Source: Hydrurus foetidus (taxonomy: Eukaryota). From it: a stretch of 64,000 bases of DNA. The notes beneath the pieces are model-generated. The model was not told the origin of the DNA, did no database searches, and worked only from the letters and a program-made list of their open reading frames with translations. Position 1 is the stretch's first letter. Each line of letters starts with the position of its first letter. The translations under genes and the position numbers were made by a program. The stretch is taken from NCBI GenBank assembly GCA_900617105.1, contig UYFQ01000046.1, positions 1 to 64,000 of the forward strand, given 5' to 3'. Below, in pieces: positions 1-64,000 of this stretch.

Positions 1-1131
1 GGTTTCTTCGTAGGATGCCTTTGATGTTTTTGATGAGGCCATGATTGACAGGACGCTGAATCTTGCATCATGCTCCAGCTTTTCTTGTATATGATAAAGC
101 TTTTGATCATCAGTGACAGGCACGCCACTTGCGACTTTGTGGACTCTGAAGGCCTCGCTGATGGTTGCCACATTCTCCTGTATGGTTTGTGTGGACTTGA
201 GACTCAGGGAGTGGAGCTGATCCGTTGCTTTCCTGATGTCGATGTTCTTTGTGCCGTTGATGTGATCGTAGATAGTCTTGAACCATAAGACCGCGTCGTT
301 GTCGGCAATTACACACTTGATCAAATAATGAAGGTCTTTCCCAGTAACCATATTGAGAATGACTAACAATCGATCCAGATCGTGTAATCTTTTGTAGATG
401 TCATCAGCTGGGATGACATCATACAATCCTTCTTCTGATAATACCAGTGACCTAGGTGAGTATCCTCCAGGGTTCCGAGCAGTAATGACTGGTAACTCAC
501 GATCGCCTTTGGCTAATGTAAGAAGTTTACATTCACCTAGAGTGACCATGAATGTTTCCATATTGTCGCGGTTGTCCTTCCCAGAGTTGGAAAACTTGGG
601 CATCGAAAAGAAGAATTTCGATTGCGCAGAGGTGGTATCCAGATATTCTGATATGGGCACCGATAAGATAGAAGAAGCCTTGGGCGTTGAAGCACTTGGA
701 ATAGAAGTAGATCCAACTGTTGATTTCGGTTGGGAGACCAACGGTGGAGGCTGTTGGATCTTAGCAGACATGATGTCGATGAGCCTTGCCATATCGGCGA
801 AGGAAAATCTTGTCTCTGCATCCTGAGCCTCCAAATTGTCCGAAAATAAAGTTGTCGCTGTGGCTCCGAGATTCCGCGCCTGAGGTGCTAGAGGTGGTGT
901 CGGAACAGCCTCCTGATTTTGAAGGGCTAATTCCACCTCGTCTAGAAAATCACTATTTGGATTTTCTAAAGGAGGAATTGCTCCTGTCCTAGATCTTGTA
1001 ACTCGACCAGTGAAGATGGGTTGAGCTGCTTCGATCAGAGTTCTGAACGGATGTTGAAGAAGGTCGGCAAGAGCCGGCGGCGAGTCTGTGTTGGACAGCT
1101 CGAACTCGTCTTCAGATCCATTATCACTCAT
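1..1131 (-). CDS. gag: Copia gag N-terminal part (open to the window edge)
   Basis: ATG at 1131 (MSDNGSEDE...). Homologous to 37040 onward but lacks the two 1-bp deletions seen there. Confidence 0.8.
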   Translation of the reverse strand, partial: MSDNGSEDEFELSNTDSPPALADLLQHPFRTLIEAAQPIFTGRVTRSRTGAIPPLENPNSDFLDEVELALQNQEAVPTPPLAPQARNLGATATTLFSDNLEAQDAETRFSFADMARLIDIMSAKIQQPPPLVSQPKSTVGSTSIPSASTPKASSILSVPISEYLDTTSAQSKFFFSMPKFSNSGKDNRDNMETFMVTLGECKLLTLAKGDRELPVITARNPGGYSPRSLVLSEEGLYDVIPADDIYKRLHDLDRLLVILNMVTGKDLHYLIKCVIADNDAVLWFKTIYDHINGTKNIDIRKATDQLHSLSLKSTQTIQENVATISEAFRVHKVASGVPVTDDQKLYHIQEKLEHDARFSVLSIMASSKTSKASYEET

Positions 1132-1209
1132 GATTGCAGGGTTCTGAAAGTTGAGGAAGGAAATTCAGAATCCTGGAATCCACGGCAATCGTTTAATCAC
1201 TATAAACAA

Positions 1210-1218
1210 TCGCTACCA
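1210..1218 (-). promoter_or_regulatory. Primer-binding site TGGTAGCGA (tRNA 3'-CCA complement, initiator-Met-like)
   Basis: Immediately follows the LTR-terminal CA. Same sequence at 36953-36961. Resembles the yeast Ty1 PBS TGGTAGCGCC. Confidence 0.7.
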
Positions 1219-2068
1219 TGTAAGACTAAATACAAGATGTCACCTTCTAGCGTTCGCAGCGAAGGTGGAGAAGCAGCTGCAGGCTACTGTCTCAATTCAG
1301 TGAGCTATCGAGTAGACGAAGCTGTGAAGTACAACGTATTAAATTCTGATTAGAGTTTACAGATAGCCACGCAAAAGAGCTATCAGAACAGTTCATGGCA
1401 GTGAAACTACCTTGAGACAAAGTTCACAGCGAGATGTGTTGTTCATAGCATGTGCTTGAGGAACGTTGCATGAATGCTTATAGTAACGAAGTGTTTTGGC
1501 GATACTGAAGAATCATGAAAGGCGAACGTTCATTTGCGTGAGGTCAGAGGGTTCGTACTAACTGATACATGGCGATAGTACCGTAGTAGTGCGTGTATAT
1601 GCATATTATGTGCTAGGTGATACATGCGTAAGTGCACAGTGCCACGTATGTACGCCTATACATCTATGTACTACGCTATTGGCGATCGTACATACGTACA
1701 TATTAGATATGTACATACATGTGTAAGTACGTGTGAGTACGTATGCATATAATAATTTGTACTAACATGTGCACGTACGTATGTACGTGTGTACGTGACC
1801 ATACAAGTGTACGCTATGCTACATGCGTGCGTGCGTACATACGTACGTACATATTGACTATGTACGTACATGTATAAGTACATGTGTGTACGTATGCATA
1901 AATGAGTAAGCACTAACATGTGTAAGTACGTGTGTACGTGTGCATGTTATCATATCTGCATGTGTACTTACGTACGTACGTGCCGCATAACGTACATGTA
2001 TATATTTGAAACTATATTTGCAACTATATCACTACAGACATATCTTGATAGAATCAAGTGGTCTGACA
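1219..2068 (-). repeat. 5' LTR of copia copy 1 (850 bp) with an internal TACG/TACA-rich tract
   Basis: Starts TGTCAGACC on the minus strand, as the LTR at 43742 does. Ends ...TAGTCTTACA, as at 36952. Confidence 0.9.
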
Positions 2069-2965
2069 CGTATTCTTCGGAATCGAGGAGGTTTCTTTTG
2101 ACATCTTTGGAATCTTTGTAAATAAAGAAGGAATATTCTTGTAGAAATGTTTTGCTGAATGAAACTTCACTGAGCTTTGAAGATCTTACCCGAACAGATT
2201 CAGCTCTTGTTTGGCCAGATTTGCAATCTGCGACCGCTGTCTGGCTTGAAGAGTCTCTTTCTGATCGGATACTATATCTCTTCGTTACTGTGTAAACGAG
2301 AAAAGTACTTTTATGCTGTCCAAGTAGCTTGGGAGAGCTGTAACGAGGGGCAGGTTTCTTGGATCAACCGCAGTGGCTATTGTTCAGTCCGCGAGAATCG
2401 CAGACTAGGATGAGCGGCTAACGGCCACAGATCGTCAGCAACAGAAATGTCGCTGGACAGGTTATGGGCTACAGGTAGCCGGTTTGGGTTTGGTGTTTTG
2501 CTTAAGATTAAAGAGAAGTGAAAGGTGCATCGAATTAGCTAGCTACGAGAGTTGCGAGTTGAAGTATTCGAGAAACCAAAAACTGGTACGAAAAACTTGT
2601 GGCTGTGAGCAACGTGTGCTATGTACGTGCGCACGTGTAAACATGATATATGGTGGAAACTATGAAATAGTGAAACTATAACAAGAGATATCGTAAGTCA
2701 CTAGCTGTCCCATTATAAGAAATGGTGCCTTTCGCACCGGACACTCCAACCATACATTCACAGCAAGATGTAGCTATTCTTCCTTGGAGATCACAAAGTT
2801 GGAGCTTCATAGAAAAGCTGAAGTTCAATGTTTTAGTTGATTTATATCAGAAATGGTATAAAAGTGATCAAAAGCTGGAGTAATTGGTTCAGAGCTTTCA
2901 GTCCATTAGAATTTTCGGATTTTAGTTGCGCACTCAACTTTTTGAATGTCGTTAATCAATCTAGA

Positions 2966-3156
2966 TCCAGCCTGTCCCAAAACCTAATGGAATCTCAAAA
3001 CTAGTGGAACAGACTCAGAACTACTGTTTCACCTCTAGAGCGGGGATGCATTTCTCTGAAAAGAAATATTTTTCACTGCCATTCTAGAGGTGAAACTGTA
3101 CTTGTGAGTCTGTTCTACCAATTTTGGGATTCCACTAGGTTTTGGGACAGGGTGGA
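2966..3156. mobile_element. MITE-like foldback element with imperfect inverted arms of about 70 bp
   Basis: CCTGTCCCAAAACCTAATGGAATCTCAAAA... (2971) pairs with ...TTTTGGGATTCCACTAGGTTTTGGGACAGG (ends 3151). Non-coding. Confidence 0.6.
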
Positions 3157-3663
3157 GATTGTACAATGTGCCAATGGGGGTCTGCAGCATTGACTGAGTG
3201 TTGTGCGTACGTGCTGAATCAAAAACCGTGTAATATCTGCTATGAGGAGTTTCAGTGCCGTTTCTATAGAGGGTCTCCACCAGTCAATCTTCAGCCACAA
3301 AATTTCTTAGATGCCAATGGGGAGAAATATGGATTTGTCAAGGCTGTGCTGAGGCTTGACTGTAGAAGTGATTATCTGCTAGATTCGCGACGCGAGTGAA
3401 ATTCGACTACAATCTTCGGTTTCAATCTCATATATCTGTGGGTAATCGCAGCTCATTCTCGTAACATCTTGTCTTACCGGAGTTAGTTATCTACCTTGTG
3501 GTTGCAGATATTGATAGAGGAAGAGAAACGTCGACAGTATCACAGTGTCATAGAGTTTCGATTTTGCATTCACAGCAGTATTTTTCGCTCGAGCAGCGCG
3601 GTCTTCTATCGGGCAATCGAGACGACTTGTGGTCTTGATAACTCAAAAGCGATTTCGTTGATC

Positions 3664-5951
3664 ATGTCGGCCTGGAAACTTGTAGAGGCAGTAGAAGAGG
3701 TGCGACAGAACGATCCAATCGTTTCAAATTTCGGAGATAGAAGAGGAGGTAGAGGAGGAAGAGGTACGAAATCATTTGGCTTAACGAGCTCAAAGCGAAA
3801 TAGTTGCAATTCCTTGTTGGAGTCATTCTCGCTCCTTCTACCAACCACCAAATCGTCTCCAGTCTGAAGCTATCATTTGCTCCATTAAGTGGCTAATAGA
3901 TAATTTGGATATTGTGATTCTAAGTGTTCTTTGGAAATTGCGCAATCAAATGATGTATATATGTATTAAGATTACTTCAGCGTCACGAGATCCCAGTGAG
4001 CCAAAATGCATTGTCTCCTTTATTTGAACAAATGCATCAAACGCTATTGACATTACTGCTCACAGCTCACAAAGGATTTTCTCTTGGAAGATTGAATGCC
4101 TTTAAATGTGTTGAATATTTCCGAATCATCTTCACAATCTAATCAGGTGGTAGAGGTCCTGGAGGTGGGAGGCGATCATCTTTCGGAGCGCGAAATGGTC
4201 CCAGCCGCGGTGGGGGATATCACGACAGGGGAAACCGATCAGACGACATGTTATATGAGGTTGATCCTCAAATGAAGGAATACTACGCCCACATGGCTGT
4301 CCAGCAAATGTAAGAGTCTCAACTGGTCAACTACTCTGACAGATGCCTGTGTCTTTACTGATTATCTGATGAGTAGCTGTCTGAGAACTCTCTAATCATA
4401 TTGTCATAGTATGCCAGCGATGTAGCCGCTTTTCCCATAGAAAGCGAGATTCGTGAAATGACATCGAGGAAGAATTTTCTGTCGATGCATTGCTACGAGC
4501 AGAATGCTGATTGCCCGTAATGCCACACCACACAGAGCAGCATTCTCTTCTCACACAATGACTTCACGGGCTGTGACGATATTCTTTCATGACTACTTCT
4601 GATTCCACATGAGCGACCATTCATGCACCACAATCTGAGCCCATTGCAAATACCATCCCTTCCTTCTTCTCTAGTCAACGTAATTCATGTCACGAAGACA
4701 TCGTAAAAACACTTTTTTTGGCGATGTACTGCCTCATCAAAAATTTCATTTCTTTCTTACACTCTCTTTAGTCAACGAGCATAGTTTCATTGTTGTACTG
4801 CCTAACTTCCTCCTTTCTCGTGACGTCTTACTATCATGCGGTGGAAGTCACATAATTACCAATTTATGAGCGTGTACATTCAATTATATCTTAACGACAC
4901 AACGCTTCTCTTAAACCATTTGAATCAAACCGCAGAGAACTATTATACGGTACCGACTATCTTTGTGTGGACACGTACTTCCGTTCGTATATGGACGTTG
5001 AAGGGTACGTTCCGATGGCTTTGCTTTGCAGCTACCCGAACATCGCGTGTTACGCCACACCCATAGAGGAATTGGTTCAAAAGCTAGCTGTCAAGGAAGA
5101 CAGCCTACTAGAGGTGGATTCTGTCAACGAAACCGTTCGGCTGAAAGAAGGCTGGGAGAAGGTAACCTGAGTAGATTGAGGAATGTTCTGTAAGACCGCG
5201 ATCCATGATCGCCTAACTTCACCACACCACACGATGTTTATCACACCATAATTAATTTTGTCGTAAGGTGGAGTAAAGCGTGTCGACGCATGCTCTTTCA
5301 TTTCTACACGTCACTCTTACAATCTGATCTGATTAGCAGCTTAATCCAACAAGCTTTTCCAAACATGTGCGAAAGAAAGACTCACTAGACCTCTCTCATG
5401 TGTACTCGTTATAGCAGAGATTGCATCGGTCTAACTTTTATCATGTTGACCTTCAACTTCAATGCAAGAAAATCATGCCGTCCCATGTGCTCACACCCTC
5501 ATATTCTTACTCTGTTATCATTTCGCACCCATGCTACAGATACAGAATACACAACACGTCAAAATCGGCGCTTTGCTACACATCACATTTCCCGCGCTGA
5601 CTTTGTCACATTTCTTTTCTCACCTCCCTTTTCTCTCCGCATCGCATGCAGTGGCTAATGCCTAATTCTTCAGGCAGCAAAGGTGTGCCAAAGTACGTAA
5701 AACAATTAGACGGTTCTCCAGAAGCTGTTAATGGGACATACTTCAATGGGGATTGGTGCGAAAGCGTAGATGACAAAGATGGGACTTTGTCTGATGAAAA
5801 CGCACAGAATGAAAACCGTTCGGGTACACTTGTTCTGAGTGCGTCAGCAGCCGAATTTAAACCTAAAATTGAAACGGCAGGGGGTGTTTCAGGAACGAAT
5901 GGAAAAGTGTCATATGCAGCGGCCGCGTCGAAAATTGCCAACACTGCATGA
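3664..5951 (+). CDS. La-related RNA-binding protein (RGG-rich N-terminus, La motif, C-terminal PAM2-like motif); 4 exons, 262 aa
   Basis: Exons 3664-3763, 4147-4309, 4936-5161 and 5652-5951 join in frame through GT-AG introns (789 nt). Product contains QQIELLYGTDYLCVDTYFRSYMDVEGYVPM (La-motif-like) and LSASAAEFKP (PAM2-like). Confidence 0.8.
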
Positions 5952-6964
5952 TCTCGTGACTACAGCAGTGGTATGCAATACGACATGACATTGACTGAGC
6001 AGTGCGGTTACGACCAAACGAAAAAAATTGATAGGGCTGATCTAAAATAATCTGATCCCATGGAACGTTTCGCAACCCTTAACCTCCACAGCCCATCGTG
6101 CCTGCTAGATCAAGTCATATTAAGCCAGTTGCGCGGGTTCTTCTCCATTTTTGAAAGAAAGGACTAAACATATCATTAAGTAAGACCGGCCCGACGACTT
6201 GCAGTGTGTGTTCTCTTCAAGGCTTTTCTCAATCATCTATAACGGATTCTATCTAGAACAAAAATCCTCTACCATTCACTCCCAAATTCATACTGATGAC
6301 TTACTTTTCCGTCTGCTCCCCACATAGTAGCGCCGTACATCCGTCTGTCTGTCCCCCACCCCTCACTCACACTATTATTTATTACATTGCACTTATTCTA
6401 ATTGTGCGAATATGACCAGCTGCGGTGAATTTGACATCACTCTCCATTTTGACGAAGACAACACATTTCACATAACGCAGCAGAGGAGCACATTACTGGA
6501 GACAAAAATCTGAACACTCTGTAAACTTAATGTACCTTTCCCCTCTGTAATCAATTTCCCCCTCTCGCACGCTGAAGAAAACTAGTTTTCGTTCTCATCT
6601 TATGGATGAGCTCAGATTAGTGTTGGTAATCCGCGTAGGCTGCAAATTTGTTAACATGACGGAATGACGTCCTATCTGTCGCGGGATCTTGCGAATAAAC
6701 CGAGAGCTGGATTACCAAAAATACTGAAAAGGAGAGGAAATAAATCGAGGAGTGCTTACTTCACAGAATGCCCAGAAGAGGGACATAAAGCACATAATAT
6801 TACGAGAAATGAAAACATTTTCTCCGCAATCTACATGATTACAATTCTACAGATCATTTAAAATTTCGACAACTAAAGTTGTCTAAACATGTATCATCGT
6901 TATCTGTGCGGGATAGTAGGTATTACCAACGCGTCAAACATATATGTGTCGGAATTGGATACCG

Positions 6965-7324
6965 TCATTTCGATAACCAGAAGACGTACACCATAAACGC
7001 CCCATTGCCGAGAAATGCGAAAATAGTAAGGGCAACCATAATGGTATTCACAAATCCGCCAGTTGCTGTCCTCAACAAGTTGTCCTCCTCTATATATGCC
7101 GCAGCATCTCTTACTTCAACATTGCGAGAATCTTCACGAGCAGGATAATCACGGACCTTCTTAATCTCCTCACTGCCTCTCAAAAATGGATTTGGTTCAT
7201 TGACAATATGTAATTCCTTGGAAGATGCAACATCGTAATGTTCTGGGGTTAAAATGTCTTCATTGACAATCGCATTAGACACGGACACAGCTAATACAGC
7301 GAAGCAGAAAGCCTTCAGCAACAT
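6965..7324 (-). CDS. Small protein with signal peptide and C-terminal transmembrane helix (119 aa), function unknown
   Basis: MLLKAFCFAVLAVSVSNA signal-like start and hydrophobic C-terminus TIMVALTIFAFLGNGAFMVYVFW. Confidence 0.7.
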   Translation of the reverse strand: MLLKAFCFAVLAVSVSNAIVNEDILTPEHYDVASSKELHIVNEPNPFLRGSEEIKKVRDYPAREDSRNVEVRDAAAYIEEDNLLRTATGGFVNTIMVALTIFAFLGNGAFMVYVFWLSK

Positions 7325-7609
7325 GTGTCTGCTGTTGATAAGGAACCAGCTCTCAACAGTTTCCTCTTATATATGGTATAGACTCTGTGATCTGTCGGCG
7401 TGAAGCACGAATTTAAATCGGATGCCTCTTTCGAGACTAGTAGCAATCTGCGAGATCACGCCATGCGTTTTGCCCGCATTATTTTTTCTGTATCGAACAA
7501 TTAACTATATCATCTATGGAAGGACACTCGCGACTCCGTCGACTCTCGACAGGAGTATTGACAACAACTTCCAACTTCAAATGAAAAAAGAAAAACTATT
7601 TGATTATTT

Positions 7610-8574
7610 CTACTTCCTCCGGCTCGAATTAAAAGGGGCAGGTAAACCGGGTGGTCCTTTTTTTTACCGGACAAGGTAGACCATGCATGATGTATTTTAT
7701 CCACCTGGAGCCCGATAAAGACTCTTATACGGGTATCGGCCCCCCCTAACATTTTGAGTTTTTCGTACCGCTGGTACGAAAAGGTAGACTGACACTCACA
7801 GCGGTACGAAAAGGTAGACCGAAGGTCACAGCGGTATGAAAAAAAAAATTATTGACCGCTGTGAGTGTCAGTCTACCTTTTCGTACCGCTCTGAGCATCG
7901 GTCTCACGGTGGATAAAGTAACGTTCGTACGCTCGACCATGAAACCTCGGCTCTTTTCGAACCTCGGGCTGCGCCCTCGGTACGAAAAACGCCTCTGTTT
8001 TATGGTCTCGGTACGAAATTACTAGTTGAGGTCAAAACAAAACGCCAAATCCGTGATTCTCTCAAAAGAAATTTTCTCTCTCAAAAGATTTTTCGTCCCC
8101 CAAAGATAATTTTTTGCTGTGTGGGGTGTTTTTTTGAGTGGGGAATGTTCCCAGACAGCCAAAAAGGTACCTTTGGGGACGAAAATCTTTTGAGAGAGAA
8201 AATTTCTTTTGAGAGAATTTCACAGATTTTGCGTTTTGTTTTGACCTCAACAATACCTTATCAAATTACAAGCACATTACTAACTTTCAGCGAAAGCTTC
8301 TGACTGGAACTCCAGAAGTTACCACCAAAGCCAACTTTAAATTTGAATAATTGGATTCAGTTTTGGCAATAGCGATTTAACTGCATCATGAACATCCCAA
8401 TGTTCGCAAGAAGTCATCTCCTAATCTCAAATCAAAACAGAAATTGTCCATGATTTGCTGGGCTATGCAGTACTATGACCATGCTGGGCTATGCAGTACT
8501 ATGGGATATGAAATCTATCGCAGAACCGGCCTAACGGCCTAACGGCCCCTATTAATTCGAGCCGGAGGAAGTAG
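7610..8574. mobile_element. Composite of non-autonomous foldback/MITE-like sequences
   Basis: A 30-bp inverted repeat with 1 mismatch (7610-7639 / 8545-8574) encloses a perfect 33-bp inverted repeat (7773-7805 / 7855-7887) and a further MITE. Confidence 0.55.
8025..8251. mobile_element. MITE with inverted arms of about 80 bp
   Basis: GTTGAGGTCAAAACAAAACGC...TCGTCCCC pairs with GGGGACGA...GCGTTTTGTTTTGACCTCAAC. Confidence 0.7.
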
Positions 8575-9565
8575 TAATTACTTTATCTTTCAAATTAGGC
8601 TTAAAAAAAAAGGTTCAGTGGGGGGGGGGGTTCTAGACCAAATCTGAAATTGAAGTTTACTTTCTGCTTCGTCTTCTCTGGAAGTACTCCGCTGTTAGGG
8701 TGCCTTTGTCATTTTTCTTTTTGCGTGTTTCTTTTTAATCCTGTTGTGTATAGCTTTCCGTTTTTATTTCTTAACCGCGGACATCGGTTTTGGAATCAAA
8801 CAAGGAATCTGCTTCTAAAAAATAGGAAAAAATTGCATCGAAGTCCAGCCCAAGGAGGTCAGTTCCCGCTCTGGCTAGTCGCAGTTTCATTTTTCACGTT
8901 ATATACTACCGTAGTGAATGAGAGCAACTTCCGTCGCAATGTTTGTCCTTCAGGCATTTGCAAAAAATACAGAATACTGAACATTCAAATAGCTCTTTAA
9001 CATAAAAATCTTTATTGTCTTGGCGCGGTGTTGGAACAATTTGATATGGGATCTCTCCAGTCCAGCAAATTTAAAAGAAGATCAATATTTTTTTTGAAGG
9101 ATTGCAGTTTGATTTTATGTGCGTGCCCCTGTTGGTTTACCGGAAAAAGATGTTCTCTAAATTTGATAGATTGAAGAGAGTTACACAAGATTTGTAGCAA
9201 CTAATCGTCTCAGAAGTTGCATGTTTCAATCCTTTGTTATTATGCACATTGACCGTTTTCTCGGTTGTCGAGATCTGTTCATAGAGTGGACGCTCCATTC
9301 GGACCATTACTTGGGGTCAGGGTTGACTAACGATTTGATGAGTTGGTCCCTAGTTTGTTGTCTTCAGATGCCTCATCATTTACTAATTTCTGAGAATTAT
9401 ACTATTGCTCAGATAATAGAGGATTTAAATATTACAAGTAACAAGTAAAAAGGAGAGAAGCACTTCTCCCCTAAATGCGTGTAAGTAGTTCGCAAGTCGA
9501 AACTCACATGCGGTCTGACATTTCCATTTAGAACAAGAATACAATATAGGGGAGCAAGTGCATTA

Positions 9566-10200
9566 CTATCCCACAACATTAAGGGTTATAGCGCCGTATT
9601 CTTGTAAGTTTAAGCCGGCAACGACGACAGCACCGATAACCCTACGGCCGCACAAAAGTGACAGGTGATTAGATGTCTATCCGTGTTGCTTCATGCGGCG
9701 TGATATTTGGGAGAGATTTGTCACAAGCTAAAATTTATTAATTTTCTGTAAGTGGTAACAGATATAATAAGATCTTACGTTAGGAATGAGAGTCCTTCGG
9801 CAGCACCTAGGAGACCCAAAGGACCTGCGTCAAGTCCGCTTCCTGTCGATATCTTCTTGACCAGAGACCAGCCGAACACCCCTGCAACAACTAGATAGGA
9901 TACTCCTTCCGCCGCACCTTCAAGTCCGAAGAAACCGGCAGGCAATCCTGAACCAGTTGTCTTCAGAACATACAAGCTGTAGTCACACACAATGTTACTG
10001 ATAATTCCAGCTGAACCGATTTTGCCCAATGGAGTTGAGAAAGGGCATTCTCCAGTACCATCTGATTTCGCTCTGAGCTGAGCAAACGATGAGGACCTTC
10101 CATTGACGAGAGCTGTTCGTCGAATTGAATGATTTAATGCTGAGGAGGGTGAGCAGTTCAGCGCAAGTATCGCAAAAAACAAGCGAAAAATATTCCACAT
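9566..10200 (-). CDS. Conserved plant/algal plastid membrane protein with a duplicated TGxGLPxGPxGxxGAxEGxS[YF]L motif; 2 exons
   Basis: Exon 10200-9779 (signal-like MWNIFRLFFAILALN plus Ser/Arg-rich leader), GT-AG intron, exon 9641-9566. Motifs YSLYVLKTTGSGLPAGFFGLEGAAEGVSYL and TGSGLDAGPLGLLGAAEGLSFL are recognised from plant chloroplast proteins of unknown function. Confidence 0.7.
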
Positions 10201-10789
10201 TTCGAAAGAAGACCGCAAGGGACGAATAAGTTACTGGCCAGGTCTAATAATACCAAAGCATGTAGTAGGTGTGGAATCTGCAACTTTTGTCTCCTCATTC
10301 ACATGCGCTCCAATGATCTGCCAGATCTTTTTTTCACGTGTTCTTGTTGACATTCAATAATCAATCTGCTGGAGGATCCAGGATTTATGGTACTGCATTA
10401 ATTGACACCTTCTTGAGACATAATACCTGCGATCATTTGCGGCCCGGCTTGAAAGGAGATCGTGAAGCAAAGAGGATCGGAAAGGTCCCTCAGCAGAGCC
10501 CGCAGCTGAAGCGATTTGTTGCTGCCGGCGACAAAACAGAAAATTAGAGAGTCCGCCATGGAAAATTTGTGTACTTCTATGAACTGTCATGTCGACTTCC
10601 TCTACGTAACAAAGTACGTGGAATCGGAACGTCGTAGCGTTACAATTCGACATGTCCTTCCAGCGATATTGTGAATGCCAGACGAGGTAGATCATCGCAA
10701 ACTTTCATGGAAACTTCGACGAGCACAGATTCTGGTTGGCATTTCCCGGTTCTGCTGCTTTCTAATCCTGAGACGCTTCGTAACAGCGA

Positions 10790-11695
10790 CAATGAAGTTC
10801 TCGAGATGCTGCATCGTTGCAAGGAAGTAAACGGTGATATCCTAGCGTCGCACGCATATCGAATTCCTGAGGGCTGCAGTGATTGCGCGGAGTAAATGCT
10901 TGGCATCCAGCTCAGGATCCTCATGATTTTGATCAGAAGAAACATTTGCAACACGACTGTACGGGATGAGTTGCTATCCATGGGCTTCATCTGCAGCCCT
11001 CAAATGACGGGGAAAGGCTACGGCTACGAAATGGTGGAAGAAACTCTGCAACGCTGCAAGTAACTCTACGGTGACTTGCTGATACCTGCTTCATTCTGTG
11101 TCCCAGACTCCAGTGTTGCCTGGCCTCAGCGGTTGTGGGTATGAAGCTGGGATACACAGTGACATCAATACGGCGAGGAAAGAGTTACGCATTAATGAAA
11201 GAGGAGCTGATAAGTGTGGGATTTGATTACAGTCCCCAGCGTGCTATCGTATACGGTTATGATCTGGTTAGGCTCGCTCTGCTGCAGTACAAAGAATGGT
11301 ATGGAGATATGTTGGTTCCCGCCCAATTCCGTATTCCTTACGAGGATAGTAAAGGGCCAGCGGAAACGTTCGGGATGAAGCTCGGATATGTCACGCGGAG
11401 TGTGCGAAGCGGAAAGTGTTACACCGACATGCGTGGTGACCTTTCTCTCATATGATTCGACTTCACACCTCAATTTCGCGGGCCGCATGGATACGAAGCT
11501 GCCAAAGTTGCACTTTTGAATTACAAAGAATTATACGGAGATATGCTCGTCAAGACGAAATTCATTATACCGGATGAGGATGATGAATGGCTGTGTGACT
11601 TGTGGGGCATGAAACTGGGTCCGCTCGTGTCAAGTATCAGAAGGGATAAGAGCTACGTGTACATGAAAGATGATCTGTGAAGCATAGGATTCGTT
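10790..11695 (+). pseudogene. Decayed gene with four tandem helicase-associated (HA)-like repeats of about 75 aa
   Basis: Repeated L..YKE.YGDMLVP..F.IP....W....GMKLG......IR.G..Y..M...L...GF, broken by in-frame TAA/TGA codons and a frameshift near 11130. Confidence 0.65.
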
Positions 11696-12012
11696 TCACA
11701 CGAGAATCTGATATTTCACACGAGAAAGCTGCCAAATTGTTAGCTTATCTTCCGGTCTCCCAACTCAAACGTGATTTATTGAGAATATACTGTCTCATTA
11801 CACCGGGTTGGACAAATTTGTTTGATGATCCGAATGATGTCTTCATAAGTTTTCAGTTTCTGGCGCGTGCGATCAAACCGAGAGATAGGAGAAGATGGTT
11901 TTGCTTCAAATCAATCAATCCTCTTGAAGTACAACGTGTGCAAGAGCACGATCAGCAAGCAGGCATTCTCACACCTACGTCAGCGACAGATCACAATTGC
12001 AAACTCTGTCGT

Positions 12013-13714
12013 ATGACGCCCTCTTCGATTTTCATCTATGGCTTTTGTCTCGTCCTTGTGATCGCGTTGCCAGGTGTGGAGAACGCAGAATGCAACTCTC
12101 TGATTCTTCAATGCTTCATCTCGCTAATATTCTGCGGATATAATTAATCATGCAGTATTGTTCTCCGCAACTTCCGATGCGATTCCCCACATTGAAGTAG
12201 ATTCCACGGATGGTAGGATTCCGAAACAAGAAAGTTCAGACAGTTACTCAATAAGTCTGTTTCTTGCTGGTAACAATCAATATCAAGCACAACTGGTTCC
12301 ATATCCGCGCGGTCAATTCTCGAAGAACGGACAGCGACCATGCACTGAATGTCCTCTTGGGACATATCAGTCAGGGCTTGGTCAAAAAAAATGCGTCCCA
12401 TGCTCACCAGGATATCATCAAGACCAAAGAGGTCAGACCTCATGCAAACCTTGTACAAGTGGTAGTGCTGCTCCAAATTCTGGACAGTTCCGGTGTACGC
12501 CCTGTAAAAGAGGTGAATTTCAGAGGAAGACAGGCCAGAAGAGGTGCGAAAAATGTCCACCAGGATCTTATGGTCCTACTTTTGGCCTCCCTGCGTGTCG
12601 GCCTTGTTTTTCCGGGTCATACACTGCATGGGAAGGAAACTCTAGAAGCTCCCAATGTCGCCCTGGTGAATATCAGTCGATGCAGGGCCAGACCAGATGC
12701 TTCAAATGCCATAAGGGGTGGTACTCCAACATAGAGGGCGCACACTTTTGCAAAAAATGTGACTGTGGCACATACGCTGAATTGCCAGGTACTTTTAAAT
12801 GCACTCCATGTGGGAGAGGAGACTTTCAGCCGAAAATGGGCCAGCCCGAGTGCATCAGATGTTTTCCAGGAACGTATGCTGATCAGCTACAATCGTGTGA
12901 CTGCAAACTGTGCCCCTGTGGTACCTACAATGATGGATTTGGCTACATAGGATGCAAATTATGCGAAAAGGGACAAGAGCAACCCTTTGATGGCCAGACC
13001 AAGTGCGAGTCGTGCAAGGCCGGAACATACGCCGAGTATGAAGGCTCGTGCGCATGCAGTTCCCCATCACCATCAATTTCTCCTACCCGGTCGACATCAG
13101 CTGCGCCTGCCACGTCACCATCAATTTCTCCTACCTCATCACCATCAGCTGCACCTACGCCGTCACCATCAGCTGCGCCTACCTCGTCACCATCAATTTC
13201 TCCTACCTCATCACCATCAGCTGCACCTACGCCGTCACCATCAGCTGCGCCTACCTCGTCACCATCAGCGACTCCTACTTTGTCACCATCAACCTCTTCC
13301 ATCGTTGAGCCAGCATCTGCACCTTCCTCGTCACCATCAGCTGCGCCTACCTCGTCACCATCAATTTCTCCTACCTCATCACCATCAGCTGCACCTACGC
13401 CGTCACCATCAGCTGCGCCTACCTCGTCACCATCAGCGACTCCTACTTTGTCACCATCAACCTCTTCCATCGTTGAGCCAGCATCTGCACCTTCCTCGTC
13501 ACCATCAGCTGCACCTACGTCGTCACCATCAGCGACTCCTACGCCGTCACCATCAGCTGCGCATACCTCGCCGCCATCAGCTGCACCTACCTCGTCACCA
13601 TCAGCACCCACGATGCCATCACCTACGTTTGCACCCAGGCCGTCTCCGTCACTCATGCCTGGGACAGGACCGCATAATGAAAATACTACAGAACAAGCAG
13701 TAACGATGATGTAA
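12013..13714 (+). CDS. Secreted Cys-rich protein (GCC2/GCC3, ephrin-receptor-like CxxC..G.Y repeats) with a Ser/Pro/Thr mucin-like tail
   Basis: Signal exon 12013-12073 (MTPSSIFIYGFCLVLVIALP) splices in frame to 12156. About 14 repeats of 17 aa (C..C..G.YQ...GQ..C) are followed by SPSAAPT repeats. Confidence 0.85.
13060..13625 (+). repeat. Coding 24-bp minisatellite (TCACCATCAGCTGCACCTAC..) with a higher-order duplication of about 180 bp
   Basis: Encodes 8-aa SPSAAPT[S/P] units. The SSIVEPASAP block occurs twice. Confidence 0.9.
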
Positions 13715-14137
13715 ATCGAGCCACGTGCTCCATACTTCCGATGGTCTCCGAACAAGACCAGACCGTTGTCCTTCTTATCCTATCCTACCATTCTGATGTA
13801 CGAAGTTCCTTCATCCCTTATATTTCCACCAGCAGCACTTCCTTCAAGAGTCCCTCAACGAACGTCTTCACCGAATCAGCCAATTTGATAAGATAAGATA
13901 TCACATAACAGCATAGTTACAATCACTTAATCACTGCCGTGCATTTAAGTTACACAATGTTAGGCAGCGGTAGTCAGCCTTTAGCTCTGCTGCCGCCGGA
14001 GGATGCTTGTCTACTCATGCTCTCTCGCCAGATCTAGCTATAGTGATCGCATACCGCACTGCAGATTATATCACGTAATGCCATTCACTCCATATTCTTC
14101 TTCGGCTGATGCCAATAATTATATTTACAGTACACGT

Positions 14138-14183
14138 TACATACTTTCCATTAAGAGAGAACTCGCGGCTCACCATACACATG

Positions 14184-14228
<45 letters not shown>

Positions 14229-14442
14229 GTAGTTCAAGCTGATGCTGATCACTACTATTACACTTCGTAATCCATACATACTTTCCATCAAGAGAGAGCT
14301 CACCACACACACACACACACATGTAGCTCAGGCTGATGCTGATCACTATTATTACACTTCGTAATCCATACATACTTTCCATCAAGAGAGAACTCACCAC
14401 ACACACACAAACATGTTATTCAAACTGATGCTGATCACTACT
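14138..14442. repeat. Three degenerate tandem units, each containing a variable (CA)n microsatellite
   Basis: CATACTTTCCATCAAGAGAG..(CA)n..CTGATGCTGATCACTA occurs near 14140, 14277 and 14371. Confidence 0.8.
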
Positions 14443-16389
14443 TCTACATCTCGTGTCCCACACAATATTTGTTGCACGCCGTCATCTATACTTTCTGATT
14501 TGACACCAGCGCATGCCATGCCACGCAGCATTACTCTAGAGAATTCCCTCGACTTCACGGTCCAATCCGACACTGCACTACACCATGCATGAATTGTATG
14601 CATCTGGTATAATCTAGATTTCGCAAATTCTCTAATGTCAATAAATTAAGTAATTTAATTAGCACAAAAAACAGCAACTTCTTCATTTTCTTCTACGATG
14701 GTTGGGTCTGTAGCCTGGCGGGATTTCATCCACACGTTGCATCATCCTAACAACTGTATGTGCAGCCATCGTCAGACTGCGCTCTCGTCACCTTCACTAC
14801 ACACGTAGGCAACTAGCATTCCACCTACTCCTGTTTTTTCTGCTCTTCCTCCGGACAGGCGTGTCCTCCTCCTCTCACTACCCACCCTGTGGATCATACT
14901 TCTCTCTCAAGCTTCTGCACCCTCTGCTGGCCAGCTCATTCTCAACGACGAGGTCTCTAATTATCGGTGGAGTAGCAGACAATTGACATCAAACCACAGA
15001 ACGTCCCCTCGATGACAAGCAATCCACCTTGCCTTGTCAAACAAATACAATCGTTTAGTGCTCTTCAAACACTTTCAGATCTCAGTTCTCATTTAGTTTG
15101 CAGAATCTGACATGTGATGAATTCGTCGCATCATTTCTACAGCTGTATCGACAAAAAAAAATTGAAGAACTTTGATAGTCTCGAACCTAAATGGGCAGAA
15201 AAAGTGAAGTTTTGAATAACTGTACGGGAGAAAAACTGCAACTGTACCGGAACTGACATAATGTATACATTATAATTAAATAGTGCACTACTGTAATAGT
15301 GCATTGATGTCGTCTCGAGACTGAGTGATATTCGATTGAAAGGAGTCTTTATCACCGATGCAGCACAGAAAATCGATAGAGGAAATGAAATCCAAGTGCC
15401 GACAGAAAGTGTTGTAGCTTGTGATAAAGTGAAGCTGTTCTCAGTATCACGGCTTATCACCCGGACCCGACACGTGCCAGACGAGCGCATAACGGACTAC
15501 GGTACATTCCTCTGTACCATGTTCATGAACATCTTTTATTTCCGTTCCTTCGCACAAACATCTCGATCATCGCTCTACTCGACCCTGCTATTCGTTCACA
15601 TAATTTACAAGTTGTAACCTTTCGGCTATTTTGTTTCCTCCCTTCGCCTTCTAGACTTTGGGTCGGATTCCCTGACAGCTGCTTACAGTCGTATTATAGT
15701 AAAGCTCTCGGCAATTTTACTTCCACCCCAGCAATTCCAGACCTAATCCTTGACCTTCCTCCAAACAACTATGCAACTTTGTCCCGGGCGTACAAACAAC
15801 TATGCATTACAAAGTTTGGGGTTGCTGGGCAGCAATCCTTTGGGATTGCGTTATCCCCCCCGTACTCATACCCTTCGTCACCGCGCCGACCAGAAATACT
15901 CAAGAAACTAACGCCATCGGAGCTGTCATTTCTGATCAATACGTCTACCCTCGACGAGCTTAGGAAATCTCGCATTTCTATTCATTCTTTTCTGGAGTAA
16001 GGATATTTCTGTCCCAACATCTCAAACTCTGCCGATTCAAGTTGGGGAGCGCGCGCATTACTGGCTAAGATTTCGTTAATTATGGGGAAAAAAAAGAGTT
16101 CTTCAAATGAGTTTCTAAATTAATAAGGTGCGCTACAATACAATACCATTTGACATTACCTAGTTTTATTCAATTTAATTTAATTTCGCTTTTAATTTAA
16201 TACAGAGAGAAGTCGTTGCAGAGGACTGGGTTTGCATTGCATCATACTGTCACAACAACGCGCATCACATCACATCACAGGGGCTGCATGAGATGGCGCG
16301 GATTCTATGAGGGGGAAAGAGATTGTAAGCGATAGTTGTATCATTCACCACGTGATTAGTATGATATTCAAACGTTGGCGGTAAATCGC

Positions 16390-16700
16390 AGGAAAGTATT
16401 TATGGTAAGGTGCATTAAGTGACGGGGAAATCGTGTATGTATGGAGAGTATCGAAGGAAAGTATTCATGGCAAAGTCAGGTAAAGTAAGCGACGAGGAAA
16501 TCGTGTGTGTATGGAGAATTTCGAAGGAAAGTATTCACGGTAAGGCAAGGTAAGGTAAAGTAAGCGACGAGGAAATCGTGCGTGTGTGGAGAATATTGAA
16601 GGAAAGGATTGGCAGAAAATCGAAATAAAGTGCTCATGGCATAGTGCGGTAAGTTACGTGGAACTCGTGTGTATGGGAAGTATCGATAGAAAGTATTGAA
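16390..16700. repeat. Degenerate tandem repeat of about 60-70 bp, about 5 copies
   Basis: Recurrent GGAAAGTATT..GGTAAG..GGAAATCGTGTGTGTATGGAGA..TCGAA. Confidence 0.65.
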
Positions 16701-16785
16701 GGACGAGTAGACTAGGAGACGAGGGAGGAATCGTGCGTGTGGAGTCGCAAAGAAATGAGAGTATTGAGGGACCAGGCTGTTGGAC

Positions 16786-19700
16786 TTACGATGTCCGGCT
16801 TACGTCGATAAAGATACAGCCTGATTGGTTCACATTGACAACGGATCCAGCGGGACAGGCTTTGCATGTAGCTCCGTAACCTCCAGTAGAGTACGTGCGG
16901 CGAGGACACTTGTCACAGGGGTATTTATAATTGCCGTCCTTCTTTTTGCCGTAGTGCCCCGCTTTGCATGTCAGCGATCCCGGATTTCGCACTTACTCTG
17001 GTCTTCTGTAGATCTTTCGCCTTTGGGACACTTGGAACACAGAGTTTGGGTCGCAGCGTAGGTGCTGGTGTTGGCTGCACTGTTGGCGCTGGTGTCTGCC
17101 GTACACATTCAGTCCGCTTCGCATTTGTGTACCCTCCAGGGCATTCCTTACACTTTGTTGTGAATTCTTGAGAGATTGTACCGGGTGGACATTTCAAGCA
17201 CCCTACGCTCTCGATAAGAGAATCATAATATCCTGGAGCGCAGTCGTAATGTGTAGGCGGATAGAACGTTGGCTGAAGTGTTGGCGCTGGTGTCAGCAGT
17301 GCAACGCACCCTGACTGGTCCTCATTCGGCACGGAGCCAGCACTGCATATATCGCATTCCATGGTGTTCTTGTCGTCGGCAGAGCGGTACGTGCCAGTCG
17401 GACACTTCTCGCATGGATAGTTCCAAGTGCCCGGTATTTTTCCACCGAAATATCCAGCCTTGCATATCAGCGGTCCGTACGGCTCGCAACCTGACCCATA
17501 CTCAGTGCGTCTGTACATGGGAGGACAATCTGTGCAGTTTGCGGCACCACCGAGTGAGTACGATCTATCTGGACATGACCGGCAAGTGCCTGTGTATATG
17601 TCGGGATATTGACCGGGTCCGCAATAGAAAGGCACCACTGGCCCTGGAGGTAATGTGGGTTGCGGCGTGGGCGCCGGTGTCGGTGCTGGTGTGGTTTCAT
17701 CTGGTCCTGACACGCATTCAGTCCGCTTCGCATTTGTGTACCCTCCAGGGCATTCCTTACACTTCGTTGTGAAACCTTGAGATACTGTACCGGGTGGACA
17801 TTTCAAGCACCCTACGCTCTCAATAAGAGAATCATAATATCCTGGAGCGCAGTCGTAATGTATAGGCGGATACGTTGGCTGAAGTGTTGGCGCTGGTGTC
17901 AGCAGTGCAACGCACCCTGACTGGTCCTCATTCGGCACGGAGCCAGCACTGCATGTATCGCATTTATAAGTGTTTCGATAGTCAGCAGAGCGGTACGTGC
18001 CAGTCGGACACTTCTCGCATGGATAGTTCCAAGTGCCCGGCTGACCTGGATCGTAGTACCCTGCTTTACATTTCAGTGGTCCATAGTCCTCGCAACTGGT
18101 TTGATTTTCAGTAGGTCTGTAAAACTGTCGACAGCTTGAACACACCGCGACACCACCAGGTGAGTACAATCCACGCGGACACGCAACACAAAAGCCTGTG
18201 CCTACTTCGGGATATTCTCCAGGCCCGCACGACCTCGAAGGAGCGTATGTGGGTTGCCGTGCTGGCTGCACTGATGGCGCCATTGTATTAAAGACACACC
18301 CTATCCCCTCCTCGATATGGGTATTCTCAATCGGACACCGAACGCACTGATGATTTCCATATGGATCGGGAGAGTACTCGCCACTCGGACATTTCTCACA
18401 CGGGTACTTGTAGTAGTAGCCCGTATCCGAGTTGCCGTACTGCCGACCAAAGTACCCTGGCTTGCATGTGAGAGGCGTAGACGACTTCTCGCACTTGCTT
18501 CGGTCTTCCGTAGGTCTCTCATCGGAAGCACAAGCAACGCACACTTGGAGACCGCCTGGTGACGCCAAGTCAGGTGGACATGGCACGCAAGTTATTCCGA
18601 CTGCTGGGCCGTACTTAGGATATGTCCCGGGTCCGCACCATAGTGGTTGTGTTGGAGCGTATGTGGGTTTCGGTGTTGGCGATGGTGTTTGCTTTATCAC
18701 GCACTTTGATTCATTCTCATTAGGTACGTAGCCACCATTGCATTTTTTGCACCCTGACTGGTCCGCATTAGGCACGTGGCCATCACCGCATCGATAACAT
18801 TCCCGAGTGCTCAAGTCGGTGGCGGAGCGGTACGAGCCAGGCAAACACTTGACGCACGGATACTTCCAACTGCCCGGCCAACCTGGACCATAGTACCCTG
18901 CCTTGCATTTCAGTTGTCCAAACTCCTCACAACTGGTTCGATCTTCAGTAGGTCTGTAACCGAGTCGGCAACCTGTACACTCGAATAGACCACCAGGTGC
19001 CGGAGATCCGATAGGGCATGGCATGCAATAGCCTGCGAGTATCTCGAAATATGTTCCGGGTCTGCAAGATAAAGGCACTGGAGGTGATGTGGGTTGCAAT
19101 GTCGGTTGCACTGATGGCGCCATTGTATTAAAGACACACCCTATCCCCTCCTCGATATGGGTATTCTCAATCGGACACCAAACGCACTGATGATTTCCAT
19201 ATGGATCGGGAGAGTACTGGCCACTCGGACATTTCTCACACGGGTACTTGTAGTAGTAGCCCGTATCCGAGTTGCCGTACTGCCGTCCGGAGTACCCTGG
19301 CTTGCATGTGAGAGGCGTAGACGACTTCTCGCACTTGCTCTGGTCTTCAGTAGGTCTCTCATCGGAAGCACAAGCAACGCACACTCCGAGACCGCCTGGT
19401 GACGCCAAGTCAGGTGGACATGGCACACAACTCCATCCAACTGCTGAGCCGTACTTTGGATATGTCCCGGGTCCGCACCATAGTGGTTGTGTTGGAGCGT
19501 ATGTGGGTTTCGGTGTTGGCGATGGTGTTTGCTTTATCACGCATTCTGACTCATTCTCATTAGGTACGTAGCCACCATTGCATTTTTTGCACCCTGACTG
19601 GTCCGCATTAGGCACGTGGCCATCACCACATCGATAACATTCCCGAGTGCTCAAGTCGGTGGCGGAGCGGTACGAGCCAGGCAAACACTTGACGCACGGA

Positions 19701-22700
19701 TACTTCCAACTGCCCGGCCAACCTGGACCATAGTACCCTGCCTTGCATTTCAGTTGTCCAAACTCCTCACAACTGGTTTGATCTTCAGTAGGTCTGTAAC
19801 CGAGTCGGCAACCTGTACACTCGAATAGACCACCAGGTGCCGGAGATCCGATAGGGCATGGCATGCAATAGCCTGCGAGTATCTCGAAATATGTTCCGGG
19901 TCTGCAAGATAAAGGCACTGGAGGTGATGTGGGTTGCAATGTCGGTTGCACTGATGGCGCCATTGTATTAAAGACACACCCTATCCCCTCCTCGATATGG
20001 GTATTCTCAATCGGGCACCAAACGCACTGATGATTTCCATATGGATCGGGAGAGTACTGGCCACTCGGACATTTCTCACACGGGTACTTGTAGTAGTAGC
20101 CCGTATCCGAGTTGCCGTACTGCCGTCCGAAGTACCCTGGCTTGCATGTGAGAGGCGTAGACGACTTCTCGCACTTGCTTCGGTCTTCAGTAGGTCTCTC
20201 ATCGGAAGCACAAGCAACGCACACTTGGAGACCGCCTGGTGACGCCAAGTCAGGTGGACATGGCACGCAAGTTGGTTCGACTGCTGGGCCGTACTTTGGA
20301 TATGTCCCGGGTCCGCACCATAGTGGTTGTGTTGGAGCGTATGTGGGTTTCGGTGTTGGCGATGGTGTTTGCTTTATCACGCATTCTGACTCATTCTCAT
20401 TAGGCACGTAGCCACCATCGCATTTTTTGCACCCTGACTGGTCCGCATTAGGCACGTGGCCATCACCACATCGATAACATTCCCGAGTGCTCAAGTCGGT
20501 GGCGGAGCGGTACGAGCCAGGCAAACACTTGACGCACGGATACTTCCAAATGCCCGGCCAACCTGGACTATAGTACCCTGCCTTGCATTTCAGTTGTCCA
20601 AACTCCTCACAACTGGTTTGATCTTCAGTAGGTCTGTAACCGAGTCGGCAACCTGTACACTCGAATAGACCACCAGGTGCCGGAGATCCGATAGGGCATT
20701 GTATGCAAGTGCCTGTGAGTATCTCGAAATATGTTCCGTATCTGCAAGATAAAGGCACTGGAGGTGATGTGGGTTGCAATGTCGGTTGCACTGATGGCGC
20801 CATTGTATTAAAGACACACCCTATCCCCTCCTCGATATGGGTATTCTCAATCGGACACCAAACGCACTGATGATTTCCATATGGATCGGGAGAGTACTGG
20901 CCATCCGGACATTTCTCACACGGGTACTTGTAGTAGTAGCCCGTATCCGAGTTGCCGTACTGCCGTCCGGAGTACCCTGGCTTGCATGTGAGAGGTGTAG
21001 ACGACTTCTCGCACTTGCTTCGGTCTTCCGTAGGTCTCTCATCGGAAGCACAAGCAACGCACACTTGGAGACCGCCTGGTGACGCCAAGTCAGGTGGACA
21101 TGGCACGCAAGTTATTCCGACTGCTGGGCCGTACTTAGGATATGTCCCGGGTCTGCACCATAGTGGTTGTGTTGGAGCGTATGTGGGTTTCGGTGTTGGC
21201 GATGGTGTTTGCTTTATCACGCATTCTGACTCATTCTCATTAGGCACGTAGCCACCATTGCATTTTTTGCACTCTGACTGGTCCGCATTAGGCACGTAAC
21301 CATCACCGCATCGATAACATTGTTGAGTGTTCGATTCGGTGTCAGAGCGGTACGAGCCAGGCAAACACTTGACGCACGGATACTTCCAAATGCCCGGCCG
21401 ACCTGGACCATAGTACCCTGCTTTGCATTTCAGTTGTCCATACTCCTCACACCCAGTTCGAGCTTCATTGGCTCTGAACATGGCAGGACAACCTGTGCAC
21501 TCTGCTAGACCACCAGGTGACTGCAATCCGATAGGGCATGGCAAGCAAAGGCTTGTGAGTATGTTGAAAGATGTTCCGGGTATGCAAGAGAAAAGCAGAC
21601 GAGTGGGTTGCAATGTCGGTTGCACTGATGGCGCCATTGTATTAAAGACACACCCTATCCCCTCCTCGATATGGGTATTCTCAATCGGACACCGAACGCA
21701 CTGATGATTTCCATATGGATCAGGAGAGTACTCGCCACTCGGACATTTCTCACACGGGTACTTGTAGTAGTAGCCCGTATCCGAGTTGCCGTACTGCCGA
21801 CCGAAGTACCCTGGCTTGCATGTGAGAGGTGTAGACGACTTCTCGCACTTGCTTCGGTCTTCCGTAGGTCTCTCATCGGAAGCACAAGCAACGCACACTC
21901 CGAGACCGCCTGGTGACGCCAAGTCAGGCGGACATGGCACACAACTCCATCCAACTGCTGAGTCGTACTTAGGATATGTCCCGGGTCCGCACCCTGGCGA
22001 GGGAGCGTATGTGGGTTTCGGTGTCGGCTGCTCTGATGGCGCCATTGTGTTGAAGAAACACCCTATCCCCTCCTCGATATGGGTATTCTCAATCGGGCAC
22101 CGAATGCACTGATGAATTCCATAAGGATCGGGAGAGTACTCGCCACTCGGACATTTCTCACACGGGTACTTGTAGTAGTAGCCCGTATCCGAGTTGCCGT
22201 ACTGCCGACCGAAGTACCCTGGCTTGCATGTGAGAGGCGTAGACGACTTCTCGCACTTGCTCTGGTCTTCAGTAGGTCTCTCATCGGAAGCACAAGCAAC
22301 GCACACTCCGAGACCGCCTGGTGACGCCAAGTCAGGTGGACATGGCACACAACTCCATCCAACTGCTGAGTCGTACTTAGGATATGTCCCGGGTCCGCAC
22401 CCTGGCGAGGGAGCGTATGTGGGTTTCGGTGTCGGCTGCTCTGATGGCGCCATTGTGTTGAAGAAACACCCTATCCCCTCCTCGATATGGGTATTCTCAA
22501 TCGGGCACCGAATGCACTGATGAATTCCATAAGGATCGGGAGAGTACTCGCCACTCGGACATTTCTCACACGGGTACTTGTAGTAGTAGCCCGTATCCGA
22601 GTTGCCGTACTGCCGACCGAAGTACCCTGGCTTGCATGTGAGAGGCGTAGACGACTTCTCGCACTTGCTCTGGTCTTCAGTAGGTCTTTCATCGGAAGCA

Positions 22701-25354
22701 CAAGCAACGCACACTCCGAGACCGCCTGGTGACGCCAAGTCAGGTGGACATGGCACACAACTCCATCCAACTGCTGAGTCGTACTTAGGATATGTCCCGG
22801 GTCCGCACCCTGGCGAGGGAGCGTATGTGGGTTTCGGTGTCGGCTGCTCTGATGGCGCCATTGTATTGAAGAAACACCCTATCCCCTCCTCGATATGGGT
22901 ATTCTCAATCGGGCACCGAATGCACTGATGAATTCCATAAGGATCGGGAGAGTACTCGCCACTCGGACATTTCTCACACGGGTACTTGTAGTAGTAGCCC
23001 GTATCCGAGTTGCCGTACTGCCGACCGAAGTACCCTGGCTTGCATGTGAGAGGCGTAGACGACTTCTCGCACTTGCTTCGGTCTTCAGTAGGTCTCTCAT
23101 CGGAAGCACAAGCAACGCACACTCCGAGACCGCCTGGTGACGCCAAGTCAGGTGGACATGGCACACAACTCCATCCAACTGCTGAGTCGTACTTAGGATA
23201 TGTCCCGGGTCCGCACCCTGGCGAGGGAGCGTATGTGGGTTTCGGTGTCGGCTGCTCTGATGGCGCCATTGTATTAAAGACACACCCTATCCCCTCCTCG
23301 ATATGGGTATTCTCAATCGGGCACCGAACGCACTGATGAATTCCATAAGGATCGGGAGAGTACTCGCCACTCGGACATTTCTCACACGGGTACTTGTAGT
23401 AGTAGCCCGTATCCGAGTTGCCGTACTGCCGACCGAAGTACCCTGGCTTGCATGTGAGAGGCGTAGACGACTTCTCGCACTTGCTCTGGTCTTCAGTAGG
23501 TCTCTCATCGGAAGCACAAGCAACGCACACTTGGAGACCGCCTGGTGACGCCAAGTCAGGTGGACATGGCACGCAAGTTGGTCCGACTGCTGGGCCGTAC
23601 TTAGGATATGTCCCGGGTCCGCACCTAGTGGTTGTGTTGGAGCGTATGTGGGTTTCGTACTGCCGACCGATATGGGTATTCTCACCCTGACACCGAACGC
23701 ACGTGAATTCCATATGGATCGGGAGAGTACTCGCCACTCGGACATTTCTCACACGGGTACTTGTAGTAGTAGCCCGTATCCGAGTTGCCGTACTGCCGAC
23801 CGAAGTACCCTGGCTTGCATGTGAGAGGCGTAGACGACTTCTCGCACTTGCTCTGGTCTTCAGTAGGTCTCTCATCGGAAGCACAAGCAACGCACACTTG
23901 GAGACCGCCTGGTGACGCCAAGTCAGGTGGACATGGCACGCAAGTTGGTTCGACTGCTGGGCCGTACTTAGGATATGTCCCGGGTCCGCACCATAGTGGT
24001 TGTGTTGGAGCGTATGTGGGTTTCGGTGTTGGCGATGGTGTTTGCTTTATCACGCATTCTGACTCATTCTCATTAGGCACGTAGCCACCATTGCATTTTT
24101 TGCACCCTGACTGGTCCGCATTAGGCACGTGGCCATCACCGCATCGATAACATTGCCGAGTGCTCATGTCGGTGGCGGAGCGGTACGAGCCAGGCAAACA
24201 CTTGACGCACGGATACTTCCAACTGCCCGGCCGACCTGGACCATAGTACCCTGCTTTGCATTTCAGTTGTCCAAACTCCTCACAACTGGTTTGATCTTCA
24301 GTAGGTCTGTAACCGAGTCGACAACGTGTACACTTTGCTAGACCACCAGGTGACTGCAATCCGATAGGGCATGGCATGCAAGTGCCTGTGAGTGTGTTGG
24401 GATATGTTCCGGGTCTGCAAGATAAAGGCACTGGAGGTGATGTGGGTTGCGGTGTGGGTGCCGGTGTCGGTGCTGGTGTTTGCCGTATTCGCTTGCAGCC
24501 AGTTTGATTGGAGTTCACTGTCGACCCCGGCTCACAAGACAGACATTTCGATGCCTTTGGTCCTGAGTACTGACCTGGCGGGCACTTCACACAAGGTTGC
24601 GCAGGATTGGAGGAATAATATGACGGACGGCAGCTTTCACAGTTTTGAGATTTAGCAGGAGAGTATTGTCCGACAGAACAAGACCTGCAGACGTCAGATA
24701 ACGCATATGAGGCAGTGCCAGCGACGCAAGGCATGCACTCGTTGATACCACGGTCCGCATAGTATCCTGCTTCACACGCGATGCAGGCGCTCGCTCCCGC
24801 TTTCGAAACTTTGCCTCGACTGCACTTTGTACAGCCACTTGCAGAGTTTCTCGAATATTCTCCAGCGGGGCAATTATAACAAGACAAGTGGTCTTTTGTA
24901 ACTTGCCCCACGGGGCATGAGCTGCATTTTTTTGAACCAGCTAATGACCAGCTGCCATTAGGACATTCCACGCATTGGCTACCTCCATCTCGATAGTATC
25001 CAGCAGGGCACAATGTAGTGGACGCATCACCTGTTGTGGCGATGACATACAGGGCAAGGATTTCAATCGAAAGATGTGTGCGTTCAATTAGATTCTGTGA
25101 AGCTCACCAAAGTCTTGTAACAGGGAAACATCTGCCGCTCCAGTCCCATCGCCATGACGTAAATTCGTCACCGCACTACCCGCTAAGGCGATAACATCTT
25201 GCGCTCTTGTTCGACATACGATCGCCACTGACAAATGTTGGAGCAAGAAGTGAGCACTTGCGATGTCTCAACAAAATCAGATATCAGAGTGGTGCAAATC
25301 GGAAAAATTATCACCAGCGGACGCTGCCAGCACGGCGATGCCACGTATTTTCAT
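16786..25354 (-). CDS. Giant secreted Cys-rich repeat protein (about 2,800 aa; furin/GCC2-GCC3-like modules with PT linkers); frame breaks near 23620-23705 and 16965-17035
   Basis: Exons 25354-25315, 25227-25108 and 25030 onward give the signal peptide MKIRGIAVLAASAVAIVCRTRA in frame with ORF 25013-23682. The reading continues in ORFs 23890-16925 and 16992-16786. Confidence 0.8.
17070..24480 (-). repeat. Hierarchical intragenic tandem array with 408-bp, 840-bp and 606-bp units
   Basis: Equivalent positions at 21655/22063/22471/22879/23287 (408 bp), 18301/19141/19981/20821 (840 bp) and 17269/17875 (606 bp). Confidence 0.92.
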
Positions 25355-26023
25355 TTCAATTGAGTCTTCCTCTTAGTTTGAGCTCTGGCGTTTTTCCAAC
25401 ATTTCTTCTGCTGATGAAATGATGAGGTAGATGAATAATGCTCCTTGTGGTTGAGAATATCTCAACTTGAAATCCTATGATTGATAACTTTCGTTTTACT
25501 TCAACCCATTTGCGGTACCATTATAATCTGTGTTGATGAAATCAAATATTGAAATTTTGAGAAACGTAGTTTTCAGGTTCGTCATCGCACGTGAATTTTT
25601 TAAAATGGAATACCGTCAAGTGCCTCTTTAATTGTATTCCGGACCGGAATTCCACAACATATTTACTCAAAATGGATGATATCGATGCAGAACTACACTG
25701 GATTAGATCTCAGCGCAGAAGTGACCAAATCCATCAGCGAGTATCATTTCGTAATCGTGGTGCATTGAGGCTCCCCAAGGTATCAATTTTTTTCAATAAA
25801 GGCCTCAAAATTTATCAAAAGTCGGCTCAACAAAATCGTCGATCTCAAAATGTCTCCGACGTCCAGGTGCAATAACTTTCGAAATATCAGTTGCTTTTAC
25901 ATTCTATGCGCCATTTACTCTTTTCACTGACCTTTATCAACAGGATATCTTCGCTCGTTTCAACGTCGTGATCGGTGTATCCAGTAAAGTGCCTGTAGCT
26001 TTACTGTAGATTACAGCAGTAAA

Positions 26024-28581
26024 ATGAAGCCATATGACGTTCACGTAGACTATTGCACTTTTATGGTAGCTATAGTCATGTCCAGAATCATAATAGACGA
26101 GGATGATATCGGCCGTCAGTGGTGTGCAGAGGAATTAAGCGAAAAATTGAATATAATGCCGTGGAGTGATATTGCAGATTTCTATGTTGATTCGATTGCC
26201 CTCAAGCATGGTCTGTGCATCTTTAAAAAGCTAATACAAAACAGAGGAGTCAATACAATTGAAGTTTTTAAGGAAGATAGAGGACTTTCTACGTACTACA
26301 ATCTTCGAAAAAGTCGACGAAGTGTTGAATTAAAATTTATTACATGTAGACCGATCAACGAAGTATCGACATCAAATAACATCCTGAACGACATCATCCG
26401 CCTCCGAGATGAAATTGCGAAGCAATACAAATATGAAAAATCAATTCATTGTACTCCATCGTCCGTTTTTGTTGCAATACATTTGCCACAGGCATTTAAA
26501 GTGCTTAAAATAAGACCTGCACAAATAAGAAAATCTCCGTCAGAATTGTGTAGAAGAAGTATAAGCAATAATTCCAAAAAAGTATTAGAATCCGTTGAGA
26601 AAGAGTACGGCGAAGAGCATGCAGCATTTTATTTAAATGGGGCCATAGAAAAGTCAGAAACAAAGAAAAGGAAAATTAGTGCTGCATTAATTGATGATAA
26701 CCATGTTAATAACGACGACTCTGAAATTAGTTCCGACGAAGAATCCGACTACAATTTATTAGATGACTACGAGGAGAATAACATGCATCATTGTGCTGAT
26801 TTGGATAAGGACGAAAGAGTGCTAAGTGCATTTCGTGAGCTACCCCTAAAAAAAGTAACATATGATGAAAAGGATCGGGATAACATTCTAAATATATTTA
26901 ATATTATTCTTTCATTAGCGATGGAAAGAGATTATAAACGCCCCACTCGCACTGCAGCAGAAGCAGCTTCGAAGTTACTAGGCACCAGAACATACTATTC
27001 TCAAATATCAGCTCGCACTATTTTGCGCTGGCATGAGCATAGAGATAAAATCAACGATAGAACAGGGAAAAAAGTTAATGTGGAATTTGAATCAGATATA
27101 TGGGGAAAATTAATGCTTTGTGTATTTGAAAAGGTGAGAAGCGTTATCTTATATAAACGGTATAAAATAATGCAATTGACCTCTAAATGATACTCTTTAA
27201 TCAATTTAATTAGGATGCAGTCGTGAGAATAATTGTAAATGTCACATACTCTTACGCTATTATCATCACAGCGGCTAAATGCGCTCGGCAAGATGAAAAA
27301 TATGTCAATGAAAAAATTATTAAAAATTTAAATTTCTCGCACAAATGGGTAAAAGGATTTCTTAAAAGAGGTGGACTTAGAAGGAGAAAAATCACTAGAG
27401 AAGACAAGGCTACACCCACAGATGAAGAAATCAGACGTATATTGAAAATTGGACAAGATATCTACATTAATAAAGGCCACAATGCGGACACATGTTTCAA
27501 TTTTGACGAAACTGCATTTACCTATGCAATAGGGCCCACCCACATTTTTTGTCCCGGGGATCAACAGCGGGCGACCAATATCGGTATTTCAAATGATAAG
27601 CTGCGAATTACAGCGGTCATCGCAGTGAACGGAAATGGGATATTTGCACCACTAATGTTGATCATTAAGCACACAATAAGCTCGGATGTAAGACCTGATC
27701 AAACAAGAATGAGAGTAATACACGAATTATTCAAAAAGGAAGGTTACAGAAATTCAGATGGGTGGTCAATAGAAATATGGCAAAAGGAGTTAACAATAAA
27801 AAATGTAACGGCAATTCACAAGTGTACTTACATTATTCATGAATTATCCGGAAATGTTATCACGAGCCAGTGTAAAGCCTGGAATGATACGGTCAGAATG
27901 GTGATGTGGTATGAATTAGTTATGCATCCAATCAGAATAAAATTAGGTAAAATGCTTCTCTGGTGTGACAATTGTGGAAGTCATAGAACCAGCAGCGTTA
28001 GAGATACAATAGTAGAAACAGACATTGATGTAGCATTCCTTCCACCAAATATGACGTCGGAATTACAGGTCCTAGATCTCATAGTAAATGGACCTATCAA
28101 ATCTCATGTTAAGACCAAAAGGGCTGAAAGATTATACGATAGCTTTCAAATATACAAAGCAGAAAGAATGGCTGATTTGGCATTGCAAATGAATCAGCGA
28201 AAAAATCCGGATTTCGTTCCACCGAGACCGTCAATGACCGAGGGAATGCAAGATCTAATCTTGTTATTCGACAATCAATTCAAAGATCAGAAATTTAGAA
28301 ATTGCATCAATGCATCCTTTATCAGTACAGGCACATTACCCTACAATTCTGAGGAAGACACTTCAAATGAGAATTTTAAGATGTATGAGAAATCTCACTC
28401 AAGCGGCACATTACCTATTGTACCACAAGGAACGATTGAGCTCGATGACTCAGTAGAAGATGACAGTGAAACTCAACAGGATGCAATTGAGAGAGCTCTA
28501 TTTCTGTATTTCGTTGAAAATAATGAGTGTGACGAAGAAGAAGATTCCGGTGTCGACACATACGAAGAAGATTCTTCATGA
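26024..28581 (+). CDS. DDE_1/pogo-type DD35D transposase with a long N-terminal extension (about 825 aa; intron 27134-27213)
   Basis: A phase-0 GT-AG intron joins the two ORFs. HTH-like FSHKWVKGFLKR and catalytic FDET / CDNCGSH / LQVLD, with 35 residues between D2 and D3. Further 5' exons cannot be excluded. Confidence 0.88.
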
Positions 28582-28687
28582 AAGAACAAATGAATAAATA
28601 AAATAAGTTACGTTAGAACACTCTGTTTAGTTTGTAAATTAGAGAATTTAAATTGCATTAGTTCGGTACACATTGCTCAACTGGTAA

Positions 28688-29229
28688 TCAATTTAGTTTG
28701 GAAGGGTTTAATCCAGAAGCATGAAGGAAATCAAAAAGAGAATCTGTCCATAGATCTGAGTTTACTGTATACACTATGACAAAGAGTTGATAACCTTCGC
28801 ATGTGTGATTTGTGCATGACTCTAATCTACAAGCAAACGTAAAACCCACATCATACATATTGTACTCAGTTTGATTCCGAGTACCGCCATCCATCAGCGG
28901 CGCTAATATCTTCGCATGCATCCTATCTAGATTCCCCACTCTCTCCCCAGGTATGTATGAATTCGGCTCGATACAAGGCTTTTCCGCTGGAGTCATAATA
29001 CAAATGCAATTTGGATCTAAAGAAAAACCAAACAGAAATAAACCGCGTCAACTGTAGTTATGATATCTCATGCACAGCTGTGAGCAGCAGAAGAATATAA
29101 TCATTCGTCACCTTTCAAATTATCTGGATCCCTCTTCAACAATAGCTCAATGTCCCCAGCAAGTTTTATTGTCTTCCTCAATGCGAAAAGACCTTTTCCA
29201 GTTGATCGAAATTCAATCATGGCTCTCAT
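28688..29229 (-). CDS. Stand-alone HIRAN-like domain protein (148 aa; intron 29111-29017) inside transposon A
   Basis: Spliced product MRAMIEFRSTGKGLFALRKTIKLAGDIELLLKRDPDNLK-DPNCICIM...PGERVGNLDRMHAKILAPLMD fits the HIRAN pattern L.REP.N..D.NAI.V...G..IG......A..LAPL.D. Confidence 0.75.
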
Positions 29230-29971
29230 CCTGGATAATTTGAAGTGATAGCTTATCAGAGCAATTCGTTGAAACGCGGTCAATATATTGATTTTTTCAA
29301 GAGTCAAAGAACATGCCATCGAAATCTCTGACGGTATTATGCACTGCAACGTTACCTTTGAAGCTGTTGAAGAGATGCCTTCTATTGGATTGATCTGGAC
29401 TACCGCAGTCTCTATCTTTTGAACGACTTATTGCGCGAGGTCAAAAATTGTCGATCCCAAATTGGCGGCTCGAACACCTTGTCGTCGCAAATTCTCCGAC
29501 CTGAATCTGTCGTCCACAAGGAGATATTCTATTGTATCTGAAGTTGGTCTGTAAATGGATGATGTTGCTCAAGATGAATCGAATTTCCACTTTTTCGTGT
29601 GACACCACTGAAACGGAATACAATTAAAGAGGCACTTGACGGTATACTGACGGAATAACAGATTCTAGTGAATCGGATTATTTTAACTGAAATCGCACCA
29701 AAAAAATTCAGTAGAAAAAAAAAAAAAAAAAAATTTTTTGTTGAAAAAATAATTTTTTTTCTCTCCATGAAAAAGTTGAGAGTGCGTTCGGTATCTTTCG
29801 CTTTTCATTACAGTGGATTGGAAAATACAACGTATTACAAATACCCACTGGATTCATGGGTCCAGTGGATGATGAATTACATTGCTCGCCGAACACATTT
29901 GATCGACATGACTATCGAACAACATCACTACAGCACAATAAGATAATCGACACACTTCGCTGCTGCACAAC

Positions 29972-31138
29972 ATGGATGAGATTGGTATTTGCGGTGTCGA
30001 CACCATCTCTCTCGCAGCTCTTGTTCTTCTGGGAGAAACTGAGCAACGTCGGCAACCAGTTCCGCAACACAACTCAGTGCTGACTGGGAAAATCTATCTA
30101 CAGGAGCTGCTTGAGACAGAAAGCGCAGCACGCTTCAAGAGTGTTACGAGGATGGATAAACCAACATTCCAGATTTTGCTGTTACTGTTGGAGACTCACG
30201 GAGGATTCGTCGATTCGAAGTATGTTTCAGCGGGTGAAAAACTATTGGCATTTATTCTCGTCCTGACAGGCAACTCGAATAGGGAAATCAATGAAAGATG
30301 GCAGCATTCCGGTTCAACAATATCACTGCTAGTGCATGAACTTGCAGATACTTTCAAGAGATGTCAGCAACACTTTTGGTGCCCTGTGAAGAGAGACGAC
30401 CCAACGCAACCTGAAATCGCAGAGAACCCGAAGTTCGGCCCGTATTTCGCGAATTGTATCGGTGCTCTCGACGGCACTCACGTTCCAGCAATCGTCCCAC
30501 CTGCTGAGCAACGACCATTTAGAAATAGGAAGAAGCATTTGTCGCAGAATGTGCTAGCGGTTGCCAACTTCAATCAGACGTACAGTTATGCACTTGCAGG
30601 TTGGGAGGGCTCGGCGCACGATAGCCGAGTATTGAATGACGCGAAATTGAGAGGTCTTCCTCTTTTTCCCGGAAAGTATTATCTGGGAGATGCAGGATAC
30701 GCATTGTCTTGGCATGTATTGACTCCGTACAGAGGAGTGCGCTATCATCTCAAAGAGTGGAGAATAGGCCATGAGGGACCTCAGAATGCACGAGAACTTT
30801 TTAATCTTCGACATTCTTCCCTCAGGAACGTTATCGAGAGAATATTTGGTGTCGCTAAAAAACAATTTCCCATGCTTGTTGCCATGCAATCTTATCCGTT
30901 TGTCTTTCAATGTGACTTAATCTCATGCACATTCATGTTACGCAATTTCATTCGCACTCATCAACTTTATGACGATGATTTTAATGATGTACAGCTATAT
31001 AGCGATGTTCCTGATGATGATGATGTCGAAGAAGTTGAAATTGTTGGTAACGCAAATCAGCTGAATGCATGGAGGAACGGAATTGCTGATGCAATGTGGG
31101 AAGATTATTTAAATCATGTTAATGCAAATCAAGTTTGA
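29972..31138 (+). CDS. PIF/Harbinger (HARBI1-like, DDE_Tnp_4) transposase, 388 aa, uninterrupted
   Basis: Motifs CIGALDGTHVP, AGWEGSAHDSRV, YYLGDAGY, FNLRHSSLRNVIERIFG. Confidence 0.93.
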   Translation: MDEIGICGVDTISLAALVLLGETEQRRQPVPQHNSVLTGKIYLQELLETESAARFKSVTRMDKPTFQILLLLLETHGGFVDSKYVSAGEKLLAFILVLTGNSNREINERWQHSGSTISLLVHELADTFKRCQQHFWCPVKRDDPTQPEIAENPKFGPYFANCIGALDGTHVPAIVPPAEQRPFRNRKKHLSQNVLAVANFNQTYSYALAGWEGSAHDSRVLNDAKLRGLPLFPGKYYLGDAGYALSWHVLTPYRGVRYHLKEWRIGHEGPQNARELFNLRHSSLRNVIERIFGVAKKQFPMLVAMQSYPFVFQCDLISCTFMLRNFIRTHQLYDDDFNDVQLYSDVPDDDDVEEVEIVGNANQLNAWRNGIADAMWEDYLNHVNANQV

Positions 31139-31162
31139 TATTACAACAATGCACTTTTCATT

Positions 31163-32077
31163 TTACAACTCAAAGTTGGTCAAATCTAAACAACCTTTAA
31201 TGCTCTCGATGATTTCATCATCATCCTGAGACAGAAACATTTCATAGTTGTCTTTGAAGTACTTCTGGTACTTGAGCTTCTGAGAGGGGTTCAGGTTCGC
31301 TGAGTATTTGTTCTTGAAGATGTGAAACGCCTTTGACAAGTCGCTTTCTTTACCGTGCATGTCGATCAACTTTCTCTGATTCGCTACTATTTCTTCTAAA
31401 AACTTGTTCTTGGACTCTTCCGGCTTTTCTTTCCATTTTCTTCCCAGCGCTGGCAGTGGTTTGACGCCTGCAGTGGTTGAAGGGGCCGGCTTATCTTCCT
31501 CAGGCAACCTTGATTGCTTCTTTGATACATCATTAGTAAGGCTACAAAAGGGGTGCTTCTGTCCAGCGAGCGATAGGATTGATTTGCCGCTATCATCTTC
31601 AGAGGCCTCGCTCAACTCGATTGCACGCCTTTGAGATGGTGTCACTGGTACTGACGATTGCGCATACTTGCCAGTAGCGCTTTTACCAGTAAAGACGATA
31701 TCCAACTCGTCGTACGATTTCAGCGGCTTGTCACGAAACTGGATGGCTTTTGGGTGGGCTTTGCAGTAAGCATCCCAGACAGAATTAGCTGCTGTGGGTC
31801 CGTTCGTGATGGGGTCTACTCCAAATCCACTGTTGTCGAGCAAGGTGCTGTACATGACATACTGTGACTTGAGTACGCTGTAGTAGCTCTGACATTGTTG
31901 CTTGTTGAACTGTTTCCCTGAGGCTGCATTGAGGTCATCGACGATGTTCTTCCACGCTGCTTTTTTGAAGCCCGTGTCAACGAAGTTGCCTTGCTCTATT
32001 TCTCTCACCATTGCATTGATGAAGTAGCGTCGATTGTCATCGTTCCAATCTGCCTTGACGTTAATCTTCTCTGTCAT
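31163..32077 (-). CDS. Harbinger-associated Myb/SANT-like DNA-binding protein, 304 aa
   Basis: ADWNDD...GFKKAAWKNIVDDLN...KQQCQSYY...SGFG.D......A.NSVWDAY...HPKA..FR.KP...YDEL pattern. Confidence 0.88.
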   Translation of the reverse strand: MTEKINVKADWNDDNRRYFINAMVREIEQGNFVDTGFKKAAWKNIVDDLNAASGKQFNKQQCQSYYSVLKSQYVMYSTLLDNSGFGVDPITNGPTAANSVWDAYCKAHPKAIQFRDKPLKSYDELDIVFTGKSATGKYAQSSVPVTPSQRRAIELSEASEDDSGKSILSLAGQKHPFCSLTNDVSKKQSRLPEEDKPAPSTTAGVKPLPALGRKWKEKPEESKNKFLEEIVANQRKLIDMHGKESDLSKAFHIFKNKYSANLNPSQKLKYQKYFKDNYEMFLSQDDDEIIESIKGCLDLTNFEL

Positions 32078-32319
32078 CGTCGAATGTTAGTATGTCCAAG
32101 ATGTTGTATTGTAATGTGATGCAACACAGCTACGAAGCTACTTGGCGATTTGATGAGATCTACAAATCCAGCGAAAAATAGTTACTTCGGTAAGTTACTT
32201 CAAATCTCCAGGAGTTCTCAAACTTTTCTTGGGAAGTTATCTTCAGAATCTGAGTAACCTATTCAAATATCCTTAGAAAAGATTACTTCGTTGCAACCCT
32301 CATTCCTTCAACCCTCACT

Positions 32320-35300
32320 ATGTCCAACACTGTATTCGGCGTCGAAACATCTTTTGGGATTCATGTTCCAGACAGTCCAGCATCAACTGATTTAGGATCT
32401 GATGTTGACATCTCTACAGAGGAGGTTATTAATGATCCTTCTAACTCTGTAAAGAAGAAAGGTCGTGGAAAAGCCCTCAAATGGGAAGAACATTTAGTGG
32501 AGGATAAGACTGGGTTTATACTTTACCAGTCTCTTGGTGATGTAGTGCATGATGCAGCAATATCGGACTATTCAAAAGTCAGCTCAGTAGACTTGCAGTC
32601 TAAGTTTAAATGCAAATTCACTGGCTGCTCTTTTATGCGAAGATACGAGATGGATTCTTCCATTGGACAATACATTTTGTATTTCCATGGAGTTCACGAT
32701 CATACCGATCTTACGGCTCTCACCCCAGAAGCCCATATTGGACTTACTGGGGAGCAGAAATTATTAGTTCACGAGGCCATTGACCAAGAGAAAACGTCTT
32801 CGAGGAAGATACTGTCTTTTTTTCGTCTGAAGAGAGCTGCATCTTTACAAGATGGTGCTCTTCGTTTCCCAGATGATCCCGATATTGTGAAGTTGAATAA
32901 TTACATTCAAGCACATAAAAGGAAAAACTCGTCTATCTATAATCCATCGCCAAACGATTTGAAGCTTTGGTGTTGTCTCATGGGCCTATTGTTCGCGATT
33001 TGAGTAATGACGAAATCAATTCGAATATTCCGTTTGTTCTTATTTTATTATTATTAGACCGTGTATTATTCTAGATATCATGTGATACTTCCTATGCGTG
33101 ACCCATATTTAATACACGATATTTATTTTATAAGGACACATCGACATCTTTTAAGCCCCGATTCATAGCCGTCATATCAAGCTATAGATTGCTATATCAT
33201 AGCGTTGATAAAAATTCTCCTCTTGTCGATAACCGTAATTGCCTTCAAGCCGATGGTACTCATAAGACTAATATTCACGGATTCCCGGTGTGAATAGTAG
33301 GTGAGGGTAATGTGACTTACAAACTAAAATAAATTCTCGGGACCATTTTTACAGAAATTGATACTATCTACAATTAACATAAATGTTAGTCAGCATATTT
33401 ATCATCCTAAATAAATCTATACCTGAAAGAAATTAATTTTCTATTTTTACAGGTTCCTTTGATGTTGCACGAGTATTTCACACACTGGCTGTCGCTATAA
33501 GCACTCATGAAGACGCCGCGATGTTTGAATTTATCGGTAAGTAATTAATTTTTCATTAATTATATTGCAAGAAACGAAAAAATTCGGTTGATTCACTTAC
33601 TCATAATTTTATGTGCGATGTACCCCTTTTATATTATAATTTTGATTTTTACCGTTTTTTAATTCTGTTTTTTTTCAATCATAAGATATCAAAACTCGCA
33701 ATACCTTAAATTGATTTTAATATTACCCAGGAAAGTGTCTTGAGAAATACATTCCTCATTTCAAGCCCAAAAAACTTATGAGTGATGCTGCAGCGGCAAT
33801 ATTCAATGGTTTATCCAAAGTATTCCCCGACATGCTTCCCGGAAAATGCTTCTTTCACATGATGAAAAGCATGAGATAACGTCCCTATTCTGACGAAAAA
33901 TCGAAGAACATTTTCTGAAAAGATTTAAAATCTCTATCGAAGTCGCATAGTCAGAACCACTTCGACGCATCCTTCGCACTATTTTTAACAAAATACAGAA
34001 TCAATCAAAACGTGTCAATCATAAATGCTTTACAATATGTTGAAAAATTTTGGTTAACACCGCCCAATATAGGATGGCACTCTGGTTTACTTCCTGGTAC
34101 TGTGACGACTAATAATGGTGTTGAAGTTATAAATCGAATTTTCAAGAAAGATTTAAGAGGTACTTTTTGTATTCTGTATTTTGTACAGCACCAGGGACGA
34201 CCTTATCGATTTCTGTTTTTGAGGAATCCCTGTTTACATTTATTATGTAATTTTTATCATTAAAATTTATCTAGAAAATTGATATTCACATAAAAAAACA
34301 TTAACATTACGTTACATTTTAGGTGATTTAGTAAGCGGGACTGAGTGCTTAGATTACATTTCAAAATTCGTCAACAACGAATCAATAACAAGTTCTGAAA
34401 ATAACGCGAATTTTAAGAAATATTCGTATATTCCGAAAGTTAATATAAAGGTGTGGTCGACTGCCTCGTCTTTAGCGAGCAACGAGCGCATTAAGACTTT
34501 GAAGCCAACGTTAGTAAGTAAACAATACATTATGTTTACGCCAGAAAAAATAATGAACGATCTCAAATCCTTAAAAATAATAACTAACAGCAACACAAAT
34601 AGCTTCATCAGTTGGATGTCAAGACAATATTATAGTGAATGCGTGCGTATAGTAAGCCCTCTTCCGTCTGATTTGGTCAGTTTTAGATCAGGAAGTTACA
34701 GTTGCACTTGTCGTACCTATATGGATGAGTATGACTGCGAACATGCATTGGCCATTTCCATCATTAGAAATAGGGTTGCCACTTCCATCAGCATGGATTT
34801 GCCAATGGGACAGAGAAAGGGCCCTGGTCGTCCTAAAAAAGCTGTTAAAGGAGCACTAAATTATCAAAACGTCGAAGTCACCAAACTCGATGTAATTGAA
34901 GCGGAAGTTACGGACCAATTGAAAGAGTCTTCCACCGTTCGAAGTACTGAAGGTAATAGTGATTTTTATTATTAAGGCTTCGTACACTAAAATTGAATAA
35001 ATTTTTTTTTAATTTTTTTGTGTAGGAATCATCAACGTGTCTGAGAGTGACACAAATGAAGGAATATTCCGATTAACAAAAGAATTTGTTTGGGCTAATC
35101 AATCTTGTTCCTACGATAGCTTATTGACGTCCTTACTGTTTATATACAGCACTGACAATGATTCGAATAAAAAACTTTTAGAATCAACAGTCCCCGGTTT
35201 ATCAGTTGCCTTCGACGATCTACTAGATGATAAAATAAATCCGGGGGTGATAAAGGAAAATATATTAAACGAGTATTTTTTGCAGTCGGATCAAATCTGA

Positions 35301-35880
35301 CACGTGGAGTTCACGAATCTGTAGACAAAATTTTCGCTCATTTAATGGGATTTTGTACTATACAGGTACAGGGTGATCAATATTTCCAAACACAATACGA
35401 TCTTAAAAGGACATGCACCAATCCAGAATGCATTAGTGAAAAGGATGTAATAGTTATTTCAGCAATGAAAAATTATATTCTTTTCTTTGAAAATATGGAG
35501 TGTACAGATAGCATAAACTCAAAGATAGATGAAGTACTGCATAGCAAAGTGCGTAATTACAGATGCGAGGAATGCGCAGTGCATTTAAAAGAAGAGTATT
35601 TTAGAACAAGCACCCCTCATATTCTAACAGTCCATCTTAGTCAACATGTTTTCGATTATCCAATTGATGAGGAAGTGGAGGTTGGTGGTCAGCAGTATGA
35701 ACTCAAGAGTGTAATATATTTTGGTGAGGCGCATTTCATTTGCCGATTCTATCATAATAAAACTGTTTAAGAATATGATGGAAATGCCAGAAATGGTCTC
35801 ATCCATGAAATAAATGAATTTAATCCATTCAGATTCATCATAAAAGACGCAAACAAAAATGCGCGAAGAGGCATGACAAT
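32320..35880 (+). pseudogene. Multi-exon Mutator-like (MULE) transposase with WRKY-like Zn finger, DDE core, SWIM finger, AT-hook and C-terminal USP-like cysteine peptidase domain; disrupted
   Basis: CKFTGC...HDH; QADGTHKTNIHGFP (about 33245-33290); LMSDAA and CFFH (33775-33860); TNNGVE; CTC..YMDEYDCEH; GPGRPKK; NQSCSYDS; YELKSVIYFGEAHF. Stops at 33291 and 35768 plus frameshifts. Confidence 0.8.
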
Positions 35881-36171
35881 ATTCTACAGGAAAAACTATA
35901 TTCAATGAACCAATACTCAGTGTTTGATACCTTAACTATAAAGTTGTAAGTCAACGATGCCATTGATTCATCCTGCGTTAAGGAGGATTAAGTGTATTTA
36001 GTACGAATATACTCTTATTAAGTTTTTCATTCAGCAATGTGTAAATAATTAATTGTCATCGAAATAACTCATGAGCTGTCTTATGTTGCTGAAGTACTTC
36101 ATCATCATTCTATTTACAAATAAATGCGATCAGTGATTGATGGTTAGAAAGACAAGACTGAACGTACGTCG

Positions 36172-36952
36172 CGTACTTACACATGTTAGTGCATACTCAT
36201 TTATGCATACGTACACACATGTACTTACACATGTACGTACATAGTCAATTTGTACGTACGTACGTACGCCCGCACGCATGTAGCATAGCGTACACTTGTA
36301 TGGTCACGTACACACGTACGTGCACATGTTGGTACAAATTAGTATATGCATACGTACACACACGTACACACACGTACTTACACATGTATGTACATATCTA
36401 ATATGTACGTATGTACGATCGCCTATAGCGTAGTACATAGATGTATAGGCGTACATACGTAAGTACTCCTGTACTTGCGCATGTACGTTCTTATACATAC
36501 ACATGCATACGTACTCCTATAATATCGCCATATAGCAGTTAGTACTCACGCGTGTACGTTCATATACATATACACGCATACGTACCCCTGTACTATCGCC
36601 ATGTATCAGTTAGTACGAACCCTCTGACCTCACGCAAATGAACGTTCGCCTTTCATGATTCTTCAGTATCGCCAAAACACTTCGTTACTATAAGCATTCA
36701 TGCAACGTTCCTCAAGCACATGCTATGAACAACACATCTCGCTGTGAACTTTGTCTCAAGGTAGTTTCATTGTCATGAACTGTTTCGATAGCTCTTTTGC
36801 GTGGCTATCTGTAAACTCTAATCAGAATTTAATACGTTGTACTTCACAGCTTCGTCTACTCGATAGCTCACTGAATTGAGACAGTAGCCTGCAGCTGCTT
36901 CTCCACCTTCGCTGCGAACGCTAGAAGGTGACATCTTGTATTTAGTCTTACA
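36172..36952 (+). repeat. Copia copy 2 5' LTR, lacking its first 155 bp or so
   Basis: Match to the 3' LTR starts only at CGTACTTAC (equivalent to 43897). Ends in CA, followed by PBS TGGTAGCGA. Confidence 0.88.
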
Positions 36953-37039
36953 TGGTAGCGATTGTTTATAGTGATTAAACGATTGCCGTGGATTCCAGGA
37001 TTCTGAATTTCCTTCCTCAACTTTCAGAACCCTGCAATC

Positions 37040-40000
37040 ATGAGTGATAATGGATCTGAAGACGAGTTAGAGCTGTCCAACACAGACTCGCCGCCGGCTC
37101 TTGCCGACCTTCTCACACATCCGTTCAGAACTCTGATCGAAGCAGCTCAACCCATCTTCACTGGTCGAGTTACAAGATCTAGGACAGGAGCAATTCCTCC
37201 TTTAGAAAATCCAAATAGTGATTTTCTAGACGAGGTGGAATTAGCCCTTCAAAATCAGGAGGTTGTTCCGACACCACCTTTAGCACCTCGGGCGCGGAAT
37301 CTCGGAGCCACAGCGCCAACTTTATTTTCGGACAATTTGGAGGCTCAGGATGCAGAGACAAGATTTTCCTTCGCCGACATGGCAAGGCTCATCGACATCA
37401 TGTCTGCTAAGATCCAACAGCCTCCACCGTTGGTCTCCCAACCGAAATCAACAGTTGGATCTGCTTCTATTCCAATGCCTCAACGCCCAAGGCTTCTTCT
37501 ATCCTATCGGTGCCCATATCGGAATATCTGGATACCACCTCTGCGCAATCGAAATTCTTTTTTCGATGCCCAAGTTTTCCAACTCTGGGAAGGACAACCG
37601 CGACAACATGGAAACGTTCATGGTCGCTCTAGGTGAATGTAAACTTCTTACATTAGCCAAAGGCGATCGTGAGTTACCAGTCATTACTGCTCGGAACCCT
37701 GGAGGATATTCACCTAGGTCACTGGTATTAGCAGAAGAAGGATTGTATGATGTCATCCCAGCTGATGACATCTACAAAAGATTACACGATTTGGATCGCT
37801 TATTGGTTATTCTCAATATGGTTACTGGGAAAGATCTACATTATTTGATCAAGCGTGTGATTGCCGACAACGATGCGGTCCTATGGTTCAAGACTATCTA
37901 CGATCACATCAACGGCACAAAGAACAGCGACATCAGGAAGGCAACGGATCAGCTCCACTCCCTGAAGCTCAAGTCCACACAAACCATTCAGGAGAATGTG
38001 GCAACCATCGAAGAGGCCTTCAGAGTCCTCAAAGTCGCAAGTGGCGTGCCCGTCACTGATGATCAAAAGCTTTATCATCTACAAGAAAAGCTGGAGCATG
38101 ATGCAAGATTCAGCGTCTTATCAATCATGGCCTCATCAAAGACGTCAAAGGCATCCTACGACGACACCATCAAATACCTTGTGCTTCTTGATCCTGCCCC
38201 AGCGGTAGCTCACAAGATGGCTTCCCTTACTCCAACCTTGGAGCTGTGCAGACGCCACATCGCTGGCCTATGTACCAACGGTTCCTCATGCAAGTATTCA
38301 CATGCAGCAGCGCCGCCAAACAAGGGAGCACCATCTGACAAGAAGCCCAACAAGAACCCACCTCCTCTCAAGAAAGATCAAAAGACTCCACCGAAGTTTC
38401 CTTTCAAGAAACCAATCGTCGTGTCAGATTCCCACCGATCACTTGTTGGATATCCCAAAGGAGTTGCAACGGCAAAGAACCCAGCTGGATACTCATTGAA
38501 CCAACTTACAACCATCAGGACTTTGCAATCTGCTGATGTCGACGGCTGGACATCAGGAGATCCTCAGTACTTCAATGGCGATGGGTCAAGCAATCACATC
38601 GATCGATTCAATGTTCTTCGCTTCAAGGAACAATCAACGACATCCATTGCAGAGTTTCCAGAGTTCTACCATCTTGAGCCCTTTTCAAGGCTTCGTGAGA
38701 TCAGACGTCACCTGTTCACAATGCTCAACTCGGTCGAGAAGTATAACAGATTCGCCGGTTGATCTCCCAACGACTACGATGGATCTCCTACTGATCCTCT
38801 TTCCGGGATTATTGTCAGCTTCCAAGATCTGACAGCAGCTGAACCAAGGATGGTACACATCTTGGTGGCATTCACTTGGCTTTCAGAGAGTCCAACCATC
38901 TCGAGATCCGTGAAAATCCGTGAAGATGTTCGTACAGCAGACAAACGGCTTATGCGAATGCTTTACAAAATTGGAAACAGGTTCCTGAACGCCGACGTGT
39001 TGATTCCAGACAGGGAGGGTTCCGAAAATTTCAGTTATATGAACTTCAACCCTCTCTCCGACAAATTTTATCATTTCGATGATTATGGATTCTACCAATC
39101 AAATATGAGAAACGTGGAGAAGTACTTTGTTGCTATCAGATACATCATGGAGCATCCTGACATACCATGGCGACTTCTACGTATTCTCTCTTTGGCTATT
39201 ATATACGACTTCATGTCATTCTGCGCTCAACTACTTCGTGATGCATTGCAAATGCAAGCTGACGAATCCCAGACAAGAGCAAATGTGGTATTCACATTGA
39301 ATACATATCGATCCAACGCACAGTTCTTGGATCAGATAGTCTTCCACGATGCTTTCTCTGCAATCATCAACAACATCAAACCAATGCCTCCAGCACCACA
39401 GTCTTATGCATTGCAGACAAGCCCAATCACGACATCATATTCACGTATGAGTGCCATCAACAGAGAGGACCTGCTCAGTGAGACGACTGACCACACTGAA
39501 GAAAATGATGATGACAATGATGATGATGATGATGATGATGATGACGAGTATAGTGACGATGAATCAGAAGGTGATGACATAGACATGACTCCACCGGGGT
39601 CATCATCTGATCATCACAGGAGATGCCAAGAAGACCTGACCCGATATAATCACCCATACGTGATGGGTCATAAACGCAGTCTGTGGGCGTCAATCCAGAC
39701 TGATACCAAGCGTCCAGCACGCAGGAAGATCATCAAAACATCAGATGACAATGAGTTCAAGGAGACTCCTGGAACGTCAAGCTCAATGCATGCTCCACCA
39801 ATGCTTCAAGACCCTCCTCTTGTTACTGATGATATTGTACCAGCACTTAAGACTGCTGGTGTATCTCGTATGATTGCACCAGTCCAATATCCAATCAAGG
39901 AGGAAGAGCAGCAGCCATTGCAACTGGAGCATCCTCCCATGGTACTCGACTCTCAGCAATCTACACAAGATATTTTGCATCCTCCAATGGCAGATTTGGC

Positions 40001-43000
40001 AACCCCTGAGCCATATCGAATGCGCACTCCACCAGCCAAATCACCATCAAGGGATTCAGTGTCTGCCACACGTCGTGCAAAGGCAAGAGCACTGGCTGAG
40101 AAGAAGAGTCTCAACTTACTTACAGTTACAGACAAAGACAGCAAATTCATGTCATTCAAGAAGACAAGTCACAAGACAGTCATTGACAGTGGTGCATCTA
40201 CATCTGGTACTGGATTGCGCAGCAGTCTCCGTGACCTTAGACCTACATCATGCAGTGTCTCAGCAGCTTTCGGGGAGACTGCCCAGCCTACTGAGATGGG
40301 ACTACTCCCACCATTCATGCTCAAGACTATTGTCATTGACCAAATGAATGATACCACACTGCTCTCAGTGTCTCAAGCGTGTGCAAAGGGATTTGTGGGC
40401 ATCTTCACCTCTAAGGACTGCAAGTTCTTTAATGCGATAGATGTCATCCCACACCTCCAGACATTTCAAAGACAGCTCACCCAGTTATGAGTGGCAAGGT
40501 AGAGGAAGGCCTCTACTTGCTGGACTCCAACTGAGTGCAACCAGCTCAACTCTTGGTCACGAGTGTAAAGGAGCTTTCGATTTACGACCACGTGCATCGC
40601 GTACTAGGACACCCTGGCGAAGAGGGTATGGCCTGGCACCGACAGCACACCATTGGAGCACACTACTCCAACTTGGATGCATCTACACCAAGACCAATAT
40701 GCGCAGCATGCGTACAGGGCACGATGCGACAGACCTCTACGGACCATCTTCGTATACACCGTTTGCCATCTCCTTGCTACGGCAGTCAATTCTCACTTGA
40801 CGCGTATACACATACACACCGGTCACAGGCCGGTTATAAGTACTGCGATATTATCACGGACTTATCTACAAGACGAAGTTATCCATGCTTCACGAAAGAC
40901 CGGGGAGCTGCAGAACTTGTCAAAAGCTTCTCCACCCTCTTCCAATCACATCCTGAGTGGAAGCCCTCGCTTCCAGGCGTAGACCGATTCATCAGAGCCG
41001 ATGCAGAGAAATCTTATCGGTCAGCTGAATTCCTTCAATGCCTACACAACTTCGGATATCGACTTGAGCCAACACCACCTCGCGACAAACATGCAAATGG
41101 AATCGCAGAACGTGCAGTAGGCGTCTTATCGATGAAGTGCAACATCACCATGCAACCTTTAGGGATGACAGTACCACAGAAGTTTTGGGATCTTGCCTTT
41201 GAGTATACATGCATCACCCATGCATTCAATTACCATTCAGCAATCAAGACATCACCGTATCATCTCATCACTGGAAAGCATGTAATCCTCAAGAACCTCA
41301 AGGCCTTTTGGAGCTTATGTTGGGTTCACATCGCGCTTGAAGATAGGAAAGGAAAAATCGGTTTTCCTCGTGCATACAAAGCCAGATTCGTTGGTTACGA
41401 TTTATCGAGAACGCTCGAGCCTTGTTTTAAGGTCATCGAAATACTACCAACCGGAATCTTCGGCAAAATTAGGACAAGTAAGGACGTCATTTTCGACAAA
41501 GACAATAATTATAATTACACGGACGAGTACCCATCCGATCTTGACTTTTCTAATTTACACCAGAATATCAATAACGATATCTCTGCAGTCCTACCAGCTA
41601 ACAAGGTAGTTGAAAAAGATTCTGAACAACAACTAGCAACTCCAGCTATTCCAATACACCCTGTACCTGTAATACCTTGCATTATTCAGAATCGAACTCC
41701 TGAAAATCCTATTCCAGCGAAAATACATCCAAATGTGATTAACAATAACAAAATTGTTAATAAATCTGGATCGACTAATATCAAATCAACAAAACAGAAT
41801 ATACCGTTTGATCCAACACCAATTAGAGATACAAATAACAAATCCGACATCGATGATAATGACATTGGTATTAATACACCGATTCAAAACATTGAAAATG
41901 ACGATGCTGTCTACTGGTACTCTACTCATGTTAGAAATCACGAACATTTTCTCTCATTGATTGAAGCAAGTCATCACGAAAAACTATTCATCAATTTCGA
42001 TCAACTCAATGTGCCAAAATCATTCTGGAAAGCTATGGCTATACCTGAATGGAAAAACGCAATAGATACTGAATTAAAGAAATTCGAGAAGAACTCATGT
42101 TTACATGTAGTACCATACATTGACCAACACCTGGTACCAATGATGTGGCTTTTTAGTATAAAAACCGACGGTACGAAAAAGGCCCGTTTAGTGGGACGGG
42201 GAGATATGATGATACCACTCGTGGACTTCGACCCCGACGCCGTATACTGCGGAAATGTATCATCGTGTTCCATCAAGATGGCACTAAGCATTGCAGCAGC
42301 ATATGGACTAGTAATGAAAGGAGGTGACCTCATTGGTGCTTACCTCATTACAAGAGCAAATGTTAACTTCCCGGTGCACATAAAGACACCGCAGGGATAC
42401 ACTTGCCCACCCGGTTTCTGCTTTCAGGCTGTCGGCAATCTTTATGGATTCCCACCTGCAGGGCAAAACTTTTCCATAGAGTTTGATATTTGTATCTTCG
42501 AGTGTGGTTACAAGAACACACCCTGGGACCTCAAGTTCTTCTTTAAATGGACCACAGATGGTAGACCCATGCTTATCATCGCTCACAGTGATGACTTCAG
42601 ATGGTTTGGTCCTTCGGACAAACTTGATGAATGGGATCTGATCATCGCCACCTTCAATGCACACAAATATGAAGTCACTGATGCAACTGACAAGGAGTTC
42701 GTTGGTATTCGTATTCAGCGTGATGAAGATGGCACATATTATATGGATCAACATCGCATGATTGATTCAATAATAAAAGAGGCTAATATATCTGGTGCAA
42801 AGGACATGCACTTACCATACCCGACTGGGGACCAAGAACCTGCATTGTCGAAACTAGACAACGCTTCTACCCCTGAGGAACGTATGCAGTGTATGAAGTA
42901 CCCGTACAGGAGGGTCGTGGGTCAACTAATGTACGGTATGGTACATACCATGGTCGGCATTCTGTATGCACTCAATGTACTATCCCGTTATGGTAACAAC

Positions 43001-43609
43001 CCAGGTCCCAGACATATTAAATTCCTCAAACACTTATTGCAGTACTGCAAGTACGCACGAAGTGATCGACTAGTGTTCCATGGACACGATGGACCCAGAG
43101 ACATCGAGACTATGACAACGCTACTCCAACTCCGGTTTCAATGCGATGCAGATTTGGGTGGTAATCCCGACAATAGCCACTCCCAGACTGCATACCTTGG
43201 ATACCTCGGCCGTAACCTTATCTGCTGGTGTTCCACCGACCAAGGCAGCATATCAACATCAACGGCAGAGTCGGAAATCAAGGCTGTCAACCACACACTC
43301 AAAGCAGAGGTCATAGCCAACAGAGGCATCCTAAACATGATGGGATGGGTCCAAGGTCCAACCTCTATTGAAGAAGACAACCAAGCCTGTATATACCATT
43401 CTAAGGCAGCACACATGACACGCAACCTACGGCACCTCGACCTCACCGAAAACTGGGTCAAAGAGAAGGTTGCTGATGGTACTTGCGTAGTTGTTAAAGT
43501 TAAATCGTGCGATAATAATTCAGATATTGGTACAAAAAGAGTTTCTCTACCAATATTTAATAAACTTCTAAATCAAATTATAGATCAGTCTCAGAGACGA
43601 AATCTTTAA
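37040..43609 (+). pseudogene. gag-pol: Copia gag-pol polyprotein with frameshifts (about 37475, 37557, 40455-40535) and an in-frame TGA at 38760
   Basis: CCCH finger CRRHIAGLCTNGSSCKYSH; protease VIDSGAS; HHCC HVHRVLGH..CAAC; integrase SLDAY/RADAE/NGIAER; RT KKARLVGRG and AHSDDF; RNase H CDAD/AESE/EDNQ. Copia domain order. Confidence 0.92.
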
Positions 43610-43741
43610 ACAGCACTATACTAATTATGTTTTAATATTGTATTTGTCTTGATCACACATATACTATGTTAATTCTAATATCATAAAGGTAGCTCATAAG
43701 TAAACATGCATTATTTTACACTACATCTTCACTACGGGGAG

Positions 43742-44284
43742 TGTCAGACCACTTGATTATATCAAGATATTTCTGTAGTAATATAGTTACAAATATAGTT
43801 GCAAATATAGATATAAATAAAATATACACATGTACGTTATGCGGCATGTACCTACGTAAGAACACATGCAGATAAGATAACATGCACACGTACACACGTA
43901 CTTACAAATGTTAGTGCATACTCATTTATGCACACGTACACACATGTTCTTACACATGTACGTACATAGTCAATATGTACGTACATAGTCAATTTGTACG
44001 TACGTACGTACGCCCGCACGCATGTAGCATAGCGTACACTTGTATGGTCACGTACACACGTACACACGTACGTGCACATGTTGGTACAAATTATTATATG
44101 CATACGTACACACACGTACACACACGTACTTACACATGTATGTACATATCTAATATGTACGTATGTACGATCGCCTATAGCGTAGTACATAGATGTATAG
44201 GCGTACATACGTAAGTACTCCTGTACTTGCGCATGTACGTTCTTATACATACACATGCATACGTACTCCTATAATATCGCCATA
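43742..44284 (+). repeat. Copia copy 2 3' LTR, left fragment
   Basis: Begins TGTCAGACC after the PPT and breaks at GCCATA, where the transposon B TIR starts. Confidence 0.9.
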
Positions 44285-44716
44285 CCGTCGCCGACCCTAT
44301 GTTTGCGGGGGACTTGAGAGTATACCCGTGACATAGGACTTCTTTTTGTCCGAGGAGTAGGAGATCATACTTATTGGACCTTCTGCACTCCAAGCACAAC
44401 TACAAATTCAAAATTGCTTCCCCTGCAATTCTGAGTGGTGCATTCTGTCACTTGAGTTTTGTTCTCTCATCGTGCAACAGGTTCTATTCGTTGAAGACCA
44501 GATCGCATCGCTGGAGTTTTTACACGGAGCCATCATCAATTTCGACACGGTCCGTAAGCAGCTGAATATTTATTAAGGGATAGCCCAATCTGCAGAACTG
44601 TCAGCTAATCGACCTCAAGATAAATGTATAGAAACAGAATCTGTTTTGTCCGGCAGGCCACGAGGTCTACTTAATTTCAAAATTGACATGTCCTCCAATT
44701 ACCTTGTTTTTTAGTC

Positions 44717-45529
44717 ATGCCGCTGATTGCGACTATCGATTGCACAGCGAGTGGGCTATTCGCGTTGGATAAGAGAATCAAGGTCAAGAAAGGGTCTACT
44801 TGCAGGTTGAAGCGTAACTTCGACAATCTGCACGGTGAGCGTCTTATCAATATAGCCCTCAGGAAGCGAACTTTATTTGATGTCCTCACCAAAAATATTT
44901 TCTGCCAAGTACATGCTTATTTTCTGAATGCTAATTGATGCTGACAATTTACACTAGATAAGGTGCGAGGTGAATCGCTGCCCAAATTTTCTCTATTTCT
45001 CTTACTTATAGTTTCTAGCAGCTTAAGTGCTGCGTCAGTATTCGACGAAGAGTTCCTCAGTATTCCCTGCATAGTCAGAACTGCTGAACACCTAGCACTC
45101 TACGGAGAAATCCCTCACTTCTCAACAACAACTTATCTGCTACCACAGTCATTTGTGCTGTAGACTTACGACCCGTTAATTATTGTGCTCTTACTGATAC
45201 CATGTTTTTTTTGCTGATTATTAGATACGAACTGTATCCAAGTGCTCGCCCCTGATGATATGGACGGCGACAACAAAGGGTTTTATGACCCTGGTGAGCA
45301 CATAGGAAATCTGCGGAGGGAATGGGCGGCATTGCTTGCTCCCATATTAGATATGCTAATTGAAACTGATACGTTGTACTCTGTATCTTTTGATTGCTGT
45401 TTGTATCATGGAGACACATCGCACGCCAGAAACGGTTACGCATTGAGAATTTTTGTAGTCAGTAGTAATACAACTGAATTCAATCTAAAACTCTCATCCT
45501 TCTTCAGTGACTCTCAATCACAGTACTGA
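44717..45529 (+). CDS. Stand-alone HIRAN-like domain protein (140 aa; intron 44835-45224) inside transposon B
   Basis: Spliced product MPLIATIDCTASGLFALDKRIKVKKGSTCRLKRNFDNLH-DTNCIQVLAP...PGEHIGNLRREWAALLAPILD, homologous to 28688-29229. Confidence 0.75.
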
Positions 45530-45644
45530 TGAATTCTCGTACTCTGCATTTCTGTGATTTGAATGATAAGCACTGTTTTATTCAATCTGAACCGAATTAC
45601 TTGCATGTAATTACTAATTGTTTTTTATAATACATGTTTGTATA

Positions 45645-46022
45645 AGATATATTAGTGAAGAAAAAATGCGAAAAGTAGAGTGCAAGTTGTGCGTTTGGCT
45701 ATCGCTATAACTACTTCTGACATGATGACCGTGTTAGTGGCAGTAAGTACGTGAAAACCGTACGTGCAATATTATCATTTTTTCTTGAAATCAATGTCCC
45801 ATACGTATGTGTAATATATTAGTGAAGAAAAAATGCAAAAAGTAGAGCGCAAGTTGTGTGTTTGGCTATCGCTATAACTACTTCTGACATGATGACCGTG
45901 TTAGTGGCAGTAGGTACGTGAAAACCGTACTTGCAATATTATCATTTTTTCTTGAAATCAATGTCCCATACGTATGTGTAACATATAAGTGAGAAAAAAT
46001 GCGAAAAGTGGAGTGCAATTTG
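45645..46022. repeat. 167-bp tandem repeat, about 2.2 copies, between the 3' ends of the two genes of transposon B
   Basis: ATTAGTGAAGAAAAAATGC.. at 45651 and 45818, partial copy near 45985. Confidence 0.85.
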
Positions 46023-46033
46023 GCGATATTAAA

Positions 46034-48661
46034 TTACAAACTCTCTATAAAATTCATTGCCTCTGTTATCTCATGATCGTATTCTAACATGGCACTATCA
46101 TATTCTAACATAAAATTGATCGTAGGTATTTCTCCATTTGTCTCATCTAACGCAATGTCACTAAAGTCAACACTGTTATGACTGGAGGTTGAAGAAGTCC
46201 CAGTAGGTATAACCTTCATTGTGCCACATAAATTATGTTTTGAGTACGGTTGAAAGATTGGTTGTGACACATCGCTATCATCTAATGGAACACAACCTGT
46301 ACTTATGAATGACCTTTTTACTCCTTCAGCAAATTTCATCTCTTTGAATCCACCAGCTAAAAGATCGAATAGATCTTGAATGCCTTGGAGCATCTTGGGT
46401 TTAGGGGGTTGAAAGACAGGTAACGTACGTTCATGTACATCTTTTGCTGATTCTTCTTCGTACTTTTTTTTAAAAGCCTGGAAACTTTCCACTATTCTAG
46501 CTCCTCTCAAATTTCTTGTGTGTGCTTTCAGAGGCCCATTAACAACCAAATCTAATACTTGTAGAACACCTGTCATATTGGGGGGCAAACAAGCTATTTG
46601 TACACCTAACTCACTGATTACCTCATCAACCATATTTGTTTTGTGACATCCACAATTGTCAAACCATATCATTAACTTTCCTAGCCTTGATTTCAGTGGT
46701 TTTACAACAGTTTCTAACCACATGATCATTCTAACTGTATCGTTCCATGCCTTGAACTGACTAGTTATAACATGACCTGTAACTTTGTTAATAATATAGT
46801 AACATGCATGAGTATTTGTCACACCTTTTATTGTCAACTCTTTTGTCCACTTAATTAGATCCCATTCATCATCTACACCAAATCCTTTATTCTTTTTATG
46901 GAGGTCCTGTATAACCCTCATCCCTGATTGGTCTGGTCTTTCTTCTGAGCTAACTGAGTGTTTAATGATAATGAATAAAGGCACAAACTCGGCATTACCA
47001 CTTACCGCTACAACCGCTGTTATGCCAAGCATCGTATTAGGTATACCAATATTCTGAGCGCGTTGTTGGTCGGGTGGACAGTACATGTATTCCGGGCCTA
47101 TCGCGTAGGTAAACGCTGTTTCATCCATATTTATTGTTGTATCTCTGGTGTGTCCAAAGTCTTTGTACATTGATTGACCGATTTCCATTATCCTCTTTAT
47201 TTCTTCATCTGATGGTACATTTTTATCATCAGTCGTTATCTTTCTTCTACGCATGTTTGCCCGCGTCAAAAATTTTCGAACCCATTTTGAACTGAACTCA
47301 AGAGCTTGTATTTTATCATCATTAATCTACCTATCACCCGCTTGAACAGTCTTTGCAGCTTGTTCGATTATTGCATAAGTGTAAACGACACTGACCAGGA
47401 TACGTGGAACGTTGGTGAGGACAACCTCAACCTATCAAGATAGACACACGTACGTACGTTCGATATCTTAGTATTTGAGTTAGCAAAACGTGTATATACA
47501 TTACTGTGTAGTAAGATGCAGATCACTCACAAAAATGATAACAGATTATTTGATGTAATAAAATGATGTATCACGGTGAATTTTGATGATACTTACATTT
47601 TTTTGCTCAAATTCACATATCATTAAATTACCCCAGACATCAGCCTCGAATTCCACAGAGATCTTTCTCCCACATGTTTTTTTCATCACATCCCTTTTGA
47701 CTACCCACCTCACTATTGTTTCCATAACAAGTTCAGAATATCTTGCATGTTTAATTAAAATTTCCTTGGTGTGAGTAGCTGTCACAATATTATTAGCTCT
47801 GTATTTTTCACCCTCTAACTCACTGCGAGCTGTAATTATAGCATCAAATAATGAGATAACCAGCTGTATCCCATGCAATTTGAACCTTATATTTTTATTA
47901 GGAAACTTTCCCAGCATTTGGTGGACAGCGGAATGGTTTATTATTTGTGATATTGTCACAGTATCATCAACGTTATCGTCGTCGAATATCTTTCGCCGTA
48001 CAGCTTCTAAAGCACCAGCGCTTCGCGATGTAGATTCTTTTATTGCAGCATTGATGTATATTGTAGGTGACTCATTAGCAGCGCAAATACTATTTGACAC
48101 GAACTCATATACTTCTTTTGCGTATCTTCCCATCTGCCTGTCACCGATTTCTTCACCTTTCTTTCTCCGTTTGAACGATTCAGACTTTGCATTATTGACG
48201 TCCAGCTGATTTAACCATAATAAACCGTTAATCTCACTGATTGACAAATACTTTGAATCTGCTGTGCATGTTTTAATTAGCAATGTGTTCGCAGTACTTG
48301 TAATTTCTGTAACTAAGTAGTCACGTGACTTATCACCATTCAAATTATTTGTCCCGAACTTTATATCTGTTCCCCTGCTCCTTGCCGCCAAGTCCATGAA
48401 AGCTTCCGTTCTCATTTCTCCCTTAGAGCTAATACTAATGACGCTGCAACCAAATTCCTCGATGGTCTTCTTGAAGATGCTCAGACCTTGATGCAAGGCC
48501 AACGCATCGAATCTGAAGTTGTGGTCTTCGTAGTGATCCATCATCCGCAGCTCAGCGCTAAGAGAACCGATCGACGACTGGTGATTTACAGGCTTACTAG
48601 GACGACAAACGAGCGCTATGGCGACTGAGAAAGCGCACAATTTAACCGATAGAGATACCAT
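46034..48661 (-). pseudogene. DD35D pogo-type transposase of element B (intron 47596-47432) with one in-frame TAG at 47329-47327
   Basis: Homologous over its length to 26024-28581 (MDETAFTYAIGP, WFDNCGCH, LPPNMTGVLQVLD), with an equivalent intron position. The stop aligns with Tyr in element A. Confidence 0.85.
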
Positions 48662-48796
48662 CTGCAGTAATCGGATAAAATAGTTCAAAATTCACATTCA
48701 GAAGCGATGCAGATATGCAGGCCTGCCGGACAACATCGATTATCTAACTAGATGTACTAACAAACGCATAAATCATCGCTAGAGGTTGCTCGATCC

Positions 48797-49012
48797 TGTG
48801 GTCTCACTAGGACTCTGGGCTGGAACGGAGGGCTGCTGGAACGCGGGCGAAGGAAAGGGGGTGATGGGGCTGGTGCTATGGATAGCAAAGTGGTTAGCTT
48901 ACAGATAAACACAGCAGGTATCATGGCAATGAATCGTGTGGATCGGATCGTCCTCGATCCGATCCGAACGTACGCCTGTACCCGTACCGCCCGTACGGGT
49001 GTACGGGTCACA
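48797..49012 (-). repeat. Gypsy A 3' LTR (216 bp)
   Basis: Identical to 56100-56315. Confidence 0.96.
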
Positions 49013-49326
49013 GTGCCCCTCTCTATCTAAAGGGGTGTACTAACTAACAAAATTCATCATCAAAATACTAACTATGAATAGATCCTAACTATTGAAAAAC
49101 TATTTCAGACTGAAACCGGAAGTTTCGTACTGAATAAACCTCCATAAAACCCGTTGGAATTCAATGTAGGAGGAATCTTTATGATTTAGTGAATCAAAAT
49201 GTTGTGTTTTGGTTTTGGTTTTGTTTTTGTTTTTGTTTTGGTTTTGGTCTTTTTTTTTTTTTTATTTTATTTTATTTTATTTTATTTTATTTTATTTTAT
49301 TATTATTTTTTTTTATATGATATCGG

Positions 49327-52300
49327 TTATCGGTAGTTCGCGATGAATTCGCGTGGTATTAAATGTTTAAGGTTCTTTTTTATCAAAAACTCATATACTT
49401 TTTGCGACTTGCGCATATGTGTCCACGGTTCCCAGGTGTTGTGTTCCTGAGTATAGTTGAGCCATTTCACATGAAATGTGAGTGTTTTGTAAGCTCGAAT
49501 ATTACCTTTCATTTCTAAAATATCTTCGATGAAGAATTCTAGGTAGTCCCTACGAGCTATATCGGTTGGGTCTACATGAGTTGGGTCGAATTGGAAAGGT
49601 TTTAATTGTGTCATGTGGTACACTTTTTCTTTATGTGTTATTAGATCGAGTAAAGTATACTCTGCGAAGTTGTGACTGACAACTCGCATCGGACCACGCC
49701 ACAGTGTGTGCATGCGTGTTTCCGGTGTTGTTCGCTGTTGCACAAGTACATATGTATCGACTCCAAATTGTGTGATGTTGGGTGATTGTTGTGCATTGTG
49801 GATGTCGTCTGATTCTTTGAGTAAACGTGCAGTGATTTGGATAAGTTCATCCTGCAACGTCAACATTGTATCTGTTGATTTCGATAGTGAATGGGATTCC
49901 AAATCGATTTCGTCTCGCGGGAGTAGGATATTGGCATCGAGGTCGATAGCGTTGCCATAGATGAGTTGTGCAGGTGATACTTTCATACGGTCGTTTACAG
50001 TTGAATTTAGTATTCTTTGTACGAATGGTAGTATTTCCGCGTAATTTTCCGTTGTTGCGCGTTCGTACGCGTATGCGGTGATGTGACGATTTATTTCTTT
50101 GTTGATACGTTCGACGATAGCGTTTTCTTCTGAACAGTATGGTAATATTTTGTTGTGGGTTGTACCAACAATTTTCACGAACTCATCGATAATGTGAGCG
50201 ACGAAGTGTGGGCCATTATCTGATCGAAGTATAGATGGTGTGCCGTATCGGCCCACGTGTTCTATGAGTGCTTTGCACGCTGCTTTAGCTGTTGCATCAG
50301 GTGTAGCATAGAGTTCGACAAATCTTGAAAATGTGTCGATCATAACAAGGATGTATCCTTTATCTGGGAATGGTCCGATGAAGTCAATATTAAGACATTC
50401 CATTGGTTTGTATGTTGATGTCGTGTACCTATATGCATTGATGGGATATTTCATAGCCGACATCTTTTGGCAACAAGGACAATTTTTTATGAATGTTTTT
50501 ACTGCGTCACGCATTCCCAACCATATGTTATTTGATTTTTTTAAGTTACGCAGAGTGCGTTGAACACCACCGTGTCCGACTGTAGTGTTATGACACTTTG
50601 CAATTAAGTTATATTGCTCTGTCGTCATCGGTTTGTGTGTCAGAATTGCAGCTATTATTCCTGATTTAGGTAGCATTCTGTTTTTACATAGGCGAGACAT
50701 TGCATCAGCAATTTCGTTTTGTTTCCCAGGGATATATCCTATCGTATATTCTAATTCTTGCAGGGCCATACGCCATCTGCTGACCATTTCGTTCTTGTCT
50801 TTTTCAAGGAACGTAAGATTTTTGTGGTCTGTTAGAATAGTGAATTTACGATCTCGTAGCAGTGCGTCGAGATAGGTACAGCAATAATATAGCGCGAAGG
50901 CTTCTTTTTGTATTACTGACCATTTCAGTTGAGTCTTGGTAAGAGACTTGCTTACAAGAGCGACGAGTTGTTTTTCCCCGTCGACTTCTTGATACAAATA
51001 GCCGCCTATACCGTAATCCGAAGCATCGGTCATTAGGGTTATGGGCGCTGTATCGTGTATAAAATATAGTAAAGGACTCTGTGCAATTAGATCTTTGATC
51101 TTTTGGAAAGAATTTGCAGCGTCATCTGTCCAGATAAGCAATGATTGCTTTTTCGCTGCGTGATCGATCATTTTATGCAGTGGTGCAACCACGTTAGAGT
51201 GATTTGGTACATGATCCCGAAAATAATTGGTGAGTCCGAGAAACGATCTTAGTTCGGTCGTCTTTCTTGGCATAGGAAAGTCGGTCACACCTCTTATTTT
51301 TTTGGAACTCATAGTTATACCATCTTTAGATATTTGTTTACCAACATATTCAACTAATTTTACATTTAGTTTAAGCTTTGCAGCTTTTAGTGATATGTTT
51401 TTTTCTTCGAGACGTTGAAACAATATTTCTAAACGTTCGCAGAACTCCTCAAATCCATTACCATAAACGATTATATCGTCGAGGTATACTTCACAAATGT
51501 GATATATTAGTCCCAGAAGGACTATTGTGGCCATCATTTCTTGGAAATATGAGGGAGCTCTTTTGGGTCCGAATGGTAGTCGGGTAAAGTGGTGAATACC
51601 CATAAAGGTGACGAACGCGGTGTACACGCGTGTACTCAGAGTCAGTGGGGCTTGGTGATAACCTGCAGTGAGGTCGATTACACCGAATGTGTCTGCCTTT
51701 TGTGAACCTAATCTCGCTAACATTTGTCTAATATTAGGAATTGGCCAGCTTGCTGACTCTGTTGCATCGTTGAGGTGACGGTAGTCAATACAGAATCGGT
51801 ATGAACCGTCTGGCTTAGACGCAAGTGTAACTTGTGAGTAGTATGATGCCTCTGATTTGACTATTATACCCTGTTCTAGCATAGTATCAACTTGTTTACG
51901 GATTTCAATTTGTTTCCGTATTGACGTTGGTCGGGGTGCTACACGATTCCTGAATACTTTCCATTCTGGATCCCGTACGGGTAGTCCAAACGGTGGAATA
52001 CGTGCAGGCTCCGGTCCGAGTTTGTTGTTGAAAAGCTTAATGTGTTCGACACAGATTGCTCTTATTTTTGCTATTTGGTCAGGGGTACCATCGATGTGTA
52101 TTAAATCGATGAGGTACATTTTATCCTCTGTTGGATTGTCTTGGAAAGGAGCGAAGGTATCCTTCGACTTGTAGTCAATCTCTTCGGGTCCGAAGGGTTG
52201 AACCTCCGGGAGTTCTTCACGCTCCCGGAGTAGAGCAGCAACTAGACCACGCGTTTGAGCTGGTGCCTTGGATGAGGGAGTTGGAGTAGCTAATTCCGGA

Positions 52301-53664
52301 CTCCTGTCGGTTGTTAAACCTAAATCACTGTGTCGGGGAGGTGACAACAAAACTGCTGCCTCGACCGTAGAGTGCACAGTGAACTCATCTAAAACAAGTT
52401 GAGCCGCTGCCGCAGCTGAACCTGTGGGACACCCGCATGATGCAGTGCATGTCTTGCTTGTACAAGCACCTCGAGCCACCAGGTCGTCTTGCCATCGACT
52501 GTCTGCGTCTGAGGGTTTTATCCCCTCCTGGCTAGTTATAACCAGAGGTATGTTGTGTGTGTTTTTATTTTGTTGCGTTGTGTCAGTGTAGGTGACGACA
52601 TGTTCAGGTTCTGCATATAGCAGCTGTACTGGAATAGTTGTAAGAACGTCCGTTCTCGACTTTTGTAATTGTTTTGACGTCGGATGTGGAAGAAGTTCTG
52701 TTCCGATTTGATCTACATTTTGGAAGAATTCTGGAAGAATTTTTACCAGGTTGAGATCTTTGATTGTTTTTAATCCGAGGATTAAATCGACTTTGGAGTC
52801 TTCCGCAATTCGGACAGGAAGAGCGAAAGTGTATTTGAGAAAATCTTTTTTAAATGATACAACAATATCAAGCACATGTGTAGATTCAATACATTGATTA
52901 TTTAGACCGGAACACATCCATAAGGGAGTGTCCGTTGTGCGCAAGTGGGGTTCGCCTTGCAGGCCCCGAAGGACTCTACGGTTGACTACGTCCCCAACTT
53001 GGCATCCGGTGTCGAGTTGTGCGAGAGCGGCCAAGTCGTTACTTGGGCTCGTATTTGTTGGAGGAGGAGGATTTTCCGGAGGTGTTGTTGTCGTCCCGGC
53101 GGTTGTCTTTGTCTTTCGCCGAGTCGCGCGACTCTTCCTTGCGGGAGTTGTCACGGTCGCGATCGTTAGCGCGGTGGTTGGGACGGTAACCGGGGATCGG
53201 ATCTGTGGTAGAGATATTGTTACTTGTAAGTAATCGTCTATGTTTTCAGGTAATATCGCTGATAGTAGTTGTGTCATGTTTGGAATTTTCTGACTGTCGT
53301 CAGAATGCAATGTATGCGCGTCAGTCAATGACAACTTACTTTTGCCTTTGTATCCGAACTCTTGGCCGGTTTTGTTGTTGACGTTTCTGCGGCTACGGTT
53401 TGCGTCACGATCGGTGTTGCGGTCGTTGGCGTTGTTGTTGTTGCGTTCGTTATCGCGATCGTTGTTGGTACGATCCGACTTCGCATTGTTGTTGTTGTCG
53501 TTGTTGTTTTTGTTATTGTTGCGTTTGTTTTTGTTTTTGTTGTTTTGGGGTTGTTTCTCTGGACCCTTGTCGGTGGTGTCTCCTTCCGTGGGATAGATGT
53601 ATGTGGACGCTCCATGATTGATGGTAGTTTGCGTCATTACCCCGTTGAGGTAGACGTTTGGCAC
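49327..53664 (-). CDS. pol: Gypsy A pol (Asn-rich segment, protease, RT, RNase H, integrase, chromodomain)
   Basis: LDTG; DLTAGYHQ and YLDD; TDASDYGIG; H..GH..CPCCQ, IDFIG, SDNG, VER; C-terminal FHVKWLNY..EHNTWEP. Confidence 0.95.
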   Translation of the reverse strand: MPNVYLNGVMTQTTINHGASTYIYPTEGDTTDKGPEKQPQNNKNKNKRNNNKNNNDNNNNAKSDRTNNDRDNERNNNNANDRNTDRDANRSRRNVNNKTGQEFGYKGKSKLSLTDAHTLHSDDSQKIPNMTQLLSAILPENIDDYLQVTISLPQIRSPVTVPTTALTIATVTTPARKSRATRRKTKTTAGTTTTPPENPPPPTNTSPSNDLAALAQLDTGCQVGDVVNRRVLRGLQGEPHLRTTDTPLWMCSGLNNQCIESTHVLDIVVSFKKDFLKYTFALPVRIAEDSKVDLILGLKTIKDLNLVKILPEFFQNVDQIGTELLPHPTSKQLQKSRTDVLTTIPVQLLYAEPEHVVTYTDTTQQNKNTHNIPLVITSQEGIKPSDADSRWQDDLVARGACTSKTCTASCGCPTGSAAAAAQLVLDEFTVHSTVEAAVLLSPPRHSDLGLTTDRSPELATPTPSSKAPAQTRGLVAALLREREELPEVQPFGPEEIDYKSKDTFAPFQDNPTEDKMYLIDLIHIDGTPDQIAKIRAICVEHIKLFNNKLGPEPARIPPFGLPVRDPEWKVFRNRVAPRPTSIRKQIEIRKQVDTMLEQGIIVKSEASYYSQVTLASKPDGSYRFCIDYRHLNDATESASWPIPNIRQMLARLGSQKADTFGVIDLTAGYHQAPLTLSTRVYTAFVTFMGIHHFTRLPFGPKRAPSYFQEMMATIVLLGLIYHICEVYLDDIIVYGNGFEEFCERLEILFQRLEEKNISLKAAKLKLNVKLVEYVGKQISKDGITMSSKKIRGVTDFPMPRKTTELRSFLGLTNYFRDHVPNHSNVVAPLHKMIDHAAKKQSLLIWTDDAANSFQKIKDLIAQSPLLYFIHDTAPITLMTDASDYGIGGYLYQEVDGEKQLVALVSKSLTKTQLKWSVIQKEAFALYYCCTYLDALLRDRKFTILTDHKNLTFLEKDKNEMVSRWRMALQELEYTIGYIPGKQNEIADAMSRLCKNRMLPKSGIIAAILTHKPMTTEQYNLIAKCHNTTVGHGGVQRTLRNLKKSNNIWLGMRDAVKTFIKNCPCCQKMSAMKYPINAYRYTTSTYKPMECLNIDFIGPFPDKGYILVMIDTFSRFVELYATPDATAKAACKALIEHVGRYGTPSILRSDNGPHFVAHIIDEFVKIVGTTHNKILPYCSEENAIVERINKEINRHITAYAYERATTENYAEILPFVQRILNSTVNDRMKVSPAQLIYGNAIDLDANILLPRDEIDLESHSLSKSTDTMLTLQDELIQITARLLKESDDIHNAQQSPNITQFGVDTYVLVQQRTTPETRMHTLWRGPMRVVSHNFAEYTLLDLITHKEKVYHMTQLKPFQFDPTHVDPTDIARRDYLEFFIEDILEMKGNIRAYKTLTFHVKWLNYTQEHNTWEPWTHMRKSQKVYEFLIKKNLKHLIPREFIANYR

Positions 53665-55544
53665 GAAGTGAGGGTGGCCGATTCGGCGGAAATCGGCTGA
53701 CTCCGGTGACTGTGACCGGTGTGTGTTGTCACAGCCGGTGACTGTGACCGGCTGACTCCGGTGTGTGTGTTGTTACAGTGTGTGTTCATGAAGAGTGTAC
53801 GCGTGTAACGATTGTGGCCGACGACCCCACACGTGTGGCATGTGTTGGTGGAGCGACTGAGGCCGTTGTGTTCGTAGTCCTGTGAACGTGAGAACATGCT
53901 TTTGTATTGGGACTGCGGCACGTACTCGTTGGGTGGTGTGTCGGCCTGTTCCCTTAGGGTGAGTTTTGTTTTGAAGTGGTATAACAATCCACCCATGTTT
54001 TGTGCGTCCTCAACTGTTCGGCGGGATTTCTGTAAACAGATGTTGAGGCGCTGAATCATGTCGGGGATGTTATCCTTCTTTTTCCCTTTGATGTATTTTT
54101 TGGTTTGGGCCATGAAGTTGTCGGTGAATTTGTTGTTGATGGGTAGCTTCTTGTAGAAGATTTTACACATGTCATCATGTGTTGTTGAGTCAATCAGAGA
54201 ATATTCGCTGTAGTGTCCCAAGATGATGTCTCGGAACTGCGCGATTGAGGCGTCCTCGAGGGATTCGTCTTGCCAGCAAAATTCGAATTGGAAATTTTTT
54301 AAAGATAAATCCAATTCGAATGTTGTCAGCGTACGTTTGTTATCGTAGTAGATTTTTTTAAGATCTTCTGCGATTTCCTGAAGGGTGAGTGTCCCCGAGG
54401 GGAGTTCGGGCCAGGCTTTACACTCAGCTCTGGTGTAACCGGTTTCCTTCATGTGTTTGACTAACCGATCTTGGATCGATAGTCTCGCCTCTTTCTCAAT
54501 GACTTCGTCCCATTTGGATTTAAATCCCGGGCGATATGCCTGTTGGTAGAAAAGGCGTGCTGCCTTATCCATTCCACCAAACAGGGCTTTTCGGTCCAAC
54601 ATGAAAACCTCTCTCATATTAATGAGTGAGGTGGATATTTCTCGGGCTTCCTTTTGGGGGTCGCGGGACTCATAGACGAGATCTGTGTCATCTTGTTTGC
54701 GTTTTCGAATAGGTTTTTCAGCTGTCGGTTTAGACGCGACTGATGTTACCTTTGCTTTTGCTGATGATGTAGATGAGGATGATGATGATTTGTCTTGTTT
54801 GGTAGCCCTTGCGGGCTTCTTCTTCGCCAGAGGCTTGATAGCCAATGGTTTAGATTTTTTAGACTTGACGACAGGGAGTTCGACAGCGTCTGAGTTTGAC
54901 TTGTCGTCGTCGTTATCGTCTTCCTCGTTGTCGTCGTTGTCTTCATCATCATCCTCGCCGTTGTCGTCGGCGTCGTCATTGGTGACGTCGTCGTCGGCGT
55001 CGTCAGTGTCGCTGTTGTCGTCATCGTCCTCGTCCTCCATCATCGTCGTCGTCGTCGTCCTCCTCAGACGAGGAGTTGTCGTTCTTTTCCTCCTTCTCCT
55101 CTTGCGACTGTTTAACGTCTTGGTTGTTGTTGTCGTCATCAAGAGGAGTTGGTGGGGTGACTCGACTGACTGATAGGGGCGTTGGTTTGTGTCGACGGAT
55201 GCGACGAGGTCCCTCATTTCTTCCTCGTCAGCGCCAACTTTGTCTGCCCATTCTTGCAGCTTAGCAATGCGTTCGCGTTCTGCGATGCGCATTTTATTTG
55301 CTTCGCGCTTGGTTATCTTGCCGCGAGCGGCTTCGTCTTGAAGACGTGTTGGGGTATCTCCGACTCGGATGGCTTCCTTAGCCAGAGCCGCAGTGGATTT
55401 TTCGACATTGCGGAGGAGTTCCCGCTCCGCTGCTGCGTGTTTTTGCCTCGCAGTTTGCGGAAGCTGGCGCTGGTCGGATGGGTTTGAACCCTCAGAGATA
55501 GCATCGCTAGAGCTCCGTTTGTTGGCATTTTTGCCTTTGGCCAT
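53637..55544 (-). CDS. gag: Gypsy A gag (acidic and Lys-rich N-terminal half, degenerate Zn knuckle); local frame disturbances
   Basis: Long ORF between the 5' LTR and pol. Likely start MAKGKNANK at 55544. CHTCGVVGH near the end. Confidence 0.75.
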   Translation of the reverse strand: MAKGKNANKRSSSDAISEGSNPSDQRQLPQTARQKHAAAERELLRNVEKSTAALAKEAIRVGDTPTRLQDEAARGKITKREANKMRIAERERIAKLQEWADKVGADEEEMRDLVASVDTNQRPYQSVESPHQLLLMTTTTTKTLNSRKRRRRKRTTTPRLRRTTTTTMMEDEDDDDNSDTDDADDDVTNDDADDNGEDDDEDNDDNEEDDNDDDKSNSDAVELPVVKSKKSKPLAIKPLAKKKPARATKQDKSSSSSSTSSAKAKVTSVASKPTAEKPIRKRKQDDTDLVYESRDPQKEAREISTSLINMREVFMLDRKALFGGMDKAARLFYQQAYRPGFKSKWDEVIEKEARLSIQDRLVKHMKETGYTRAECKAWPELPSGTLTLQEIAEDLKKIYYDNKRTLTTFELDLSLKNFQFEFCWQDESLEDASIAQFRDIILGHYSEYSLIDSTTHDDMCKIFYKKLPINNKFTDNFMAQTKKYIKGKKKDNIPDMIQRLNICLQKSRRTVEDAQNMGGLLYHFKTKLTLREQADTPPNEYVPQSQYKSMFSRSQDYEHNGLSRSTNTCHTCGVVGHNRYTRTLFMNTHCNNTHTGVSRSQSPAVTTHTGHSHRSQPISAESATLTSCQTSTSTG

Positions 55545-56099
55545 CTTGAAAAGTCGTCGGCAGTTGGATCGATGGCGCTTCCTGTCTTGGTCAGCAACGG
55601 AACTCGGACGCTCTGCTAAATGATCAGTAGGATGTGCTCCTTCGAAAGAGCTGTTGGTGGTATGTTGGCGGCTGTAAAAAGTGAAGATTAGATTAAGATG
55701 CTTTCCCCCCGATTTCGGGAGAAAATTGATGGAAAGTTGAATAGGACGGTGGAGCTCGCAGGACACGAAGTTGGGCGCGACGTCTGTAGGCTTTCGTTTA
55801 CGAACGAATTTGATGTTTTCACTTGCTTACAAGTTACTCGCTTGCGTTGTCCTTCAAGTTTTGAATGGAGCAACGATTTAAGTCGGAAAAAGTCGTCGAG
55901 ACGAAATTTTTACTGGAAGCGTTTCAGAGGCTGTCGCCTTGACAGAGCCTTTGTAGTGTGTTTTTATGATGTTTTCACTTATAAAAGTTACTCGCTTGGT
56001 GCGGCACGCCTTTGAAAAGGACGCTGCCGACTTTTTTTTTTGGATGTTTTTGGAAGCTGGTCTCGTAGAGAGATCCTAGCTGATTCCAAATACCGGTAT

Positions 56100-56315
56100 T
56101 GTGGTCTCACTAGGACTCTGGGCTGGAACGGAGGGCTGCTGGAACGCGGGCGAAGGAAAGGGGGTGATGGGGCTGGTGCTATGGATAGCAAAGTGGTTAG
56201 CTTACAGATAAACACAGCAGGTATCATGGCAATGAATCGTGTGGATCGGATCGTCCTCGATCCGATCCGAACGTACGCCTGTACCCGTACCGCCCGTACG
56301 GGTGTACGGGTCACA
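56100..56315 (-). repeat. Gypsy A 5' LTR (216 bp)
   Basis: Identical to 48797-49012; followed on the plus strand by TSD ATCC. Confidence 0.96.
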
Positions 56316-56607
56316 ATCCAAACGATTTCTCATTATTGAGTCCCAAACATGGTTGTGTCAAAAAGTGGTCGATGTCGCGGCATCCCGATTTTTTCGATCA
56401 AATTTCACCTTTCGAATTTTTTGACAGAGGACGGCAGAGAACTTGAATGGACTCGTTGGAAACACTGGTTGCTTTGCAAGAAGATGGAGAGTTGACTGAT
56501 ATTGTGATCGATGAATGGCTACGGTTCGATGTTTTCATGGTGACTAAATATTGGACGTAAAAGTGTCCTAAATCACAGAAACTCCGCAAACATAGGGTCG
56601 GCGACGG

Positions 56608-56953
56608 TATAGCAGTTAGTACTCACGCGTGTACGTTCATATACATATACACGCATACGTACCCCTGTACTATCGCCATGTATCAGTTAGTACGAACCCT
56701 CTGACCTCACGCAAATGAACGTTCGCCTTTCATGATTCTTCAGTATCGCCAAAACACTTCGTTACTATAAGCATTCATGCAACGTTCCTCAAGCACATGC
56801 TATGAACAACACATCTCGCTGTGAACTTTGTCTCAAGGTAGTTTCATTGTCATGAAGTGTTCCGATAGCTCTTTTGCGTGGCTATCTGTAAACTCTAATC
56901 AGAATTTAATACGTTCTACTTCACAGCTTCGTCTACTCGATAGCTCACTGAAT
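56608..56953 (+). repeat. Copia copy 2 3' LTR, resumed fragment, cut again about 75 bp before its end
   Basis: Matches about 36531-36876 and diverges after CTCACTGAAT. Confidence 0.9.
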
Positions 56954-57082
56954 CAATTTTCTCGTACGCGCACAACGATAAGGACGAAACATACGAAATA
57001 ATGAATCCTATTTTGGTCTACGAGAAAACCTAAAATTCGTTCTCGTAAATGGGCCGCGATAAGGAATAGCCTAAATTAAGAT

Positions 57083-57846
57083 TTAGGAGATGCCGCCACG
57101 GCAGCGCAGGTTCTCTGGCGTGGAAGGAGCAGGGACCGCTGACCGGAGCCGGACCCCTCAGGGACGGAGATAGGGGGGAATACCACGGGACAACGCCACG
57201 CGGCAAACGGAACTTGGACCGCTACCCCATGTCGTGTTATTAGCCTCAACGTAGTTTAGTTCGTCACAACATACATTTGAAAAAGAGGGTTCAAATGCGA
57301 TGGATGGAAATTGAAGTGTTTGTTGATGACAGCACACTGTCACAATTATTTGAAACGCCTGATTTCAAGGAGATCCATCATCGTTCAATTCACCCCGTAG
57401 CCAGCCATTCCTACAGGGATATTATAACGTTTACAATGAATTTGTTGTTTGATGTTACCTGATCACTTGCGTGTCAGCTGGTGAAGAGCATCCTGACCCA
57501 AGGTCTGCCCCTGCGACCCCGACCCCAAACCCCAGTCTGGGCGGGGGAAGGGTGACCAAATAGGCTAGACGCGCAAGCGACACCACCCGTAAGTTAACAT
57601 TATCAACGCATTCGTTTAAAGCAATCCGGCCTTCCTTTCGTGCTCGGCAAGCGAGGGGCGTAGTAGGAGTGGAGCACGACAGGGAGCCCGGAAACCAGTA
57701 TTACCCAAAGGGGACAGGACACTGACAGCAGAAGAGAGTTAGGAGATGCCGCCACGGCAGCGCAGGTTCTCTGGCGTGGAAGGAGCAGGGACCGCTGACC
57801 GGAGCCGGACCCCTCAGGGACGGAGATAGGGGGGAATACCACGGGA
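57083..57846. repeat. 108-bp identical direct repeat (57083-57190 and 57739-57846; spacing 656 bp) of an unidentified element
   Basis: TTAGGAGATGCCGCCACGG...GGAATACCACGGGA occurs twice. The second copy is cut by gypsy B. Confidence 0.88.
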
Positions 57847-58042
57847 TGTGGTAGTTCCGGGTCCAAGGTCCCGATCCTACCGGATAGTACTACGGTACAC
57901 TACTCACCGTACACTACAGTCTGTTGTATCGTCGTAGTTACCTACAGCCTCCACGTAGAAGTTAACCCTAGCTTCTAGCTTCACGCTGTAACTAACCTAC
58001 CTCCTCTAGCCTTTCCCTCTTCCTTTCCCATCCAGAGCCACA
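57847..58042 (+). repeat. Putative 5' LTR of gypsy B (196 bp, TGTGG...CCACA)
   Basis: 5-bp terminal inverted repeat. Shares CTGTAA(G)CTAACC and a pyrimidine-rich 3' part with LTR A. No second copy is available in the window to confirm it. Confidence 0.65.
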
Positions 58043-58603
58043 ATAGCGCTATTACCGCTCATCCCTCTTCACTTTCTTTTCTAAAATCTACTTGGCCTAT
58101 CTATAGATAGACTTCCAACGGAGTAGATATACTCCACGACTTCCGAGGAGTCTCCGAAGCTCCGAGAACGTAGTTTAAGTTTACGAAAGTTTGGCATAAC
58201 CGCTTTCCTCTTGGAACTCCTCGAAAGGCATTTCCAAAAGTTCGTTTCTGGTCGAAGTCGCGAGAGCCTTCCCAACTCGAAATTAAGGAGTCTTCCGTTT
58301 GCAATTTGGACACTGGATCCATTGTTAGAGACATCAGATTAGTCTAAGGACGTCTTTTTGTCAGCAGGAAGTTCCTCCTTCATCCTCAAGAGGACCTCAA
58401 ATTTTTCACCACTCGAAATTCGGCTTTCTTGCCATAGAATGTGTCTCGAGAAGAGTTGGTTGAAATTCGATTATTCGCTGTTATTTGCGTAAAGTATCCA
58501 TTAAGCGAACGAGGCGAAGCTCTCGCAAATTTTTTTGACGAGGAACGCTCGTCCTGGCTTCGATGTAACTCGATTTATATCTCGATTCATCTTTCGATAA
58601 GAG

Positions 58604-61600
58604 ATGGCAGAGAATTCTCTCGATCCTGAGCCTCGGCCGAATCCGAGAGATAACGAATATGAGAATGAGGAAGTAGTGGATGAAGGAGGAAATGTCCTTA
58701 ACATCTCACAAAACTCACAATCGTCAAGTCTGGGTTTCCCACAGACGTTACAGATCCAGCGAGAGATATTCGTCCTACGAGGAGATTATATCACTCCGCA
58801 GGACGTTGAAGACTTTTATGAGCAAGCTCAACGCATACCTCATCTGCGCATTAAAGAATGCATGCAGCGTCAAGCAATCGATTTGCTTCATGTGACGATC
58901 ATGACTGATCAGTCGACTCTGTCAGTTATTACCAACGAGCAGAGACTTAATTGGCAGAACCTCCTCCCGATAGAGAGTGTTGCCACGTTGGTAATGCAAT
59001 ACTTTTGCACAAACAAGCAAGGGGATCATACCTTAGCAGAACTGTTTGCTAGGGTCCCGTTTCACTACTCTCTTTCCTCTGATGAGGAAGAGTTAGTAAC
59101 GTACATGGCGTACAAAGACATCGCTACCGATCACGAACGTGTCCGTCGTATCACTACTTCACAGCACGACGAATTGATTTCGATTCTAGAGAAACGACTT
59201 CCTCGAGGGAGTCGCATCCTAGTGGATTACGTAACCCACAAGTCAAGGGACAACGAGTCTCCTAAGACGTGGGAAGTCGCTATATGGCCGTATTAATGCA
59301 GTCGTTACTGCGGCACGAGAGACAATCCGTATGAGCAGGAGTTATGGCAACCCTGACATTGTCTACTCGTTTCCGAGTACAGCAGTACCTCCTCCCCGTT
59401 CGACGAAGAAGCGGGCGAGTACACTGGCGATACGTGATTTGGATACCCCAAGTGGGAGTAACAACCTGACGGTACGTTCGTCTACAGACGTATCGTTAGT
59501 GGCCACTGCCCGGGTCTGTCGCTCGTGCGGCAACCCTGCACATATTCTTAACGAATGCCCAGTCTTGTACTACACCGACACCAATAACGATCATAACTGT
59601 AACTGGTCGGATTCGGTTGTAGGTAAGGCATGGCTAGCACAAGGTGAAGTTATGTGGTAGGAGAGACTCATCTTACCTGGGTACGAGACCAGGGAAAGAT
59701 ACCACCCTGCGGGTTCGCCACCGTACTTAATGTGCGACAGCAAGAAGCTGAAAGGCAACCAATGTGAGGGAAAAGGGTCCAACCCAAACCAAGGCAACCA
59801 AAACCAAGGTTTCGAAAACCGCGGGAATCAAAACCAAGGTAACCAGAACCAAGGTTACGGTAACCAAAACTACCATAACCGCAACCAAGGAAACCCCGGT
59901 CTTGGGGGTAACCAAGGTAGTGGTAGAGGGTACCAGGGGAAGAATCCCCGAGGGGGTAAATACAACCCGCCCCAAGGGGATTACAATGCGAACGCCGGCT
60001 CCGCAAACCAACAAGGTATATATGATCATGATGTCAATTCATCTGATACCACTGACATACAGCATTCAGTATCATGCGGTACTGCATCTGTCATTTCAGC
60101 AATTCTTCTCGATGAATTTCAGCATGACCCATCAACTCTACCTCCTGATCACTTACACGTTACGGTTTTGGTACAGGATAAGGATAAGGATAAGGAGCGC
60201 CATTCTAGCGTACGACGCACTGTGGGCAAGGCCGTACTCGACACCGCCAACTACTCCGAGGATTTTATTTCTTTCACGATGATTAAAAAGATTGATGCTA
60301 TGCATGACTACTATGCGGCTCCTACAGCCATTACTGTTTGCTCTGGTCTCGATGGCCAGTGTTATATAAATAACGAAATGATTGATTTAATTCTTAAATT
60401 TCATTCTTATGACGGCGAGTGTCATACTATTCCTTTAACAATGCGGGTTAATAGGAACACAGATATTGAACTTTTATTAAGTCGAAAAACTGTAAATAAA
60501 TATGATTTTATGTCATTAACACCTTTCGCTTTTGGTATTTCTCCCGAGCTTAGTGCTGAGAACAAAAGGAAGCGTGATGCTCGTTGGCTCGAGTTTGAAG
60601 AAAGGGAAGCGATAGCCAAGCTCGACCCGCTTCACTGGCACAAATATACCAGACGTATGATATCTGAGGGTTTCGTACCCGAAGAACCGGAAGTAGAGTC
60701 GATTACCCCAACATACGATATGTTGAAGGGTATCACAAAGGCAAAACTTTCGGATCGGAGAGAACCATACGGTCTATGCCCAAGGCCAACACCTAAGAAG
60801 GCCATTCTGCACGCACCTCTAACCAAGGAAGTCGTGGGGTCAGGCTGTCATACAACGTTCACGTGTAACGTTACCCAGGATGGTACCAAGGGAGTCGCGA
60901 CCCAAAGTCCATGTGGTGATGTGGGTTGTGAGCGACTGGACAGTGTCACGACTGTACTCGCGAAACGTACGGGTGATACCCCGCACCTAGATGGTGACTC
61001 GATTCCCATCCTCACACATACCTCTGGGGACACTGTTACATCAGACTATGACGCGGAAGCCATATGGCCAAGCGGTGTCGCACTCTCCGTTGACGAGATT
61101 GACGATGATAAAACTGATACCTTCGCACCTTTCTTGCGTGACAAGACGTGCCGGAATGTACCGCCCAATGGGCCGGATGATTTTGTCTCAGATTCATTTT
61201 GAAGGAGATGAAAGCCTTCAGAAGGATCTTCGTACTCTCTGTTCTGAATTCGCTGATATATTCAGTGATAAGCTAGCTCCGCAAGCTGCTGACCTCAAGC
61301 CGTTTGAGATAAACCTGCCACGGCAGAAATGGGAGGTTCCATCGAACCACGCACCAGTGCGACCCCAATCCTCTAAAAAAGGAACATTACCTCCGCACTT
61401 CTATCGAAGAGATGTTGGAAGATGGTGTGATCGAGAGGTCGAACGCTGCATACTACAGTCATCCTGTAATGGTAAATAAGACAGCCGATACATATCGAAC
61501 CTGCATCGATTATCGCGCACTCAATGAATGCATTGAGCCGGCCTCCTTTCCACTACCAAATATCAAACACCTCTTTGAGAGGATCGGTAATCGAAAACCG

Positions 61601-64000
61601 GATATTTATGGGGTGATGGATTTAACCGCGGGTTACCATCAAGCTCCTTTATATACACCCCACCGAATCTATACGGCATTTATATGTTTCATGGGGTGTT
61701 TCAATTCACAAGATTGCCTTTTGGCCCTTGTCGTGCCCCCTCTTACTTTCAAGAGCAGATGGTGACAACGGTCCTTCACGGTCTCATATACAGCTGTTGC
61801 GAGATGTATCTCGATGATTGCATTGTATATGGCCGGGGCGAAGCAGAGTTTCTTTTGAACTTGAGGAAAGTCTTTGAGAGATTTAGACTTAAAAATCTTA
61901 AACTCAAAGCAAAGAAATGCCGATTCGGTCTTAAACGTATCGAATACGTTGGACGAGTCATCGACAAAGATGGTTTATCCATGTCGAAAGAAAAGATTGA
62001 GACAGTTCTCAACTTCCACTTCCAAAAGAAGTTACGGCATTACGGGGATTCCTTGGCTTAGCCAATTATTTCCGTCAATTCGTTCCTTTTCACTCAGAAA
62101 TGGTAAAACCACTTCACATGATGGTGGACCCAAAGGCGGTTAAACGCTCACCAATTTTTTGGACCCTCGAAGGGACAAACGCATTCAATGAGACAAAGAT
62201 CGCGGTATCTCGTTGTCCATTGATGTATTTCATCGATGATCACCCATCAGATTATATACTGATGCATCTGATTATGGAATCGGTGGTGTATTATTCCAAG
62301 TCATTAATGACGAATGGAAACCAATTGCTTTTATTAGCAAATCTCTATCTGCAACTCAGATAAATTGGTCAACAATACAAAAGGAGGCTTATGCTATCTT
62401 TTATTGCTGCCAACAACTCGATTATCTTATTCGAGACAGAAAGTTCACTATTCATACCGATCATATGAATTTGACTTATATGAAACAGAACCCTACTTCG
62501 ATGGTAGCACGGTGGTTCATTGCAATGCAAGAACTCGATTTCACCGTTCATTTTGTTAAAGGATCGGATAACGAATTAGCCGATGCGCTGTCACGGTTAT
62601 GTCCGAATCTTACTGAGATTGCTCTACCGATGACAATCACCAGAGATGTTTAACATCATCATCTTCATCTTCTTCAACAAGTGTGGCGGCTTTAACGGTT
62701 TTCGAACCGGCCACAGATGAACAAATACTTCATATTCAAATGTGCCACAATGCAATTGTTGGTCACAACGGTGTCGACCGTACCCTCACTCGACTGTACA
62801 GTCTAAACCAAGTGTGGAAAAATATGAAACAGCACGTACGTTCGTACATACGTAACTGTCCCTGTTGTCAAAAACTAAGTGCGGTTGATGCGAAAATCAA
62901 TGCAGCTCATTTTTCAACTTCCACTCACGCAATTTTCGATACGTTGAATATTGACTATGTGGGTCCTTTCCCCGATAAGGGGTATATTCTCGTCATAATT
63001 GACACCTTCTCCAGATGGACAGAAATGTTCTGGTGTAAGGACGCTACTGCCGAATCTGCAGCGGAGAGTTTATTAACACATTTTGGTCGATTCGGTTCGC
63101 CAAACATGATAAGATCGGATCGTCGATCCCATTTCGCTTATGATCTCATAAAAAAAGTTCTTAGATCTTACGAGTACACCCCACAACCTCACACTATCTT
63201 ACTCCTCTCAGGAGAATGCGATTGTTGAACGAGTCAACAAAGAGGTAAATAGACATTTAAAAGGACTGGTGTTCGATACACCATCTCTTGTCCATTATGC
63301 AAAATGCATTCCGTTCGTACAACGAATTATTAATAGTTCAGTTAATAAACGTGCGGGTGCAAGTCCGGCATCTATCCTATTCGCGGATGAACTTGATTTT
63401 ATACAGGATAATAGAGGGATTTTAACACCTCATTTGTTACCAATGGTAACATCTTCAAATTCAACATACATTGCTGATTTAATCGTAATACAGGACAAAG
63501 TCCTCGATGCAGCAATGTGAATAAAAATACTTCATAAATGTGATGAAAAACACAAAAAGGCAACATCCGGTTAGACAGTGTTCCCTGTAGGGTCGTATGT
63601 CTTAGTAAAAGATAAACACCCTCCAACTCGATAGCACACAAAATGGAGAGGTCCTTTCCGTGTTGTATCCTTTGAAGGATCCGAGTATGTTCTCGCGAAC
63701 TTAATTACACATAAACACAATAGTGTACATGTGAAGAATCTTAAAATATTCAATTATGACCCTTCGATGGGCTTACCTGCTGATACAGCACGTCGCGATT
63801 ACATGGAGTATTTCGTTGAGAAAGTTCTTAATCACTCGGGTGATAAAAAGAAACCGACTACGATGTCGTTCCATGTAAAATGGCTCAACTATGATGACTC
63901 ACATAATACATGGGAGCCTTGGAAGAATCTCCGGCTCTGTGATGCACTCCATGTATACTTGAGGAACAATAACATGTCGCGTTTTGTTCCCAGGAATATT
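58604..64000 (+). pseudogene. gag-pol: Gypsy B gag-pol broken by many frameshifts and stops
   Basis: CRSCGNPAHILNEC knuckle; VLDTA protease; MDLTAGYHQ and YLDD; CHNAIVGH..CPCCQ; IDYVG; chromodomain FHVKWLNYDDSHNTWEPW near 63870-63925. Confidence 0.88.

Follow-up and report, generated by a model that had tools for sequence, protein, structure and literature searches.

The window, that is, the whole 64-kb stretch of DNA analysed, harbours a DD35D pogo-type transposon (element B, 44285–56607, unstranded) in which the transposase is accompanied by a second, convergently oriented gene. Comparison of the element ends revealed perfectly matching terminal inverted repeats (TIRs) of 24 bp, one on the side of the second gene (44285–44308, plus strand) and the other on the 5' side of the transposase (56584–56607, minus strand), with TA on both sides. 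The sequence-only reading had ended the element at 48796; however, this position is the split point of a Gypsy (chromodomain) LTR retrotransposon (48797–56315, minus strand), and the true end of element B is that of the second TIR at 56607. The Gypsy element is a young insertion with identical 216-bp LTRs (48797–49012 and 56100–56315) and a 4-bp target duplication (ATCC); it entered about 135 nt 5' of the point where the transposase is predicted to start, and without it element B is about 4.8 kb in length. The host site of element B is a TA in a Copia LTR, and the sister LTR of this pair (95% alike) presents the empty site with a single TA (36520–36545); element B is therefore a recent insertion. 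Between 36162 and 57000 the nesting reaches three levels, with pogo B inside a Copia LTR and Gypsy inside B. Introns and LTR elements mark the host as a eukaryote, probably a microbial one given that relatives occur in metagenome assemblies. Element B is now a disabled copy, owing to the Gypsy insert and to an in-frame TAG in the transposase (47329–47327, a position occupied by Trp in relatives), the latter being the stop already reported by the sequence-only reading. An unstranded tandem duplication with a period of about 167 bp (45647–46022, 94% identical) lies between the two stop codons, and Rfam gave 0 matches across the 64-kb window.

Element A, an unstranded element of 4030 bp with 29-bp TIRs in the same window (25613–29642), served for comparison. 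Its transposase occupies 26024–28581 on the plus strand and its HIRAN-like gene 29229–28688 on the minus strand, and its reading frames and TIRs look intact. As had been claimed, the TIRs of A and B, each perfect and TA-flanked, have only CCGTC in common, and the same convergent two-exon gene was found again beside the transposase in both elements. The B transposase is predicted from two minus-strand exons, an exon 1 of about 355 aa (47597–48661, boundaries inferred) and an exon 2 bearing the DDE_1 domain and the DD35D triad (46034–47431, 5' boundary inferred). The DDE_1 domain (PF03184) scored 35.4 bits against a cut-off of 22, and the catalytic spacing is 35 residues in both elements. Between A and B the C-terminal exons are 47–51% identical and the N-terminal exons 25%; the latter (47597–48661 in B, 26024–27133 in A) encode 355–370 aa in both transposases, with the intron at about the same place. 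The N-terminal exons matched no significant Pfam family, and HTH_Tnp_Tc5, Brk and psq gave no match on separate exons, the region in question spanning the predicted intron. Transposase relatives numbered 257 among 4271 candidates, while 0 of 77 pattern matches in viral contigs was such a relative.

By these features, elements A and B fit the pogo superfamily as described in the available part of PMC7386202. With the pogo DD35D families Passer and Fot/Fot-like of that account, element B has in common the DDE_1 transposase, DD35D, the TA duplication, TIRs shorter than 40 bp and a length inside 1.2–5.2 kb. By contrast, element B adds a second, convergent, intron-containing gene that is not a transposase, whereas the pogo section of PMC7386202, as far as it is available, gives ORFs for the transposase only; a further difference from these families is that a DNA-binding-domain family was not detected in the long N-terminal exon of B by the separate-exon scan. 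Elsewhere in the window, a Harbinger-type pair (29942–32086), consisting of a DDE_Tnp_4 transposase and a convergent Myb/SANT gene, directly adjoins element A, and 32254–35770 holds pieces of what is probably a Mutator-like element (weak SWIM match) together with an unexplained ORF at 35234–35770. Large repeat proteins, rich in Cys and with linkers of Pro/Thr/Ser, are encoded at 12128–13714, with Ephrin_rec_like repeats, and at 16925–25103, with repeat units of 408 and 840 bp.

The second gene of element B lies on the plus strand, where an exon 1 of 39 codons plus a G (44717–44834), which aligns with the N-terminal HIRAN motif, is followed by a predicted phase-1 GT..AG intron of 390 nt (44835–45224) and by an exon 2 that runs to a TGA (45225–45529), giving a predicted spliced product of 140 aa. 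The architecture put forward by the sequence-only reading was reproduced in each detail: exon 1 is 118 nt in both elements and aligns without gaps (16 of 39 residues identical), the GT..AG introns differ in length (390 nt in B and 95 nt in A, 29111–29017), the phase-1 junction completes an Asp codon (G+AT), the ATG lies 432 nt (B) or 413 nt (A) from the element end, and both predicted spliced frames are open (140 aa in B, 148 aa in A). The two proteins have 49 identities, and their local alignment score of 181 compares with 27.7 ± 4.6 (maximum 60) in 2000 shuffles. Both the splice of this gene and its expression are predictions from sequence. The acceptor at 45224 yields a HIRAN match of 13.4 bits, about 9 bits ahead of the 18 other AG acceptors (4.7 bits or less), and the motif R-x3-N-x-[YH]-D is encoded partly by each exon, lending independent support to the predicted splice. 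Use of the acceptor at 44957 as the main form (123-nt intron, 107-aa product) was rejected because the HIRAN match is lost (3.9 versus 13.4 bits). The region 44950–45010 of the B intron does contain a second branch-point-like sequence with this AG, followed by about 45 nt that seem conserved; by eye, the N-termini of P0137 and P0195, from two related families, resemble the reading of this stretch, and the site could serve as an alternative acceptor, represent a micro-exon or act as a cis-element. None of the relative proteins fetched is a spliced full-length product.

Profile and model comparisons identify the second gene as HIRAN-related, with a predicted product that is a stand-alone HIRAN-family protein. 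A family profile in which the exons had been joined in silico matched a profile of 29 bacterial HIRANs over residues 22–84 (hhalign probability 97%, E 8.7e-11), and the match spans the exon junction, while 20 column-shuffled control profiles reached a HIRAN probability of at most 0.26%. With Pfam PF08797 (cut-off 24.7 bits), exon 2 of B alone scored 14.8 bits and exon 2 of A gave no match; 10 of 14 exon-2 relatives matched below the cut-off, and P0460, a family member that lacks the loop insertion, scored 31.3 bits. HLTF was the best match in a PDB sequence search (E 0.037), and PDB searches started from individual intron read-through proteins returned nothing relevant. Structural comparison relied on two models (pLDDT 54 and 51, the second model having 51) of P0222, a database relative that reads through its intron, in place of the B protein. 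The first, low-confidence model placed HIRAN only at rank 17 (Z 6.0), and its ferredoxin-like matches formed no clear family. With the second model, all 12 Foldseek matches listed down to rank 13 were HIRAN (E 0.009–0.09), and the top three VIA matches were HLTF (Z 8.1, 117 residues aligned, rmsd 3.3), Rad5 (Z 8.0) and lp_0118 (Z 7.5), the next one having a Z of 5.3. This low-confidence model would thus have the HIRAN fold, a six-stranded barrel with two helices. In the Atlas, HIRAN came up weakly at rank 13 (score 0.75), and a viral fold library gave no match at E 0.001 or better. The profile match, the structural match and the score of P0460 above the Pfam cut-off together bear out the earlier designation "HIRAN-like".

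Like the known members of PF08797 (HLTF, Rad5 and bacterial or phage stand-alone proteins such as lp_0118), the transposon family has the motifs R-x3-N-x-[YH]-D-x2-[AC]-I and G-[YHN], and the order of six strands and two helices appears in the model of the relative, for which HIRANs are the best structural matches. Unlike HLTF and Rad5, the transposon protein has neither a helicase nor a RING partner, and it differs from known HIRANs in a 12-residue loop insertion, in an extra Cys/Asp/His motif and in that the version in B is encoded by a eukaryotic transposon.

Among 754 candidates, 56 were exon-2 relatives, and a search at 50% identity found 90 related clusters among 1.84 billion proteins, all stand-alone and at most 210 aa in length. 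Exon 1 has an identical length in 10 sequences; six database proteins (two of them near-identical) read through introns of 25–43 codons after exactly 39 residues plus a G, and in 3 of 10 further proteins tested exon 1 was found in a shifted frame (scores 81–84, shuffled maxima 43–48). Within the clade of A and B, all four elements that could be read as DNA (A, B, L033 and L034) carry the HIRAN-like gene. In L033 and L034, on small contigs of one genome bin, it is convergent, exon 1 again has 39 codons, and the phase-1 introns measure 137 and 111 nt, respectively. L034 additionally has an end with CCGTC, some 410 nt away from the ATG, and its exon 1 is interrupted by a stop. In the genome bin G001, 2 of 2 matches adjoin a transposase. 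L033, L034 and L035 are intron-containing eukaryotic transposons in records whose titles name bacterial genome bins, probably through bin contamination. P0464 is a single ORF with a transposase stretch and a HIRAN-like C-terminus in the same orientation, an inversion or misassembly and a further sign of linkage. P0472 is an uninterrupted 143-aa full-length homologue (hhalign 97%, residues 2–140) and a candidate for the donor lineage; of 6 pattern matches for P0472 in viral contigs, 0 was a relative, and phage records gave no match.

The gene does not occur in every relative. Of 35 transposase loci fetched, 28 have sequence past the transposase, and 11 of these show a TA-CCGTC end, with 0.81 expected by chance; one of the 11 is L034, and the other ten, all more distant relatives, gave no match to the HIRAN-like gene, although in nine of them the space available is smaller than the 955 bp needed by element A. 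These ten non-carriers amount to about eight independent lineages, with both TIRs visible only in L003 and L013. Weaker end motifs added two more loci, and 21 of the 35 loci are uninformative on the presence of the gene. L035 (751–2039) and L026 (1084–1992) have 0.9–1.3 kb between transposase and TIR, with no recognisable gene there. In a quickly built transposase tree with 63 rows, one change suffices to separate carriers (four known by DNA, nine by same-length contigs) from 12 non-carriers, and 0 of 500 shuffles gave so low a value; the branch between them has an SH-aLRT of only 64 and includes several long rows. Because ten distant TA-CCGTC relatives lack it, the gene was most likely gained once and is dispensable for pogo in general. 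One gain below the wider CCGTC group would be the simplest reading of this distribution, the alternative being an older gain of the HIRAN-like gene followed by loss.

We then asked of the protein data how far the two genes descend together. A HIRAN-like family row and a transposase row were paired when they came from same-length contigs of the same source (161 family and 145 transposase rows, contigs under 1250 bp left out). Exact same-length matches numbered 22, whereas 200 shifted controls averaged 2.5 and never exceeded 8, which puts the chance share of the 22 at about 2–3. After ambiguous matches and one short transposase had been dropped, 15 pairs defined by same-length contigs alone and 4 pairs from DNA entered the trees. 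Over these 19 pairs the Mantel rho was 0.82 (p 0.0001), a value inflated by close kin. Congruence of the gene and transposase trees had been named beforehand as a check on ancestry, and 18 of the 19 pairs agree, with starred branches read by eye; the lone conflict, P0342/P0057, could have been paired by chance. In each tree the deepest split separates A from B (100/99 and 100/100). Co-descent of the HIRAN-like gene with the transposase is thus supported by a pairing that is partly indirect.

The dN/dS comparison recommended at the same time gave a direction, pS exceeding pN in 6 of 6 pairs, and no reliable ratio, since dS is saturated and only the direction can be trusted. Among the four DNA copies of the HIRAN-like gene, pS is 0.67–0.80 and pN 0.41–0.55; dS is infinite in three of six pairs, and the finite dN/dS values are about 0.25, 0.28 and 0.49. 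The identities of A and B at the three codon positions of this gene are 0.46, 0.54 and 0.29, and the transposase pN is 0.29–0.40. These values point to purifying selection on the HIRAN-like gene that would be somewhat weaker than on the transposase. The shared architecture, the agreeing trees and a protein kept despite saturated synonymous sites indicate an inherited, selected part of the element rather than a one-off capture. What had been claimed as a selected, ancestral component accordingly stands for the A/B lineage (4 of 4 elements, trees, pS above pN), and it does not extend beyond this sub-lineage, where ten relatives lack the gene. Passive carriage of a gene captured from a host or a microbe, or capture on several separate occasions, could account for the distant relatives without the gene, for the uninterrupted P0472 and for the broken copy in L034; by contrast, it does not sit well with a position, orientation and intron that are the same in both deep halves of the tree, with congruent trees and protein conservation over saturated synonymous sites, or with the two G001 matches beside transposases. 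Passive cargo is therefore already largely refuted, and we regard it as very improbable.

The residues of the end-binding pocket bear on what the protein may do. According to the accessible parts of PMC5773155 and PMC4666394, the HIRAN domain of HLTF grips two unpaired 3' bases and the 3'-OH via Y72, Y93 and D94, the two Tyr pinching the two bases and D94 recognising the 3'-OH (PMC5773155), and the R71E/Y72A/Y93A mutant, as reported in the available text of PMC6511057, disrupts DNA binding, for which R71, Y72 and Y93 are needed. With HLTF numbering counted from the alignment, the Asp that matches D94 follows the exon junction in 10 of 10 sequences, the Asn before it is also kept in 10 of 10, and G13, F15, R33 and N37 are retained in all ten exon-1 sequences. 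At the Y93 site, seven of the ten have His, and one each has Phe, Lys (A) and Ile (P0437); in the 29 bacterial HIRANs this site is Tyr in 15, His in 8 and Phe in 3. Taken at face value in a weakly aligned part, the R71 site is Phe and the Y72 site Ala, Val or Asp; R71 and Y72 of HLTF thus appear not to be kept in the transposon proteins, and the invariant Phe beside these sites might act as a substitute.

The family also has residues of its own, namely an extra conserved Cys in D-x-N-C (35 of 36 sequences) and a C-x(4-6)-[D/C]-x2-H-x3-G-[YFC] motif (46 of 57). These could bind metal, and together with the apparent lack of R71 and Y72 they would suit a changed job on the HIRAN fold, in which the protein, binding metal or protein instead of DNA ends, would regulate the transposase or host silencing. 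However, Arg, Asn and Asp never vary in the end-binding loop and a CxxHxxC motif is absent from 57 + 83 sequences, and we consider such a regulator unlikely. It is likewise doubtful that the protein is a decoy, a free HIRAN whose competition for 3' ends with the helicase Rad5/HLTF would keep the host from dismantling the transposase-DNA complex and from repairing the donor in a way that loses the element. All 90 related clusters being short and stand-alone would agree with a decoy, and HLTF strips Cas9 from post-cleavage complexes through HIRAN (available part of PMC11237066) and restricts HIV-1 through HIRAN (available part of PMC6511057), which implies that a host HIRAN is able to act on the ends of mobile DNA; by contrast, the altered R71 and Y72 positions would make for a poor competitor, and the literature matches listed, from searches on other questions, include no account of HLTF acting on DNA transposons. 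Because Arg, Asn and Asp are kept and His is usual at the Y93 site, we prefer an end-binding helper over these rivals, even with R71/Y72 apparently lost.

Pogo and other Tc1/mariner elements are one-gene transposons whose cut ends are left to host repair. Excision by Tc1/mariner elements, as described outside the family of B, leaves short 3' overhangs on the element and the donor (PMC7827188, available sections). In the reading that we prefer, element B is a disabled copy of a two-gene pogo-type transposon: the HIRAN gene was likely gained once by a pogo-type element and inherited with the transposase thereafter, and its product likely aids transposition by holding the short 3' ends left by the transposase, the 3'-OH end being bound through an Asn-x-His-Asp loop. 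The benefit to the element could be, for example, that excised ends or the donor break are shielded and steered to host repair. Such a helper would be optional, because relatives without the HIRAN-like gene exist. From the sequences compared here we give this end-binding helper, with a single gain and subsequent inheritance, about an even chance. For the broader proposition, that the lineage recruited the HIRAN end-binding domain either as a transposition cofactor or as a Rad5/HLTF decoy and kept it across dozens of families, the balance tips slightly in favour.

Two-gene DNA transposons are known from PIF/Harbinger, where the transposase is joined by a Myb/SANT helper, a convergent DNA-binding partner as in B; this is another superfamily than that of B, and its helper binds element sequences whereas HIRAN binds ends. 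The TBE/Tec elements of ciliates, as described in the accessible text of PMC7325037, are likewise Tc1/mariner-type and carry additional conserved ORFs, of which Tec has one on the opposite strand; unlike B, they are DD34E with three ORFs and zinc-finger or recombinase cargo, and are neither HIRAN-bearing nor pogo. None of the literature matches listed joins HIRAN with pogo or DNA transposons, although subscription journals, Repbase or supplements may hold such a paper. New here are the co-descent, the conserved intron and the bounded distribution of a pogo-borne HIRAN-like gene. The function of stand-alone HIRAN in phages is stated as unclear in the available part of PMC7785012. If our reading is true, the gene would represent a class of transposon helper found in no paper among those matches and would offer a handle on the role of stand-alone HIRAN, and element A, with its seemingly intact frames and TIRs, makes a comparison with and without the gene simple. 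A transposon that encodes its own end-binding protein would, if so, reveal selective pressure at the step at which cut ends are handled.

Follow-up and report, generated by a model that had tools for sequence, protein, structure and literature searches.

LTR retrotransposons prime reverse transcription with a tRNA, with tRNA halves or with their own 5′ end, and several lineages are without an explained primer. The closest published case to the one described here is the Conserved Hairpin Site of the fungal GalEa elements (Ty1/copia). This 10-nt palindrome lies right after the 5′ LTR, includes its last A and takes the place of a tRNA primer-binding site (PBS); its mechanism is given as unknown (PMC5445492; the papers cited here were available in part, and what we say of them refers to those parts). 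Its centre occurs in two versions related by a paired change (CTGATCAGT, CTAATTAGT), and a second inverted copy, CHSeq2, lies 12–41 nt downstream; the authors bring up Tf1 and DIS and arrive at no model that fits (PMC5445492). In the Tf1/sushi group (Tf1, Tj1, Tosmo), chromodomain Ty3/gypsy elements have no tRNA site, carry stems around their own site and take the primer from their own RNA, a cut being needed to free its 3′ end (PMC4600332, 10.1101/2022.12.06.519325); this priming requires a cleavage site (PMC4600332). Tf1 uses the transcript's own 5′ end as primer, in cis, on a PBS that lacks palindromic symmetry (PMC5445492). Two further chromoviruses, Skipper of dictyostelids (PMC5006619) and SM-Tcn1 (PMC2864245), lack both a tRNA PBS and a Tf1-type partner. 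Their priming is unexplained, and the available text does not describe their polypyrimidine or T-rich tract as palindromic. Finally, Ty3 (PAL6), Ty1 and retroviruses (DIS) have short self-complementary 5′ sequences that pair two genomic RNAs; these sequences accompany a tRNA PBS and have no fixed register with the LTR end (PMC11381356). No paper describing a palindromic site of priming in gypsy elements was found in a search that took in few subscription papers and neither Repbase Reports nor supplements, and an earlier description is possible. The sequence of letters 'palindrom' does not occur in the available part of PMC10886601, and those of PMC5348765 and PMC13148404 hold nothing on primer sites.

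The stretch of Hydrurus foetidus DNA analysed here (64,000 nucleotides, the window) contains two chromodomain Ty3/gypsy elements, A and B, which are 50% identical in the RT–RNase H–integrase region. As in GalEa, a palindrome immediately follows the 5′ LTR and includes its last A, and a tRNA PBS is lacking. It is a perfect 12-mer in each case, AATACCGGTATT in A and AATAGCGCTATT in B. The earlier note on this DNA had placed both palindromes at the same position, overlapping the last LTR base, and the coordinates and LTR ends bear this out (Table 1). Perfect 12-mer palindromes start at 40 of the 63,986 positions of the window, so that their presence at two LTR ends is not due to chance.

Table 1. 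Features of the two gypsy elements (window positions).
Feature	Position	Strand	Remarks
Element A 5′ LTR	56100..56315	-	216 bp, TG...CA; 100% identical to 48797-49012
Element A primer-site palindrome	56089..56100		12 nt, perfect; opens at 56100 (minus strand), the final base of the LTR
Element A gag-like ORF	53637..55826	-	729 codons stop to stop; overlaps pol
Element A pol	49327..53772	-	RT, RNase H, integrase, C-terminal chromodomain
Element A polypurine tract	49016..49028	-	3 nt ahead of 3′ LTR; read from sequence
Element A 3′ LTR	48797..49012	-	216 bp, 100% identical to 5′ LTR
Element B 5′ LTR	57847..58042	+	196 bp, TGTGG...CCACA; loose contig ends at both borders
Element B primer-site palindrome	58042..58053		12 nt, perfect; left edge on the final base of the LTR
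Element B U5 end and leader start	58035..58060	+	predicted pairing around the palindrome (GAGC/GCTC); folding prediction only
Element B gag-pol	58601..64000	+	broken across several frames; RT 61313-62061, integrase 62617-63228, chromodomain-like end

Element A is a Ty3/gypsy LTR retrotransposon by its LTRs, TSD, polypurine tract (PPT) and RT–RNase H–integrase order. Its pol matches the Pfam families RVT_1, RT_RNaseH, rve, Integrase_H2C2 and Chromo, and its best PDB match is Ty3 Gag-Pol. The chromodomain at the integrase C-terminus (PF00385, E 5.7e-7) makes it a chromovirus in the broad sense. RVT_1 and the gypsy domain order set the elements here apart from GalEa, which is copia. No Pfam family matched the gag-like ORF. 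Where this ORF overlaps pol (53637-53772), a short peptide motif is repeated, for which a frameshift and a local duplication are candidate readings; many relatives have a single ORF of about 1,800–2,000 codons. The element is young, its LTRs being identical, and is flanked by a TSD of 4 bp (48793-48796 and 56316-56319, ATCC on the plus strand), as compared to 5 bp in GalEa (PMC5445492) and in 93.4% of plant LTR elements (PMC6317226). The identical LTR pair and the TSD together fix the LTR end, so that the palindrome begins on the last LTR base. No palindrome is present at the junction of the 3′ LTR with the host.

The pol region of element B runs to the end of the window, and its 3′ LTR and TSD lie beyond position 64000. 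The chromodomain-like stretch at its end, read by eye, is similar to that of A. At the LTR start, public contigs have loose ends before 57846/57847, with purine-rich, PPT-like letters upstream (run X1). At the LTR end, three of four runs have contigs with loose ends behind 58042, and their flanks are unlike (agreement 0.54–0.55). The divergence of these contigs after 58042 fixes independently of the palindrome an LTR end that had first been put forward as putative. In family copies, positions 58035-58053 showed neither variant nor indel among the rows listed in all four runs; 58034, 58054 and 58065 vary. A 112-bp direct repeat (99%; 57079-57190 and 57735-57846) ends exactly at the insertion point of B.

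A protein search for relatives scored 7,988 candidates and gave 1,209 matches; identity over the region is 50–78% for the best 120. Element A, aligned with 66 of these 120, was used to fetch metagenome loci. From the best 80 of at least 133 confirmed stretches, 59 loci were obtained and sorted by hand. An LTR-internal junction was found in 37 of them, while 15 had no LTR end in view and four showed an LTR with a host flank (L004, L021, L032, L044). The remaining three are ambiguous (L023, L051, L054): they have an LTR start without an anchored palindrome, may or may not be host junctions, and count against the model proposed below. The 37 loci yielded 39 junctions, 10 on circular contigs, 12 upstream of gag-pol, nine followed by a plus-strand ORF and eight whose internal status came from leader similarity or from the palindrome itself.

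Every one of the 39 junctions carries a palindrome of 10–14 nt, perfect in 35 and with the outer pair alone broken in four. Conservation of the palindrome among relatives, which the earlier note had put forward as a test, is therefore complete for its inner part, perfect at 41/41 junctions when A and B are included; the whole site is perfect at 37/41. The broken pair is always the outermost one, which holds the LTR base. There are 19 distinct sites, mostly longer than the 10 nt of GalEa (PMC5445492): 12 nt at 35 junctions, 14 nt at five and 10 nt at one. Whether 10, 12 or 14 nt long, the site has its left edge on the LTR end, though at 32 of the 41 junctions the palindrome was already known when this end was assigned. 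Nine of these 32 end in TA and not CA by the palindrome register, without confirmation from a second LTR (L002, L006, L007, L008, L009, L012, L033, L037, L038). In seven families (nine junctions: A, B, L003/L005, L027, L031/L020, L034, L041), the LTR end was fixed without the palindrome, from a second LTR copy with another flank, and the palindrome was found on the last LTR base every time; the chance of such a start is 0.0036 per A position. Among the 33 representatives (one per 90% cluster and site), four have no LTR start. In the 29 others, an anchored palindrome 100–450 nt after the LTR start was seen at 29/29 loci, as compared to 3.8 expected from shuffled loci. None of seven 3′ LTR/host junctions has such a palindrome. 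Overall, a self-complementary site of 10–14 nt stands in place of a tRNA PBS in these chromodomain Ty3/gypsy elements.

The absence of a PBS starting with TGG, first noted for A and B, extends to the whole set, with no TGG within 8 nt of the LTR end at any of the 41 junctions. ARAGORN found no tRNA gene in the window. Rfam over 55500-58700 returned nothing beyond a chance-level miRNA match (E 0.27), and a Skipper-type polypyrimidine tract after the LTR is not present at the listed sites. A host tRNA, tRNA half or internal fragment could nevertheless prime at the site or, in A, at the TGG just behind the palindrome. tRNA halves do prime some copia lineages without TGG (PMC6317226, PMC10886601), and TGG comes directly after the site at six of the 41 junctions, A included. 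However, this TGG is missing at +12 from the 35 others and is predicted to pair with the CCA of U5. As 19 different tRNA matches would be needed, all happening to be palindromic, we find this explanation hardly credible.

Covariation was analysed in the representatives, 28 of which have 12-mers. Eleven different central tetramers occur in these 28, every one self-complementary, so that the compensatory change between A and B (CCGG and GCGC) reported in the earlier note is extended to a clade-wide series. Paired changes are seen in GalEa too, with far fewer centre variants (PMC5445492). With permuted halves, self-complementary centres numbered 2.6 on average and 11 at most, as compared to 28/28 observed, and with one element per 70% cluster they were found in 12/12 against a permuted mean of 1.5; these statistics are partly circular, most junctions having been located with the palindrome in view. 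The arms also change in pairs (A-T to G-C, T-A to A-T). Centres can differ between close relatives. L013 and L017 have TCGA and TTAA, although separated by tree branches of only 0.002 and 0.003, and the nearly identical families L019 and L035 have CGCG and CTAG. Double deamination at CpG was considered as a source of such changes and rejected: it could yield TTAA from TCGA, but neither CTAG from CGCG nor the lack of single-change intermediates. On these comparisons, the palindrome is real and clade-wide, and its variation marks it as under selection for self-complementarity. A centre that varies and yet stays self-complementary argues for the pairing of two identical strands and not for a hairpin loop or a protein site. 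The symmetry might still act at the DNA stage, in the second strand transfer through annealing of palindromic 3′ ends, or as the binding site of a dimeric protein. Plus-strand transfer in LTR elements anneals at the position of the primer site, in keeping with such a role. Nevertheless, a site bound by protein would have an invariant sequence or an unconstrained spacer rather than 11 interchangeable palindromic centres, and the priming of the first strand would be left unexplained. We consider a DNA-stage role quite improbable.

Priming within one RNA molecule, by a hairpin primer or by a transcript 5′ end that pairs with the site as in Tf1, was evaluated from partner searches and folding predictions. 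Tf1/sushi-group chromoviruses self-prime (PMC4600332, 10.1101/2022.12.06.519325). Stems between U5 and leader are predicted for both elements here, around the palindrome in A (CCA/TGG) as in B. Across the clade such pairing outside the palindrome is weak, beating swapped leaders in 23 of 33 representatives and in 10–11 of 16 clusters. The Tf1-type partner is absent from the LTR, in line with the earlier observation that neither LTR of the window holds a complementary copy: the longest run between a site and its own LTR has a mean of 6.6, as compared to 6.35 for foreign sites, with a maximum of 9 when G-U is allowed and 6 in A and B. Runs of 9 nt occur in L008, L012 and L059. The centres of L013 and L017 differ without a matching change in the LTR. 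A GalEa-type second inverted copy within the next 60 nt was likewise found in 0/33 representatives at one mismatch or fewer (mean mismatches 3.4, foreign sites 3.35). As for a hairpin primer, the bare 12-mers of A and B are predicted not to fold (0 kcal/mol) but to dimerize at −14.9 kcal/mol, and a loop needs no symmetry, yet 11 tetramers stay self-complementary. Intramolecular priming is thus very improbable. The earlier note had inferred a start independent of tRNA, which fits the missing TGG, the covariation and the missing LTR partner. Of the two routes it offered, pairing of two genomic RNAs agrees with the data, whereas the hairpin primer is disfavoured.

The palindrome likely pairs two genomic RNAs. 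With 12-nt flanks, the sites of A and B are predicted at about −5 kcal/mol as monomers and about −30 kcal/mol as dimers. Sites made of A and T only pair weakly (L017 dimer, −6.8 kcal/mol), which counts against dimer priming, as does the clade-wide weakness of U5–leader pairing beyond the palindrome. Pairing could serve dimerization or packaging only, as with Ty3 PAL6, the Ty1 PALs and retroviral DIS, priming being achieved by another route. A core that varies while remaining self-complementary throughout is what characterizes a dimer site, the flanked sites of A and B are predicted to form hairpins that carry the palindrome at their tip, and short 5′ palindromes drive dimerization of Ty3 RNA (PMC11381356). 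On the other hand, the dimer site of Ty3 is separate from its PBS (PMC11381356), whereas no other primer site is present here. The left edge remains on the last LTR base at every site length, which argues for priming since a pure dimer signal need not do so. We regard a signal of this kind as unlikely, though deserving serious consideration.

The model we propose, and hold with about even confidence from the sequence evidence, is that one genome of the RNA dimer, cut after the palindrome, primes the other. Two genomic RNAs would pair through the palindrome. One would then be cut just 3′ of it, and the new 3′ end would prime minus-strand DNA on the partner RNA, synthesis beginning at the last LTR base. 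In the dimer, +10 of one RNA faces +1 of the other, so that a cut there would set the 3′ end at the minus-strand start. RNase H makes the primer-freeing cut in Tf1, and by analogy the element's own RNase H may make it here. The self-complementary centre argues for an RNA:RNA dimer and against a hairpin, and the restriction of broken pairs to the outer one fits a primer covering +1 to +10. The long 5′ arm of the primer would afterwards be trimmed or removed. The primer keeps R-U5 on its 5′ side, and plus-strand strong-stop synthesis would therefore need a second cut or stop, a point against the model. This difficulty would be sidestepped if a short separate RNA of the same sequence, rather than the partner genome, were the primer. 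It might be a small RNA, a fragment that has been released, or a transcript, abortive or antisense, whose end lies at the palindrome. Any element RNA ending at +10 would pair, the site being palindromic. An antisense primer, however, would need no self-complementarity, and we consider a separate RNA unlikely. If, under priming by the partner genome, the plus strand copies the primer, a single mutation would yield a heteroduplex with two mirrored mismatches. Their repair could produce a new palindrome in one step, which would account for the rapid turnover of the centre.

We classify the site as a variant of tRNA-independent initiation with one copia precedent, its mechanism being a proposal. 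More tentatively, with a confidence somewhat short of even, it may represent a third mode of initiation for the reverse transcription of LTR elements, with priming in trans within a dimer; the palindrome would then be dimer signal, primer and primer-binding site at once. Such priming would have arisen separately in gypsy and copia, and primer copying would swap both halves of a base pair in one cycle. Were this the case, priming would be coupled to dimerization of the genome, would need no host tRNA and would be unaffected by silencing through tRNA fragments; a difference in centre would also prevent subfamilies from pairing with one another. LTR finders based on the PBS would miss such elements. 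The clean covariation set (19 sites; the 12-mers alone have 11 centres), along with a young element whose LTRs are identical, makes the question raised by GalEa testable by simple mutants.

Further observations concern the clade. In a quick tree of clade members alone, which left out L023 and L051 as short, A, B and L024 group together (support 99). Scans of viral contigs found no relatives, and the nearest Atlas clusters have few recorded taxa (Oomycota, Basidiomycota, others); an ORF of the host had no match in the Atlas. TGTAA, possibly a polyadenylation signal, lies at most 120 nt before the LTR end at 34 of 41 junctions, mostly at 45–106 nt. Short palindromes occur in the first 40 nt of many LTRs and do not track the primer-site centre. 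The contig of L015 has two different sites (509-520 and 6857-6868, centres CGCG and CTAG) with LTRs 83% alike; a chimeric assembly and a recombinant of two subfamilies are candidate readings.

Other repeats are found in the window. A copia element (RVT_2) at 36162-44283 (plus strand) has GTAC-rich LTRs ending in CCA. An inverted second copy lies at 1-2069 (minus strand) and continues after its LTR with TGTATCAG, which holds neither a palindrome nor TGG; a fragment at 56608-56953 lies between A and B. Long cysteine-rich ORFs at 16925-24046 (minus strand) and 12128-13714 (plus strand) contain 840/408-bp and 24-bp repeats and have ephrin-receptor-like/NCD3G Pfam matches. Transposase ORFs are present at 27214-28581, 46034-47326 and 29942-32086, comprising two of DDE_1 type (pogo-like) and a DDE_Tnp_4 and Myb/SANT pair (Harbinger-like).
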